DNA from: Lophium mytilinum
Taxonomy: Eukaryota
Direction of reading: 5' to 3'
Length of the DNA stretch: 64,000 bases
NCBI GenBank assembly: GCA_010093605.1
Contig: MU004194.1
Span: 6,156-70,155, forward strand
Shown here one piece after another: positions 1 to 64,000 of the stretch. The notes beneath the pieces were generated by a model. The model saw only the letters and a list, made by a program, of their open reading frames with translations, did no database searches and was not told where the DNA came from. A program made the position numbers and the translations under genes. Positions within the stretch are counted from its first letter, which is position 1. Every line of letters begins with the position of its first letter.

Positions 1-1782
1 AAGCCCTTATAATAGTACTAGACGTAATTAGTAGATACTCTAATTTTATCTAAGAATACTTTATAGCCCTCTCTAAGTATAAAGATTCTAATATAGAGTA
101 TATTAAAGATTTAAAGAAGTTTCTTATAATAGGTCTTAAGCCTACTCTCTCTAAATAGCTATTAGAGGCTAAATTAAAATAATACTAGCTTTACTACTAA
201 AGAATCTATCTATTCCTATATTAGAACTTTATAATTCTAAAAAAAGAACTATACTATTACTTCTATAAACCTAATAGTAATTTAGATCTATATATTTTTA
301 AGAATACTATACTATATATTATACCTTTCTATTATTAATAGGTTCTTAATAGAACCTACTAGCTAGGCTACTTTATATACCGCGGTATATAGAAGGCCCT
401 ATAAGTATATAGCTAGTAGCTAATAATAAGTTATAATACTAATAAATATACTTATAAGTATACCTTATACTAGCTAGTATAGAAGGGAAAGATTATTTAT
501 AAACTAATATTTTATTAGGTTAAAGATTAAGATCTATTTAATAAATAGAGTATTAATTTAATTAGTAGATTACTATAATTAATCTATAGGAATTACTAGA
601 TTATTACTACTATTAATTACGCTATAGGTTGGCCTAAAGCTGCTACGCTTTCTAATACTTAAGCTAAGACTATAGTAATATTTATCTATAAAAGAATCTA
701 CTACTAGTATAGACCTCTAGCGGTATTTACTTCTAATAATAGTTTAAACTTTCTTTCTAAAGTTATTATAGTACTATAAAAGCTTATTAAGACTTACTAT
801 AATATTATAATACTATATTACTCTTAGGTAAATAGTAAGGTAGAGAGGCTTAATAGAGTCTTAGAAAATATTCTTATAAAGCTTATAATTAATTAAGATA
901 TAGCTATATAAAATACCTAGTTACTAGCTATAATATATATAATATATACTTAGAATACCTTCTATAGCTATACTTTCTACTACCTTATATATAGTAGATA
1001 TCCTTAAGTATCTAATAATACTTTAGTACTAGCTCTTAATAAAACTGTAGATAAAGAAGCTAAATTAGAGTATTATTTAGCCTATATTAGAAAAGTTTAA
1101 TATATATATATACTAGTAGAAGATTAGCTACTAAAGAAAGTAATTATAGTAGGCCTATAGAATCTATAACCTCTATCTAAGAAGTATCTAGTTACTTAAT
1201 AGAAGATTAGTTTCTAGGTACTTCTTTAAAATAAGGTTAAGAGGAAATTTAGAGTAAAATAGTTTAGCCTATTTAAGATTATTACTACTTATTCTCTTAG
1301 TATCTATATACTTTAAACGCCTACTAATTAAGTATTAAAGAACCTTATTTATAGTAATAGATTAGTAAATATATGCATTAATACTTATATAAAGTTTTAG
1401 AACTAAGAAGACCCTAAATATAGCTTAGAATATTCTAATAATATATTAGAAGATAACTAAGTACTTTAGAACTAAGAGGATTTTAATAATACTAATAAAG
1501 AGCATACTATATATTAAGAAGAAGTTAAACCTAGTAATAATACTATCGCGGATGCATTAGATATAGATAACGCTAATAGAAAGCTATAGTTTAAGTTTAC
1601 TATAATTTCTAAAGTAGAATAGAATTAGAAGATTACTAAGTATTAATTAAAATAGTAGTATAAGGGCGCGGAGCTCTTCTAGAAAGAAAAAAAAAACACT
1701 TAGAAACCGCCTAAACTAAAGCTATATTAAATACTAAGAAATTTTAAAAAGAGAGTTCTAGAGAGAAACTAATAGGCTACTA
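1..1782 (+). pseudogene. RIP'd Ty3/Gypsy pol fragment (integrase region)
   Basis: Reversing RIP by eye recovers HHCC zinc-finger remnants (~355-480), a WSIDLIG-like motif (~546), AIDYATGWPEA (~610-640), a TSDNG-like motif (~730) and a YHPQxNGKVERLN-like motif (~815-860). Ends at an N gap. Confidence 0.75.
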
Positions 1783-2955
1783 NNNNNNNNNNNNNNNNNN
1801 NNNNNNNNNNNNNNNNNNNNNNNNNNNNNNNNNNNNNNNNNNNNNNNNNNNNNNNNNNNNNNNNNNNNNNNNNNNNNNNNNNNNNNNNNNNNNNNNNNNN
1901 NNNNNNNNNNNNNNNNNNNNNNNNNNNNNNNNNNNNNNNNNNNNNNNNNNNNNNNNNNNNNNNNNNNNNNNNNNNNNNNNNNNNNNNNNNNNNNNNNNNN
2001 NNNNNNNNNNNNNNNNNNNNNNNNNNNNNNNNNNNNNNNNNNNNNNNNNNNNNNNNNNNNNNNNNNNNNNNNNNNNNNNNNNNNNNNNNNNNNNNNNNNN
2101 NNNNNNNNNNNNNNNNNNNNNNNNNNNNNNNNNNNNNNNNNNNNNNNNNNNNNNNNNNNNNNNNNNNNNNNNNNNNNNNNNNNNNNNNNNNNNNNNNNNN
2201 NNNNNNNNNNNNNNNNNNNNNNNNNNNNNNNNNNNNNNNNNNNNNNNNNNNNNNNNNNNNNNNNNNNNNNNNNNNNNNNNNNNNNNNNNNNNNNNNNNNN
2301 NNNNNNNNNNNNNNNNNACCTAGATTTTCTTTATTAATTTAGATTTAAGTATTTAATTCTTTATTATTACTTATTTAGCTATATTTTATCTTTAGAGAAT
2401 TAAAAAGATAATAAATTTAAGAACCTATATTAAAGATTAACTAAGCTAAGCTTATACTTCTATTATACTTAACCCTTTTTATATCTAGAAGAAGAGGGAA
2501 AATTAACGCTTTTCTATTAATACTAGCTAAGCTAATATACTTTTAGTTCTTCTAGGTAGCTATTCTACTACTAGAACTTCTTCTATTAGAACTTCTATAG
2601 CTACTACTACTACTAAAATAGCTATTATTATCTTTCTAAGGCTATTTTAGGGGCGTGCTCTAAGTTAATATATTTTAGCTATACTTACTAGCCCTATTCT
2701 TCTAAAGAATAGTATTTAGAGAGCCTATCTAATACTAAGTAGAGTTTAGAGGGGTCTTTCTAGTAGAGTTATTATTATTACTAATAGATAACTAGAATAA
2801 GTAGTAGCTTAATAGTATATTAGAAGTAGGCTCTTAAAAGTACTATAGAGAACCTAAAGAAGAATAATAAGAAGTTAAAGAAGTTAGAAAAGTTAAAGGC
2901 TAAGTAGAAGAGGTTAGAGAGTATTACCTTAAACCTTAAGTACTAGAACCTAAAG

Positions 2956-3197
2956 TATAATAGATTACGCCCTGTTCTCTAGTTATATATTTATCTATTA
3001 CCGGCCTTCTACCTCTATACTTATTATATTACCTTACGCCGCCTACGCGCTAGCCCGCCTAGTGCCTACGCGCCTCTTTTCTCTATATATATAGTTTCTA
3101 TCTAGAAGCCTTTCTTTTTACTTCTTATATAACCTTTTAAAATTAATCTATCTAGTTATTTTATACTACTAAGCTTCTCTATACTATAACTATAATA
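2956..3197 (+). repeat. 5' LTR
   Basis: Collinear with 10583-10824. Termini read TA...TA, as expected for RIP'd TG...CA. Confidence 0.9.
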
Positions 3198-3689
3198 TTA
3201 GGTTATATTTAATACTTTAACTAGTACTAATTCTTTTTTACTATTACTACTTTAACTCTTATATCTTAACCCTTAATTTTTATTTACTAAGCTATTTAAC
3301 TACTTAGTAAAGTATATCTATATAACTATATATATAATACTAAAGGGTATATAACTATACTATATTACCTTACTAAGCGCTATTACTATATTCTCTATAA
3401 TAAGTAATCTACTAGGCGCTAGAGCCCCTACTAATAAAGAATCTAGATATTCTAGATATAGTAGCTTATAACTAGCCTTCTACTTTCTACTATTCTACTT
3501 ATAGTTCTACGCGCCCTTTAAGTCTTCTTATAAGACTCTAAATAGCGCGCCTCTTTAAAAAATATCTAAGATAAATCCCTAGAATAAAGAAGATATCTAG
3601 TAGTCTACCTAAATAGTACGTGTAGATACTTAGCTAATCTAAGAGAAAGAAAATTAGCTTACCTAAGATAAAGACGCTACTAAAGATAA

Positions 3690-5925
3690 TTATATTAATA
3701 ACTCTATATATACTCTAGATCTAATAGTCTATAGCTCTATTATTAAGTACTATACTTCTAGCTATAGCTATAATCTAGGTATATTTCTTAACTCTATTAA
3801 TAATATTACTAAATTTCTAGACTATTTACTTCTACCTAGTAATAAATAGTTTAATAGCTTAATTAAGATTATAGACTCTTAGAACTTTCTTATATAAGTC
3901 TAAGCTAATTCTATCTACTTCTTCTATATTCTTAAGAGCTATTAAGCTATAACTAAGATTCTCTAGTAGATATATAAAAATAACTAGAAAGCATAGCATA
4001 AGCTCTAAGATAAAATTAGAGTTCTTAAAGATAAATATAATAAAAAGAATAATAAATTAGAAGCTATATATAAGAAACTTAAATACTTACTTAATATTAA
4101 AACTAAACTAAAAGAATATAAAAATAAACTCTATACTTATAAGAAGATAGTAGCTTTACTAAATAAGACTATTACTTCTCTTAATATAGATATTAAGGCC
4201 TAGTAGAAGAACTATATCTAAGCTAATAAGTAATTCTTAGAGTAAGAAAAGATTATTAAACGCCTTATAGTAAACTTTACTTAAGTAGCTAAAAATAAGT
4301 ATAAATATAATACTCGCCTTACTACTCTAGAGAATAAAATTAAAATACTATAAATACTCTAGTATACTTCTATATCTACACCTATAGTAGCCTTTTCTAT
4401 AACTATACCCTCTATAGCGCCCTATCTACTCTACTCTATTATACCTTCTATTAACTCTATTATAGTAGCAGCTAAAGATCTACTTACCTCTCTTAATAGA
4501 GTAATCTATTTAGAAGAAGCGTAAGCTAATAATAGCCCCTTAGTAGGCTATAATACTAATTAACCTTACTATACTATAGAGTATATAAATAATAATTAAG
4601 CTTACTATACCTTAGACTATATACGCAGTTACTATAACTCTAGTCTACTTTTATCTAATAATAGAAGCCCCTCTTATTACTGCAACTATATATATAGCTA
4701 ATCTTATTATTATAATTACTTTTATAAGTATTACTCTTATTAACGCTTCTACTTATACTTCTACTTATACTTACGCTTATATTTATAAAATATAAGCCGT
4801 CCCTATTACTATTACTAAGATCTCTATATTAAGATATCTAAAGATTATTAAAACCTTAGTATTACTCTAAATAGAGTCCCTTATATAGAAGATAAGTTCT
4901 AGCTCTATTTAAATAAGTTTAGAGGTAATAAGAATAAGTACTCTAAGTTCTATTATAGATTTCTAAATAAAGTTAACTATAGTAGCTATACTATAAGATC
5001 TAGTAAACCCTTATATCTTACCTATCTTAGTAAGTAACTTATAGGTATACCCCTTAAAGGCTTCCGCGCCTAGTAAGATAGCTACTAGCCCTTTCTTACT
5101 ATCTAGAAAGCTATTATATTCTTAGACTTCTAATATAATAACTCTAATAAGATTAGAACTACTAAGAATAAGCTTTATAAGCTTATCTAGATTAATAGTA
5201 TAATATCTAATTATATATAGAAGCTAATAAAGTTATATATAATCTATCTTCTAGGCTAAAGGGGCTATAATAATATCTATAACCTTAAGTAGAAACTCCG
5301 CCTAGATATTATTACTAGCGCTATTTTAGGTAAAGGCTTTACTATAGGCCTATAGTATATTAATACTATATATAAATAGCTCTATAATAATAGTATTAAT
5401 AAGAATGCGCAGCCTACTAACTATAGCTTTAGAAACTTTAACTATAACTAACTCTAAGGCTTTAATTATAATAACCGCGACTAGAATAACTATAATTATT
5501 ATAATAGTAATTGCTATAACTATAATTACTATAACTATACCTATACTTTACGCCTCTTAACTATAGCTACTATCTCTATAGCCTAAGAAGATATTAAGAT
5601 TACTTCTCCCTCTAACTAGATTCTATCTAATAAGCTTTATAAAGGCAATAGAGAAGCGCTTATAAAGAATAGTAAGTACTTCTACTACTATCTCTCTAAG
5701 TACTTTACCTAAAACCTATATTACCCTATAAATTAACTTAATAAACTAGGCTTTAGCACTTATTAGATAGATTCTATACCCTATTTTAATAATTATGCTG
5801 CCCGCGTTAAAGAACTCTTAGATAATAATAATAGTTTTAATAATTATAAAACCCTTAATAATAAGCGCGGCTCTAGCTACTCTAAAGATAAAGGTTTTAA
5901 GGAAGGTTCTTAGGGAAAAGTAAGG
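3690..5925 (+). pseudogene. RIP'd gag (boundaries approximate)
   Basis: Lies after the 5' LTR. Degenerate CCHC zinc knuckle (CFxCHxxxHF-like) near 5675-5725. Confidence 0.55.
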
Positions 5926-6752
5926 TTATAGACTATAGTTGCAGTCTATAATATAATAAGAACTTAGTTATAAAGAATCTTTAGTATAGAAGGCTTATTA
6001 TTTTAGTAGCCTCTCTTAGTAAAGCTTAATAGAAACTATTTTAAAATAAAGATAGAAGATTTAATATTAAGCGGGTAAATAATATAGTTCTTTTAGTAAT
6101 AGTATAAACCTATAAGAAAGAATAACCTATAGNNNNNNNNNNNNNNNNNNNNNNNNNNNNNNNNNNNNNNNNNNNNNNNNNNNNNNNNNNNNNNNNNNNN
6201 NNNNNNNNNNNNNNNNNNNNNNNNNNNNNNNNNNNNNNNNNNNNNNNNNNNNNNNNNNNNNNNNNNNNNNNNNNNNNNNNNNNNNNNNNNNNNNNNNNNN
6301 NNNNNNNNNNNNNNNNNNNNNNNNNNNNNNNNNNNNNNNNNNNNNNNNNNNNNNNNNNNNNNNNNNNNNNNNNNNNNNNNNNNNNNNNNNNNNNNNNNNN
6401 NNNNNNNNNNNNNNNNNNNNNNNNNNNNNNNNNNNNNNNNNNNNNNNNNNNNNNNNNNNNNNNNNNNNNNNNNNNNNNNNNNNNNNNNNNNNNNNNNNNN
6501 NNNNNNNNNNNNNNNNNNNNNNNNNNNNNNNNNNNNNNNNNNNNNNNNNNNNNNNNNNNNNNNNNNNNNNNNNNNNNNNNNNNNNNNNNNNNNNNNNNNN
6601 NNNNNNNNNNNNNNNNNNNNNNNNNNNNNNNNNNNNNNNNNNNNNNNNNNNNNNNNNNNNNNNNNNNNNNNNNNNNNNNNNNNNNNNNNNNNNNNNNNNN
6701 NNNNNNNNNNNNNNNNNNNNNNNNNNNNNNNNNNNNNNNNNNNNNNNNNNNN

Positions 6753-9700
6753 ACCTTATTAAAAAAGCTAGTAAGCTACCTAAAGCCCGGCTATATACTA
6801 TATTAAAGAAAGAACTTAAAGTTATTAAGAAATAGATTAATAATAACCTTAATAAAGAATTTATCTATAAGTTATAATTCTCTATATTCTCCCCTATACT
6901 TCTTATCTAGAAGCCTAAAGAAGGTGTTTATTTCTATATTAACTATAGGGCTATTAATACTATAATAGTTAAAATAAGATACCTACTACTACTTATCTAA
7001 GAAATACTCTAAAAGCTTAGTAACGCTAAATAGTATTCTAAACTAGATATTATTTCTATATTTAATTAAATCTAAATATAGGAAGAAGATATAAGTCTTA
7101 CAGCCTTCTCTATATAATAGGGATAGTATAAATCTATTATTATACCCTTTAGCGTTATAGAAGGCTCTAGATAATTCTAATTCTTTATTAATTATATATT
7201 ATATAACTACCTAGATAATTTCTATTTAGCCTATATAGATAATATTCTAGTCTATATAAATAGTACTAAAGAGGAACATAAAGAGCACGTTATAAAGGTA
7301 CTAGAAAGGCTTAATAAAGCTAGCCTTAATTATAACTTTACTAAATATAAATTTAATAAAATAGAAATTAAGTACTTAGGTCTTATTATTATAATAGGCG
7401 GCGTCTATATAGACTCTAAGAAAGTCGCCGCTATTATTAACTAGAAGATACTAATATACCTACGCGATATATAAGCTTTCTTAGAATTTACTAACTTCTA
7501 TTAACGCTTTATATACGCGTTCTCTTAAATTATTAGCCTACTTATATCTATAATAAAGACTATAGATAGTAAAAAAACTAAACTTAAAGTATAGTTTATC
7601 TAGAATATAGAATATAATAAAGCTTTCTAAATACTTAAAATAGTATTTACTACTATACCTATTCTATACTACTTCTAATACGGCAAGAAGGTCTATATTA
7701 AAATAGACGCTTCTAACTATATTATTACTAGTATTATATCTTAGGTAGGGGAGAATAGTTTACTCTACTCTATTACCTTCTTCTTATCTAAAATAAGCCT
7801 CTAGGAATATAACTATAAAATCTATAATAAGAAACTATTTACTATAGTTAAAGCCTTTAAAGAATAGTATTTTAAACTAGTAAGCGCTAATTTAGATAAC
7901 TCTATAGATATACTTATAGATTACTATAATCTTAAGTATTTTATATTAACTAAATACCTTAATTATTACTAAGCCTGCTAGGCTAGATTTCTTACTAGAT
8001 TTAACTTTAAGATTATCTATTAACCTAGTATTCTTAAAGAAAAACTAGATAGCCTTATAAGAAGATTATAAGACCTTTCTACTAATTTAGATAACCTCTA
8101 TAATTAATTTTAATACTAAATAGTTTTTAAATCTTATAACTTAGGCCTAGGTATTATACTAATATATTTACTAAATATTAACTTAAGCTTATCTAATAAT
8201 AGCCTAAGCTGCATACTAAATCTAATTAGGCTAGTACCTTACTATAAAGAGTTAGACCTATTACTAACTATAGAGTTACTACTATTAAAAATATACTCTT
8301 AATTTCTTCTTATATCTATAATACTACGCAGCTATATATATAATAATATTCTTAACTCTAACTCTAACTCTAACTCTAACTCTAACTCTAACTCTAACTC
8401 TAATCTTTACCTTAAACCTAATTCTTCTCTTATAATTAAACTACCTTCTATAAATAATAATAATCTCTATATAGAGCCTAATCTAGTCTATTAGTATATA
8501 CTTACTAAGCTATTTAATAAAGGCTATTTTAGCCCGCTATAGAACTTACTAGAGCTGCTATTTAATTCTATACTTTATAAACTTATTACTCTTATATATA
8601 ATAGTAAGCGCGCGCTCCCTTAATCTCTATATAATATTATTAGTAATCTTAATATCTTAGAATTTAAAGTCCGCTATAATTAACTATACTACTATAGCTA
8701 ATTATATATATCTATATATAATAACTTATATTTTAAGCTTTTATAGCTTACCTATAATACTACTATTAGCGGACACCTAGAAAAGTATAGTATATATAAA
8801 CTTATTTAATATTACTACTTCTAGCTAGGTATATATAATTTAGTTAAGAACTATACTAGCGCCTACTATAGCTATAAATAGTTAAAAGCCTTCTATAATA
8901 AGAAATAAGGTCTTCTATATTTACTTAATATACTAGAATAGCGCTAGACTAATATTACTATAGATTTTATTATAGAGCTCCCTCTCTATAAGTATAATAG
9001 CTAAGTCTATACTAAGATTCTTATTATTATCTACTGCGTAAGTAAAGAGCGTTACTATATTTCTATAAGCGGCACCTCTATTAATAATATTATTAATACC
9101 TTTTTCTATAAAATCTACTACCTCTATAGCCTTCCCTATATTATTATTAGCGATCGCAATCTATAATTTATTTTAGATATTTAGAAATATATTTATAAGT
9201 ATATTAATATTTATTAGAATATCTCTATAGTAGCCTACCCTAAAACTAATAGATAAATAGAAAATATAAACGCTATTATAAAGGCCTACCTTAGGTAATT
9301 TATTAATTACTACTAGAATAACTAGATTAACTACTTACCTATTAGTAAGTTCTTAGTAAATAACTAAGTTAATACTTCTACTATAATAATACTATTCTTT
9401 ATTAATAAAGGTTTTTACCTGTACTCTAGGCTTAAGCCTCTACCGGGCGTAATAAATAATATTATACTAGACCCTCTATCTACGCCTACTTTTAGTACTA
9501 ACGCTACTATCTATTACTATTAGCTTAAGAGTAATAAGTATATTAACTAGATAAAGAATATTCTAAATAAATATAAGGCTATAATAATATAGGTATAGAC
9601 TAAATAGATAGACTATATAAACTAATATTATAACCCTCTACTAAAGCTCTAAGTTAATAACTAGGTATAGCTTAACGCCTGTAATATAAAGATAACCCGC

Positions 9701-10150
9701 CTAAATAAGTTACTTAATTATAAGAATCTTAGTTCTTTCTATATTATAAAGGTTATTAATAAGGGCTATACCTTTTAACTTAACTTTATAAATATAAGCC
9801 TTAAAGGCTCTTAAATATACTCTATCTTCTATCTATACCTACTCTATCTAGATAGATTCTATCTACTACTAGGCTAATACTAGCTACTACTACCTTCTAT
9901 CTAGGTTATTAATTCTATTACCTTTAAATTAGTTAAATAACACGCGATTACGCGTATTATTAATAGCTACTAGCGTAGTTATAGACTAAAAGAACACCGC
10001 TACCTTAAATATAAAGAACTCTATAAAGAATACTCTACTCTATAGAAATAGTAACTATAGAAATAGTTTATATCTAAAGCCGCGGATCTAATTAGTAAAT
10101 TCTATAACCTTAACCTAGATACTAATAGTTCTTATCTAGACTTTAAACTA
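6753..10150 (+). pseudogene. RIP'd pol: RT, RNase H, integrase and probable chromodomain
   Basis: Remnants of FCxDYRAIN and RYPLPLI (~6930-6995), MPFG (~7142), AYxDDILVY (~7229-7256), TDAS and NYEIYDKELLAIV (~7703-7850), GHPG (~8771), ISDR (~9145) and HPETDGQTE (~9235-9265). Confidence 0.85.
8354..8401 (+). repeat. (AACTCT)8 hexanucleotide repeat inside the pol linker
   Basis: Directly visible. Plausibly RIP'd GACTCT (Asp-Ser) codons. Confidence 0.85.
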
Positions 10151-10568
10151 AATAATAATTAGCGCGCGCGTCTTACTAATAATAATAACCTTAATAATAA
10201 TAACCTTACTACTAACTATTTATAATTATAATTACTCTATACTAAGCTATATTCTTATCTTTATATAATTACTTTACTATATCTCTATACTATAATTAAT
10301 AGCCTTATATAGTTTATTATAACTTTATATATAATAACTATAATAAGATTAGAATCCTTAGCTGTATAAAGTAGGCTAAGCTGTTATAATAGAAAAGCCC
10401 TTATAAGTAATACCTTAAGCACGCTAGCTTCTTATATATTAGTATATAACTAATAATTAACTAAACTATACTATATAATTTACTATACTAGATAACTATA
10501 CTCTTATATTTAAACCTAACACGGCCTATAATACTATTTTTTTTTTCTTTTTCTTTTCTAGTATTCTT

Positions 10569-10582
10569 AAATAGGGGGGTAG
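10569..10582 (+). other. Polypurine tract
   Basis: AAATAGGGGGGTAG immediately before the 3' LTR. Confidence 0.7.
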
Positions 10583-10824
10583 TATAATAGATTATACTCT
10601 ATTTTCTAGTTATATATTTATCTATTACTAGCCTTCTACCTCTATACCTATTATATTACCTTGCGCTGCCTATGCGCTAGCCTACCTAGCGCCTATACGC
10701 CTCTCTTCTCTATATATATAGTTTCTATCTAGAAGTCTTTCTTTCTACTTCTTATATAACCTTTTAAAATTAATCTATCTAGTTATCTTATACTACTAAG
10801 CTTCTCTATACTATAACTATAATA
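10583..10824 (+). repeat. 3' LTR
   Basis: Direct repeat of 2956-3197, followed by TAAAG. Confidence 0.9.
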
Positions 10825-13436
10825 TAAAGTAGCTATATTTTCTAAATCTAATATAGCTATAAATAATTACTAGAAGCTAGAACTTAAACTAGAAGCCTAA
10901 GTAAAAGTACTACTAAAGCTCTATAGATAATATTAAGCTATTAAAGATTTAAAAGTATAAGAAATACCTAGATTATATAGTAGTATAGTAGTCTTTCTTT
11001 AAATTAATTCTATTAGTAGCTATATAGCTAAGGCTAAGCGCACTATATTTTTAGCTAGGTTTTTAAGAGATTTTTAGTTATAAAAAGAAGATATAAACTT
11101 AGTAATATTATAGTAACCTTATTAAATATAAGCTCTAGTAGTCTTTTAATAAGCTATTAGAGTCTATTCTTCTATAATAGATATTAGCTAAGTTCTAAGA
11201 TACTCTAAAAGTAAAGCTAAACTTACCTTAAAATAAATAAGTCCCCTTACTATTCTACTAATAATATTCTATATAGAATTTTTAATAGAGAGAAGAACTA
11301 TCTAGATTATAAGCCTAAATATATTTACTAAACTAATAGCCTTCTAAGAATATTTTTAAGTAGTAGTTGCAGGCCCTATAGATAGAAAAAGCCCTAGAAT
11401 TCTTATTATAATCTACTTTTAAGCCTAAATACTATTTAAGAAGCCCTATAAAGTATAAAGTATAGCTATAGTTCTTATTTAAAATTAGTTTATTATTTCT
11501 AATATTACTAAGAAACTCTTAAAGTAGTATATTTCTCTAAGCTCTACTACTACCTTTAAACTTTAGGGGGTATTTAGTATAGTTTAAATAATTAAAAGGT
11601 ATAGCATAGTATTAGAAGGCTTAAGAAATTAAAATAGAATTATTAAAGGCTATTAGCTATATATAGTATAGATTATAGAACCTCTAGACTATTAAAAGGT
11701 TAATAATTAATATAAGTATAATAGTAACTAGATCTTATTAGCTTTATTAAAAGAAAAAGTTAAACTATTATTAGAAACTTACTATAGGCCTATAAGGCTT
11801 TATAAGCTAAAATACCTAAGAATTTATAAGAGCGCGGAGCCTTATAACTATAGCTAGAGTCTAAAGAATTATTACCTCTACTATCTCTACCTCTTCCTAA
11901 ATAGAGTAAGCTAGAGGCTATAGAACCTAGCTAAATATTAAGTAATATTATAATACTAACTTAGAGTAAAGAGAAGTAGCCTAGAAGCTAAAAGAGAGAA
12001 AGTTCTAATAAAAGAATTAATAAAGAAGAATAATAGTAATAAGAAAAAAAGCTATAAGAGTCTTTAATAAACCTTTAAAGCTAAAAGAAGCTTAAACCTT
12101 AAAAAAGAAAGTTAAGTATAGAAAAAAGAGTATAAAAGTATTAAGAAGGCCTTATATATACTCTAGATTCTTAAATCTATTACTTCTAGATTACTACTTA
12201 CTACTCTATAATATATTAATAGCTTCTTAAACCTATATAAGATTATAAGCTTCTTACTAAATTATAAGAAACTTTATAAGATCTTTAATAAGCCTATTAT
12301 TAGCTATTATAGCTCTAATTATATATTAGAACCTAATGCGTGCTAGTATACTAATATTTATATTACCTTATAATTCCCTCTATTATAAATACTTTATAAT
12401 TTCTTTTAATTCTTTCTTACTAGTAAGCTATTAAATATTCTAATACCTTTATTATTCCCTCTACTAATATAGTAGTAGGCTTCTAAAGAATTCTAAACCC
12501 CTTTTAGATATATTACTATAATATTACCGCCTACTAATATACCTTTTATAGTATTATATACTTCTAGAAGCTTTAAAGCTTTTAAAGAAGCTAATAGCCT
12601 AATATACTAATAGTATATAGTATAAAGTAGTAAGTATAATATACTATTATAAATATAATTTAATAGTAAATTAGATCTAGAAGGGGAGAATATAGAATTC
12701 TTAATATATAGTTAATATTTAAATATTATATATATAATATATAGGTCTACTATAGAAATACTTTTCTATATAAATCTAGTATAATTAAGGCCTATATAGG
12801 CCTCTCTAATATATATATAGCTTAGCTAGATTTCTATATAGAATTAATATCTATTATTCTCTAAATTCTTATATTATATAATTGGAAATATTATAATAGC
12901 AGTACTATATTTATTTTTAGGGGTTGGTTTCTACTATACTAGTTCTAGACTATCTAGTCCCTTACAAGTAAATAACGCGACGAACCTATAGTAAGCAAGC
13001 CTAAGATCTGATAGTACTTATGGCTGAAAGCAAGGTAACATCTTCCCTCTCGTTATTATGATATCTTCTAGCAGTAGCCCGTTGCTTACGCCTGTCGACG
13101 ACGCTTGGCCCACTTTCTCCATGATAGCGGCAAAGACGTCCGCCAAGTACTGATCTTGTGAGTCTGCGATTCCTATCTATCCGCATATTGCGTTCTTCCG
13201 GAGTTGGTCGTTATTAGCTGAGACGGACGCGAGTCAATACTCAGCATTGTGAAGAAACTTGGTAGTTTGTTAATGATTAACGGATGAAAATTCACTCTTG
13301 TACCACACCCATAAAGATCTCCGGCTTCTATGACACGCAATTCTCCTCATTAAAACTTTTGAGACATTCGCAAAGACTCCTATTTGCACAGAATCCATCT
13401 CAAGCAGAAACTTATTCTCCCAAAGCCCCACCCAAC

Positions 13437-14198
13437 ATGCCTTCCCATTTCCCCGATTCCCTACGTGGCCATCTGGATCGCAAGCAGCGCAGGACCCGCA
13501 TCCGCCATCCAGCGCCCGTCTACTCCACCACAGACACACATGACCTCCTCTGCGGGCACCGCATCACAAGCGACGACTCCGAATGCCGCCAAAACTGCCT
13601 GCACCCAACGGAGCGCCAGAAACAGCGTCCGCCATTCTACTGCCTTTCCTGCATCGAAGATATCATCCGGAGCCATCTAAAGGACGTCGTTGAGAAGTTC
13701 AAAATCCAGCAAGCGCAAATTGGTAAGGATATATCGAAGCTCAGCCCGGGATTTGTGGATATGCTGATTGATACGGAGGTCAAGCATGCGAGTTCGTATA
13801 TGCTGAAGCATACGGATATGGAGGTTTGCGAGGTTGTTGAGAAGTGTGGTCGGGGATGTCAGGGTTCTCGAGAGGAACGCGGCCGATCGACTGATCGGAG
13901 GACTGGAAGTCGTCTTATGAGGGACCGGTCCTTGAGCCCGATCGTTGAGTCCGAGTCAGAGGAATCAGAGGAGGAAGAAGTTGAGACGCAGGAACCGCGA
14001 AGATATCGTCGCGACCGCTCTCCGCATAGACAGAATCGTGTGTATTGCGCCCCGGCAGTCCAGAATAGCAGGAAAGTCGAAGCGGACATAGACGACTTAG
14101 CTGACCACTTTGGAGATTCGCTCGGGTTTCGAGAGAGCGCGCTAATCGATGCGCTGGTAGGCCTGCTGGAAGTGGTCAACATGGAAGACGCTGAGTAA
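13437..14198 (+). CDS. Orphan protein with CxH...CxxNC...PFxCxxC motif (ORF is open from 13284)
   Basis: 304-codon ORF containing HDLLCGHRI...ECRQNC...PPFYCLSC. The ATG at 13437 is in a C/A-rich context. Confidence 0.65.
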   Translation: MPSHFPDSLRGHLDRKQRRTRIRHPAPVYSTTDTHDLLCGHRITSDDSECRQNCLHPTERQKQRPPFYCLSCIEDIIRSHLKDVVEKFKIQQAQIGKDISKLSPGFVDMLIDTEVKHASSYMLKHTDMEVCEVVEKCGRGCQGSREERGRSTDRRTGSRLMRDRSLSPIVESESEESEEEEVETQEPRRYRRDRSPHRQNRVYCAPAVQNSRKVEADIDDLADHFGDSLGFRESALIDALVGLLEVVNMEDAE

Positions 14199-14373
14199 CT
14201 TAGCAGAATGAAAATTGATACGCAAAGTCTGCTTTGATATGTTGCGCAAAATGCTCAAATTCCCTCTTGAGGTTTGCGTAGTATAGAAGACTGGAGGTCG
14301 AAAGAAAAAAGGCAAGACTCTGGCCTTTGGCCTATCAATACAACCCACTTTTATCCAAAACTCAATCTTATGC

Positions 14374-14526
14374 CGATGTTGAAGTTCGAGCAGTGCATAT
14401 TAGACTGCCTCTTGACTGACTAGCGACTGAGCAGCCAGGCTACCCCTTACAGTGGTGGCGAGCGAGCAGTGTTCGAGCTACGCAGTGACGATTCTCTGTG
14501 CCCAGACTTGGGATCTAGTACTGTAC
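14374..14526 (+). repeat. Dispersed repeat family, copy A
   Basis: About 80% identical by eye to 52745-52897 over the ~97-bp core GCAGTG..TAGACTGCCTCTTGAC..GCTACCCCTTACAGTGGTG..GAGCGAGCAG. Confidence 0.85.
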
Positions 14527-14970
14527 ATGGGCAAATAGGAATGGGAAGATCTTTTGAAACTTTTGGCTTCTTAGTTACGTGACATACCGCCAGCTTCCTA
14601 CTCGTATTTTCCTATATGGCCCCTTCGGACCTTTACCACCATTACTTTTACCCTAGATCTATACCCGAGAATACCCAGCGTGCAAGGCAACTACCGCGTT
14701 CAAGCGTCTCCGCGTCTACTAAAACGCAATGCGTTGTAAAAAAGCAAGCCATGAGCCAGGTTGCCTATGAAAACATTCACTGACCTGATCGCCTACGCCG
14801 CTGCCAAGCGTTGTGAACCTGCCTCCTTCCTCCCACTTCTTCTTCTTCAAAGTCGCGACACACAGAATATATAAGAACCCTCCCCAAACAGAAGAATGAG
14901 CAGCAACATATTCAAAACCATCCCCTCACACCAAACACCTCCTTCCAACACATCACCACAAATCACTACT

Positions 14971-15939
14971 ATGGCGCCCCCCAACAAAGGCACCGGAGTC
15001 GGCTACTACCGCTGCAACCGCTGGGGCAACCTGCACCGACTTGAAGGCTGCCTCCACATCATCCAAACGCCGCCATCCAACGACGCATCAAAGAGCGAGC
15101 CGTGCGGAACAAACTGCGTAGTGGAGACCTCGGCGAAGAGGCTCCATGGCCCGTTCCTCTGCTTGCAGTGTCTGGAGGAGTACTGCTTCAGCCAGTACAT
15201 CGCGATCAAGGACAAGTTCGCGCAAGACAACCCTGGAACCCCGTGGCCGGCGGATGAAGCAGAGATTGCTGCGAAGATCAAGGGGCTCAGCGTACAGGTC
15301 GGCGACCACATTGTGAAGCGTCTCCCCCTGGTGCGCAAATGTGCGCCCTACGAGGGGCCACTTCTGACAGCTTTGCTCGACGTGGACACTACTGTTGGTA
15401 CAACCGGAGGAAGCGGTGATCTGGCAGCTGGTGAAGGAGACGCAGACGGCGATTCTGGAACGACAGGGCCGCCTCTGACACCCTCCGTCAACGTGGACAC
15501 TACTGTTGGTACAGCCGGAGGAAGCGGTGATTTGGCAGCTGGGGAAGGAGACCTAGAGGGCGATTCAGGAACGACGAAGCCGCCTCTGGCAGCCTCCCGC
15601 GACGTGGACACTACTGTTGACAAAGCCAGCGGAAGCGGTGATCTGACAGCCGGTGAAGGAGACGCAGTTGGTGAAGGAGACGCAGCCAGCGAAGGAGACG
15701 CAGACGGCGATTCTGGAACGACATCGACAGAGCTTCAGCCATCGGCTGCTCTACTACTGGTGGCGGAGGTTGAGAAGCTTCAGGTTGAACTGGAAGAAGT
15801 GGCTGAGGGCAAGCGAACGGATGATTTCGTTGAGAAAATGGTCTCAAAACTTCAAGGGCAGGTCAGAATGTTCGAGGCCACGGGTAAGCGCAATGCTAAG
15901 AAGGATCGCCGCCGCAAGTCGTCGACCCAAGGCGTGTAG
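14971..15939 (+). CDS. Orphan protein with the same Cys/His motif plus acidic Gly/Thr repeats (ORF is open from 14896)
   Basis: 347-codon ORF containing HRLEGCLHII...PCGTNC...GPFLCLQC. TATATAAG near 14868. Confidence 0.7.
   Translation: MAPPNKGTGVGYYRCNRWGNLHRLEGCLHIIQTPPSNDASKSEPCGTNCVVETSAKRLHGPFLCLQCLEEYCFSQYIAIKDKFAQDNPGTPWPADEAEIAAKIKGLSVQVGDHIVKRLPLVRKCAPYEGPLLTALLDVDTTVGTTGGSGDLAAGEGDADGDSGTTGPPLTPSVNVDTTVGTAGGSGDLAAGEGDLEGDSGTTKPPLAASRDVDTTVDKASGSGDLTAGEGDAVGEGDAASEGDADGDSGTTSTELQPSAALLLVAEVEKLQVELEEVAEGKRTDDFVEKMVSKLQGQVRMFEATGKRNAKKDRRRKSSTQGV
15381..15722 (+). repeat. Three 111-bp (37-aa) coding tandem repeats
   Basis: CGTGGACACTACTGTTG recurs at 15381, 15492 and 15603. Confidence 0.9.
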
Positions 15940-15946
15940 TCCTTGC

Positions 15947-16272
15947 GTACAGCGCTAGGCGACAAGTTCAAGCACTCGGATATCACGCTGCTGGGGCTTC
16001 GCTTATGCTCGTTTGATACTGCTGTAAGGAGGACCTCAGCTAGTAGGTAGCCAATCAGTTAAAAGCCAACCCAATTTCCACCTTCTCATCATTAAAATTG
16101 ATTGGGCATTGTGAAGTGCGTGATATAAAGGATTGAACAGCGAAGCTTTGAATGTGACTCACAAACCAGTAGCTCGAATTTCAGTTTTGCTCGCTGGATG
16201 GCACTGTCAGGAGGACCTCAAGTATCAGGTCATCAACAAGCCAAAAGGCAGGGTAATTCCGACTGTACGAAG
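15947..16272 (-). repeat. Dispersed repeat family, two degenerate inverted copies
   Basis: 15947-16090 and ~16135-16272 align gap-free in their cores with the reverse complement of copy A (TGCTCG..CTGT.AGG..AA.AG.CA...AAT). Confidence 0.6.
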
Positions 16273-16669
16273 AGAAGAATGATGATGTAGATTTTTCGCT
16301 TCCCAGGCTTTCACCTTGCTTGCTTGATACCGCCTTTGGGAGCACTGTATAAATACGATGACCTACCTAAATCTCAGTCTTTCATGTATTTCATCACCGT
16401 ACACATAGCTTATCAGCTTCCTACTTCCAACCTAGATCAGACACTAGGCATGCCAAGATATTAATAACCATCATCACATACACATGTACCTTGTAGTTTC
16501 CAAAGAAAGAGTTTTATCATTTCCAATGACGAATAACGCGCAAACAAAGCCGCATTATCCAACGTAAGTATTCTAGACGATCAGCAAGCGCAAACCGCCA
16601 TCGTTCATGACCAGACAGTCATCACGACTCATCTAGCCCATCTTCAGGATCAGATCCCCACTACTTATC

Positions 16670-18532
16670 CTAGTCTTTCGAATCCTTGTCTTTCTTCTTC
16701 CCCTTCCCATTGAACGAGAACGAGAACGGATTTTTCAAGATCTTCGGCACCGGCGCCAGCGGGGGAACCTTAGCCTTCTCCTTTTGCTTATCCTCCTCTA
16801 TCTTCTTGAGAAAGTATTCGTGGGGGTCATCGTAGAACTTCTCCCAAGCTGTGGAGGCGGTGCTAATTGGCCGGCTTCGCATACCGTTCTGGATCCAATG
16901 GAGATCGGCGACCTGAGGGTTGGGTTGCTCGCTTGGAGAGCCGAGCGGGCTGACGTTGTAGCGTGGCCCTGGTACTGTTACCGGGGAAGAAGCACGAGAA
17001 GACACTGGGGAGGGCTGGAATTCGTAGGGGTTTCGGGGGACTGGAGTCGAAGAGCCTGATGTGCCGCTTCGATTGTCAGGACGGCGGACACTGGGGTTGC
17101 GAGTCGACGATCGTGGCGCAGCGGCAGGTTGACGCTCTGGACGCCTTGAGCTCTGAGACCGCTCAACAGTGTTTTCGAAGATGCTCTTGTAGGGCGTTAC
17201 ACCCGGAGTCGCTTTATTTGAAGCTTTGTCTGCATCGCCGGTTCCATTGTCGCCTTGTTCGCCTTTGTTGTAGTTAATCCAGGCATCACGTGCGAACAGT
17301 GGTTCAGTCGCTGGTGGCGCAACGCCTTCTCGTGGCTCATCTTCCAGCACATTCCCTAGAGCTGAAGATGCGGCTGCGTGGTTTGAGTAGACGGAGGAAG
17401 CTGCAGGGTGCTGGAAATTCTGGAAATTGGAGAGCTCATACGGATTGACAGTTGCGCTGATCTCTCCGTCTTTTTCCGGGTTTTCGTCCCATTCGTATTC
17501 GCTTTCGTCGTCAACACGCGCGCGTTCGCTGTTGCTATGTCGCGGCGAAGTAGGAGGGCTTTCGAACGGGCTTTCGAAGGGATTCTCTCCGTTACCAGGA
17601 TATCCACCGTGAGGGTGGAATGGCTCTGAAACATCGATAGGAGCGGTCGTGTTGGACGATACTGTTGGAGGACGGCCAACGAACACCGTTGATGCAGCTG
17701 AGAACGTTGGAGCGCGTTTCAACGGGTCTTCAAGCTCCCCGGCTCGAATCTTGCGTGCAACGTCCTTCCAAATTCCCTTTAGTGTCTGAGCCTCTGACCA
17801 TGCGAATCTATCCGCACCTGGCTGGAACTGTTGTACCCAGCGCTCCACCCATTGGAGTCTGCGGCTATCCGATTTGAGCTTCGAAGTTCGGAATCGGGCA
17901 ATTATGCCTAGCAAGAGGCCATAGCAGGCTCTATAGCTGCCGCCAATGCGTGCTAGCATACATGCTGGGCATGGGTTTGGGCCCTTAGCCCATCGGCTTA
18001 GAACAACGCCGTTGTGTTCGACCTGCGAATAGATTGGTTCTCTATTGTCGGGAGCCATCTTTCGAGCATCGTAGTCATCTTGCCACATCTCGGGGATCAT
18101 CTCCAAATAGCGAATAAACTTCTCTTGTTCAGGAGTCAGCGCATTATGGAAGTACAGAATTTGGAAGAAGCGCGGAATGCCCTCTTCAATCTCATGCTTT
18201 ATCCATGATAGTATGCTCCGAACCAGTTTCCCGGAGAGCTTCTCGTGCAGATTGTGGCACAGTCCGGCTCTGGATAGATCGCCACTCTTCATCAATATGT
18301 TGCTGATCTTCAATGCGACGGTATTACGCAGCAAGTGCGGCGGGAGGGCTTGTGTCGCCTTCTTGACCCGCTTGATATACTTCTGCGACTTTTCTGAATT
18401 GATATCGTCGCAAGGGAGAGGGCTGTCTCGTAGCAAGGCGGTCAACCTTGCGATATCGCGCCGACCGAGATGTGAGTATGATGTTGCACGGTAGACTTGG
18501 CCCATCGAAAGACCTTGCTGAGCGGCGGACAT
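16670..18532 (-). CDS. Hypothetical 620-aa protein (CPACMLARIGG motif, disordered S/P-rich C-terminal half)
   Basis: Long intronless ORF with a basic C-terminal tail. Confidence 0.8.
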   Translation of the reverse strand: MSAAQQGLSMGQVYRATSYSHLGRRDIARLTALLRDSPLPCDDINSEKSQKYIKRVKKATQALPPHLLRNTVALKISNILMKSGDLSRAGLCHNLHEKLSGKLVRSILSWIKHEIEEGIPRFFQILYFHNALTPEQEKFIRYLEMIPEMWQDDYDARKMAPDNREPIYSQVEHNGVVLSRWAKGPNPCPACMLARIGGSYRACYGLLLGIIARFRTSKLKSDSRRLQWVERWVQQFQPGADRFAWSEAQTLKGIWKDVARKIRAGELEDPLKRAPTFSAASTVFVGRPPTVSSNTTAPIDVSEPFHPHGGYPGNGENPFESPFESPPTSPRHSNSERARVDDESEYEWDENPEKDGEISATVNPYELSNFQNFQHPAASSVYSNHAAASSALGNVLEDEPREGVAPPATEPLFARDAWINYNKGEQGDNGTGDADKASNKATPGVTPYKSIFENTVERSQSSRRPERQPAAAPRSSTRNPSVRRPDNRSGTSGSSTPVPRNPYEFQPSPVSSRASSPVTVPGPRYNVSPLGSPSEQPNPQVADLHWIQNGMRSRPISTASTAWEKFYDDPHEYFLKKIEEDKQKEKAKVPPLAPVPKILKNPFSFSFNGKGKKKDKDSKD

Positions 18533-19578
18533 GTTTGGGTTGGTGGACAGTCTGCTGTGTGTACTAACCTAGCTTGAAAAGTAGTCTGCCGGTTTCGGAG
18601 ATTGACTGCGTTCTATGCGATTCTACGAGAAGGCAGATCAGAAGCGTTTTGAGGGAAGATTGTAGAAGGGGATCTTACCGCAACCGCTTTTAATATCCCA
18701 CACGATGCATTGTGCAACTTCAATCACTGCGAAGACTTGACCATTGTAAAAACACATTGAGCATGTGGGTTATAGCCATGATTGAAGGATTTAACATTGC
18801 GTTAACAATGGATTCGCGAATTAACGTCACTGTGAACTGAGTGGAATAGGAATACCCGAAAAGGGAAATCGTTAGTGACTGTTGTCCCACGAGACTCATG
18901 TTGGAGAGCGGGGATGATGAAGGCACGTGAGTTCTCTGCTAGCAACTACTAGCAATAGAAGAAAAAGGGGACAGGCGTTGAATGAGAGCATCGAGAAGGG
19001 AAGACGACTTTGGAGGAGTGTTAGGAAAAATTAGAGCGACAGTGAACTTAAACCTGTGGTGTTACCCATCTCCCGAAACGCACGAGCAAAGGTACTTCAT
19101 GAGCAGTAGACAGTCGACATTATGAAACGAGAGAAGTAGTAGTTTGGATTGAGATTCGTAATCCAGCTTGCATCCTTCCTGAACGCCAGATACCCCTCTT
19201 CATAGCGAGTGTGTTTGTACAATGCCGGCCATAAGCAATGAACCGGCGCAGTTCCCAGTTCTCCAAGCCATCTGTCCCGAAGCCGCGCGACGGTAATCGT
19301 GACAAAAAGAATTGAACCGACGTCCCTAGGTTACAAACAAGAAGTAGTAATAGACATTAAGATCCAGAAGCGCTCTGCACGGATCGTGTTGTACAGAAGA
19401 AGTCTCATCGACGATAGATGTCTCCGAAGGAAATAATGGCAGGGTGGTGATGTCCAGAGTCCCAGCAAGCCAGCATGTCTTTTTCAGCTAGGGTACGGTA
19501 GGTCTCGACTTAAAGCGATACGCACGCAGTCCCAGCAGCCCCAGAGAGGAGACATGGCTAAAGAAATTTGTCGAGAGC

Positions 19579-20960
19579 TTAATGCCCGCTCTCCACTCCT
19601 AAGACGTTTCCTCCCTTTCCTTGCAAACTCTCGTTCACCTTATTACGTAGTCCTTTCAAATTTCCGGACTGTTGCGATATGCTCGTCGCCTTCTTTCGAG
19701 TCGTCCGTCGTACGGAAATTGGTGTATTCGATGAGTTCTTGATAGTTTCATCTAATTCGGAAGCAGATGAAGTATTGACGCTGTCCGACTGCGCCGCTTT
19801 GATCCCGTTATCGCGATCAAGTTTAGTTTGGGCGTGCACTCGGCTCTTCTCGTATCGTGCAGATACATCACCTCCTTTCCACATAGTATTGAGCATACTA
19901 TCCCAGATTGTGAAGAATGGCTGAGAGAAGTTTGTCTTGATGCCCCAGCTTTGGTGGTGAATATCGTGGTAAGCGGCATTGTTTGAAGTAATAAGCTGGA
20001 GTGGGTCGAACGGGAGCGAGTAGCCACAGTGGTCGTCCACGGTCTTGATGGTTGCGCAGGTAAAGAACCACATTGACTGCCTCACGGTCATGCCAGAAAC
20101 GAGGTAAGCCAAACCAGTGCCTAGTGTATCGAGGAGGAACCCTTCGAAGGGATGGTTGTAAAGGGCGCCATAGGCGTAAGGCACATAGAGCTTGTGGTGT
20201 CGCGAGTGGAAGGTAGCTGAGACTATTGTTATTGACCGAGGCATGAAGGTACGAATGGAGGGGGTGCGGTAAACGTACTATATAACCACTTGTTCACGTG
20301 CATCGCGCGATGCAGGAAGTATTGCCAGGTGTCAACGACTACAATCCCAACGAAGAACTGGAACGCAGGCACAGCTACCCAGTACAGGGCCTTTGCGAGC
20401 AGCATTTCCCAAGGCGCAAACGCGGGCGCAAGCTCACTTTGACCGTTCACAGAGACCAGCTGTACCATCCCCGGGTATCTGCCGCCTGTGAGGATCGACG
20501 CTGCGATTGGGTGGGTAAAATTGAGGTTGCTAGCCAGAGCACCGGCGTTCAACCCGACAATCGATAGCAAAGTGGGAACATAGTGTTGTGCTTTCCGAAT
20601 CAACAGAGCCCAGCTAGCAATGCTGTACTCTTCCTTCCCGTATGTTGCTTCGTCGTCAAGCAGAGTCAGCCCGAAGCCGAATATGGTCTGGATAACCTGC
20701 TGAATGATGACGTCGCGGAACACGTCCCAGCGGGAGACATGGTTTCGCTTTAGAACCTCGGCCGGGGTGTGTAATCGGTATTGTGGGAATAAGTCGTACA
20801 CATCAATGACGTGGAATATCATGGATACCGTCCAGTATGCGAGGATTGGGAGCAGTAGGGTCGTGTACTCGTCCTTCAGCCATGATATCAGGGGCGGGAC
20901 CGGCTTTAGCGTGTAGGACGGGAGCGGAGGCAGCTCGGACTGCATGGTTGCGTTGACCAT
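19579..20960 (-). CDS. sur2: Sphinganine C4-hydroxylase (fatty acid hydroxylase family)
   Basis: His boxes HRAMH, HSRHH, DDHCG and YHDIHH, and an N-terminal LPPLPSYTL. One intron at 20217-20278. Confidence 0.92.
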
Positions 20961-21430
20961 GGCGAAAGCGCGGTGTTGGGTATTGCACAAGAGGTGAATT
21001 GTGTCGTGACAGCGCGCGGCGAGCTCTGAGTACTTAAAGGGATGGGCGGACAGGCCCGGATGCGGCGGAAGCGGAGGAGAAGGCGGCAGGAGAGAGAAGG
21101 AACGTATGAGCCCGCGATGAGGCGGGAGACAGTTGGGCGCAAAGATAGGATTAAGGAGAGGCGGTGGAGTGAAGGGAATACGGTCGAACAGCTCACGACA
21201 ACGTGATGGATGCCGCCGGGAGGCGTGAGAATAGTGCCAAGATGTTGCCACTTTCCAGCCCGTCACGTGCACGTCTAGCCCACTCGGGGGCGGGCTGCGA
21301 AATTCTCCCCCCACCAGACGGCCCATTTTTCGAGCAACACCAAAGTGCCCTCTCACGTCTCTGCACGCCCTCTCCCACGACCACACCGTACCACGCCCTC
21401 GCCGCTTTCCAGTCTCGACATTAGCCCACC

Positions 21431-22275
21431 ATGATCATCTACAAGGTACGTGTCCGCCGTATGTCCTCCGCGCAGCCAACCCCCATGCTCTGCTTTTGCA
21501 GCCCTCGACCCCGCCATCTCCGCGCCATCGATCCATGTTCCAACAAAGCCCATGCAGAGAGCTAATACATTCCCATAGTGCCTCATCAGCGGTGACGAGA
21601 TCCTCTCCGACTCGTACGACATCAAGGAGGTCGATGGCGTCGTCTACGAGGCCGACTGCAAGAAGATTACCGTCGGAGGTGACAACATCGGTGCGTTCCC
21701 AGCCCCACCTCACGGCTCTCTCCTCTCCGCCATGAATTCACCGCTACGAATCACAAACCAAGGATTTGTCTCTGACTTCTATACCTACAGACATCGGTGC
21801 CAACCCATCGGCTGAAGAGGGCGGCGATGACACCGAGGACACCTCCCAGCAGGTCATCGATATCGTTCACTCTTTCCGTCTGAACGAGACCCAATTCGAC
21901 AAGAAGTCATATCTCAGCCATCTCAAGAGTAAGTGTCGTCGCGAGCTCGAAAACGACTGTACCTAACCTGCTCGTAGCCTACATGAAGCAGGTCAAGGAG
22001 GCCATGAAGACGCGGGGCGCCAGCGACGAGGAGGTCAAGGAGTTCGAGAAGGGCGCCTCGGGCTTTGCCAAGAAGATCGTCGGTAACTTCAAGGACTACG
22101 AGTTCCTCATTGGCGAGTCCATGGACCCGGACGGAATGTATGTTGTCGCCGCACCCAGCTCTCAGACGCCCACTCACTAATCTCAACTAGGGTCATCCTG
22201 CTCAACTACCGCGAGGACGGCGTCACACCTTACGTGACTGTCTGGAAGCACGGCGTGTCGGAGATGAAGGTTTAG
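21431..22275 (+). CDS. tma19: Translationally controlled tumour protein (TCTP/Tma19), multi-exon
   Basis: [34 protein letters not shown] and [11 protein letters not shown]...WKHG across canonical introns. Confidence 0.96.
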
Positions 22276-23254
22276 ACGGGTGACTTGGCTTTAGTTGGAC
22301 GACGGGCACGGGCACGGGCGATCTGTTTCTTACGATCTGGAGGCATGAATGGATATCCGAATGAGGCCTAAAACTGCATGATATACGACCTACTTCTCCC
22401 CCGAGATCCCACCGCGATCTCTTCTCAAATCTCGTTTGCCAGTCTTTGAACATTATTCGAGATTGAGCGATTGAAAATGTGGATCACGCATACGATAAGA
22501 ACCTAGCTCTCTTTTCATCCACTGCTCTATAGTGCTTTGTCGTGAGTCTAGGCACACTCATTCACAGCCGCTTGGGCTAGTTTGATGCCTCTCGAGAGTG
22601 CACTTTCAAAAACGGAGCACTATGTCGACGAGTCGTGCATGGTCCCTGATCACTCAAATTACTTAGGCGCCCTTGGTGTATTGGCGCTGTATCAGCCTTG
22701 TGAGGCAGTGCAAAATGGAGTACCTCTTCTGCCTGGGATCGAAAGCCACCAACTACAGCCTCCTGCATCTTGCGCACATCTGAGCCGTTTTAGTCTGCAC
22801 CTGCATGCGTCTAATAGTTCGCAGCTGACTCTGAACAGCTGCGTTGGGCCGCCGGGGACGTTGCTCGAGTACAGAATGGACGGGGCACTGCAGTTCTACC
22901 ATCGATAGCTCCAGGCATAGGTATCATGGCAATGTGACACAAGCTGAAGTACCTCGCGACAAGGTAAGGAGTCGCCATGGATACGGAGCAATTATGCTCA
23001 TGTGACAGCGTGAAATGGAGTCGACGCGCCCGACGGCTCGGGCCGTTCAGGCATCTAAGCTTCTGCACTAGCTCGTCTGACTTCGCCCACCTCTCCTCGC
23101 AGCCTTATGGCCTGAGATGTCCGTCCCTCCTCACTACTTCCCTTTCAATTCCTTTTTGAGTTCCTTGCCTTGCCTTGCACTTGAATTTTGCATCTTTTCA
23201 CCTTCACAACAGATCCTCTCATGCTAGCCGCTCATCTGCATCGAAATCCGAGTC

Positions 23255-26200
23255 ATGAACTTATACGGACGGGTGCAAACCCACCAACGGGACGAGAGCG
23301 GCCCGCAACTGCCCCCAAATACGCCTACTAAGCAGCGTAACAAATCGGGAGAAGCCATGGAGGCAATTGTGCGCAAGCTTGAAGACCGTTGGGAACTCGG
23401 TCTATCGATACGCGGGCCTGATTGGACCCCTAGCACCAGCAGGCGAGGACCCACCGATGAGGTCTATGGCATGATTAAGAGGTTATATTGGTCTGCTGAG
23501 CCTGCTCTCCATGAAATCGTGGATTTATTCTGGGCGAATGCACCTGATAAGCGGTACAGCCCTGAGCGACTGGAGTATCTCAGATCGCTTCTCGTCGAAA
23601 AAATCGGGACGAAGAGGAAATCGGACCAGGAGGGACCTCGAAACAACCCTGCTAAAATCTTGCGTTCGCCGTTGTGTAAGTACTCTTAACTTACCGGAAG
23701 CACGTAGCAATACACTGCTAACGTGTAGAGGCTACTAGCTAGCCAAGTCTTCGGAGACCTTACTGAAGTACGAGATCTCACTGAAGTACAAAATAATGAC
23801 TCGTATCAATCGTATGTCACCGCCCTACAAACTCGATCCGGTACGCCGACAGACGATGAGGATGATCAGGGAGTCTACATTTCGGCCCCTCCTTCACCCT
23901 CAATGGACGCTATGAATAGACGTTCAAACGCCACCCAAAAAACACCAGCACAAGGTTCTGGAGCTTCTCCGAGGAAGAGAAAGTCGGAGTCCTTTGCAGA
24001 TGAGAGCCCCTCAAAGGCATCCAGATCATCAAGTGGGAGGAAGTCTCGAATGGGTCCACCGGAATCTCCGTATCTACCCGCGAGAGTGTATTCCAGTGGC
24101 ACACTATTTCCAGCCAGCTCCGCGAACACGTCAGCGAACACGTCGTTCGCGACTGATGTTGCTGAAGTCTTTTCCCAAGCGGATCCTCGAGATGTCGAAA
24201 CGGCTGACACTTCGTTCGCAAGCGACATATACGAGGACGCTGTCGAAGACGATGCAGGCGGTGGTGAGGTCAATTATCCGAACTTACGCGTGAGTAGTTC
24301 CGCTACGATGGGTTCTCTTGACGATGATGAGCTGTGGATGGCCCTCGAAGCTGTGAAGGATGTGGAAGAGATCCTATCCCAACCTCTGGAGGATCTTTCG
24401 ATTCACAAGGACGATCCAATCGTGAATAAGGATCATGCCGGCCACCTTCCTCGATCCGTTGAAGGCCCTAACAGGCTCGAAGTCTCCGAAGAAGGAGAGA
24501 ATAGTCGGCATGAGCCTGTCCGCTTGGAAACACTCGCAGAGGCGGCAGTCCCCTCTGTGCAACATGTTATAGACGAGAGTACCACTACAGCACAGCCAGC
24601 TAACCAAGTTTCACCTTCCCGAGCAGCGAACAGGAGTCCTAAGAGATTTCCAATTGAGCAACACCAGATCCGGGACCTCCCACGTCAAGGGCTATTCGTC
24701 GACAATGACCCTCTTGAATGGAAGGATGCTCCCTTCCACGTGCGGTGGGAATGCCTCAGAATCGCACAAGAGCTTGGCCTGCAACCTCTAGAGGTCATGG
24801 GGCACTATGTCTCGCAATTCTCCGACTATGATATGTTCCTGACTGGAGTCATATTGAAATTGCCGGACACTCCAGGCCTTCGGAAGATGGAGAAACCCTC
24901 TCGGAAAATGTGGCTAGCTGCGCAAGATAATTTCGAAGGCTACACTTTCTCGGGAAAGGTTGGCTTCAATGAGACCAATATTGGGTCTTTGTTCAAATTG
25001 AGCCTGGAACCGTTGCAGAAGCTCCAGTCTTGCCGTTTCCAGCGAGCCTTTGGATCAGATCGGCTTCTTTACCTGACCATGCCGTCCCCACACAACATTC
25101 CTAAAACCATGAGCCGGATCAAAGATCAAGAAAAGAGTCTACGAGCTAGATTTGTGGAATGGTTGCGCGGGACAGACCATTCGTTACTCGGGCGAACGTG
25201 GAGAGCTTTCCACGTCGAAGAAAAAGCGGACAAAAAATCAGTCCGGGAAAACCGTACTTTCCAGTACAGGGTGGTGCTTTTCGCAACATCTGGTACTGAC
25301 ATTCGTTCTGAGTCAGCCGAGTATGACCCGCGACGCCATTCTTTACGGCCTGAATTTACTATTGATGGTTTCCTGGACTGGTTCATGTCCTTCGAAGAAA
25401 ATCTAGGCCAAAAATTCTGCAAGGCATATGCGCGAATTGATCTGGGCCTTTCCAGAACGGCTCCAACCATCGTATTCCGTCCGTCCCAGGTCCGATTTGT
25501 AGCTGACACTTTTGCGGACGGCAGTCCCGAGGATAGCACTTTCAATGACCCAAGGCTAGAATGGCCGGAAAATGACGGGGTTGACCCCAGCAAACCTCCC
25601 GTTATGAACGATGGTTGTGCACTTATATCCCTTGGGGCAATGCGCGAGATCTGGAGGATGCAAGGAAAGGCGGGACCGGTTCCTAGCTTTTGCCAAGCTA
25701 GGATCGGTGGTGCCAAAGGAATATGGATAGCTAGCGCGTCGTCGACAACAACAAACCCAGCCCATCGGGACATCTGGATCGAAATCACGGAGAGTCAGCT
25801 CAAGTTTAATCCTCATCGCGAAGATCTAAACGACGACACATACGACTCAAATCGGTTGACTTTCGAGGTGGTCAAATTTGGAACAAGTGTCGTGAATTCA
25901 GAGCTTCATTTGGCCTTCATCCCCATCATGCTGGACCGAGGTGTTCCACAAGCTACATTAATAAAGCTGATGAATGACCGATTAGACTTTGAGAGGGCAG
26001 AGCTGCTCCAAGCTGTCGAATCCCCGAAAACTTTGCGGACATGGCTCAATAAGCAACAAGCACGAGAGGAAGAACGCCAGCGAGACGGAGACATGCTCTG
26101 GCAAGCGAGTATGCCATTACGGCTGCCAGAAAAGCTTGTCTTCCTCTTGGAGTCGGGATTCTCTCCCGCAGTTTCGCAATACTTGGCGGACCAAACGCAC

Positions 26201-27628
26201 CGCTTTCTTGGGTATGTTCTGAGAGACATGAAGAGAAACCTGAGACTCCCTGTCGGAAAGGCCGTAAATCTGATAGGTATTGCGGATCCCTACGGTGTCC
26301 TCAAGCCCGGAGAGGTTCATGTAAACTTCTCATCCAACTTCATCGACGAGATGACTGGAGAAAGCTATACGCGGTTGGACGGCATCGACGTTCTTGTCGG
26401 TCGCCAGCCGAGTTTGCGCAGATCGGACATGCAACGAGTTCGCGCTGTCTGCAAACCGGAACTTGAGCATCTAGTCGATGTCATAGTGTTTCCAAGTCGC
26501 GGCAGCTTCCCACTCGCTGGCAAATTGCAAGGAGGTGATTATGACGGAGATATCTTTTGGACCTGCTGGGAACCGGAACTTGTGAAGCCTTTTCTCAATG
26601 CGCCAGCACCAACTACGTCACCATCAGCAGAGGGATACAAAATGAAAGTTGATCGCCGGACTCTGAAAGACGTTCTGGGGTCAGGGCCGCAAAGGGACGT
26701 AGAGAGTTATCTTGCGAAGTCCTTTGAGTTCCGGTCTGCGCAAACTTTTCTGGGCAGAGTCAAAAACTTTCACGAAAAGCTTTGCTACTTTGAGAACACA
26801 ATCGACTCTCCTGGAATCAACCTCCTCTCCGATATCCATGATCTCATAATCGACGCTGCAAAAAATGGCATCATCGTAGATGAAGATTGGTTCTACGAGC
26901 TGATCAGTGACCCGAGAATTCGCAGCCGGAACCCCAAGAATCCGGCCTACAAAGCGGCCATGAAAGACAACTGGGGAAAACCAAAGATGGGCGAAAAGCC
27001 GAAAACTTACGTCTACGATGCAAGCAAGCCGCTCGACTATTTGTACTTCCGAGTGTTATCACCACACCTTGATAAGACTCTTAGCCTGATCGAAGAGTCA
27101 TGGACAACATCCACTTGCGAAGACCCACACCTTATGGCAGCATACGACAAGGAAATGGCAGGTCAACATGAAGATGAGCTCAAGCTACTGAGAACGAAGT
27201 TTGCCGAACTCTACTCAACATGGGTCGTTAGGACTAAGAAAATGGATGGTCATGATCGTAAGGCAGACGACTACAACCTTGCTATCGAAGACTGCTACGA
27301 AATTTACGAGTCAATCCTGCCCTCGGAAAGCGCCCCATCTTACTGGGTGGAAGAAGACATCCCCGGTCGTACTCCTTATTGGAAGCTACTGAAGGCATCT
27401 GCTTTGCACAATTTCCAAGGCAAACATACAACCTTCACTTATCACTGTGCGGGACGAGAGCTCGCTCTCACCAAGGCTTATGCGTCTGGTCGCTATCGGG
27501 TGCTTACGGAGGCAATGTACGGCCTCTTGAAGCCGAAGAAGGCTAAGGCCCTTACGAGAGATGCCGGTGTGCCGCGGGGCGGCGAAATGGCAGAATACGA
27601 TGATGCCCCGGATGACTTTGAGGAGTAG
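23255..27628 (+). CDS. qde-1: RNA-dependent RNA polymerase, QDE-1-like
   Basis: NDGC, QARIGGAKGIW, GIADP and the catalytic GGDYDGD (the DYDGD variant seen in QDE-1). An intron at 23676-23738 joins the 144-aa ORF in frame with the 1241-aa ORF. Confidence 0.9.
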
Positions 27629-28991
27629 CTAGAATGAGGTCCTCAAGTATCTTGAGTTTCCCGATTACAGGAAGCTGTGGACCTTTACAACAAACGGAGC
27701 CGTGAAGGCCGGGACTCAGACACGAAGATTGCAACATCATCTACAACTATTCTTGGGAGCTCATATTTGTCCAGGGCAGAAACTTTACGGTTGGACATGG
27801 CTCGATCTCGGCAGGATATCACTTGTTTCATTTTCTGGGTTTCATTATTGGTTTGGGAGTGTTTATAGGTCCTCTGATATTTTTGCTTTGTTTTCCATAT
27901 ACCCATAGATCCATCCAGCGATCTAAGCGTGTGTGCTCTCGGCACAAGCTACCTTGTTTTTCATCATTTCTTCCCCTTTTTGGTCTCTTTGCCTCAGCAT
28001 TGCTGAGATGTCCCTCGAGTTATGAGTTTGGGAGATGTTTTCACGGATCTCCACGGTTAATGATGTCTGCCCTTGAGGCTTTTCTTTGTCACACCTCGGT
28101 AATCTAGCGGTAGTACTAGTTCTCTATACTCAAAAGCCATTCTTCTTCTAATCTGCTCTTGCTACATTGTGATTCCAAAGCATGATTCAACACGAGTAAC
28201 TTACATCTCGCATTAGAATCCTAGCACCTCTTTCCTCTCTATATCACATAATCACCTCCGCTTCCCAATCCTGTCTATCACTTCGCCGCAATCTTGGGCG
28301 CCCTTCGTTTCCTAGGGCATCTGATCCGTCTTTATCTCCCTTTCCCGAATGACATCGTCTTCTTACTCCGTAACTAATTCCCGGGTCCCTTCACTCCCAC
28401 TACGCGTTACGCGCAGTCCTAAAGCAGTCTCCACATCATGCTCGCCTAAGCTTATCAAATTTCTCCTCCATACCATCACCCATACGCTAAGTCCTACCAT
28501 CAGGAGCGTTGTTGCGGCGATACTGATTCTAGCATATATGAACTTTGTGAAACGAGACAGCAATTTGGGTGGAAACACACGACCTTGCAACGCGAACATC
28601 GGGGATGGATCTAACATACATCTTCGCTGTCATAATGGCGTATTGCCAGTTGTTTCCACTACTCAGTGCTAGAAAAACTTTATAGCTTCAGGTAACCCGT
28701 ACTCTATATCCGCAGATTTGATGTCCTTTGTCTGAACATTGATAGTACAAACCAAGCCATCCCCACAGATTCCCGGTTTCTCAACGTGCCAAAGTTATCG
28801 TAACTCTCCACAGGTCGCAATTGAAGCATGAAAACTGCGATAATACGGAACAGGTTGATGTCTTTACTCCGGAGTATCTTCGCTGTCTTAAGCAGACCCC
28901 GTTCCTGCGGGCCCAGATGGTAGTGAGCAAGCTCTGAGGTCGAAGAAGTTCGTTTCTTAATAGCCCCAGGGCCCTGCCGCAAGACGACAAC

Positions 28992-30512
28992 TCAAATGTA
29001 GTCCCAACGACTATCGTTGTAGGGATGAAAATTATCATTCCCAACACCAGGTGGCCCAGGATCGTACTTGTTATTGAGGCCCCAAAGATCCTCCCAATTG
29101 TCCAGAATCTCTGAACTTCCGGCGGAATGTTTTTCTTGGTCGGTCACCTCAAGGAGTTCTCCTTCATACTCGTGCTCCTTCGTAGGAAGGGCGCTGATAT
29201 CACCGCCGTTCTTCAACCAATCAGCCACTCCTGCTTGAGTGACTTCTTTAGTCGGGTTAGACCCCAGCAGAAACCTGACCGGTCGCGAGCTCATCAAGCT
29301 TGCGCGGTAGAGATACTCTTCACGGATATCTTTTGAGGCGCCTTGCATGTTCTCGCGTAAGAGTGTAAGCTCGGTTGGGCCGATGAGCTTTTGCAGGTCC
29401 TGGAAGCAGCTCGAGGCCGCATAGGCCGCTGTATCGGCGGCATCATTACCTTTCGAAGTACTATGACCTGGAACCCACCGAAGCTCTAAGTTAGCACCCG
29501 CTTCATGCAATGCTTCCGCTCGCTCGTATGCTTCAGCGAGTACAAGACGTGAAGAAACTACTGGGCCTATGAGGATGGGGTTGCCATTGTTCAGGCACAT
29601 TAGAGCATTCTGCGAGTCAGTATACATGATTACCTTCGCGTCACGCTTCTCGTGAATGTCTTCTAAGGCAAGCTTCAAGGCCTCGGAAATGGCGTGAAGC
29701 TCTGCATCATTAGTATCCCCGCAGTTCCGCCCAATAGGGTAGCCAATCTTCTTAAACCCCGACCTGTCTGGCTTGAGGCAAGTGACTCCTGCTCCCATGA
29801 AGCTATGATTGTTAGAACTCCCGCTACGTACTGAACCGTCCGTCCAATACGTCCATTCATGGCCAGATTTTGGCCCCTCACGTTGGATTGAGTGGTCGAG
29901 AGCGTCAGCCCGATCATCGATGATGATTTTACCTGGGAAAGTGCGTTTAACACGACCCGTGCCAACGACTGAGTTATAGAGTCGTTTCATCCGAAACTTT
30001 TGTACTCTTTTCGCCTGCTGGCGTGTCGGATCTTGATTAGTGGATACGGCTGGTTTCGGGGGAAGATGAGAAAGACGCTGTTGGTTGATATTTGCGGTCA
30101 CCTGGCTCGCGACGGTACCTCTATTACGTCTGTGTTTGTATCCAGGCACATGGAAACCGGGACGGTTGCTGCTTAACGATGGATTGTTCCTTGTAGGCGT
30201 TCCGTTCGGGCCCTGTGGAGCAGTGACCTGGAAGTTGAGTGGTGCATTACTGTTAGTCCCAAAGTTGGGTACGAAGGGACGTTGAGGGAGTTGTTGAAGG
30301 CCGGTATTGTTCGTATGGCCATTGTTACTCCTAGGCGCAACAGGATCTGGTGGTAGACTATTCACTGGACGAGCCGGCAAGGGGTGAACCATATGGCGCC
30401 GGTGGCTGGTAGTTGGGCGAGGGGGTAACGGGTGAAGCATTCCACTGCCAAGTAAGTTCAACCCAATAGGAGTTTGTTGTGGCCCAGCATGGCCATGCCT
30501 TATACGTCCCAT
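28992..30512 (-). CDS. Stand-alone RNase H1-fold protein with a Pro/Asn/Arg-rich disordered N-terminus (gene A)
   Basis: WTDGS, DAELHAI, YTDSQ and WVPGH...GNDAAD give a complete D-E-D-(H)-D set. TATA-like sequence on the minus strand near 30610. Confidence 0.88.
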   Translation of the reverse strand: MGRIRHGHAGPQQTPIGLNLLGSGMLHPLPPRPTTSHRRHMVHPLPARPVNSLPPDPVAPRSNNGHTNNTGLQQLPQRPFVPNFGTNSNAPLNFQVTAPQGPNGTPTRNNPSLSSNRPGFHVPGYKHRRNRGTVASQVTANINQQRLSHLPPKPAVSTNQDPTRQQAKRVQKFRMKRLYNSVVGTGRVKRTFPGKIIIDDRADALDHSIQREGPKSGHEWTYWTDGSVRSGSSNNHSFMGAGVTCLKPDRSGFKKIGYPIGRNCGDTNDAELHAISEALKLALEDIHEKRDAKVIMYTDSQNALMCLNNGNPILIGPVVSSRLVLAEAYERAEALHEAGANLELRWVPGHSTSKGNDAADTAAYAASSCFQDLQKLIGPTELTLLRENMQGASKDIREEYLYRASLMSSRPVRFLLGSNPTKEVTQAGVADWLKNGGDISALPTKEHEYEGELLEVTDQEKHSAGSSEILDNWEDLWGLNNKYDPGPPGVGNDNFHPYNDSRWDYI

Positions 30513-30714
30513 GACTAGGCGGTCGGACAAGTAGCTTTGGCTGTCGAGGAGGTGGGGTGTGTTGTGGGCCTAACAGTGCAAAGTGTGGTGNNNNNNNNNN
30601 GGGGGCTTGTATATATCTAAATCTAAGATGTGGGCCGAACTGAGATAATGCGGGTTGAAGCTGCAACGCCGTGAATTGCAATTCCACTGAAACCCCACGT
30701 GAATCAGTTGTCAT

Positions 30715-31150
30715 CTAGTTTCAAGCAGTGTAGATTGGACTGCGTCTTGGTTAGTTGGCTGCGTAGTAGTCAGGCTCCCCCTTGCAGCGGTGTCCAGTGA
30801 GCAATACTTGAGTCAAGCAGCGATGAACTCGTGTGCCCAAATTGGTAGTTAAGTCTGTGCACACTAATTGATCACTGCTTGAGGTACCTCAAAAGACTTT
30901 GAAGGTCCGAAGGAGATGTAGAGTTTTGAGCAGTGTAGATTAGGCTCCCCTTGACTAACCATCTGCTTAGCAGCCAGGCTACCCCCTACAGTAGCGTTAG
31001 ATCAACAAGACTAAAGCTTCTTTGGTCGAATATAAGACTTTGAATGTAATAGTTGACGCAATAAGAATCAGACTACCTCTTGACACGGTGTTCACCGACT
31101 TGTGGGGCCACCTCTTACAGTAGTGTTAAGTGAGCAACGTTGAAGCATTC
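30715..31150 (+). repeat. Dispersed repeat family, three tandem degenerate copies
   Basis: AGCAGTGTAGATT at 30724 and 30929 (205 bp apart). A third core, AGACTACCTCTTGAC...CTTACAGTAGTG..GTGAGCA, lies at ~31070-31137. Confidence 0.75.
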
Positions 31151-31577
31151 TGTGTCTCGATTGAATTGAGAAGGTTGGAAGTTTAAAGAAAGTGTTATTA
31201 CGGACCAGCCGAAAACCGTGGCTTCAGTGTATCTTCATAAGTGAAACAAAACCTAACTCCCGTGATCAGAAACACACTCTTAACAAATCCATCTCGCTGA
31301 CCTAGCCGACGTTGCGGGCCCAAGGTACTCCGCTACTCCAAGACGATCCAGTTTTCGCAGCCCCAAATCGGAGTGGCCAAGTCTTGACATTGCATGCAGT
31401 CATATTGTCATTACTCAGGGGGGGTTCGCAAGGTTCAATCCAGTCAAGACTCTGTATCCCAGATTACGACGGACGAGTTCTTACATTAGCACGCAATCCA
31501 GAATCGTGCCTCCGGCAGCGTCCCAACTACTCTCCTACCCTCCAAAATCATTGGGCATTCGTCCACATATGAACTCC

Positions 31578-33494
31578 CTACGGATGAGCTAATATACTGC
31601 TATTTTTGGTGGGCAATGCGTCAATGTCCCCTCCATCCTCGACCCACTGTGTGACGGACTCCTCCGTAAGCTCTCGAGAAAGGTCATTCTCAAGCCAGAA
31701 TTTCATTGGCCGCGCAGCGTGTCTACTGACCCGGTGGAAGAACTCTTTCCGAATGCCCTCAGCCGCCCTTTGTAATGCATTGGGGAATATTTGAGCAAGC
31801 TTCATCATATTGTAGGAGTCTTCGACCCGATGAGCGGTCATAATTGCTGCAGAGTTTGCCCATAGCTTGCCTTCAGACGCTTGCTGAGCCGTGAGCGGTC
31901 GAATCGACACCTCTACGCCAGCATTTGCTAACTCGTGTGCATAATCATACGTATCGACGAGAGCAAGACGTGCAGAAATCATCGGTCCGAGGGCCACTGG
32001 CTGACCGCATTGTAGAGACTTTAGAAGGGCTTCCGAATCAGCAAATATGACTACCGGAGCTGCCGAGCCTTCTCGCGCGCGGTCTAAAGCGAGCCGTAGT
32101 GCACTAGCCATCGCGAAGAGCGATGCATCGAGCGTATTACCTACATTACGCCCAAGATAGTGCCCTTTAACGTCCACTTCCTCGCCCTCTGGTGCTAACC
32201 ACGCAACTCCAGCGCCTAAGAACGTGTTGTTGCCCCTGGCATCGTGTTTAAGATACCCGGCCGTCCAATATGTCCAGTTGGAGGGAGCGGAAGTGTGTCC
32301 ATGGTGTCGCTGTGGCGTTGGGGGTATGGCCAGTTCAACATAAGTATCAAGCATGATCTTGCCTGGAAATGGGCGTCGGGTCTCTTCTGTGCTAGCAATT
32401 GAGGTGAGAATTTGCGATAGTACGGGTTCTCTAGGATGGATTGCCGGCGATAAGGTGAAGATTGGAGGATCATTGAAGCCGCCATATTCCTTCCAATCGA
32501 TCATCCATGCAACCGGTATTTCTCGCTGGTGGTCTGACGCGAGCACATAACGTATGGGGTACGGAATACCCTTCTCAACTCGGTACAAAAACTCATATCT
32601 TATGTCCCTTTCCGCTCCAATCATCTCAATTGGGAAAAGGACGGTCCCTCTCGGGAGACCTGCATTATGAAGGAAGTTTTTGTAGTTCTCCGATGCAGCC
32701 CCAGCGGCCTGATCTGCAGCGACGTTTCCGGCGGATTTGCTATGCGCTTTGATCCATCGAAGTGTAAGAGGGATCCTCTCTTCTTTCAAACGCTCGGCAC
32801 GTTCGTATGCTAAAGAAAGCGCGAGCTTTCCTGATCCCATTGGTCCTAGAATCGTCGAGTTGCCGTTCTTTAAAGCTTTGAGTATTGCCTGCGAGTCTGA
32901 GTAAATGACAATAGACGCCTTTGATCCAGCCTGAACTCCTCGAAGTGCAAGTTCTAGAGCTGCAGCAATGGCGAAAAGCTCGGCGTCGTTTGAATCTCCG
33001 AGATTACGGCCAATGGGATATTCCGCTTTCTCGAAAGCATTGCCATGCGCTACCATCCAAGCAACCCCAGCAGCACTGATCTCATCTTTGTTCCAGTTTT
33101 TGATCAAGGATCCGTCAGTCCAATATACCTGTTCAGAGCGTGCAGACCAATGCTCTGCTTCATGGAGATGAGATTGTGCAACGGCGTCGTTCTCCTCCTC
33201 GATGTATATGTTTGCTGGGAATTTGCGCACATTCGGACCGCTCCCAAGAATGCGCTGGGCCATACGCTCGACTCGTGCGTTGCGGTCCTGGACAAGAAGC
33301 GTATATGCCGCATTTCGGGCTGGGAGTGTGGCCGCTGCAGCCTCCTGGCGTTGACGCGCTACCTGGCTTTGGGCGAAGCGATATTTTAATTCGTCTCCGG
33401 TCAATTTTCTGCCCTTCCTAACAGCGTTTTTGGCCAATCTCCGCTGTATCGCTTCGTCATCAAGCGACTGTTTGTTGATACGGCGGCGCGCCAT
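31578..33494 (-). CDS. Tandem double RNase H-domain protein (gene B; domain 1 intact, domain 2 degenerate)
   Basis: Domain 1 has WTDGS, DAELFAI, YSDSQ and WIKAH..GNVAAD. Domain 2 has WTAGY, DASLFA, FADSE and GKLWAN at the same positions. Confidence 0.88.
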   Translation of the reverse strand: MARRRINKQSLDDEAIQRRLAKNAVRKGRKLTGDELKYRFAQSQVARQRQEAAAATLPARNAAYTLLVQDRNARVERMAQRILGSGPNVRKFPANIYIEEENDAVAQSHLHEAEHWSARSEQVYWTDGSLIKNWNKDEISAAGVAWMVAHGNAFEKAEYPIGRNLGDSNDAELFAIAAALELALRGVQAGSKASIVIYSDSQAILKALKNGNSTILGPMGSGKLALSLAYERAERLKEERIPLTLRWIKAHSKSAGNVAADQAAGAASENYKNFLHNAGLPRGTVLFPIEMIGAERDIRYEFLYRVEKGIPYPIRYVLASDHQREIPVAWMIDWKEYGGFNDPPIFTLSPAIHPREPVLSQILTSIASTEETRRPFPGKIMLDTYVELAIPPTPQRHHGHTSAPSNWTYWTAGYLKHDARGNNTFLGAGVAWLAPEGEEVDVKGHYLGRNVGNTLDASLFAMASALRLALDRAREGSAAPVVIFADSEALLKSLQCGQPVALGPMISARLALVDTYDYAHELANAGVEVSIRPLTAQQASEGKLWANSAAIMTAHRVEDSYNMMKLAQIFPNALQRAAEGIRKEFFHRVSRHAARPMKFWLENDLSRELTEESVTQWVEDGGDIDALPTKNSSILAHP

Positions 33495-34586
33495 GATTTG
33501 TGTTCATAGGAGTGCGATTTAGGCAGTGTTAAAGATGGCTTGAAGCCGCAGGTTGGTGGCGCAGATTGTGTTTGAAAGGGTCCAATTGCAAATGAATAGG
33601 TGAATGCCAAGTTGGGACACCCAACACGTGACGACTATTTCCTAACATCGCAACACGGCGATAACGATTGACGGGACTTTGTCTTTCTTACCGTTGATAG
33701 GAAGATGCGCTAAGAGTTGAATGTCCTAAAAGTTGTGCTACACTGGCTATTTTGTTTCTGCGTTCTATTATCAAGACCGAGGATGTTAGTAATATTGCGC
33801 GTCCTAATAAATAAGTGAGGATTCCTCTGCGGTCCGATCTGGATTCTTCCCGCAATCTTGTTCCACGCACCGTGAATTGGGTTACGAAATCGGGCCGTTT
33901 TCCCGCCTGTTCATTTTATGGAGAGTGTTTTGACTTGCGTCCTCTCTTCTCTCTTTGACGTCTTTTGCCGCGCACGATGAACAATACGGTAATCCTTCAA
34001 CTCCTACTATGAACTCATATTGCGCCAATCTTTCTGTGAAGCTCCATTTCACGGGTGATCTGATGCCATTTTTCCTGCACCATGCATCTCCTAGAGATGC
34101 TAGGCCAGCTCCTCAAACTGAAGCTGAGTTGAAAGAGCTCCCCAGAGGTGACTAAACTGCTCATACGGTATGAGAGCGCCCAATCTTGGTCCTAATGTTA
34201 CGATTACATACTTCTTTGTAGATACTCTGAGTTTCGACGTTGGCCCGTCATCACCGACCTATTTCCGGCGACCCAAATCCAGTCCTGGGACTTTGAAACG
34301 CGCAAGGCTACGAATTTGTTTAGTTGGGTCTAGAAGGATATGAAGCGGTGATCGGAGGCATCTTCTTAGAGAAGGATGAAGTGAAGTCAGAGACAGGGAA
34401 GTGTATGTAAGCAGAGAGTGCCACGCTAAACTGTTTATGACAACCGAGGCTTTTGCAGCTCACATCAGCCCTAGAGCGAAGGCCACATCAACCGTACAAC
34501 TCCAACATGGTGCATTCACACCGTCATGATGCTACTCCGTCTTTGTTGCATAGCTACGTCAGTGGGGTAGTGAGGGCAGCTACATC

Positions 34587-35929
34587 ATGTTCAACGTACT
34601 CGACAATTGGGTCGTTACGAACCATGTCATTCCGGCATCGTGGCCTCGAGGTTTCGCACGAGGAGTAAGAGATGAAGAAAGCGGACGACTGCGGCTCGCC
34701 GTTAACGAATATGTGCCTCGGGCAAACATGAGTCCTCAGCCTGGAGACGTCACATTCCTGTTTGCTCATGGTACAGGTTCGACAAAAGAGTCTTATGAGC
34801 GTAAGTATTTCCCGGGCAACTATTATCTCATCCTTCATTTGAAGCGTTTCATTGTCATTCATCAAAGTCTCCAGGCTGAGACTTACATCTTCTAGCATTC
34901 TTCGATGATGTGCTTACCCGGTTCCCCCGTATCCGCGCCATCTGGGCTTTCGATATCGCTTGGCATGGCGCATCCTATCTCCTCAACGAGCACGTTATTG
35001 GAGACGAGCCTGACTGGTTCGACTGCGTCCGCGATATTCTGCACATCGCCAATCATTTCCAGAGAGATCTTCACCAGCCAATGGTAGGAATGGGCCAATC
35101 GTGGGGGTGCTTCAATATTCTTCTGGCTGCTGTCCACAATCCGCGAATCTTTGCCGGCATTATTGCTTTAGAACCTGTTCTGGTTACCGGGTATAAAACC
35201 GGACCACCTCATATGCACATCGCCTTCCTTATGATGAAACGACGAGACCGATGGTTGTCACGCGAGTATGCAAAACGCGCACTCCGGAAGAGCCCTTACT
35301 ACGCAGTCTTTGATGATCGGGTTTTCGATCAGATCATTCGCTACGACCTCCGCGACGTTCCGCTCGAACCACAGACGGCACAGGGTGCGTCCGCAGCATC
35401 TTCGGTCGCACCGGAGGTTACTCTAACGACTCCCAAGGCCATGGAGGCCTATACGATGATGCGCGCGAATCCGCCATTGCCTGGCTATCCTCCTGGGCCA
35501 GACCACAACCCCAATCACTCGAGCCACTCTACACCCGTTATCCCTGGATTCCACCGAGCGGCTGACACGGAAGCTCACAGGCACGTCCCGCACGTGTTGC
35601 CTCCTGTGCTATACGTCTGGGGCTCTCGGTCGTATATCGCGAAACTACCAGGTTACCGACAAATGCTAGTAGAGCAGACAGGAATTGGGCCCGGCGGCAG
35701 CGGAGGAGCACCTGCTGGACATGTTACTGAGACCGTGATCGGGGATTGCGGTCACTGCTTGCCTTTTGAGAAGCCTCATGAGACAGCGAAGGCATTGCAG
35801 CCGTGGCTTAAGCAGCATGTCGATGTCTGGGGAAAACATCGGAGGGAGAGGAAGAAGGAAGGACCATACTGGACGGATACCATAAACCCCGGATGGATTG
35901 AGAGGGCGTCTAAAATATCGAAACTATAG
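34587..35929 (+). CDS. Alpha/beta hydrolase with PTS1 (Lpx1-like peroxisomal hydrolase)
   Basis: FAHGTG..KESYEP, GQSWG nucleophile elbow, GHCLPFEKP and C-terminal SKL. Intron at 34801-34895. Confidence 0.88.
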
Positions 35930-36016
35930 TTTTACAGTATCGCTACGCTGTGATATACATAAAACCTTGTCGAAAACATTATGGCGGTCTGTTTCTTCTC
36001 GTTTCTGGCACAAGCA

Positions 36017-36580
36017 GCGAAGATAGGTGAATCAAAAGGCGCTTGTCCACGGAACATGCCGCTCTCTGCCGCGGCCTACCTCCTGCTACTTCTTGCCTGC
36101 CGCCCGGCTGCTGTCTGGCCGCTCCTCGCACTTCACTACCGTCATCACGTGAGCCACGTGGGCGCCAAGCCATTCTGGAATTTCGAAGTATATAAACCCC
36201 TCCGGCCCCCAAATTTTTCTTCCTCAGCTTCTCCTCTTTCGCAAAAGTGGTGTGAGGGACCGGGCTGTGCGTGTACGGTGCCAGACCCAAGATGTATTTA
36301 GTCGCGTTTGCTTTTTGTGCTTTGTCTTCGGACCTCCGCGTGGGACCCTCAATTCTTGGAGAAGCTTTTCCTATGTCTTATGTAGTTTCTATGGGACCTT
36401 GCAAGTTAATATTGGTTGGCAATGGACCGGGTTGGGCGATGCTGGGGCCCTTCCCAAAACTTTGTATGTAGTCTCTCGAACTAAAATTCTTCTTCCTCTT
36501 AACGCTGAAGGTCATCTTTCACTATGCAAATGGTAATGTCCATCATTGATCGCAACGCTGGATCTCACTTAAAGGTCACG
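36017..36580 (+). ncRNA. Putative non-coding transcription unit, copy 1
   Basis: Homologous to 36853-37420. CACGTG at 36146 and 36155, TATATAAA at 36189, and no reading frame shared with copy 2. The duplication is certain; the ncRNA call is an inference. Confidence 0.4.
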
Positions 36581-36852
36581 AAAGTAGTAAGCGCTTCTAC
36601 TACAGTCTGACGCTTATTGCTCAGACGCGATGCCGTACATTGCTAATTAATAAAGACCAGTCGTTCACACCTTTCCAAACAGTCTCTAGACACGTCCTCC
36701 ATCACAGTCGGCTTACTCTTTGCCCCTAGCCTACTCATCCACCGCTCCGATGATCCCTTGCCGTCGTTCGAACGGAAAGCTGTCATGTGATCGCTTTCCA
36801 TGGTTTGACCCAGATTGCGAGTAACGAGTGAACGTCCAACCGGTCGCAAAGC

Positions 36853-37420
36853 GCGAAGATAGTGAATGAAAGAGCGCTCGTTCCCAAAACATGCCGCTCT
36901 CTGCCGCTACCTGCCACCTCCCACCTCCCGCCTGACGCTTCCTGCCTGTTGTTTGACCGCATCACTCCCGCCATCACGTGATCCACGTGGGCGCCCAGCC
37001 ACTTTGGAATTTCGAAGTATATGAACCCCCCGACCCCGAACTTCGAAGCTCCACCAATCTTCTTCTCTTCTCGACAACATGGATGGGGAGGACCGGGCTG
37101 AGCGTGTTGATGCCAGTTCCTAAGATGTATCTACAGTTGCGTTGCTTTCTCCGTGCTTCTTGATTTTTCGCGGGTGCGGGGACCTTCCACCGAAGAAGAT
37201 TTTTCCTTTGTATTGTAGGCTGTGCCTCTCCGTTCTGTAGTATGAGACGTTCCACGTCAAGCGTTGGGAACGATCGGGTTGGGCGGCGGACGGGGCCCTT
37301 CTCCAAATTTGTATTTTCACCTTCGAACCAAGTAGTTTCTCTCCAGTGGCGTTTTGCGTGTTTGAGGTTGATTCTCTATGTGCTAAAGATCATCATTGAA
37401 GTTTCAATCTGAATGTCACC
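36853..37420 (+). ncRNA. Putative non-coding transcription unit, copy 2
   Basis: CACGTG at 36975 and 36984, TATATGAA at 37018, and conserved blocks GGACCGGGCTG and CGGGTTGGGCG..GGGGCCCTTC. Confidence 0.4.
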
Positions 37421-37736
37421 GATCCTCAACGATGAGCTCTTTATGTATGTACTAATAAAGGTGAGCTTTGACTATGCTTGGTCCACTGCTTGATCATCGC
37501 CACATGATGCAAACCTGTCCCCATTCTGTTGATTGCAAGCTGTAGCGTCTGATATTAGGTGGAAGGCTAGCTAATATACAGGAATGGACCCAAGTTTGTT
37601 ACCGTGATTGCTTGCTGTGGTGATTGTCCTAATCCAACACATTCGACGATACCTAGGTAGCGAGCAAGCGCTTACTCCTTAGCAAGACACTTGCTCTCTC
37701 ACCTGCAACACCAGTGCTCTTCGCCCCTCGTGACTG

Positions 37737-40028
37737 CTAGTACCCCACCGTGTTTCTTCTCGCCAGAACTTCTTGGATGTCTTTGAAAGCCTCAATCCTG
37801 ACCCCGACAGCCTCAAGAACTTCTCTTTCTTCGCTCTGCGGGCCCCCAAACTGCTGCATCCACTTGTCTTTCTGGAATGGCTTCCAAGGCCACTCATCAG
37901 GCTCGCAAGTCTTCCATTTTCCATCCTCTAGCGATCCATCTGGGATCTCTAGGTGCTTGAAATACTTCCGAACCACATCCATGGTACATCGCGACGCTGT
38001 CGAGAATGTGCCGTGACCGATAGACTTCTGTTCCACGAAGCCCGCACCAGCGAACCGCCGGGCCATTTTGACGGCGCCCTTGATCGCACATACTGGGTCG
38101 TACGACGAGGACAGAAATAGAATCGGATTCGACGTATTCACTTGTTTGTCGTGAGGGATCGAGAAGAAATAATCGTCAGGGTCCCAAGGGAGAGGTGGAT
38201 CTGCTGACTGGATGTTCCAGCCATTACAGCTAACTTGCCATGTCATCCACACATCTCCCCAAGTTGTGTTAGCGGAGAGTAGTTCGAAGAGAGTCGTGAG
38301 ATTGGGGATAGTCTCGTTGAGCTATTTGATGATTAGCACGCTCTATCGTACAACGATATGGGTAGTCGGTAAGCCTACGATGTAGCGTTTGTCGCCGCAT
38401 TTGATAGCCATATTTGCCTCCCAATGGCTGTACATGTTCACTCCCTGTGCTGGAACTGAGTCATCGCAAGGGCAGAACTTGCCTAGACTGGCTTGGAACT
38501 CCGGTAAAGAGATGTAATCGTTGAATAGCTTCGAATGCTCCTCGCGATATAGGGCATCCAACACTTCCGCAGCTAGTGGAAACAAGCGGATTGGTTGGTA
38601 CAATGAGAGGAAAATGAACTGGCGTATGTGGCTATACGTTATCACCACCGGCTGGTGCGTCTGCGGATGGATTACTGCGACGCCTGTCTGCGCCTTTAGC
38701 CGGTCCATAATAGCGGAATACCGAATTCTAATATCCTCAGGTGTATCTCCAGATCGATATATCGCACAGCTGCTTTCGGAGAGGTGGCAGTAATGGAAGA
38801 AGGATCGCAGAACATTCTCTGCGTCCGTGAGAGCATCAACCCAGATCGGGGTGACGTAGTAGTCCGCGTTGACGATTGCATCCAGTACCATCCGTCCAAC
38901 GCGATCGGGATATATTGCTGCAAACGTTTCGCCAAGGAGCGAGCCATAGCTACCACCCCAGTAGGATAGTTGGCCCTTCAGATGTGAATATGGTCTTTCG
39001 AGGGGATGACTTCCTGGTGGAGATCCTTCGATCCAATCGTCCCAAGCCTCAACTATCGAGAGCATATCTCGAGAAACCACGGGAGTACTGAGGTGTCTCA
39101 AGATGCTATTCTCTCCGTAGATGTCGTCTTTTTCTTTGCAAAGACCGGACATAGCTCTCCACCTAACATCGAGAGATTCTAACGAGTTGCCGCTAGAGTT
39201 GACAAGGCCAGGGTTGCTGATATCGAATAGCATAGCATTGAAACGTCCCTGAAGAACTTCCTGCTCTGAAGGCGGCTCCGAAGCAATGAGTCTTTCTTTC
39301 GGCGACGGGAAAGAAAAGCAATCAACTTTAGGCCAGGTTTCTCCGACTCCACGGGGATCAAACCCAATAATATCTTGATCTTCGCCGAAAAGGGCTTGCA
39401 GGCTTTTGGCAGATCTGCGAGCGAAGTCGATACCAGAGCCTCCTGGACCACCAGGGTTCACCAATACGGGCGACGCGCTGAAGTGCTCGGCCGACGTATG
39501 ATTCGACCCTGGAATTAGCACCATGGCAATATGGACTTTGGGATGTCGGCGGCGAGAAATAGAGAGAGGTCGGCTGTAGTCCATTGGAACTGTCAATCGC
39601 GCGCAGAAATTTTCATCGAAGCAGCGATGCCATTCGAGCTTCTCACTCGGAATTATCTCTTGAAGTCAGCATTGTGAACGTGCATTCATAGTGCCTGATC
39701 ATAGATCTGTGTGAGGATCCTGGAAAGCCTTTGGATTGTAGTAATGTACTCCAAAGATCTGAAAGGAAAAGGTGTAATGCGCTTCTTGGAGTCTTACATT
39801 GCTGAATGCTTCCACATAGCTGTTATGGAAACCTCCTCCTAGGGGCTCAACCGAGCTCTTGGGATTGCTCCATTTCGGCCACAAACCCGGTCCGTGAGTC
39901 CAAAATAAATAGCAAAGACAAAAGAACGCAGCGACTGCTGTACGAAGCTGAAACCGATCGGCAGGACTTCGTTCTTTGCCGGTGTCGCGTCTGTCTATCT
40001 TGACGTCTTCCAACGGTAAAGAGGGCAT
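37737..40028 (-). CDS. TAP-like / peptidase S33 alpha/beta hydrolase with N-terminal membrane anchor
   Basis: NPGGPGGSG, GFDPRGV, YWGGSYG, PILFLSSSYDPV and GHG. Three exons. Confidence 0.88.
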
Positions 40029-40325
40029 ATTCGGTCAACTCCCCAGTATGTTGCGGCCATGATAGAGGCGAGGATGACGAGGGACGGTGGTGTTGAGGCG
40101 GGGGCTTACGATCTACGATCTGCACGGGGAATCCGAATACGATGTTACGGACGGCATATCGGAGCTTTTGATTATGTAAGGAGGCCTAGTTCTATCTCGC
40201 TGTTCCGCTTCGTCTTGTCTGACTGTTATCTTATTCTCCCTTCGTTGACTCTTTCATCTGCACGCGTTTCTAAGACCCTCACGCCGCGTTGCATTGCGAT
40301 ACATGAGTGCTGAAATCGCTCCAGG

Positions 40326-41138
40326 ATGCGTGTCGCGTCTCAATCGCTCGATCGCGACGTCCCGCTTCGATCGAGGTTTCTAGAGCTTCCCACAGAACTG
40401 CGTCTCCGCATCTATTTCTTCAGCTTCGTCGACCCGGATATCGGTCGTCGACCCAAGTATATCCAGCGATCAGAAGTAGCCATTCTCAGCGATGAATTTC
40501 TTCGCAATCGGCCCGGATTCTGGGGCACGGAGAAGATGACGAGGATTCTGCGAGTAAACAAGCAAATCCACGACGAAGCGCTGGAAGTGCTTTACAAGGA
40601 GTTTTCCTTTTGGCTTGGCCCATTATCAGATTTTGTTCCGACGACGTACCGGTCAAGCCGGCGACCTGTGTATACGCCCGACGACATGTTGAGTGCCAAG
40701 CCTCTGTCATTGGTCCGGCACATTGAGATCACGCTTTTTCTACGGCTTCAACAGTTCTACACATATTCGGGAGTTCCAACAGACCCTACCCAGCTCAATC
40801 CGCCAATGCCCACCCCGTCAATACCAACGATGGACCCTTTTCTTGCCATGGAACGATCCGCCCTCAAGCGAGTAATTACACGCATGCCATCCATCAAAAG
40901 CGTGACGTTATGGGTCGGTGTGCCATACATTCGCGTTCCGGACGGTGCAAAGGCTCGAATGGTATTCCATGTCGTTGAAGTCGGCAGAGTTTTGGAGGGC
41001 ATCGACAAAATAGTCATCAACTTTGATCGCCGGGTTGAGGGCTATGCAGACGCCGATACGGACGGACATAGAGTCTACGAAGAGTGCACCGAGAAGCTTT
41101 CCCAGTTCAAGTCGATTACTTCCTGCGTATGGGCTTGA
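40326..41138 (+). CDS. F-box-like (2EXR-type) protein
   Basis: FLELPTELRLRIY and ILRVNKQIHDEALEVLY. Confidence 0.7.
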   Translation: MRVASQSLDRDVPLRSRFLELPTELRLRIYFFSFVDPDIGRRPKYIQRSEVAILSDEFLRNRPGFWGTEKMTRILRVNKQIHDEALEVLYKEFSFWLGPLSDFVPTTYRSSRRPVYTPDDMLSAKPLSLVRHIEITLFLRLQQFYTYSGVPTDPTQLNPPMPTPSIPTMDPFLAMERSALKRVITRMPSIKSVTLWVGVPYIRVPDGAKARMVFHVVEVGRVLEGIDKIVINFDRRVEGYADADTDGHRVYEECTEKLSQFKSITSCVWA

Positions 41139-41766
41139 CGGCCATTTTTCCCTAAATTCGGATTGGATACCCCGGCGGCAATGAACGACATCACGTGACG
41201 ATCGATGCCATCTTAGCTAGACAATAGTTGTACGAGATGTTCCGTGTGACGAGGCTTTCAACTACTTTCTTCTTCATTATTTCTCGTTATTAGCATATCT
41301 TACCTTCTCAGTTTGATGTTCTATATGTACATTTACTCCCAGATGAACATCTTGTAACTCCCACTGACACCGTGGACCTTATCTTCAAGGAACCGAGCAA
41401 GAGATCGTTCAGTAACCAGCGTAATCATGGACCTTACCACATTTCCTTGTCACTGCTCATGCTGTTTTTCGCGAGCTATGGCATACTCGGCCCGCATCTT
41501 GGAGCGATGATTCCTAAGCTTTAATGATTTGTGGTACCGAATTCATATCCACGGTTCAGATGAGAGTTCCGTAAATTTTCCCACACTCAGAATCATACCC
41601 GCGCTCTGATCCTCGCAGTCCACACATATGATCTTCAGGCCCCGTCAGATAAAGAAACACACCCACACAACATTTCTTCTCTAAGCATACCTTGGACTAC
41701 TACTGCACGAGCCCGCGCCAAACAAGCCTACGCAGAGTTCCACACCAGTACTTTATCGCAGCCATC

Positions 41767-42591
41767 ATGAAGATTACTCTCGCTCTCGTTCTGTCTCTGG
41801 CTTTCATCCCACTGAGCTTCGCCATCCCCCTTCCAGAGTCTCACGTTTCCGAACGCACTATGGAAGAGATCACCGACAAGCTTATTTTCAACATTACGAA
41901 TGCCGACTTCCAAGTCGCACGCAAGAAGCAGAAACCCGCATATCTCGACTGGTAAGTCCAACCCCAGCGTCAGCCATAGTACTTCTACTTCATCCCCGAA
42001 ACCTGCGCACAAATACACACACACAAACCACTGTCAGAGGCACCCCACTAGCACCCGGCAATCCAAAGCGAATCCCAGAATTGAACCCGTAGAATCTAGA
42101 ATAGCTCACCAAGCGCCAACACCTCATACTGACGCTTCAACAGGACCTCCGATGGTTGCACAGGCTTCGCTTTCGACGAAAAGAAAGACGAAGGCTGGAA
42201 CCCCCTCCCGTGCTGCTACCGCCACGACTTCGCGTACCGCAACTACCGCAACCAGAGTCGCCTGACCGCCGAAAATCGCAAGTCGATCGACTACAACTTT
42301 CTCTTAGACATGAACTACTACTGTGAAAGCAAACCGGACATCCGGGGTGTGATAGACATCGGGCAAAAGAATATTACGAACTCCGCGAGGCAAGCGTGCC
42401 AGGCTATGGCGCAGGTCTTTTATCTCGGTGTGAGAGTTTTTGCAGGTGGGGATGCGGAGCAGCCGAAGCCGAAGGGACATTATGTGGCACTTCCGCATTA
42501 TGATGTGAACACGCTGCCGGCTTGGTGGGGGATGGTGGAGCATGCGAAAAGTGGTGGTGGCACGACCATACCGCGACCTCCTAAGCTGTAA
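41767..42591 (+). CDS. Secreted fungal/prokaryotic-type phospholipase A2
   Basis: Signal peptide, LDW|TSDGC across the intron at ~41952-42143, and CYRHDFAYRNY with the His-Asp dyad. Confidence 0.88.
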
Positions 42592-43192
42592 TACTGCCTC
42601 TTTGTATCCACGCGGCTTCGGTCGCTCCCTAGGCAGGCTTGAACACAAGCAGAGGGGTGGGGTTTGAATAGTAGGTGCCATCTCAAAGGATCGAAATGTG
42701 TTTTATAATTTTGCAACTGTTTGGCTAGCAGTTCGCGGAGAGTTGCTGTTTCAGGATAAGTAATAATGTATTTTAACCCCAACGAATGAAGCGCGAACAA
42801 TATTCCATATCCATGTACTCTGTAATTACGCGAATCTTCGGCTATCTCTTCTATGACGTGAATCTGACGTGCGATTATTGACTCTGCAAAAGTCGCATAG
42901 TTACTGCCACACTGTCACAGGGGTCGACAGGAGTGTGCTGCAGTCTTCGAGGGCGTTGGTGTTGAGCCTTGTCAGAAAAGATCCCGAGGTCCCCGCGGAA
43001 TCACCCATTTCCGATGCCACTAACGATGGCTAGAGATATACTAAATAGAAGCGCTGTAGGTAGTTTAAAGAGTACATATCTACGACAGACGTCTTTGGGC
43101 TCTGTTCTAATTACTCAAAATCGTAATTCTTAACTGCCTGCGACTTAACACCTCCCTACTATTTGAAACCGTAAATCCACCGGTTTAATAAG

Positions 43193-44389
43193 ATGTCGAC
43201 AGCACCTCCAGTCATCCTATTCGACTACGGTATATCAGCCGCTCATCATTCACCTAACATTCTCATTCCTTTCGCAACTATATCATTGAGAACTAACAAC
43301 AGCAAGACTTCTCGCCCTTTGGCCAAAAGATTCGGCTCCTCTTCGCCTGCGCCTCACGCTCGTACCTCCAATGCGACCAACCACCCCTACTCCCGCGCCC
43401 GACGCTCACGGCGCTCGGCATCACCTACCGGCGCATTCCCGTGCTCGCCATGGGCAAGGACGTTTATTGCGACACGAGCATCATCATAGACGCGGTGCTC
43501 GAAAAACTCGCCCCCGGCTTCCCACGCATGCGATCCGAGAAGGCGTATGAAGCGTTCGGGCGCGGGCTATTCAGCAGTGCGCTGGGGTTAGTGGGGCGGG
43601 TGCCGGACGAGGCGATGGTGCAGGATCGCAAGACTATTTTCCGTGAGTGCAGCGAGCAGCTGAGGTCTGATGATGTTTTTTGATAATAGAGGGGAGAGGG
43701 GGGGTTCTGGTTGGTTGACTGTGGTTCTGATGACTTTGACTTGTAGCTGCGCTCTGTCGCCTGGATCTGCCGACGCTGCGGCCCAGCGCGCTCGCCGAGT
43801 TTAGGGCGAATATGAGTATTGTGGAGCATGATTTCTTGAAGGCCGGGCCGTGGATTGGGGGGTTTTCGATGTCGGTGGAGGATGTGCATGTCGGGTTTGT
43901 GGTTAGGTGGATCTTGAGGACGATGCAGGTGGAGAAGGTGCCCGGGTTTGGGAAGGAGGAGTTTCCTAAGGTGCATGAGTGGTGAGTCTAGGTGCTCCTG
44001 GGAAGAGTGCTTGGTGGTTAACATGTGCATGTCGTAGGGTCGAGAAGCTCCCGCGCAGCACCCCTCAGGAGATTGGGCAAGAGGAGGCTACCAAGGCCAT
44101 TCTCGACGCTGGGTATGTGGCTGATGCGCTATCATTCGATCAAGCGGACCCCCTGGGTATTGAGAAGGGCACCGTTGTGGGCGTAGAGAGTCTCGAGTGA
44201 GTGAATGGGCGCGTATAGAGCGGTGTGTCAAGTACTCTGCTTACAGTTTGCAGTGCCGAGCCGGGTGCACATCCGCAGAATGGAAAACTGGTAGGCGTCG
44301 GCCTCAAGGAGGTAGTACTGGAGCTAGAGAACGGTATTAGACTTCATTTCCCACGGCAAGGCTATGTCGTGCGCAAGGTCGAGGGATGA
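43193..44389 (+). CDS. Glutathione S-transferase-like protein, multi-exon
   Basis: FSPFGQKIR, LGITYRRIPVLAMGKDVYCDTSII and C-terminal RLHFPRQGY. Confidence 0.85.
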
Positions 44390-45125
44390 GGCTGCTGTAA
44401 GCGCTGTACTTAGGAAGTTTTGAAGCATGACGTCTTCAGAATCGTCGATCTACCAGAGCATAAAGATCGAGAGGCAATGACTATAGGGCCAGCTATTCTA
44501 TAGAGTCATTTGAGCGTTGTAGTTCTCTATAGGCTTCGTAGCTCTATACCACTTTCGAAGTGTAACATACCCGGTTCCCTGATTTTGCTGGTTTCTAGAG
44601 CAGAAAAACTTCAAAATGCAATGACCCTAACCAACCCAGAACCTGGAAACTCTTCGAGCCTTCTACAAGGGTAATATTCTACAGTTCTAGAACCAAATAG
44701 CCCCAGGAAAGGCTGTGGCGTTCCGGAGTAGCACCGCGGGCCCCTCCGTGATAGGTACCATGTCTAGGTGCCGTCGTCTGCACCGCCTCGTAGAGCAATT
44801 CGAGATACTCAGGCCACTATTAACGGAGGTGGGCCCGGGTAATATGCAAGGGTGATCATCCCAGTTTCGGAGTTGTCGGAGTCGTCCACAGCGCCTGCGA
44901 CTGGTTGCAGATGGCATCTACGTTCGACGCTTGTAGCACCGGCACCTCGCCACCGAGACGGCTGGACGGCCACCATGCAAACCTCACATTGCGGTCGCTG
45001 TCATATCCCCTCCATTTCCAGCTGCCAACCACCATGGCCTGCGTTGGATCAGCCACCTTTCCATCACCACTCCCGCCTGGGCTGCAGCCCTCAATTGCAC
45101 CTCTCCCCACGCCACATCCGTCACC

Positions 45126-48100
45126 ATGCCCAAGCAACTCTCGGAGACGGCGAGAGAGCGAGAGTTCTACAAGTATGCTGAACGTTACGTTGCTGATGCC
45201 GAGTCTGAGTCTCACTTGTTGTCGCCCAGGTACTCGCCGCCACAGACGTCCGGGAGCTTCCCATGGATCACTGGCAGCGTCGCCGCATCCTCCCACGATA
45301 CCTCCCTCACTGCGTTTGCTCAACTAGGAGCTCTACGACTGAATGCAAAGCGATGCATCATATCCCTCTTCAACCGCACACAGCAATTCGTCATTGCCGA
45401 AGCTACACAAACCTTATCGCTTCAGAGCGACCTGGTCCACGATGCAGGAGACGCCCTCTGGCTGGGCACTACAGTTCTACCAAGGGAGTCTGGAATCTGC
45501 CAACTGGTTGTCGATATGCCCTCCAACGCTCCATGTCCAGACGATCCGCATTCTCTGGGTGTCATCGTTGTGCCAGACCTTGCGAAGGATGAGCGCTTCG
45601 CCGAACTTCCCTTCGTTGTCAACAAGCCCTTCACTCGATTCTACGCCGGCGTGCCAATCTGCAGTCCCAGAGGTGCACATATCGGATCATACTGTGTCAT
45701 GGATGACGTCCCAAGAGAGGGTATCGGGAAGGAGCATGCCCAGTTCATGAAGGATATGGCTATCACAATAATGGCACATCTCGAGTTGGCACGCTCGCGA
45801 GAAGAACACAGGAGGGGGGAGAGACTTGTGAGGGGCCTGGGAAGCTTCGTGGAAGGAAAATCAACACTCCGAAACTGGCGTGGCGGAGCGACAGTGGCGG
45901 ACCGCACTTACGAGCCTTCTCGCGTGGACTTTGGCGGTGAAGGTCAATTGAACGTGCAACAACAAGACCTACAAAAGGCTCAAGATGAGATCGTAATCAG
46001 CCTAGACCGTTCCAGTACACACCGCGGGTCTGTTTCCACCGATGTCGCAAATCACCAAAGCATATCGACACACTCGACATCAAGGAGTACGTCTGAGCCT
46101 TTACTGCCTGACCAAGCTCCGTCCCCATATCTCACGCCCGCATCGACTCCTCCTCGCAGCCCCGAGCCAACGTTGCGGGGCTCGTCTGGTCATAGTACAG
46201 CGACTGGCCGACAGCCGAGTATGGATTTGCAAGCAAGCATGCTTTCGCTCAACGTAAAGCAGACCTTTTCAAGAGCAGCCAACATCATCAGGGAGTCTAT
46301 GGAGATTGAAGGGGCGATCTTTCTTGATGCCAGCATTGGATCGTTTGGTGGTATGGTCTCCGATGCTAGTAGTGCATCGGACGAGACTTCAGATTCGCTT
46401 CCTTCCTCGTCGGGCGGAGAAAGCGACAAGACTGTAGAAGAGAAGATGAGCGGTATTCTGGGTTTCTCAACTTCTAATAAATCAAGCATCAATGGCGACT
46501 TCACCTCGAAGAACGCGTTGCCAATTCCGGAGACATTTTTGAAAGGCTTACTTCGAAGACATCCAAAGGGAAAGATCTACTACTTTGATGAGGAAGGCCG
46601 CATATCTTCATCGGACTCGTCAGGCGAAGACAGTTCAAAGCGGGTGGGTCGACGCGGGTTCGACTCTACGAACAGATCCAGCGATGGTAGTTCAGCGAAG
46701 AGAAAGAAGGCCCACAAGCGATTTTCGAAGTTCAATGAAGCAGAAACCCTAATCAAGACATTCCCGGGAGCTAGATGTATTGCTTTGATTCCTTTGTGGG
46801 ATAATCATAGGGAGCGCTGGTTTTCGGGCGGCATTGTGTGGACTAATACACCGAAACGAGTATTTACAGCCGAAGGCGAGCTCAGTTACTTGTCGGCATT
46901 CAGTTCAATCATCATGGCGGAGGTAGCTCGCTTAGATGCTTCCATGTCCGACAAAGCGAAAACAGATCTTCTGGGATCCATTTCCCACGAACTCCGCTCG
47001 CCGCTCCATGGCATATTAGGGAGCGTCGAAATGCTGGAAGACTCAGCTGTGACTGCATTTCAGGGTAATATGGTTCAAACTATAGAAACCTGTGGACGAA
47101 CACTGCTTGACACCATCGATCATGTAAGAACACAACTTCTTGTCTGCACGCGCCTGCTAACACACTACACAGCTACTCGATTTCACCAAAATCAACCACT
47201 TCATGGAGGTGTCCAAGAGACATAGGACGCATGTATCCCACAACAATACCGAATCAGCCCCGAGGTCAAAGACTGGAAGCGACATGATGGCCATGAGTGC
47301 CAGGGTGCAACTGGACGTCATCACCGAGGAGGTGGTTGCCGCTGTTTCCGCAGGTTATGACACCCAGAAACGAGCGAAGGCCAATGCCAATTCGAGTCAG
47401 CAGAAGAAAAAGCCAAAGATGCGTCACGCTGACAGCAGTGCTTCCGGGGCCCATGACGCATCATACTCCTCTGATCGATATGGCGATGCGCAGATTAACA
47501 ACGAATTGAAAGAGTATAACCTGGGTGGCGTCATTGTAATACTTGACATCGACAAAGACGTTGATTGGGCTTTCAGCACCCAGGCTGGAGCATGGAGACG
47601 AATCGTGATGAACTTGTTTGCGAACTCTCTCAAATACAGTAAGACCCTTGTGCTCCTTATTTACTGACGCCTACTTATATGATACGTAGCCGCTCGTGGG
47701 TACATCCGTGTATCTCTCAAAGCAAGGCCGCTGCCATCGAGACGCGGAGTATCGCGCTCAAAGATAACATTGATCGTCTCCGACTCAGGCAAAGGCATGT
47801 CCAAAGATTATCTTCGAGGTCGACTATTCCAGCCCTTCGCACAAGAAGACCGACTATCTCCGGGAACCGGCCTCGGTCTCAGCATTATCCGCCAAATCAT
47901 TCTTTCACAAGGTGGCAAGATTGACGTACAGAGTGTTCAAGACGAAGGCACGCAGGTTACTGTCACGTTACCTCTAGCTCAAGCTGAGCCAGAAATCAAC
48001 GGCTCCACGCAGATCGATGACACTTGTCTTACTGATGTCTATGAACAAACCAAGACATTATCGGCATGCTTAATTGGAGTCGAAATTGGCGCGGAAGCCA

Positions 48101-49377
48101 ACAAAGCCAGGAAGCCCTCGGTTCCATTTGATGCTGTGAACGATGGTCCACAAGCGTTGAAGCTGTCCCTGCAAGAGATGTGCAAAGACTGGTTCGGTCT
48201 TCGGCTGGAAACGAAGCACCAAACAGGCCACCCAAGCGACTTGTATCTTGTCGTGGAGACTCCCTTCAACACGGAGGAGCTCACATCTGGGAAGTTGGTG
48301 GCAGAGATCCCTCGGATCGATCAGGACCAGAGCGACCAGCTGCAGCCAATCGTCATCGTACTCTGCAGATCTGCAGCATCTGCATATGCTTTGTCGTCGC
48401 GTTCTCAGCATATTGATTCGAAGGGTCGTGTTGTAGAATACCTTTCTCAGCCGTAAGTCTATTTTTTACGAACTTTATCATCTTGAACGCCCCTGAAGCT
48501 AGTTGTAGTATTGACACGCCTTACTAATATGCTCTTATAGCTGTGGCCCTCGGAAGCTCGCGAAAGCATTGCATCTCTGTTTCGAACGTCGCACATCCGA
48601 TAAAAAGTCTGTAATATCATCTCCAACTTGCACCACGCTACTTGGAGCGCCTCCGCTCGAGGATGATGTCATCAACCAGTTCGGCTTTCCGTCTGTTTCC
48701 TCTATTGCCACAGATGCCACTGGATACTATGATACAGACAGCCCTGTGTCCCCTGGGGCGGTGCCAGTATCCCTTGCGGTACTACACCCGCACCTCCTGT
48801 CCCCGCTCGATCCGAGCACATCTGATGGACCTATCGCATCGATTCCGCAGAATCTGGAAGACAAGGCGGACAAAGTGCCAGGGCCCTTCATGATTGTCGA
48901 TGATAATCATATCAACGTAAAGGTACGACCTATTAGCAGACCCAAAACTTTCAATCGATAGTAATTTAACACTTTCAGATCCTCGCGGCGTTCATGAAGA
49001 AATCCAAGTATTTGTATCGAGTCGCGGAAGACGGAGCTATAGCATTCGACCTTTTCAAAGCCAATCCGGAGGCCTGCAGAATCATATTCATGGGTACGTT
49101 GACAGTATTTGTGCAGTCATGTAATGCAACGTGTTTCTATACTAACAATAAGTGTACAGATATTTCAATGCCTGTCATGGACGGCCTGACGAGCACACGG
49201 CTCATCCGTGCGTACGAACGCATGAACAAACTCAATCCTGCGACGATCATCCTTCTCACTGGTCTTGCGAGTGCGAGTGTGCAGCAAGAAGCCAACGCCA
49301 GTGGCGCAGACTTGTTCCTGACGAAGCCGGTTCGTCTCAAGGATCTAGGAAAGATTCTTCTGGAGATGGGAAAGTGA
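45126..49377 (+). CDS. Hybrid sensor histidine kinase (GAF-HisKA-HATPase-receiver)
   Basis: GAF motif RFYAGVPI, H-box ISHELRSPLHG, N-box NLFANSLKY, DSGKGM, GTGLGLSI, and receiver motifs VDDN, FMDISMPVMDG and FLTKP. Confidence 0.93.
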
Positions 49378-50217
49378 TGCGGGTTTTGCGGCGATACGAG
49401 TTGGCATTTGAGGCGTACTTTTGGTGCATTACGGCGCTTGTATGGAAAGCATATCGGGCTCCGGAACGTATACCCTGTTTTCCCGGAAAACTGTCTAAGG
49501 CGTTCGGAGCGGTTAGATGATGAAAGGCATGAATCAACGAGTATTATTGATAGGGCTGGTAGGCTCATCAAGGGAATCGGCTTCCCTTTCCAATTTCATG
49601 GCACCCCTCTACTTGTGCACGTTCACTACTGATTCTCCACTTTCACTCACAGAAGCGCTGTTGACATTTCTGTTAGATATACTGACTTCACGAGATGTGA
49701 AAATCAAGACCTTATCGTCTATTCGCACTGATGCTAAAATCTAATCCCTAAATCGTGGGCAGTGATCCATCCGTTATTCAATCAGTCTTTCGGCTGGCCG
49801 GCCAATACGCACATATCTGAACACCGCTCCATTCAATCCAAGGGTTTCTTAAGATCCGATTACAGTTTCACGTCCTATCAGAGTGACATTACTAGCCGTA
49901 ACTCTACCCTTCCCAGCAGATGACGCTTGACTTACGCAAAGATGATTCAGTTCTCATCAATCTACTCAATAAATCCTCATCATCTCGCACCTGCATCGGT
50001 GCAATCAATGCCCTTATTCAAGCTCCATGAGCGGTGTTACGTTTGCTGTTCACGCTGCTAGGTGCTTAAGAGTTTCCAAGCTTACTCGCTTCAACTGTTC
50101 GCCATTCAGTTGCTGAACTCCTCGTTCCCGCCGCTATCACCCTTATGTTCCTGGGCTTTCACTGGGCCTCGGAACTGGCCCTGAGTCCCATCCGAATGGT
50201 CTGGTTCTCGAAGTTTG

Positions 50218-52241
50218 CTAAGCTCCGCCGCCTGCGTCACCCTGCGCAGGGCCATTGTCGACTTTTCTCCTCTTTGCTGGTGGTATAGTGCCTTCTTCGA
50301 ACTGATCATCTGCGAAATAGACACTAAAGCCCCAAGGTAGGCCTAGCCCATCATCCCACTTCTGTTTAGAGAACTCCAAAGTCCCATAGGTCTCTTGAAT
50401 CCAGGCGAATCCTTCTGCCGTGCGCCGTTTGAGAGTTTCGTTGTCCACACGATCGGGTGGATACATATGTAGGCAATCAGACACCAACCGCACCAGACGT
50501 TTCGAGTACATCGCCCAGCGATGTGGATGGTCGAACGGCAACGTGCGACGCTCCGGGTCGTTCCAGTAGAAGATATCTCCCTTTGGGTCCATTGCTCTCC
50601 AAACGTCGTCTGGATTGCGGGTCGCTTGCATAAGCATCCATATCGTCACTCCTAGACTGTATATGTCTGCTTTCGGGCTAATTTCGTACCCCCTAGGGTC
50701 TTCCTTCTCCGCTTGTGTGATAGGTGTGTATTGCTCCTGTCTAGTGTGTTAGAGTTGCGGGTAACAAAGACTCGGGTTGCAAGAGTGGGAACCTACCGGG
50801 GGCTGATACCCTAGCGTCCCCGGGCCATGAGCGCCATTCTTATCTTCTTCCATGTACGACTCTGTTACCGCGAGACCGAAGTCAGATAACAGCGGTGTAA
50901 AGTAGGCGTAGTAAGGTTCTCTCCGCTCGCCGAGGAAAATGTTTGCGGGCTTGATGTCGAGATGGTAGCAGGGTTCCCACTCGCGCGTACTGGCTTCAGA
51001 AAGCGATTCGTCAGCTGCCTTCTCCGGACATACTCCGGTGGTGATTGACATCAGAGCATCCGCGAGACCATCGAACACGAACCATATGAATGCTTCAGGG
51101 ATTGGGCTTTCGCATTCAAGTTAGTGATCTCTATACGAATCGAAAGCAGGAAGCGAAAAGGGACGTACTCTGCTTTTTCATAATGCAGGTTGATTACGCG
51201 CTCCAGGTCGATACCAGCGGCGTAGGTCAAATACAGCATCGCTACTTTCGTCTCCTCTCGCCAGTAAGAGCCTCGCGTTTTTAGGATATTCTCGCAGCAC
51301 GGGGTTTCCAGCAACTGGTGCATCCCGATCTCATGATACATCTCGTTCTCTGCATTCTCCTTGGTGCTGTAGTCTATACGTTTGACGACTACTCGCTGGG
51401 AAAGGTGAGCATTTGACAGTCACTTTCACACTTTCTTGGAGTATTCGAAGCTGGTCACAAAATGAAGGAATCAACTTACATCTGTTATTTTACCGGTATC
51501 TTTATCACAAGACACCCACAAAAGCACTGATTTCTGCGGACTTCGCGCCTGAGATACCCCCTGCTGAATGTCTTGAACGTACAACGCTTTGACATACTGC
51601 CATTCGTCCCCGCGGAGGGCGGTTCGAACAGCAAACGTCTCATTTTCGGTTGGCGAAAACGGCTCTTGATTTTCTTCCTGGTCTTTTCCAACCTCTCCCG
51701 GCTGGTTCTCCAACATCGGCTGCGCAATCGCTGCTGCCCTCCTCGCATCTTCCACCAGTTGGCTCACAGCCCCCCGCTGCTGATCCACCATCGCCCCTCC
51801 ATCGTCCGATACATAGTCCGGCAACGAACTCTGCACCGGCCTCGCAATTTCCTCCCTCCTCCTCTCATCATCCGCCGCCTCTCTCATGGCCCGCTGCTGC
51901 TCCTCCTCCACCTCCTCCTCCGTGACCCCTTCCTCCTCCTCTTCTTCCGCCTCCTCTGCCGCTACCCACCCAGGGATCCACGCGCCCTTCCCATCCGCGT
52001 CGTTGGTGAGCGCGTTCCATTTCCTTATCAGTTTTAGCGAGTGCTTGCCGCGCTCGAATTGCGTGCGGGGCGTGGGGTCGTTTTTCGTGCGGTACGATTT
52101 CGCGCGGCTGATTACGTCGAAGGCGAAGAGGAGGTAGCCGCGTTGTTCGGCAGTGGGTAGGGCGTTGTAGCCGTCTAGTTCGTGGATGTTGAGAATGCGG
52201 GCGTTGGGGACGTTGGGGGGTTGGGGGCCGGGTGCTGCCAT
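50218..52241 (-). CDS. Divergent Ser/Thr protein kinase, multi-exon
   Basis: VVKR, HLDIKPANIF, SDFGLA, GTLGYQPPEQ and KADIYSLG, plus an NLS-like PAKRRK. Confidence 0.85.
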
Positions 52242-52674
52242 AGTGGGAGGGTGGGTAGGTGTTCTACGGCAGAGTTAGGGTGTTAGTATCGGATTTTCTG
52301 CAGGTTGAATAGGAGGGTTATGCGTACTGATTGACTAGGGGTTCTCTAGAGTTGTTACAAAGGGTGGAGGTATCTATCACAGTAGTCTTGTTCCTATTTT
52401 AACTTATCTACTACGATCATAATGAGTATTTTGAAATTTAGCGACATCCGGAGTCGATGAATCAAATTCACGTGCAGAGGTTGAGTTTGGAGTATGATGG
52501 TTCCTGGCGAACAAAGAATCAATTGGTAGCAGCTGCTGATTGGCCTTTGTTCGTGGTATATGTACAAACTCAAGACGTCTACCGCATCCGGAACAACTCT
52601 CTTTTCTTTGTTCCGAGCATGAACCCCAGGGTGTTTGTGGTGCAAGATAGACCTAGCATAATAGTACAGTGACC

Positions 52675-52897
52675 GGCCATAAGCCTAGGCACACTACTTC
52701 GCCACTGCTTTGGGTACCGCTACAGGCTTTCGAAGATCTAAGGGCGATGTCAAGTTTCAAGCAGTGTAGACTAGACTGCCTCTTGACTAATTAGCAGCTC
52801 AGTAGCCGGGCTAAACCCCTACAGTGGTGTCGAGCGAGCAGCACCAACGCAAAGCAGTGATAGATCCGTGTGCCAATACTTGTGGTCTGGTACTGTA
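52675..52897 (+). repeat. Dispersed repeat family, copy D
   Basis: The 5' part aligns with 30851-30920. The core and tail align with copy A. Confidence 0.85.
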
Positions 52898-52916
52898 GGC
52901 CCTCTGATCTGAGCCC

Positions 52917-53848
52917 TCATGTAGCTGGGGGCTCAGCAACTACGCTCCCGAATTCCTTCAGGCCGCTCTCCTTGTCGATCTTCACGACGATGAGCACAAA
53001 CTCTCCATTCTTGCTCTCATCCCAAATTGGCTCTCCAAAGGAATCCACGGGAATGACCTCGCGCGCCTCAGGAACCCCGTTCCACATCTCTCGTAGCATT
53101 TTCATGGACTTTATCTTGAAAGTCGCCTTCCGGGCCTCGACTTGTTCCGGTGTAGCCTTTTTGAGAAAGGGAATGGGATTGACGCCATATCTAATGATCA
53201 ATCAGCCTCTTACAACTTGCGATTTTCGGAGCTGTTGACGAACTCTGCGTCAAGCTGACGACCAACGTCCTCCTTCGCAACACCGGCCATCTGCGCCGCT
53301 GCCCAATAGTATTCCCAAAGGGTCTGCATTGGCCACGAGGAACCTATGGCTATCTCCGCGTCTACTCCAGAAGGACGGCCAAATTTGACCATTCTATTAT
53401 GGGCAATCTAGCTCGAATCAGCAAAATCCACCATATGTTCACGTTTGGGAATATATGGGCTAGCTCACATCAATCTTGAGAGCCATATCCGCGTTTGGAG
53501 TTACACCAAAATCATAGGGACCGCGCGAGTATATTTTGAAGCATCGAATAGACTCGTCTTTATATTTTTGTTGGGCTGCAAGCGCATTGGCAGGAAGCTT
53601 CGGCGGCAGAGGCGTGCTCTTCTTGATCACCTTCTTGAGACGCGACTCTGAGATTGTCCAGCCTTTGGCTTCTCGGAGATGGCGCAGGATTCTGCCTCTG
53701 CCAACATCAGGTGGTCCGAGACTAGTTCTTCGATTGCGGCCACGACCTGTTCGTCGAGGGGCGTGGGCAAGGTATTGGTTTGGTCGACTTCATTGTCTGG
53801 AATATCCTCCCAATCTGCATCGTGGTTCTCGCCGTTCTGTGACTCCAT
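52917..53848 (-). CDS. Hypothetical protein with an apparent 1-bp frameshift near 53665
   Basis: The fragments join through plausible introns. Adding one A gives a continuous KPKGWTISESRLKK. Confidence 0.5.
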
Positions 53849-54340
53849 GATGACGCGGTCTTGTTGTGATTGTGTAAGGGACTCGAACGATGGTAAGAAT
53901 TTTACGGAGGTAGACTGTCAGAGCTAACAGCAGTCGCGTGTGCACGTGATACGAAAAAGGGGGAATCTCAGTTTGAACAAGCCGCGCGAGCAGGGGTGTA
54001 CACGAGCGTGCCACTAGGGTGCTTCACTATGTTTTCGAGAATTTGAGCGTGATGAAAGCTCTTCAATGTGGGCGCTTTGAAAAGTGGTTGAAGCGCTCCA
54101 AGCACTGGCAGCCATGTGTACAGATAAAAGGATCTTTTGAGTATGCCACTTTTGGCCCTCCCAGCGTGCTGGGGTATCTCAGACCGCATGGCATTTCAAT
54201 GAAGTCAGGCACCCCAGAAGCACTACTTGGAAAGCATCATAGATAGCCGTAGACATTTATCTCTCAAGATGGTTCAAAAAGGAAAGGTGATCATATAGAC
54301 CTCTATAACAAGGCACCTTGCAGCAAGTAGATTACACACT

Positions 54341-55917
54341 TCAGACTGTCAACCAAGCCTCCTTCCGATCTTGCGCCTTGCCCTCAGCTTCGGGATCTGC
54401 GGTCCCCCACGGCTCGATCTCGTGAAGCACATCTGTAGTCACGACAATGCCCCTCGATGGTGGACGCCTATCGGACCCGACGCTCCCGTCAGGACTGCGC
54501 AAGCTCGCCCTGGCAGGTAGATGGTCCATTTCGACTGGTTGTATATCGGGCATCGCGGTGATTCTGATTTCGCTCCAAATTGAGTTTGCACGACCGTGTG
54601 GGGATTGCGTACTTCGTGTTCCGAGATTCGGGCCTTTCTCGTATGCGGATCGATTGATGTTCTTCCTTGCTTGATCGGAGTTTCCTCGTTTTGACGAGAA
54701 ACGGAGTCTACTTCGAAGGCCAAGCTTGAAAGACACCAGGCGGAGCAGCGGCTGAAGAGCGGGGAAGCATGCTACCCACAGCCCAACATGACCTTCCAAG
54801 TCCGTCCAAAATGATGCAATCGAGATGTTGAAGGTCGTGTTGATGGTCATGTTAATGCGGACAATTACAGCCAGGCGAACAATACCGGTGATGGCAGCAA
54901 AAATTCCCACAGTAAAAACTAGCATGACTCTGAGGCTTTGGCTGTTGAACATCATTTTCGAGTATAAGACCCAGATAGGGAGGGCGAGGAGCAAGCAGTC
55001 GAAGAGAATTCCGAACGAGGTGTGTGTATACATGAGGATGGCTTCGCGAGATGGTGCCAGACACTGCGCTCCTAGTCTCCTCTTGTTCCATAGGTCACTA
55101 GGCGCGTTAGCTTCATGTCGAAATGACTATCGCAGGTGAATACGTACGGTACGTGTTGACACTCAAATAGCAGAATCAGAAAGCAAACCGTGGTAACCGC
55201 TGCAATCAGACCACCGAGCGCATGGACTATCTTCTTGAAAAATGCTATGAATGAGTCAGTGGCTGCTCGTGTCTCCTTAGGAAGGGTGCAATCGGCGCCG
55301 CCTGGCTTGCAAAGCGAAGCCCTTTTTCCTTTTCATCTGAATACTGGCGGAAATTCCTATGGAATGGTATATCGAGTTCTAATGTTCACCAATAAGTGGG
55401 CTATGCTCACCTTCTTTGTTGAGTCTTGGCAAGAATGCTACGATCGACAACCTCACGAGTCCAGAGGACGCGATGTAGAGGAGTTGCATGGTTGGTAGAA
55501 TCTGAATAGACAACATGAGCTCGTTTTGCTACTGATATTGGGTGTTAGATTTACAAACCGAGAAGAAGATTGCGAGATCTTGCTGCCCGACCAATACCAT
55601 CTGTTTTCCCGATCCGTGGAAGGTTTCTATTAGATTTGGTCAACTCTCCCACCTCGGAGGGATGCCTTTTTAAACCGCCTTACCAAAGATCTCTAGAGAA
55701 GAAAGAGTTACCAGAGTTGCCTAAGGGCAATTAGCAAATGCTAGCTTGAATGTGAGCCTTCATTTGATCATACCCAGGCGGCAACGGCGAATACATCGTC
55801 GAGACCAGGGCTTTTTATCATGAATAACCGCACGTTCAGCCGCACTAAGAGAATAACAGTAGATATGGCGATGAGGGCATAGTTCAAATTGCGAGTAAGC
55901 AACGTTCTGTCCTGCAT
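54341..55917 (-). CDS. PTH11-like (fungal rhodopsin-domain) integral membrane protein
   Basis: VRLNVR...PGLDD, DCLLLALPI and WTDLEGHVGLWVACFPALQPL. Several introns. Confidence 0.85.
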
Positions 55918-57800
55918 TATGTGTTCGAATCACAGCCGCTAGGGCTATGCGAATGCGTAAGATGGTTATTGTCGCCGGGTTTGTAGGCGCAATGAGAAAG
56001 TTCTAATAAAGCTCGGTCTGGGACATGTTGTGGGGAAGAGATGATATGATAAACATTTAAATGTAGGTAGGGACTGACTATACAAAATAGCAGCCCTGCA
56101 AACGGTTGTGTATTGGGAAGGCTAGAATGCAACGGACTGGTGTTGTTGTTCTGAAGGACGGAAGGTCTCAGATTCTCAGAAACCAGGGCGAGGCATAACA
56201 AAGGACAATGTAGCATGCGGTTGAAGATGGCTGAATGCACACAAAACTGTGAAGCAGGGTTTCGAACGTTGTGATGTTGGCGGACAATTTGGCACTGCGG
56301 GTGATGTCCAGTCCAGTGGTCTTTCCCAGAGCAAATCAGAGTCGTCCACGATGTGAAGGCCTTTGTGTATGAATCTTGACACGTCCCAGGAAACTCGATT
56401 GGACAGGATACAAGTGTAGATTGGACGCTTAGGCAGCCCGGGGAGTAGTTGTCCCATACTGGATTCCGGTGCGGGCGCGCAAATAAAACTGAGTCTTACT
56501 AGGATATAAGACTTGGTGATGCCTTACGTTCCCTCGACGCGGAGTCTCACTTGCGTGAGGATAACCACCGCAATTCATCGTTTAACCCTAGTTAGAGTAT
56601 TACTTCAACCTGTTTAGTGAGTGTCCACGGTCACCCGGGCTACTGAAATGAAAATAGAGTGACTGCAAAGCTACAGCTAGGTTTGAGAGCAGCATCTTGC
56701 CTGAACGTGTCCGTACGGAGTCCTCAGTGGAAAGTCATGATCTGTTAACGAGCATCTCGAGTATACCGTACAGCTGGATATGATCGAAGGAGGGTGGGAA
56801 GCGGTGGTGAGGAGTGGTGATGCTAAAGGAGGCAAGGAGGAGCCAGCGAGCCGGAATAAGCTTTCGTGCTACGCTCAATATTGATTAGCCCCCTCTTCAT
56901 CCAGCCGATCCTCCTTTCTCCTGGCCCTTCGCTCTTCTTCAACACCATGCATGCCATCGCTACTTTTAGATGATCAGCATACAGTATACAGCAGCTTTTA
57001 TCTTAGGAAAAAGCGCGTTACACAGCTTCGCCGATGACTCAGCTCTTGAGAGACTGCCTGGAATGCTAGAATGGCTCGAAATTTCCCTTCCGGTTTTCAT
57101 CGCAGGACAACTCGTTGCCTCGGGGATATTACCTTTCTAGCGTCCCCTGTTCCTGACTAATTGGCGCTGTGGTGGGCTGTATGCCCAGGTGAGGACACTC
57201 CAGTTGTACGACCAATGAACGGAAGCCACCTCTACTAACCAAGCAAGTGTAGCGACGTTCGCACCTTGCTATCAACCACTTCCAAGGCTAACCCTCCGAG
57301 CATAGAAGGACTTGTAATAGTCTTGCCTCTTATGAGCTCCTAGAATCTCAACCGCTCTAGCTCAAACTTCCCCTTCTAGTTTTACGGTAAATGTTCTGGT
57401 CTTATCTTCATTCTACTGCACGATCGCTGACTTCGATTATTGTCACCTTAGGTTCTCTCATTTCACTTACCGATCGGAAGAACTGTCGTGGGACTGTTCG
57501 GTGCCGCCTTGCTCCAATCAGCACGAACCATCACTTCGAATGCTGTGCCTCCGTCGAAGCACGCTACCTGCAAGGGAAGCTTTGGCTGTTTGCAGCTATG
57601 GCCCTCACCTCCGCGGTATCTTCTGCCTTTCTCCAAATGGCGTCGCCATCGCGCGCCAGGATAAACCTGGATAAGTATAATCTTACGAGTAGTCCGGATC
57701 GCCGTAAAGTTCGTTGGTGCTTCGTTTTGCAAAACATAGCCGTACTTCACTCTGTGGCATCTCGCAGCCTGTGACCGCTGATTTTACAAATATTGTCAAC

Positions 57801-59516
57801 ATGCATGTACTTGGGTTAGGTCATATTTTCAATTTGCTGGTGATGTGTTCTCTCATTGTCAACGCTGTACCCAGTGATCCTCGCACGACTTGTACGAAGG
57901 TATCCGCGAGGAAAGAATGGTGAGTACATGGCGGCATATATGACCACATTTTCTGGGCTCCTGACTTTGCTTATCTAGGCGGGCTTTGGGCAATTCCGAG
58001 AAGCTTGCCTACATAGCAGCAGTAAAATGCCTGAAAACTAAGCCCGCATTGACCTCGCGGGACTTTTCTGGAGTAAGAAGTCGATTTGATGACTTCCTGG
58101 CCACTCATATCAACAACACAGACTTCATCCATTTTGTTGTAAGTTTAGGTCTCGGCCCCGAGTTTTTGAAGTCCGCTTTGAGCTTTTCGGGCTTTATTTG
58201 ACATGCAATCTCCCATATTTTCAGACTAGGATTATGCTAACTGTATTTATTGAAGGGCCACTTCCAACCGTATGCATTTGACTTCACTCTAATCTATCTT
58301 TTTCTGAAGCTTTGATCTAGATGGCACCGCTGGTTTGTTGCGCAATATGAAAAAGAGCTACAGGTTACATGTGGTTACACTGGGGCACAGCCGTAAGTAC
58401 CTCTAAAAGAGTCATACCTTTTGAAGCTAATATGGAATATAGATACTGGGGTGCGTACGCTCTGCTCGCTCTCGATTCTGGACATACGTGCTGATGAATG
58501 AAAGCAGACTGGACTAAGGATGCTACTGAAGCTCTCTTCCCATATGCGCCGGTCTTCGACGCTACCTATGGCTTCGGAGGTAGGTTTATTCGCTACTCCA
58601 TGTCACTCTGATCTTCTGCTAAGGTCTTTCCTAGGGAATGGGCCATTCATTGATTCGTCTAACGACCCTGACGTCTTTCTACACATTCCCGGGAAGACAG
58701 GTGGAGGTATGGGCTCTAAATTTCGTCGGTTTGGTGGCCTTGGTGCTAATATGCGATGTAGGATGCGTCTTGGATGGCCCATTCTTGAACTGGACTGTAA
58801 ATATGGGACCCGGTAAATCCGAATGCGGCGGGATGGCTCAAAATTATACTTACTCTATGAAGGGTTCAGCACAGCTTACAATCCACGTTGTATGACCCGC
58901 GACTTGAGTCCCTCCTTCGCTTCTCAGAAGCTAAACTCCGCGGTCGTAGCGAAGACGCTCGCTGGCAAAACTTTCCAGGCATTTGACATTCAAGTCCAAG
59001 GTACGACAACTGTAGAAGGCATAACGTACCATGGCGGAGGTCACTTAGGCGTAGGAGGGGACTTAGGTGTTGTCAGTACCATCCGAATAAGTTTACAATG
59101 AACGAAGGCTGATCCTTTCGTACAGATCGGAGATATCTACGCGAGCCCTGCAGGTAAGAATCCTGAAGTGATAGAGGTCGGGCTAATTGCCACTGACACA
59201 CGCCCCCAGATCCACTTTTCTACTTACACCATGCCAATCTCGACAGGCTTTGGGCCAAATGGGAGGCCGTCAGTAAGTACTCCACCTAGTCTTTTACCCT
59301 AAAAATCCACTCAACTGCGTAGGCCCATATCGTCTCTACGAAATCTCCGGACCTGACACGCAGTTCGCCTATCCCTTCAACTTCTTCGGTGACGTACCAT
59401 ATGAGAATGTTACACTAGACTATCAGATGTTCTTCGGTAAGCTAGCAACAGGAAAGCCATTTGTTCCTATCAGGAGCGTCATGGATATCAGTGCTTTGTG
59501 CTACAAGTACCTGTAA
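57801..59516 (+). CDS. Secreted tyrosinase-like di-copper oxidase, many introns
   Basis: Signal peptide, RKEW, SRFDDFLATH, IH..GHFQPWHR, QPYWDW, HGGGH and SPADPLFYLHHANLDRLW. Confidence 0.9.
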
Positions 59517-60000
59517 GGGGCGAAGTCTGCAAGGAGGATTCGTTCTATTATGTACTTTGTATTACCTAGATAACACCTTGGTCGGTTTTTATCATCAATT
59601 CTATGAAGCTTCGCGACTTAGCCAAAGACTTCTCAGGGTGTATACATCACGTGACATGTACCAGTAATGTGAAGACTTCTTTAAGTTTTATAAACATAAT
59701 GTCAAGCTGCGTATTTAATTTTCGTTTTCCGTCCCGAGATTTATAAGGGTCTTCGAGTTCAATTGAGGCCGTACTTAGCGTCAAGCAGCAACAATCAAGC
59801 ATTGTCCCGAGGTCCAACGCGAATCGTCATGCCTGACTTACTGACCCACCCCCACACCCCATGGTTATCACGATACGATATATACCCCGGACCTCTCCAT
59901 TTGTCTCAATCATGGACCTCAAGCAGATATCAAGCTACCTTAATCTCTCGGCAGACCTCCTCACGCGTCCGGAGCCCTGAACCCCTCTCCCACGCGCACA

Positions 60001-60564
60001 ATGCCTACCGAATACTTCGAAGACTTCGCGACCCACCCCTGGGTCCAAACCCTCCTCTCCGACTCTACCATAATAAAATCACCACTCTCAAGTAGAGCAC
60101 CCGACCCCGCCGAAGGCGTGTCGAACAGTTTCTTCGCCACAACTCTGCACACCAAGCGCGCTGTCCGCGCCTACATCAGCTGCAGCCGCCCGGACCCTAA
60201 TGCCTCCTCCTCAGACACCGAACCACCCGCGCACGAGAATTACATCATAGTGTCTGTAGGCGACGGGCTGGACGGGGCTGACGGACGTCTGCATGGCGGG
60301 TTTTCGGCGGCATTGCTAGACCAGGTCATGGGGGGTTGCGCGGTGATGTGCAATAATATGGGATCAAGTCCTGCGACGAAGGAGATGTATGTTAGATTTA
60401 GGAAGCCGGTAGCGACGCCGGGGGTAATACTAGCGCGGGCGACAGTAGAGAAGGTGGAGGGGAAAAGAACGTGGGTGAAGGGGTGGGTGGAGGATGGAAT
60501 GGGTACGGTGTATGCGGAAGGCAAGGCAACATTTGTGAGAGTCGGGGCTGTTGAGAAGTTATGA
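60001..60564 (+). CDS. Hotdog-fold thioesterase (PaaI/4HBT)
   Basis: LHGGFSAALLDQVMG and VRFRKPVATPG. Confidence 0.88.
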   Translation: MPTEYFEDFATHPWVQTLLSDSTIIKSPLSSRAPDPAEGVSNSFFATTLHTKRAVRAYISCSRPDPNASSSDTEPPAHENYIIVSVGDGLDGADGRLHGGFSAALLDQVMGGCAVMCNNMGSSPATKEMYVRFRKPVATPGVILARATVEKVEGKRTWVKGWVEDGMGTVYAEGKATFVRVGAVEKL

Positions 60565-60963
60565 TCGCAACGGGGAACGACGTTGAATAGACTTCCTTTC
60601 TCAAGACTCTTTGTACTTTCAGGGTTCCTCGAGCAGGGGTTATCTCGAAGCCTATCCTCCTGATACTGTTTCTCCCGATACTGCGCTGCATCTCGGCCCC
60701 CATTCATCACACAAATCCTTGCATAATTTGTTACATCGCAGCTGACTTGTTGCGAGAAGCCTCATCAGGTCCTATCATGTCCTGCGAAATACGGATGGCG
60801 TTGCGCCACAGTTACACTTTATCCAATCGAATCCTCGTCAACCTCGTATCAAGTTATTAATATCACGAGGGCATCCCGTGTCTTTGATGCGTATATCAAT
60901 CTTCCAGCTCGTTCTGTCTTTTTCGTTCATGCATTGCCGTGTGCTATCATCAGGCGATCCATC

Positions 60964-61818
60964 ATGCGCCAATTCTCTATCGTCAGGTTCTGTGCATCTT
61001 TTGTCTTTCTCACATCGCACCTAGCGATCAGTGAATTGAATCCCATCTCGAAACCTACCGCCGGAGAAGTGCTAGTAGCTGGAACCTCGTACACTATCGA
61101 ATGGAAACCTGACATCGGCAGCACGGTCGAGCTCCAGCTCTGGGACGATACCTACCTTGGCTACTCCCGCGAGTTCGGAGATCTATGCTATAACTACCTC
61201 ATCAATCCTTTCTGCGGTCAGATAGCAACGAACGTGTCCAACACTGGGAAGTATGAGTGGCATATCCCGCATCCATCGAGCTATCCGCGCAACGAGCCCT
61301 ATTTTTGGATAAAGATGTTCGTCAACGATTTCTATCACCCGGAGCTCGGCAACACGGATCCAGTCTTGAGCTACTCGCAGAACTTCTCGTTTGCAGCGGA
61401 GCCGGGCATGTCTGCGTCAAGTGCGAGTTTGGCTATGGAAAGCAGCACTAGTTCGGTGATCTTGCCTGACCAGCCAACTTCCACGATTGGAGGTTTCTCA
61501 ACGCCATTTCTAAGTCCTCCGTCTGCCTCAACGGTAGCCCTATTGTCAGCATCAGAAGCATCCACAGCCGATGGAACCTCAAGTTCATCGGCCACGCAGA
61601 TTTCCAGTACCTCTCCCTCTATGACTGAGACCAATTTGTCGAGCCAAATCACCACGCCGGGACTCATCACGACAACAACTGCTGGTGAAGTCAGCTCAAC
61701 GATGTCTCAAAGCGCATCTGCAGCGACCGCTACATCGAATAGCGGCTCGGTAGATAAGCTGATCGCTTTGCCAGTCCTCTTTCAAGTGTCGTTCCTTTTT
61801 TGCGCTGCCTTTCTTTGA
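60964..61818 (+). CDS. Ser/Thr-rich GPI-anchored cell-wall protein (Kre9/Knh1-like N-terminal domain)
   Basis: Signal peptide, NPISKPTAGEVLVAGTSYTIEW, NTGKYEW, an S/T-rich stalk and a hydrophobic C-terminus. Confidence 0.85.
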   Translation: MRQFSIVRFCASFVFLTSHLAISELNPISKPTAGEVLVAGTSYTIEWKPDIGSTVELQLWDDTYLGYSREFGDLCYNYLINPFCGQIATNVSNTGKYEWHIPHPSSYPRNEPYFWIKMFVNDFYHPELGNTDPVLSYSQNFSFAAEPGMSASSASLAMESSTSSVILPDQPTSTIGGFSTPFLSPPSASTVALLSASEASTADGTSSSSATQISSTSPSMTETNLSSQITTPGLITTTTAGEVSSTMSQSASAATATSNSGSVDKLIALPVLFQVSFLFCAAFL

Positions 61819-62246
61819 TTGCTATGCGCCCTATGTTCTCAGGGCCGAATATTTCACTTTCTGCTGAGAGAGGTGCTATTAGTGTGTATAGCCTCCCAGC
61901 TCAACGTGTAATTCAGCAGCAAGTAGTATGAATAAGTCAGGAGCACACTGTCCAAATCACGTGATTGGGACACTTGTTTTCACCTCTCGGTTTAGTAGAC
62001 TCACCTAAAGTACCATCACGCCAATGCCAGCTGTACAGACGCGGAGATTTAGGAAGATTCACATCTATGTCCTACATTTCATATCACGTTCTCATCCGTA
62101 CGCCCTATACTAGCACCTTCCTCTCTGAACGAAGTTCTGAGTCACCATCCTACTGGTGCGTCATTCTCACTTCAAATATTCCTATTTTTTCAACCTTCAC
62201 ATTCGCAATCCCTCTTTCAAGATATTGCTAATTTAATCCTGCAACC

Positions 62247-63021
62247 ATGCCTCTCGAACTCGCCCCCCTCACAGCCGAAGATGTCGACGCCTACATGGCA
62301 ATCCGTCAAGCCGCATTCGGTGACAACGTCTTCCGCATCCTCTTCTCCCGCCCTGATGGCCCATCACCGGAGGTCTACGCGCAGATTCGCGACAGCGTCC
62401 GCGACCTAATCGCCAACGACAAGCATGCCTTCTTCCTGAAAGTTACGGACACTGACACCGGCGAGATCATCGCGGGTGCAAAGTGGAAAGTGTTCAGGAC
62501 CGAGAAAGAGATACTAGAAGAACTAGAACTTCCGCCGCCCACATCGGATTCAGATCCCGAGTGCTGGAATCCATTTATGAAGTTGCTGAGCGATGCGAAG
62601 AAGGAGATTATGGCGCTGAGGCCTTATTGGAGTGGGTTCCTGCTTTCTTATTGCCTTTTATATCTCGGGGATGGGCTCTAGGGAAGGTCTAGTGAGTATG
62701 TAGCTGATTGATTGTAGTGCTTGACGCCCTTTCAACGCATCCGGCGCATCATCGACGTGGAGCTGGGGCGATCCTGACGCAGTGGGGGTTGGAACGGGCG
62801 GACAACGAAGGGCTAGAAACGTACCTTGAGGCTTCGACGATGGGTCAGCCGTTGTATGAAAAGTATGGGTTCAGACCTATCAAGACCTTGAGTTTTGACT
62901 TGGGGGAGTTTGGGGGGGAGGGGGTGCAGGAGTTCCAGGTATGAGCTTAGACCCCAATGAAATTAGAGGGCTCGTGCTAATGCGTGTCTAGTCCATGGTA
63001 AGGCCAAAGAAGTCTTCTTGA
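62247..63021 (+). CDS. GNAT family N-acetyltransferase
   Basis: THPAHHRRGAG and YLEASTMGQPLYEKYGF. Two introns. Confidence 0.9.
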
Positions 63022-63339
63022 TCTCGGACGGTTACAGGTTAGTCACCTTCTTAGAAGAAAAATTCAGATGTGCGAGAAGCGTTTTGTCCCACATTCTCCC
63101 TGCCAATCCTGAGTAGCTCGTCTACTCCTCGAAAGTTTTTGCAAACTTTCGAAGCTCCAAGCTAGGATAGTTCTCCGAACCTCTGCTGTCTTAGAGTCTG
63201 AAACATGGCAGCTAGACGTCGAGAAAGATAATATGTCTACTTGAAGGAGTGTGTGGAGCATATGATCCACGGCGAACTGTGCCTGTCTAGAGTTGAGTCC
63301 TGTATATTAACTCCAGGTGTGCCGCATGTGACTCTTATT

Positions 63340-64000
63340 CTACACCTCGTGAATATCCTCGGTCTCGCTAACGCCCCCCTGCGACCCCCCCGGACTTTCG
63401 AGGATGTTGAGAGCTCTCGCCATCCGCTGAAAGGGGTGTGGAATTATCCATCTAATAATGATCCAGAGGAAGAGCCAACCTACAGACAACATCAGAATAG
63501 AGAAAACTATTCTAAATGACAAATCAAGAGTATGTCGAGACCATATCATCGCCAGCGGGAAAGGAAAATGCCAAAACTTAGAACAATACTAATACCCTTC
63601 GTCCCTTTATTAAAAGGGATCCACCTCATCACATGAGCCACTCCGTTTGGAAGGTTAGTAATGGCCCACTTTAGAGCGGCTCGGGTTGGAACATTATCCC
63701 CGGGCTGAAGGCCCGCATCTCTTCTAGCTCTGTCGAAGGCACCCTGTAATGTTCGAATCGTCGGTCTGCTTCGTACCACAAGTCGCACGCTATAGGATAA
63801 AAGAACCACCACGGCTGCAGCTACGAAAAAGGCATATAAAGGAACACCGTCCCTCAATTCTTTGACTTGCATACTGAAGATGCTAGCTGAGAAGCTCAGG
63901 GGAACGAAAACGAAGGCCAGCTCGGTAACCTTAGTCACGCTTTCAGCAGATGCAATTCCTCGGCGATTTTCGATGATTGAAATGTCTGCTCGGAGATCAT
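63340..64000 (-). CDS. CorA-like Mg transporter-domain protein, C-terminal part (5' end outside window; apparent frameshift near 63561)
   Basis: AESVTKVTELAFVFVPLSFSASIFSMQ. Confidence 0.7.

What the first reader, a model, noticed from the sequence alone, without database searches (positions are those of the whole stretch)
28992..33494. Non-canonical RNase H family with its own conserved flanking extensions and no RT
Seen: three modules share an N-terminal RxFPxxI motif, a YxxGRNxG loop, an xLGPxxS insertion and a ~50-aa C-terminal extension (IRxEFxxR...PxxF/YxL...W...GG). There is no reverse transcriptase, endonuclease, LTR or RIP damage, and I see no RNase H1 hybrid-binding domain. Established: TDGS / AELxAI / DSQ / WVPGH / GNxxAD is the RNase HI pattern also used by non-LTR retroelements. 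Inference: a domesticated, locally amplified family, possibly LINE-derived.
Basis: partly seen in the sequence, partly recalled or inferred. Interest (0 to 1): 0.7.

Follow-up and report, generated by a model that had tools for sequence, protein, structure and literature searches.

The report
LINE-derived RNase H genes without RT
Two neighbouring fungal genes encode three related RNase H units that descend from a jumping-gene (LINE) enzyme but have lost its reverse transcriptase, and they belong to a large, uncharacterised family of host genes in Dothideomycete fungi.

Summary
The window has no RT, endonuclease, LTR or RIP signal here. Modules 1 and 2 are Pfam RNase_H with intact D-E-D-H-D. 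Module 3 has lost four of these five residues.

The extensions are not private to this locus. The N-terminal xFxGxI motif also precedes the RNase H of a fungal LINE ORF2 (P0129). The LGP loop and the first C-terminal helix mark a large RT-less family: 152 representative clusters at E<=1e-10, and 1 of the 150 best hits has an RT. All named core members are Dothideomycetes.

Each module has its own ortholog in Mytilinidion resinicola, so the duplications predate that split. Orthologs align over 575 aa without gaps, which neutral drift would rarely allow. RNA contigs cover the two-module gene.

Verdict: a domesticated, LINE-derived RNase H family, present in databases but, by my searches, undescribed. 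Its function is inferred, not shown. Interest is moderate.

The parts
28992..30392 (-). Gene 1, single-module RNase H protein. This is the CDS as in the window's own database protein P0003 (466 aa plus stop). The stop-to-stop frame runs on to 30569. The M. resinicola ortholog P0004 starts at the Met that corresponds to 29990 (MKRL...), so the true start is uncertain.
29160..29984 (-). Module 1 (P0001 res 196-470): N-extension, RNase H core and C-extension. Predicted as one compact domain (pLDDT 88.9, pTM 0.88).
29412..29855 (-). Module 1 RNase H core (Pfam PF00075, P0001 res 239-386). D244, E290, D318, H369 and D379 are all present.
31578..33494 (-). Gene 2, two-module protein (638 aa plus stop, one exon). 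Ortholog of M. resinicola P0005 (XP_033582923.1). Covered by collinear RNA-run contigs at 31533-33096 and 33215-33765.
33231..33494 (-). Basic N-terminal region of gene 2 (res 1-88; pI 11.6; 20 K+R). Predicted as two long helices (H2-26, H33-83; pLDDT mostly 87-96).
32409..33263 (-). Module 2, the active-type module. Its Pfam RNase_H core lies at 32691-33131. Catalytic D, E, D, H, D are present.
31581..32408 (-). Module 3, a pseudo-RNase H (core about 31830-32294). It has no Pfam hit. Catalytic D->A, E->S, H->Q and D->N, with only the third D kept. The same substitutions occur in M. resinicola P0005. The core is 71.6% identical between the two species with no gaps.
30570..31577 (.). Spacer between the two genes. 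It holds a 10-N assembly gap (30591-30600) and copies of a short dispersed repeat (30717-30741, 30922-30946; another copy at 52753).

Best explanation
The locus holds two intact host genes of an RT-less, LINE-derived type-1 RNase H family that is widespread in Dothideomycete fungi.

Proposed origin: an ancestral non-LTR (APE-RT-RNH) ORF2 left behind its RNase H together with the linker that precedes it (xFxGxIxI) and the helix that follows it. The free-standing gene then gained a hydrophobic 'LGP' loop where cellular RNase H1 has its basic handle, and a C-terminal helix (GxDWxxEW/YLW/YR). In the Mytilinidion lineage it also gained a further beta-hairpin plus helix (PVRFLL...W..GG), and it was duplicated twice: once as a neighbouring gene and once in tandem within one gene.

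Modules 1 and 2 keep D-E-D-H-D and most likely cut the RNA strand of RNA:DNA hybrids. Because they lack both the hybrid-binding domain and a basic handle, substrate grip is probably supplied by the added N/C-terminal subdomain and by basic N-terminal regions (pI about 12). Module 3 is a conserved, catalytically dead copy. It probably serves as a binding or positioning domain for module 2, much as the tether does for retroviral RNase H.

Shown here: the anatomy, the fold, family membership, the LINE affinity, the age of the duplications, conservation, and transcription of gene 2. Inferred: nuclease activity, how the substrate is held, the role of module 3, and the cellular role (removal of retroelement or R-loop hybrids).
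For: Pfam RNase_H hits modules 1 and 2. The AF2 model of module 1 has pLDDT 88.9 and both extensions are folded. The best structural match is the human RNase H1 catalytic domain (Z 12.2, rmsd 2.5, 134 aligned, model residues 40-196). Retroviral RTs align from model residue 10-13, that is into the N-extension.

Family size: 789, 152 and 19 representative clusters at E<=1e-3, 1e-10 and 1e-30. RT or endonuclease is present in 1 of the 150 best hits and PF01693 in 0 of 150.

Column counts over 154 aligned domains: catalytic D 130, E 144, D 152, H 143, D 129; G-P of the handle 126 and 124; N-motif F 106 and G 93; C-helix E 103 and R 106.

LINE link: and the trees. The LGP loop is seen in 23 of 24 sampled core rows and 1 of 12 outer rows.

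Orthology: M1-P0004, M2-P0005a and M3-P0005b pair at support 99-100. P0002 and P0005 align over 575 aa with a single one-residue gap. In a neutral simulation the frame stayed stop-free in 3.8% of 1000 trials for module 3 and in 0 of 300 trials for the 575 codons.

Contigs of a run that also holds a spliced (GT..AG) contig cover gene 2 collinearly. The P. nodorum member P0011 occurs as the same protein on 114 contigs.
Against: No enzymatic or genetic data exist. dN/dS could not be computed because no DNA of the orthologs was available. By profile score the family is still clearly related to cellular RNase H1 (human 2qk9, 1.8e-10).

Only one fungal LINE (P0129) carries the N-motif; the other 14 LINEs align only from about HMM position 26-57. 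Basal branching among the fungal groups is unresolved, so capture of a host RNase H by a fungal LINE, the reverse direction, is not excluded. The annotated M. resinicola P0005 lacks module 3's C-extension. The start codon of gene 1 is uncertain.
Confidence: 0.7

Rival explanations
1. Transposon debris: the modules are decaying fragments of LINE ORF2 copies that merely happen to be open.
For: The RNase H type and the N-linker motif are LINE-like. Module 3 has lost its catalytic residues. Heavily RIP-like DNA lies 15 kb away.
Against: There is no RT or endonuclease remnant in the window and no RIP signal in the genes. Orthologs align over 575 aa with a single one-residue gap, and open frames of this kind arose in 0 of 300 and 3.8% of neutral simulations. 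Family-specific shared novelties (LGP loop, C-helix) are conserved in more than 100 of 154 domains. RNA contigs cover gene 2.
Confidence: 0.04
2. Ordinary cellular RNase H1 paralogs, that is housekeeping hybrid or R-loop removal, with no retroelement ancestry. On this view LINEs took their RNase H from this host lineage.
For: The best solved-structure matches by sequence and by fold are human RNase H1 and E. coli RNase HI. The tree is not rooted with cellular enzymes, so the direction of transfer is open.
Against: No hybrid-binding domain is found in P0001 or P0002, or in any of the 150 family representatives. The handle is not basic. The xFxGxI strand before the core is shared with the RT-RNH junction of a LINE ORF2. 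All 15 LINE ORF2s score 45-131 bits against the family HMM, against 44 bits for human RNase H1 with a related profile.
Confidence: 0.1
3. The genes are the cargo of a still-mobile, so far unrecognised element (non-autonomous or RT-less) and not host genes.
For: The family is multi-copy and of retroelement origin. A short dispersed repeat lies between the two genes.
Against: No terminal repeats flank either gene. Each module has a one-to-one ortholog in another species, and both orthologs are reported on a contig of the same length. There is one locus per 64 kb.
Confidence: 0.05
4. The proteins bind nucleic acid but do not cut it, acting as a regulator or scaffold. The catalytic residues would then be retained by ancestry only.
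For: Module 3 shows that the fold is kept without catalysis. The basic handle used by cellular enzymes for substrate binding is missing.
Against: The catalytic D-E-D-H-D is kept in 129-152 of 154 aligned family domains, which points to selection for catalysis.
Confidence: 0.1

Closest known systems
RNase H domain of non-LTR (LINE) retrotransposon ORF2 (APE-RT-RNH type; nearest example here is metagenomic P0129, 1304 aa)
   Same: Type-1 RNase H with D-E-D-H-D. The xFPGxI strand immediately before the core, the 'YLGRN...DAE' loop and a W-containing helix after the core are shared. These are the closest RT-bearing relatives found.
   Different: No endonuclease and no RT. The family has an added ~8-residue LGP loop and a conserved C-terminal subdomain that P0129 lacks. 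The genes are conserved one-to-one between species.
Eukaryotic cellular RNase H1 (e.g. human RNASEH1, PDB 2qk9)
   Same: Same fold and same catalytic residues including the His (Z 12.2, 24% identity; 1.8e-10).
   Different: No N-terminal hybrid-binding domain (PF01693 not found). The handle region is hydrophobic (..LIGPVVS..) and not basic (that the cellular handle is basic is recalled knowledge). There are extra folded segments of about 40 aa at the N-terminus and about 75 aa at the C-terminus.
Dual RNase H of retroviruses (tether/connection plus RNH) and of plant Tat LTR retrotransposons (gRNH-aRNH); passages read in PMC4408406
   Same: Two tandem RNase H folds in one polypeptide, one with a degenerate DEDD and one active (paper passages).
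   Different: Here the active copy comes first and the dead copy second. Both arose by duplication of the same gene and not by acquisition of a second type. There is no RT in the protein.
Automatically named 'RNase H type-1 domain-containing protein' / 'ribonuclease H-like protein' entries of Dothideomycetes (e.g. M. resinicola XP_033582923.1, P. nodorum SNOG_02376)
   Same: These are the same family. P0004 is 79% identical to gene 1's protein, and P0005 is 70% identical to gene 2's protein.
   Different: They are database names only. I found no paper that describes the family.

Membership tests
Type-1 RNase H (Pfam PF00075) | Profile match above the curated threshold | tested here: met
   Module 1 scores 52.1 bits and module 2 scores 47.6 bits against a cut-off of 25.8. 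Module 3 has no hit at E<=0.1, so this feature is not met for that module.
Type-1 RNase H (Pfam PF00075) | RNase H fold (five-stranded sheet with flanking helices) | tested here: met
   AF2 model of module 1 has pLDDT 88.9. Foldseek E is about 1e-8 to RNase H entries. VIA gives Z 12.2 to 2qk9. Module 3 shows the same strand and helix order at lower confidence.
Type-1 RNase H (Pfam PF00075) | Catalytic D-E-D-D (plus His) | tested here: met
   Present in modules 1 and 2. In module 3 only the third residue (D) remains, so this feature is not met there.
Eukaryotic cellular RNase H1 | N-terminal hybrid-binding domain (PF01693) | tested here: not met
   No PF01693 hit in P0001 or P0002 at E<=0.1, nor in any of 150 family representatives.
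Eukaryotic cellular RNase H1 | Basic protrusion (handle) for substrate binding (definition recalled) | tested here: not met
   The handle segment is of similar length but hydrophobic or neutral (M1 NNGNPILIGPVVSSRLVL; family consensus LGP).
Non-LTR retrotransposon ORF2 | Reverse transcriptase domain (PF00078) | tested here: not met
   Not in P0001 or P0002. tblastn with P0129 finds only the RNase H parts anywhere in the window.
Non-LTR retrotransposon ORF2 | APE-type endonuclease (PF03372/PF14529) | tested here: not met
Non-LTR retrotransposon ORF2 | RNase H of the LINE type with its upstream linker | tested here: met
   The family HMM, built without LINEs, gives P0129 131 bits aligned from 'DTFPGQIKI'. 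Tree placement agrees.
RT-less Dothideomycete RNase H family (delimited here: the 96*-supported core clade) | xFxGxIxI strand, LGP handle loop, C-terminal GxDxxxE[WY]L[WY]R helix, and no RT | tested here: met
   All three modules have all three motifs. They lie inside the core clade. The motifs are seen in 23 of 24 (LGP) and about 21 of 24 (C-helix, read by eye) sampled core rows.
Retroviral/Tat dual RNH (tether-RNH) | Degenerate RNH followed by active RNH, downstream of an RT | tested here: not met
   The order is reversed (active then dead) and there is no RT. This is a resemblance of principle only.

The most novel reading that the evidence does not exclude
The family is a host genome-defence nuclease recruited from the enemy. 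On this reading a domesticated LINE RNase H destroys the RNA:cDNA intermediates of retroelements, or hybrids made during aberrant-RNA synthesis. The dead module 3 would act as a hybrid-recognition domain. The tail-to-tail position next to an RNA-dependent RNA polymerase gene (23729-27628) would reflect a functional link with RNA silencing.
Probability: 0.12. Interest if true: 0.75.

Novelty: new variant of a known kind. Interest (0 to 1): 0.4.

Why it matters
Domestication of retroelement genes is well documented for gag, integrase and envelope genes, but hardly for the LINE RNase H. This locus would be a tractable case for four reasons. The family is large, conserved and RT-less, and it has clear shared novelties: a replaced substrate handle and a new C-terminal subdomain. 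One lineage has built an active-plus-dead tandem, which parallels the retroviral tether-RNase H arrangement but arose by a different route. If the enzymes cut hybrids without a hybrid-binding domain or a basic handle, they would show a third way of holding the substrate. If they restrain retroelements, they would add a protein-based layer to fungal genome defence beside RIP and RNA silencing. If none of this holds, the finding is an ordinary uncharacterised paralog family.

Tried and rejected
Whole-genome search of the window's own assembly: no genome is held.

Word-indexed protein searches were nearly blind to this family. The single module gave 2 hits and alignment A3 gave 3 hits. The exhaustive profile search was needed.

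Metagenome context. A3 was too diverse to search with. A1 gave 150 pattern matches and P0006 gave 73, but none was confirmed by tblastn. I therefore obtained no genomic neighbourhoods of relatives, and no test of whether the RdRP adjacency is conserved.

RNA evidence. No listed holder is on record as RNA; the one run, X1, is guessed to be RNA. Gene 1 (28302-30875) and parts of the spacer had no cover in its contigs. This says nothing about expression of gene 1.

Complex prediction of module 2 with module 3 gave no verdict (runs scored 0.03, 0.48 and 0.00; my alignments were not used).

The ESM Atlas returned only generic RNase H clusters. Rfam found no RNA family in 27600-34900 at E<=0.1. Earlier findings of this scan held nothing.

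The literature gave no paper on an RT-less fungal RNase H family under the terms used. One query was rejected for length and was not repeated. Subscription journals are not covered.

The whole-protein AF2 model has pTM 0.56, so the relative placement of the two modules is not defined. dN/dS between paralogs was not attempted, because synonymous sites are saturated at 34-41% protein identity.


Full report
WHAT IS THERE. The window is fungal. Its left 13 kb are AT-rich and RIP-like, and the rest is about 50% GC. The finding covers two minus-strand open frames. Frame 28992-30569 (P0001, 525 codons stop to stop) contains the window's own database protein P0003 (466 aa, start at 30392). Frame 31578-33503 (P0002) has its first Met at 33494 and gives a 638-aa protein. 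A 1-kb spacer separates the two frames. It holds a 10-N assembly gap (30591-30600) and a short dispersed repeat.

A motif scan and an alignment place RxFPxxI, YxxGRNxG, x[LI]GPxxS and IRxE[FY]xxR in each of three modules of about 275 aa. The one exception is module 3, which reads HYLGRNVG. The modules match each other at E 1e-27 to 1e-51 by tblastn, and the 64 kb hold no fourth copy. Pfam RNase_H hits module 1 (1e-13) and module 2 (2.5e-12). No hybrid-binding domain, RT or endonuclease family is found. A LINE ORF2 query (P0129) hits only the three RNase H parts; its one other match (26034-26096, 21 aa, E 0.60) is at chance level. No long terminal or inverted repeats flank the genes, and RIP indices are normal.

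Module 3 has lost four of the five catalytic positions: D->A, E->S, H->Q and D->N, with the third D kept. It also has no Pfam hit.

THE FAMILY. An exhaustive profile search with the three modules plus the closest homolog found 789 representative clusters at E<=1e-3, 152 at <=1e-10 and 19 at <=1e-30. I scanned all 150 listed hits against Pfam.
- 73 of 77 (E<=1e-3) and 58 of 73 (E<=1e-5) hit RNase_H.
- Only one, P0129 (1304 aa), has RVT_1 plus Exo_endo_phos.
- None has PF01693.
- Only the M. resinicola ortholog P0005 has two modules.

In an alignment of 154 domains the following positions are conserved:
- catalytic D, E, D, H, D in 130, 144, 152, 143 and 129 rows;
- F and G of the N-terminal xFxGxI in 106 and 93 rows;
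- G-P of the 'LGP' loop in 126 and 124 rows;
- the first C-terminal helix (P...GxD...E[WY]L[WY]R) with P 106, G 98, E 103 and R 106 rows.

It is therefore specific to a small clade.

Named members of the core clade come from Mytilinidion, Lophium, Paraphoma, Parastagonospora, Ophiobolus, Cucurbitaria, Massariosphaeria, Trematosphaeria, Stagonosporopsis and Plenodomus. An outer group includes Knufia, which is a Eurotiomycete. I checked the taxonomy of three of these genera; that the other genera are Dothideomycetes is recalled. Source names are generic ('RNase H type-1 domain-containing protein', 'ribonuclease HI').

LINK TO LINEs. A search for longer relatives returned 14 proteins. All have RVT_1 and RNase_H, and 12 also have Exo_endo_phos_2. 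A family HMM built without any LINE scores all 15 LINE ORF2s at 45-131 bits.

The best, P0129, aligns from 'DTFPGQIKI', which sits directly before its RNase H core. This is the family's N-terminal motif. Several LINEs also align into the first C-terminal helix, for example P0163 '..nWenEW..'. P0129 lacks the LGP loop.

In a FastTree of 141 rows and an IQ-TREE (quick) of 53 rows, all fungal rows including P0129 separate from the other LINEs (98* and 99*). For the IQ-TREE I picked 38 of the 122 family rows to represent the clades, and dropped 3 of the 15 LINE rows as long or near-duplicate. The RT-less core family is a clade (86 and 96*). P0129 groups with three short proteins outside it (99* and 91). 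The base of the fungal radiation is unresolved, and no cellular RNase H1 was available as an outgroup. LINE origin is therefore the best-supported direction but is not proven.

The LGP loop is present in 23 of 24 sampled core rows and 1 of 12 outer rows. The C-helix is present in about 21 of 24 core rows and 0 of 12 outer rows, read by eye.

AGE AND CONSTRAINT. Each module pairs with its own M. resinicola counterpart: M1-P0004, M2-P0005a and M3-P0005b, at support 99-100. The six form a clade (89 and 92) that is sister to Lophium and metagenome sequences. Both duplications therefore predate the split of the two species.

P0002 and P0005 align over 575 residues with a single one-residue gap. Identity is 80.7% in the active core, 71.6% in the dead core and 68% in the basic N-terminus. 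P0003 and P0004 are 80.7% identical in the core and 84.3% in the C-extension. Module 3's terminal branches are about twice as long as those of modules 1 and 2.

In a crude neutral simulation (substitutions only, no indels), a frame diverged to the observed amino-acid identity stayed stop-free in 3.8% of 1000 trials for module 3, and in 0 of 300 trials for the 575 codons. I could not compute dN/dS because no DNA of the orthologs was obtainable.

EXPRESSION. One public run holds 36% of the stretch's sampled words. Its contigs include one with a 72-nt GT..AG skip in the neighbouring hydrolase gene, so the run contains RNA. Five collinear contigs cover 31533-33096 and 33215-33765, which is the whole two-module ORF apart from small gaps, at depth 3-5.5.

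STRUCTURE. Module 1 with 88 aligned relatives folds with pLDDT 88.9 and pTM 0.88.
- The core spans residues 40-196.
- The N-extension is a strand at 19-21 and a helix at 25-34.
- The C-extension is a lengthened last helix to 201, a strand at 206-209, a helix at 218-228, a hairpin at 237-248, a helix at 250-259 and a strand at 268-270.
- All of these are confidently placed.

The core matches human RNase H1 (Z 12.2, rmsd 2.5, 134 residues) and other type-1 RNases H. No listed type-1 RNase H match aligns more than 143 residues. Retroviral RTs align from model residue 10-13, consistent with the N-extension being a former RT-RNH linker.

The whole two-module protein gives pLDDT 76.6 and pTM 0.56. 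It shows two long basic helices at the N-terminus, a confident module 2 and a weaker module 3 with the same element order. The orientation between the modules is undefined. By sequence the family profile finds human RNase H1 at 1.8e-10 and E. coli RNase HI at about 1e-7.

HOW IT PROBABLY WORKS. This section is inference. Modules 1 and 2 are metal-dependent nucleases for the RNA strand of RNA:DNA hybrids. They lack both of the substrate-holding devices of cellular RNase H1 (the HBD and the basic handle; that definition is recalled). In the ancestral LINE they would have relied on the RT for substrate holding. I therefore propose that the conserved N/C-terminal subdomain and the very basic N-terminal regions (pI 11.6-12.0) took over substrate binding. 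Module 3, dead yet conserved in both species with the same substitutions, most likely binds or positions the substrate for module 2. In principle this resembles the retroviral tether-RNase H and the plant Tat gRNH-aRNH pairs (passages of PMC4408406), but the order is reversed and the origin is by self-duplication. The cellular role is open: clearing retroelement cDNA:RNA hybrids, or R-loops.

COMPARISON AND NOVELTY. The locus is a member of type-1 RNase H (modules 1 and 2). It is not a cellular RNase H1 ortholog, because the HBD and basic handle are not met. It is not a LINE, because RT and endonuclease are not met. The family exists in databases under automatic names. Seven full-text searches found no description of it; subscription journals are not covered. 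I rate it a new variant of a known kind, of moderate interest.

OPEN POINTS. Five questions remain:
- the start codon of gene 1;
- whether the gene 1 frame upstream of the MKRL Met (a P/N/Q-rich, basic stretch) is translated;
- whether M. resinicola truly lacks module 3's C-extension;
- the direction of LINE-host transfer;
- whether the convergent RdRP neighbour (PF05183, 7.9e-124) is more than coincidence.

Noticed in passing
window 23729-27628 (+): A large single-frame gene for a cellular-type RNA-dependent RNA polymerase (Pfam RdRP PF05183, 7.9e-124) lies tail-to-tail with RNase H gene 1, about 1.36 kb away. A 4980-nt contig of run X1 covers its 3' end up to 28138. I could not test whether this adjacency is conserved in other species.
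   Followed up: partly
window 1-13000: An AT-rich block (GC about 25%) with extreme RIP-type dinucleotide indices (TpA/ApT 1.74; (CpA+TpG)/(ApC+GpT) 0.07) and two N gaps (1783-2317, 6133-6752). It gives no tblastn match to the LINE ORF2 P0129 at E<=1.
   Followed up: partly
window 30717-31109 and 52753-52777: A short dispersed repeat. Copies of a 25-nt core lie at 30717, 30922 and 52753. In run X1 the stretch 30876-31109 has depth about 85, with loose ends and a rearranged joint, which suggests a multi-copy or highly transcribed small element. There is no Rfam match.
   Followed up: partly
window 34402-34475: A 72-nt GT..AG intron in the alpha/beta-hydrolase gene upstream of gene 2 (ORF 34880-35929 and preceding exon) is confirmed by a spliced contig of run X1 at depth 75.
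   Followed up: no
window 44937-48456 (+): A histidine-kinase gene split over two frames (HisKA at 44937-47225, HATPase_c at 47683-48456), presumably with an intron. Other neighbours are a fatty-acid hydroxylase (19579-20277), three alpha/beta-hydrolase-type ORFs, a fungal rhodopsin-domain protein (54341-55126) and a 4HBT thioesterase (59944-60564).
   Followed up: no
P0005 (M. resinicola) versus window 31581-31770: The annotated M. resinicola ortholog ends in an unrelated 12-residue tail where the window protein continues with module 3's C-extension (IRKEFFHR...WVEDGG). This is either a gene-model error there or a real truncation.
   Followed up: no

Follow-up and report, generated by a model that had tools for sequence, protein, structure and literature searches.

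Two adjacent units in the genome of the fungus Lophium mytilinum form, together with two unlinked copies, a small family that we read, with a probability of about 0.5, as orphan non-coding RNA polymerase II (Pol II) genes carried on an snRNA cassette, subject to birth-and-death turnover and holding modules under some constraint. The parts of this reading taken directly from sequence are a U2-type promoter core, a body unlike those of U1, U2, U4 and U5, a worn 3' box some 100 nt beyond the predicted start, and a duplicated module. The units lie in a window of 64,000 nucleotides, the whole stretch of DNA that was analysed, on contig C14 of the 43.4-Mb assembly. An earlier sequence-only reading of the window had described them as non-coding, promoter-driven and gene-like, which our results support, and had missed where they come from: both their promoter core and the worn 3' box inside them would derive from the genome's own snRNA genes. 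The units look like small-RNA genes that are either newly born or decaying.

Each unit is about 570 bp long and the two are spaced 829-836 bp from start to start, in agreement with the earlier description of ~570-bp segments about 836 bp apart; over their first 306 nt they are 74% identical (E 1.3e-40). The flanking genes are convergent, as had been reported. Upstream lies an alpha/beta-hydrolase gene on the + strand (33871-35929; Pfam PF12697, Abhydrolase_6; two GT..AG joints in its RNA contig) and downstream a TAP-like hydrolase gene on the - strand (37737-39665; PF08386 and PF00561; CT..AC joints). The sequence-only reading had proposed a gene pair; the duplication stands but the word pair does not, since two further unlinked copies exist on contigs C3 and C17. 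The C3 copy is 80% alike to window positions 37024-37316 and the C17 copy matches the 5' part of copy 1 at 71%. A model built from the four copies retrieved just these four from 62 sequence sources. Flanking neighbours differ at the three family loci (C14, C3 and C17), and the C3 and C17 copies stand back to back (divergent) with protein genes. An upstream promoter extension is common to copies 1 and 2 only (36017-36140 and 36853-36970, + strand; 77% over 77 nt in alignment). Part of the copy 2 upstream region (36924-36960) is a 37-nt, 95% match to an intergenic site elsewhere (L008, G000:C24:110858-110894). Homology of both units ends with ATCATTGA (36542-36549 and 37392-37399), a sequence similar to the opening block of the 3' box but followed by neither a hairpin nor GAAGAAG.

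Several other features of the surroundings were recorded. A solo LTR of a TRIM-like element lies outside the units on the - strand (37527-37639) with a 5-bp target duplication. This 113-bp TG..CA LTR, also present at L014 and L017, has at least 41 further matches; 5-bp target duplications flank it as a solo LTR in 8 of 20 rows, and its occurrence in pairs spaced about 540 bp, with PBS- and PPT-like sites, indicates a TRIM-like element. Two of the three family loci carry independent solo LTRs, one where the C3 copy ends and the other 210 bp beyond copy 2. Targeting of snRNA-type genes by this element was considered and rejected, as neither 3' box nor promoter was found near 15 other LTR loci. 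Window positions 1-13000 form an AT-rich block (GC 9-28%), probably of RIP-decayed repeats, and genes with RNase H domains lie at 28992-30569 and 31578-33503.

The promoter core quoted in the sequence-only reading is present in both units with 90% identity over 68 nt (36133-36200 and 36962-37029). Its CACGTG pairs at 36146/36155 and 36975/36984 (double E-boxes at 36146-36160 in copy 1 and 36975-36989 in copy 2, + strand) are the only two pairs no more than 15 bp apart among the 17 CACGTG sites in window positions 13001-64000 (51 kb), and paired E-box-like sites occur in all four copies. Behind the E-boxes on the + strand, copy 1 carries a U2-type core (36162-36196) composed of GCGCCAAG, 18 nt and GTATAT, with the TATA at 36189, and copy 2 an snRNA-type core (36991-37025) with one change in GCGCCAAG and the TATA at 37018. 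The genome has 16 U1 and 9 U2 matches, and their upstream regions share this core with the units. We built a promoter profile from 25 U1, U2 and U4 snRNA promoters of this genome with no family member in it; one U2 gene was omitted from the profiles and one U1 promoter was mis-anchored. In 94 kb searched on both strands, copies 1 and 2 rank first and second (copy 1, 36148-36222, E 0.0024; copy 2, 36993-37045, E 0.63), and a profile of eight U2 promoters alone gives E 1.4e-4 for copy 1 and 0.071 for copy 2, so that neither value for the copy 2 promoter is significant by itself. The C3 and C17 promoters have no notable match to the snRNA promoter profiles. Genome-wide, the pattern GCGCCAAG-N16-20-GTAYAT has 10 matches against one in the control, made up of three U2 genes, one orphan unit, copy 1 and five unrelated places; the three U2 genes and the orphan unit have intact 3' boxes. 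Between copies 1 and 2 the promoter is kept at 54 of 63 positions, against 53 of 101 in the linker. By its sequence, the promoter of the units is of the type used by the genome's own U1, U2 and U4 genes, a finding new to this analysis.

A TATA-like motif stands mostly 40-41 nt upstream of snRNA starts (as assigned by sequence), and from this distance starts are predicted at 36226 and 37057, close to the 36230 and 37060 expected earlier. The predicted copy 1 start (CTC/AGCT, like a U2 start) and pyrimidine leader occupy 36226-36242, and those of copy 2, whose first 9 nt are as in the C3 copy, 37057-37074, both on the + strand. The E-boxes of the units stand where most U2 genes have TGAGTCA. The sequence-only reading had called the units bHLH-regulated. 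This is possible but weakly supported, because the arrangement of CACGTG near -70 and TATA near -45 is a general one among Aspergillus nidulans promoters, according to the accessible text of PMC4046813. In the present genome, CACGTG-N25-31-TATATAA has 27 matches against 11 in the control, and copy 1 stays first on the snRNA promoter profile among these 27 E-box/TATA loci.

All 27 U1, U2 and U4 genes used carry a 3' box behind the RNA, consisting of TTTTCATTGA, a short hairpin and GAAGAAG. On a matrix trained on these same 27 genes, intact boxes score 33.8-61.3 bits. The top match in 188,000 positions is the C3 copy (27.8 bits, the next being 15.1), and none of 390 null windows reaches its score. 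Copy 2 has a worn box (37157-37199, + strand; TTC-TTGA, short hairpin, GAAGAAG) of 9.4 bits, which ranks eighth in the same 188,000 positions and is reached by 7 of the 390 null windows. The homologous position in copy 1, located by alignment to the other copies (36322-36364, + strand), scores -3.3 bits at +97, which is background, and C17 scores -12.3. The highest-scoring position in copies 1, 2 and C3 lies between +91 and +100. None of the four copies matches the intact pattern TTTTCATTGA-hairpin-GAAGAAG, and all score below intact boxes. Judged by these scores, the C3 copy has a clear snRNA 3' box and copy 2 a weak one, and copy 1 and C17 have lost it. Additionally, positions 100-200 of the C3 copy align with the 3' flank of a U2 gene (z 7.9, the best of 144 comparisons). 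The units have no typical Sm site before the box; their only Sm-like candidates, short AATTTGT and AACTTTGT sequences, lie past the box where module B ends. On their sequence features, the units are laid out like an snRNA gene but fall outside every U family, with neither an intact box nor an Sm site.

The conserved 5' and 3' blocks of the body proved to be one module of about 58 nt that is present twice per unit and flanks the box. Module A occupies 36243-36301 in copy 1, where it may form a short hairpin, and 37075-37134 in copy 2; module B occupies 36409-36470 in copy 1, where it ends in TTTGTAT and is homologous to module A (z 4.4, p 0.002), and 37258-37316 in copy 2, with a four-G-tract pattern at 37266-37295 (all + strand). 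The modules are homologous in all nine pairings among copies 1, 2 and C3 (z 3.2-5.5, p <= 0.014); pairings of the C17 module give p 0.033, 0.089 and 0.319, and the C17 copy has no module B. The sequence-only reading had seen the ends of the body as a closing stem followed by TTTGTAT. The heptamer is there (36461-36467 and 37308-37314), but the ends are homologous to each other and not merely complementary. Copy 2 and the C3 copy share 59 identical terminal bases, and module B is identical at 56 of 56 positions between these unlinked copies, while identity is 52-80% in most segments of the family and indels occur throughout. Conservation is higher in the modules than in leader plus linker (Fisher p 0.017, 0.075 and 0.004). 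Because the regions were picked after viewing the alignment, the significance of these tests is inflated; the strongest of the three results also depends on the 59-nt identical run, which could be due to gene conversion. A module profile found only the seven known modules in 876 kb of sequence searched. Further module copies suggested by a pattern (seven matches against five in the control) were discarded, as the five new ones were not confirmed by the profile. The idea that a degenerate copy of the promoter precedes module B was rejected as well (p 0.07-0.98 in nine pairings).

The units match no known class of RNA that was searched for. The Rfam scan called for by the sequence-only reading found no known family, with nothing credible at gathering level over the window and 18 loci, nor at E <= 10 over 35930-37700 and the C17 copy. 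A motif search in the four copies, Rfam and a tRNA search bore out that U1 and U5, tRNA and C/D signatures are missing. There is no tRNA in the units, Pol III A and B boxes are absent from all four copies, and the units thus show neither the boxes nor the tRNA fold of a Pol III gene or tRNA-derived SINE. The C box is absent from all four copies; H box and ACA are missing from copy 1 and from the needed places in the others. Likewise, the snR30/U17 m1 and m2 motifs are absent from all four copies; as the snR30 Rfam model has no match anywhere in the genome, its silence here carries no weight. U3, SRP, RNase MRP and RNase P RNA each have one Rfam match elsewhere in the genome and none in the units, and the U1, U2, U4 and U5 genes also map elsewhere. 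The longest perfect antisense match to U1, U2, U4, U5 or U3 is 6-9 nt, which we judged, without a control, to be at chance level. No target-pairing or catalytic role of the units is indicated.

The units had also been called structured, which folding did not bear out. Whole-unit folds compared with shuffled sequences give z +1.89, -0.46 and +0.22, and folds of 5' parts and 3' blocks z -0.45 to +1.64. A short module hairpin fits 85.7% of cells in the seven modules, with compensatory pairs at 0 of 8; a hairpin structure of the module is thus no more than possible. RNAalifold on three copies draws a closing stem (-39.7 kcal/mol, covariation -2.96, 9 of 57 pairs with a double change), which we rejected because three sequences are too few and single folds are not above shuffles. 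The absence of a long hairpin from the folds of the units speaks against the suggestion of a milRNA precursor.

RNA evidence comes from the assembled contigs of one run (X1), which carry neither strand nor ends. The run is RNA, since four introns of the flanking hydrolase genes are visible as splice joints in its contigs. The spliced contig of the upstream alpha/beta-hydrolase gene extends into copy 1 and covers its promoter and its body up to 36405; the lack of cover at 36406-36541 is of no weight either way. Another contig covers 36826-37286 of copy 2, its first position lying about 230 nt upstream of the predicted start. A joint that links 37316 to an inverted LTR fits, we infer, the C3 copy running into its LTR. 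Because the contigs cross the predicted borders, they are compatible with a separate RNA from the units but do not show one.

The strict pattern of an intact 3' box has 55 matches in the genome against one in the control, at 50 distinct places, of which 15 are U1-like, 12 U2-like and 6 U4; the other 17 follow sequences without a U1-, U2-, U4- or U5-like or Rfam match (L123, L129, L130, L133, L138, L140, L141, L142, L146, L149, L152, L153, L167, L168, L170, L171 and L172, all G000). Most of these 17 orphan loci have snRNA-type promoters, some have introns, and in six an Sm-like site lies no more than 120 nt from the box. L129, L130, L142 and L168 form one family, L140 has three tandem repeats, and L130 combines a U2-type promoter, a foreign body and an intact 3' box. 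Comparison of the units with the 50 boxed units gave nothing convincing (z 4.0 for the best of 700 comparisons). The pair in the window may be a weaker lead, and a poorer experimental target, than the 17 intact orphan genes.

The snRNA genes themselves are varied. Some U1 and U2 variants (L127, L124/L118, L148, L150, L154 and L169) have changed 5' ends or bodies and keep an intact promoter and 3' box, and a U1-like piece with its own box stands directly behind a U4 gene (L139). Many U1, U2, U4 and U3 genes have spliceosomal-type introns near the 5' end (the intron-bearing loci are among L097-L122, L134, L139, L147, L159, L163, L173 and L218), and in two U4 genes these are GC-AG introns. Three U5 genes (L143-L145) are without the 3' box and the U1/U2/U4 promoter layout, two of them being followed by T-runs. 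A separate group of E-box/TATA genes (L176-L199) has G-rich blocks with A-starting spacers of 22-24 nt and no snRNA 3' box, and is dispersed over many contigs. By eye, repeat-spacer arrays occur at about 14 of the 27 E-box/TATA loci; the units have no such layout.

Among other explanations, a heavily diverged spliceosomal snRNA variant, U4 or U1, is very improbable and already largely refuted. The genome does have altered U1 and U2 variants, some C3 and C17 pairings show a patchy colinear likeness to U4 (p 0.013-0.04, uncorrected among 40), and copy 2 holds a short U1-like stretch (z 3.1-3.2 among 700); nevertheless, profiles from the genome's own U1, U2, U5 and U4 missed all four copies, a U4 covariance model with filters off matched none, the U1 5' motif and U5 loop are absent from all four, and Rfam is silent. 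Origin of the body from U4, U1, U2 or U5 was rejected on these profiles and the U4 covariance model. We give the least credence, next to none, to micropeptide genes or transposon remnants. The 59-codon ORF of copy 1 might suggest a peptide, but the same ATG opens only 12 codons in copy 2 and 31 in C17 and is missing in C3, six frames (five over the window copies, one over C3) have no Pfam match, and the RNA contigs of the one run have no splice joint inside the units; no ORF is common to the four copies. Solo LTRs at or near two of the three loci might suggest a transposon, but the copies number only four and each LTR has its own, different target duplication. It is improbable that the units are divergent E-box/TATA repeat-spacer genes, or milRNA-type precursors cut to small RNAs. 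They share with many repeat-spacer genes a 28-nt gap between CACGTG and TATA, their modules are G-rich and end in CAA-A-like motifs, and two segments of copy 1, of 23 nt and 20 nt, have spacer-like ends. Copies 2 and C3, however, have no spacers, the module profile matches none of the repeat-spacer loci, those genes reach no more than 6.9 for a 3' box, their scores on the snRNA promoter profile are lower, and the units have no long hairpin. We hold it to be slightly more improbable still that they are DNA or mRNA control elements, copy 1 being part of the 3' UTR or terminator of the hydrolase gene and the promoters serving neighbours. Such elements would account for the hydrolase contig running through copy 1, the divergent neighbours at C3 and C17, and a layout of CACGTG and TATA that is general in fungi as far as the accessible text of PMC4046813 goes; they would leave copy 2, the snRNA-type core, the box remnant and the duplicated module unexplained, and the neighbours differ at the three loci.

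A more serious alternative, which we consider unlikely but far from negligible, grants the same origin and takes the units as dead or dying relics, like class I snRNA pseudogenes, shaped by duplication and one conversion tract, with RNA from neighbour read-through. The worn boxes, the indels and low identity of most segments, the truncated C17 copy, the lack of a structure signal, the contigs that cross the borders and the insertion of a solo LTR where the C3 copy ends are what relics would show. A promoter kept so much better than the linker between copies 1 and 2, a module B without a single difference between unlinked copies, and paired E-box-like sites in every copy are harder to reconcile with decay. 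Orphan genes on an snRNA cassette are favoured because the snRNA profiles rank copies 1 and 2 at the top and the C3 box is the top match; because 17 of 50 intact boxes follow non-U RNAs and L130 shows an intact swapped unit; because the modules are homologous in nine of nine pairings and better kept than leader and linker; and because RNA contigs cover copies 1 and 2 and one joint fits C3. Against the same reading stand the worn or background boxes, the copy 2 promoter that is not significant alone and the unmatched C3 and C17 promoters, the five unrelated places among ten promoter-pattern matches, the absence of a fold signal and of compensatory change, contigs that cross predicted borders with copy 1 continuous with the upstream mRNA, the lack of a typical Sm site, and module regions chosen post hoc with an identical run explicable by gene conversion. 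Nor was a homologue found in relatives: 58 loci around UBP8-like orthologues held no copy, a weak test since the two closest long loci among those read show no upstream DNA similarity, and one strict pattern had no match in metagenome contigs, which is also a weak test.

If the units are orphan genes on an snRNA cassette, their history may have run as follows. An snRNA cassette would have taken up a foreign body, a state seen intact in L130, and the ancestral RNA would have ended at the 3' box, at about 100 nt. The module would then have been duplicated behind the box. As the box wore out, Pol II would have read on to module B and beyond, giving an RNA of at least about 250 nt. Function probably resides in the modules, most likely in the form of putative short protein-binding hairpins on a capped RNA, and the copies would be in birth-and-death turnover, in which C17 lost module B.

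Fungal milRNA precursors are likewise short intergenic non-coding transcription units; unlike them, the units here have no long stable hairpin and carry snRNA-type signals. With the Pol II U1, U2 and U4 genes of this genome the units share the promoter core, the TATA-to-start distance, a 3' box remnant and a U2-like 3' flank; they differ in an unrelated body (by profile and covariance model), a worn box, a duplicated module and, from most U2 genes, in E-boxes that replace the TGAGTCA element. The accessible text on human variant U1 genes and class I U1 pseudogenes (PMC3561869) describes DNA-duplicated cassettes in which promoter and 3' flank are kept while the RNA drifts, some active and others inactive. 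The units similarly keep flanks while the RNA drifts, although in that account the human variant RNAs are plainly U1 and the bodies here are unrecognisable. The fungal promoter elements are defined from this genome, not as PSE/SNAPc sites. In Aspergillus fumigatus, Afu-182 and Afu-202 are unassigned intergenic ncRNAs shown by northern blot, several such RNAs being conserved across Aspergillus (PMC2377427, accessible text). Like these, the units are intergenic, 220-350 nt long, without known motif and from a filamentous ascomycete; unlike them, they are known from sequence, and blank Rfam scans are the check on a sequence link. Mostly non-subscription literature, supplementary motif lists aside, yielded no account of this 3' box or of genes of this kind.

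More broadly, it is possible, though we hold it to be less likely than not, that the snRNA promoter and 3' box form a reusable cassette that breeds small-RNA genes, with the module as the selected element of an undescribed RNP. If so, the 17 orphan genes and the four-copy family would represent an undescribed class of snRNA-type RNA in filamentous fungi. The signature of promoter plus 3' box would allow orphan RNAs to be listed directly in other fungal genomes where Rfam is blind. Even if the units are relics, their study still yields a Dothideomycete snRNA promoter and 3' box and 17 intact orphan genes; if they are expressed and selected, they show RNA genes arising by body swap in an snRNA cassette.
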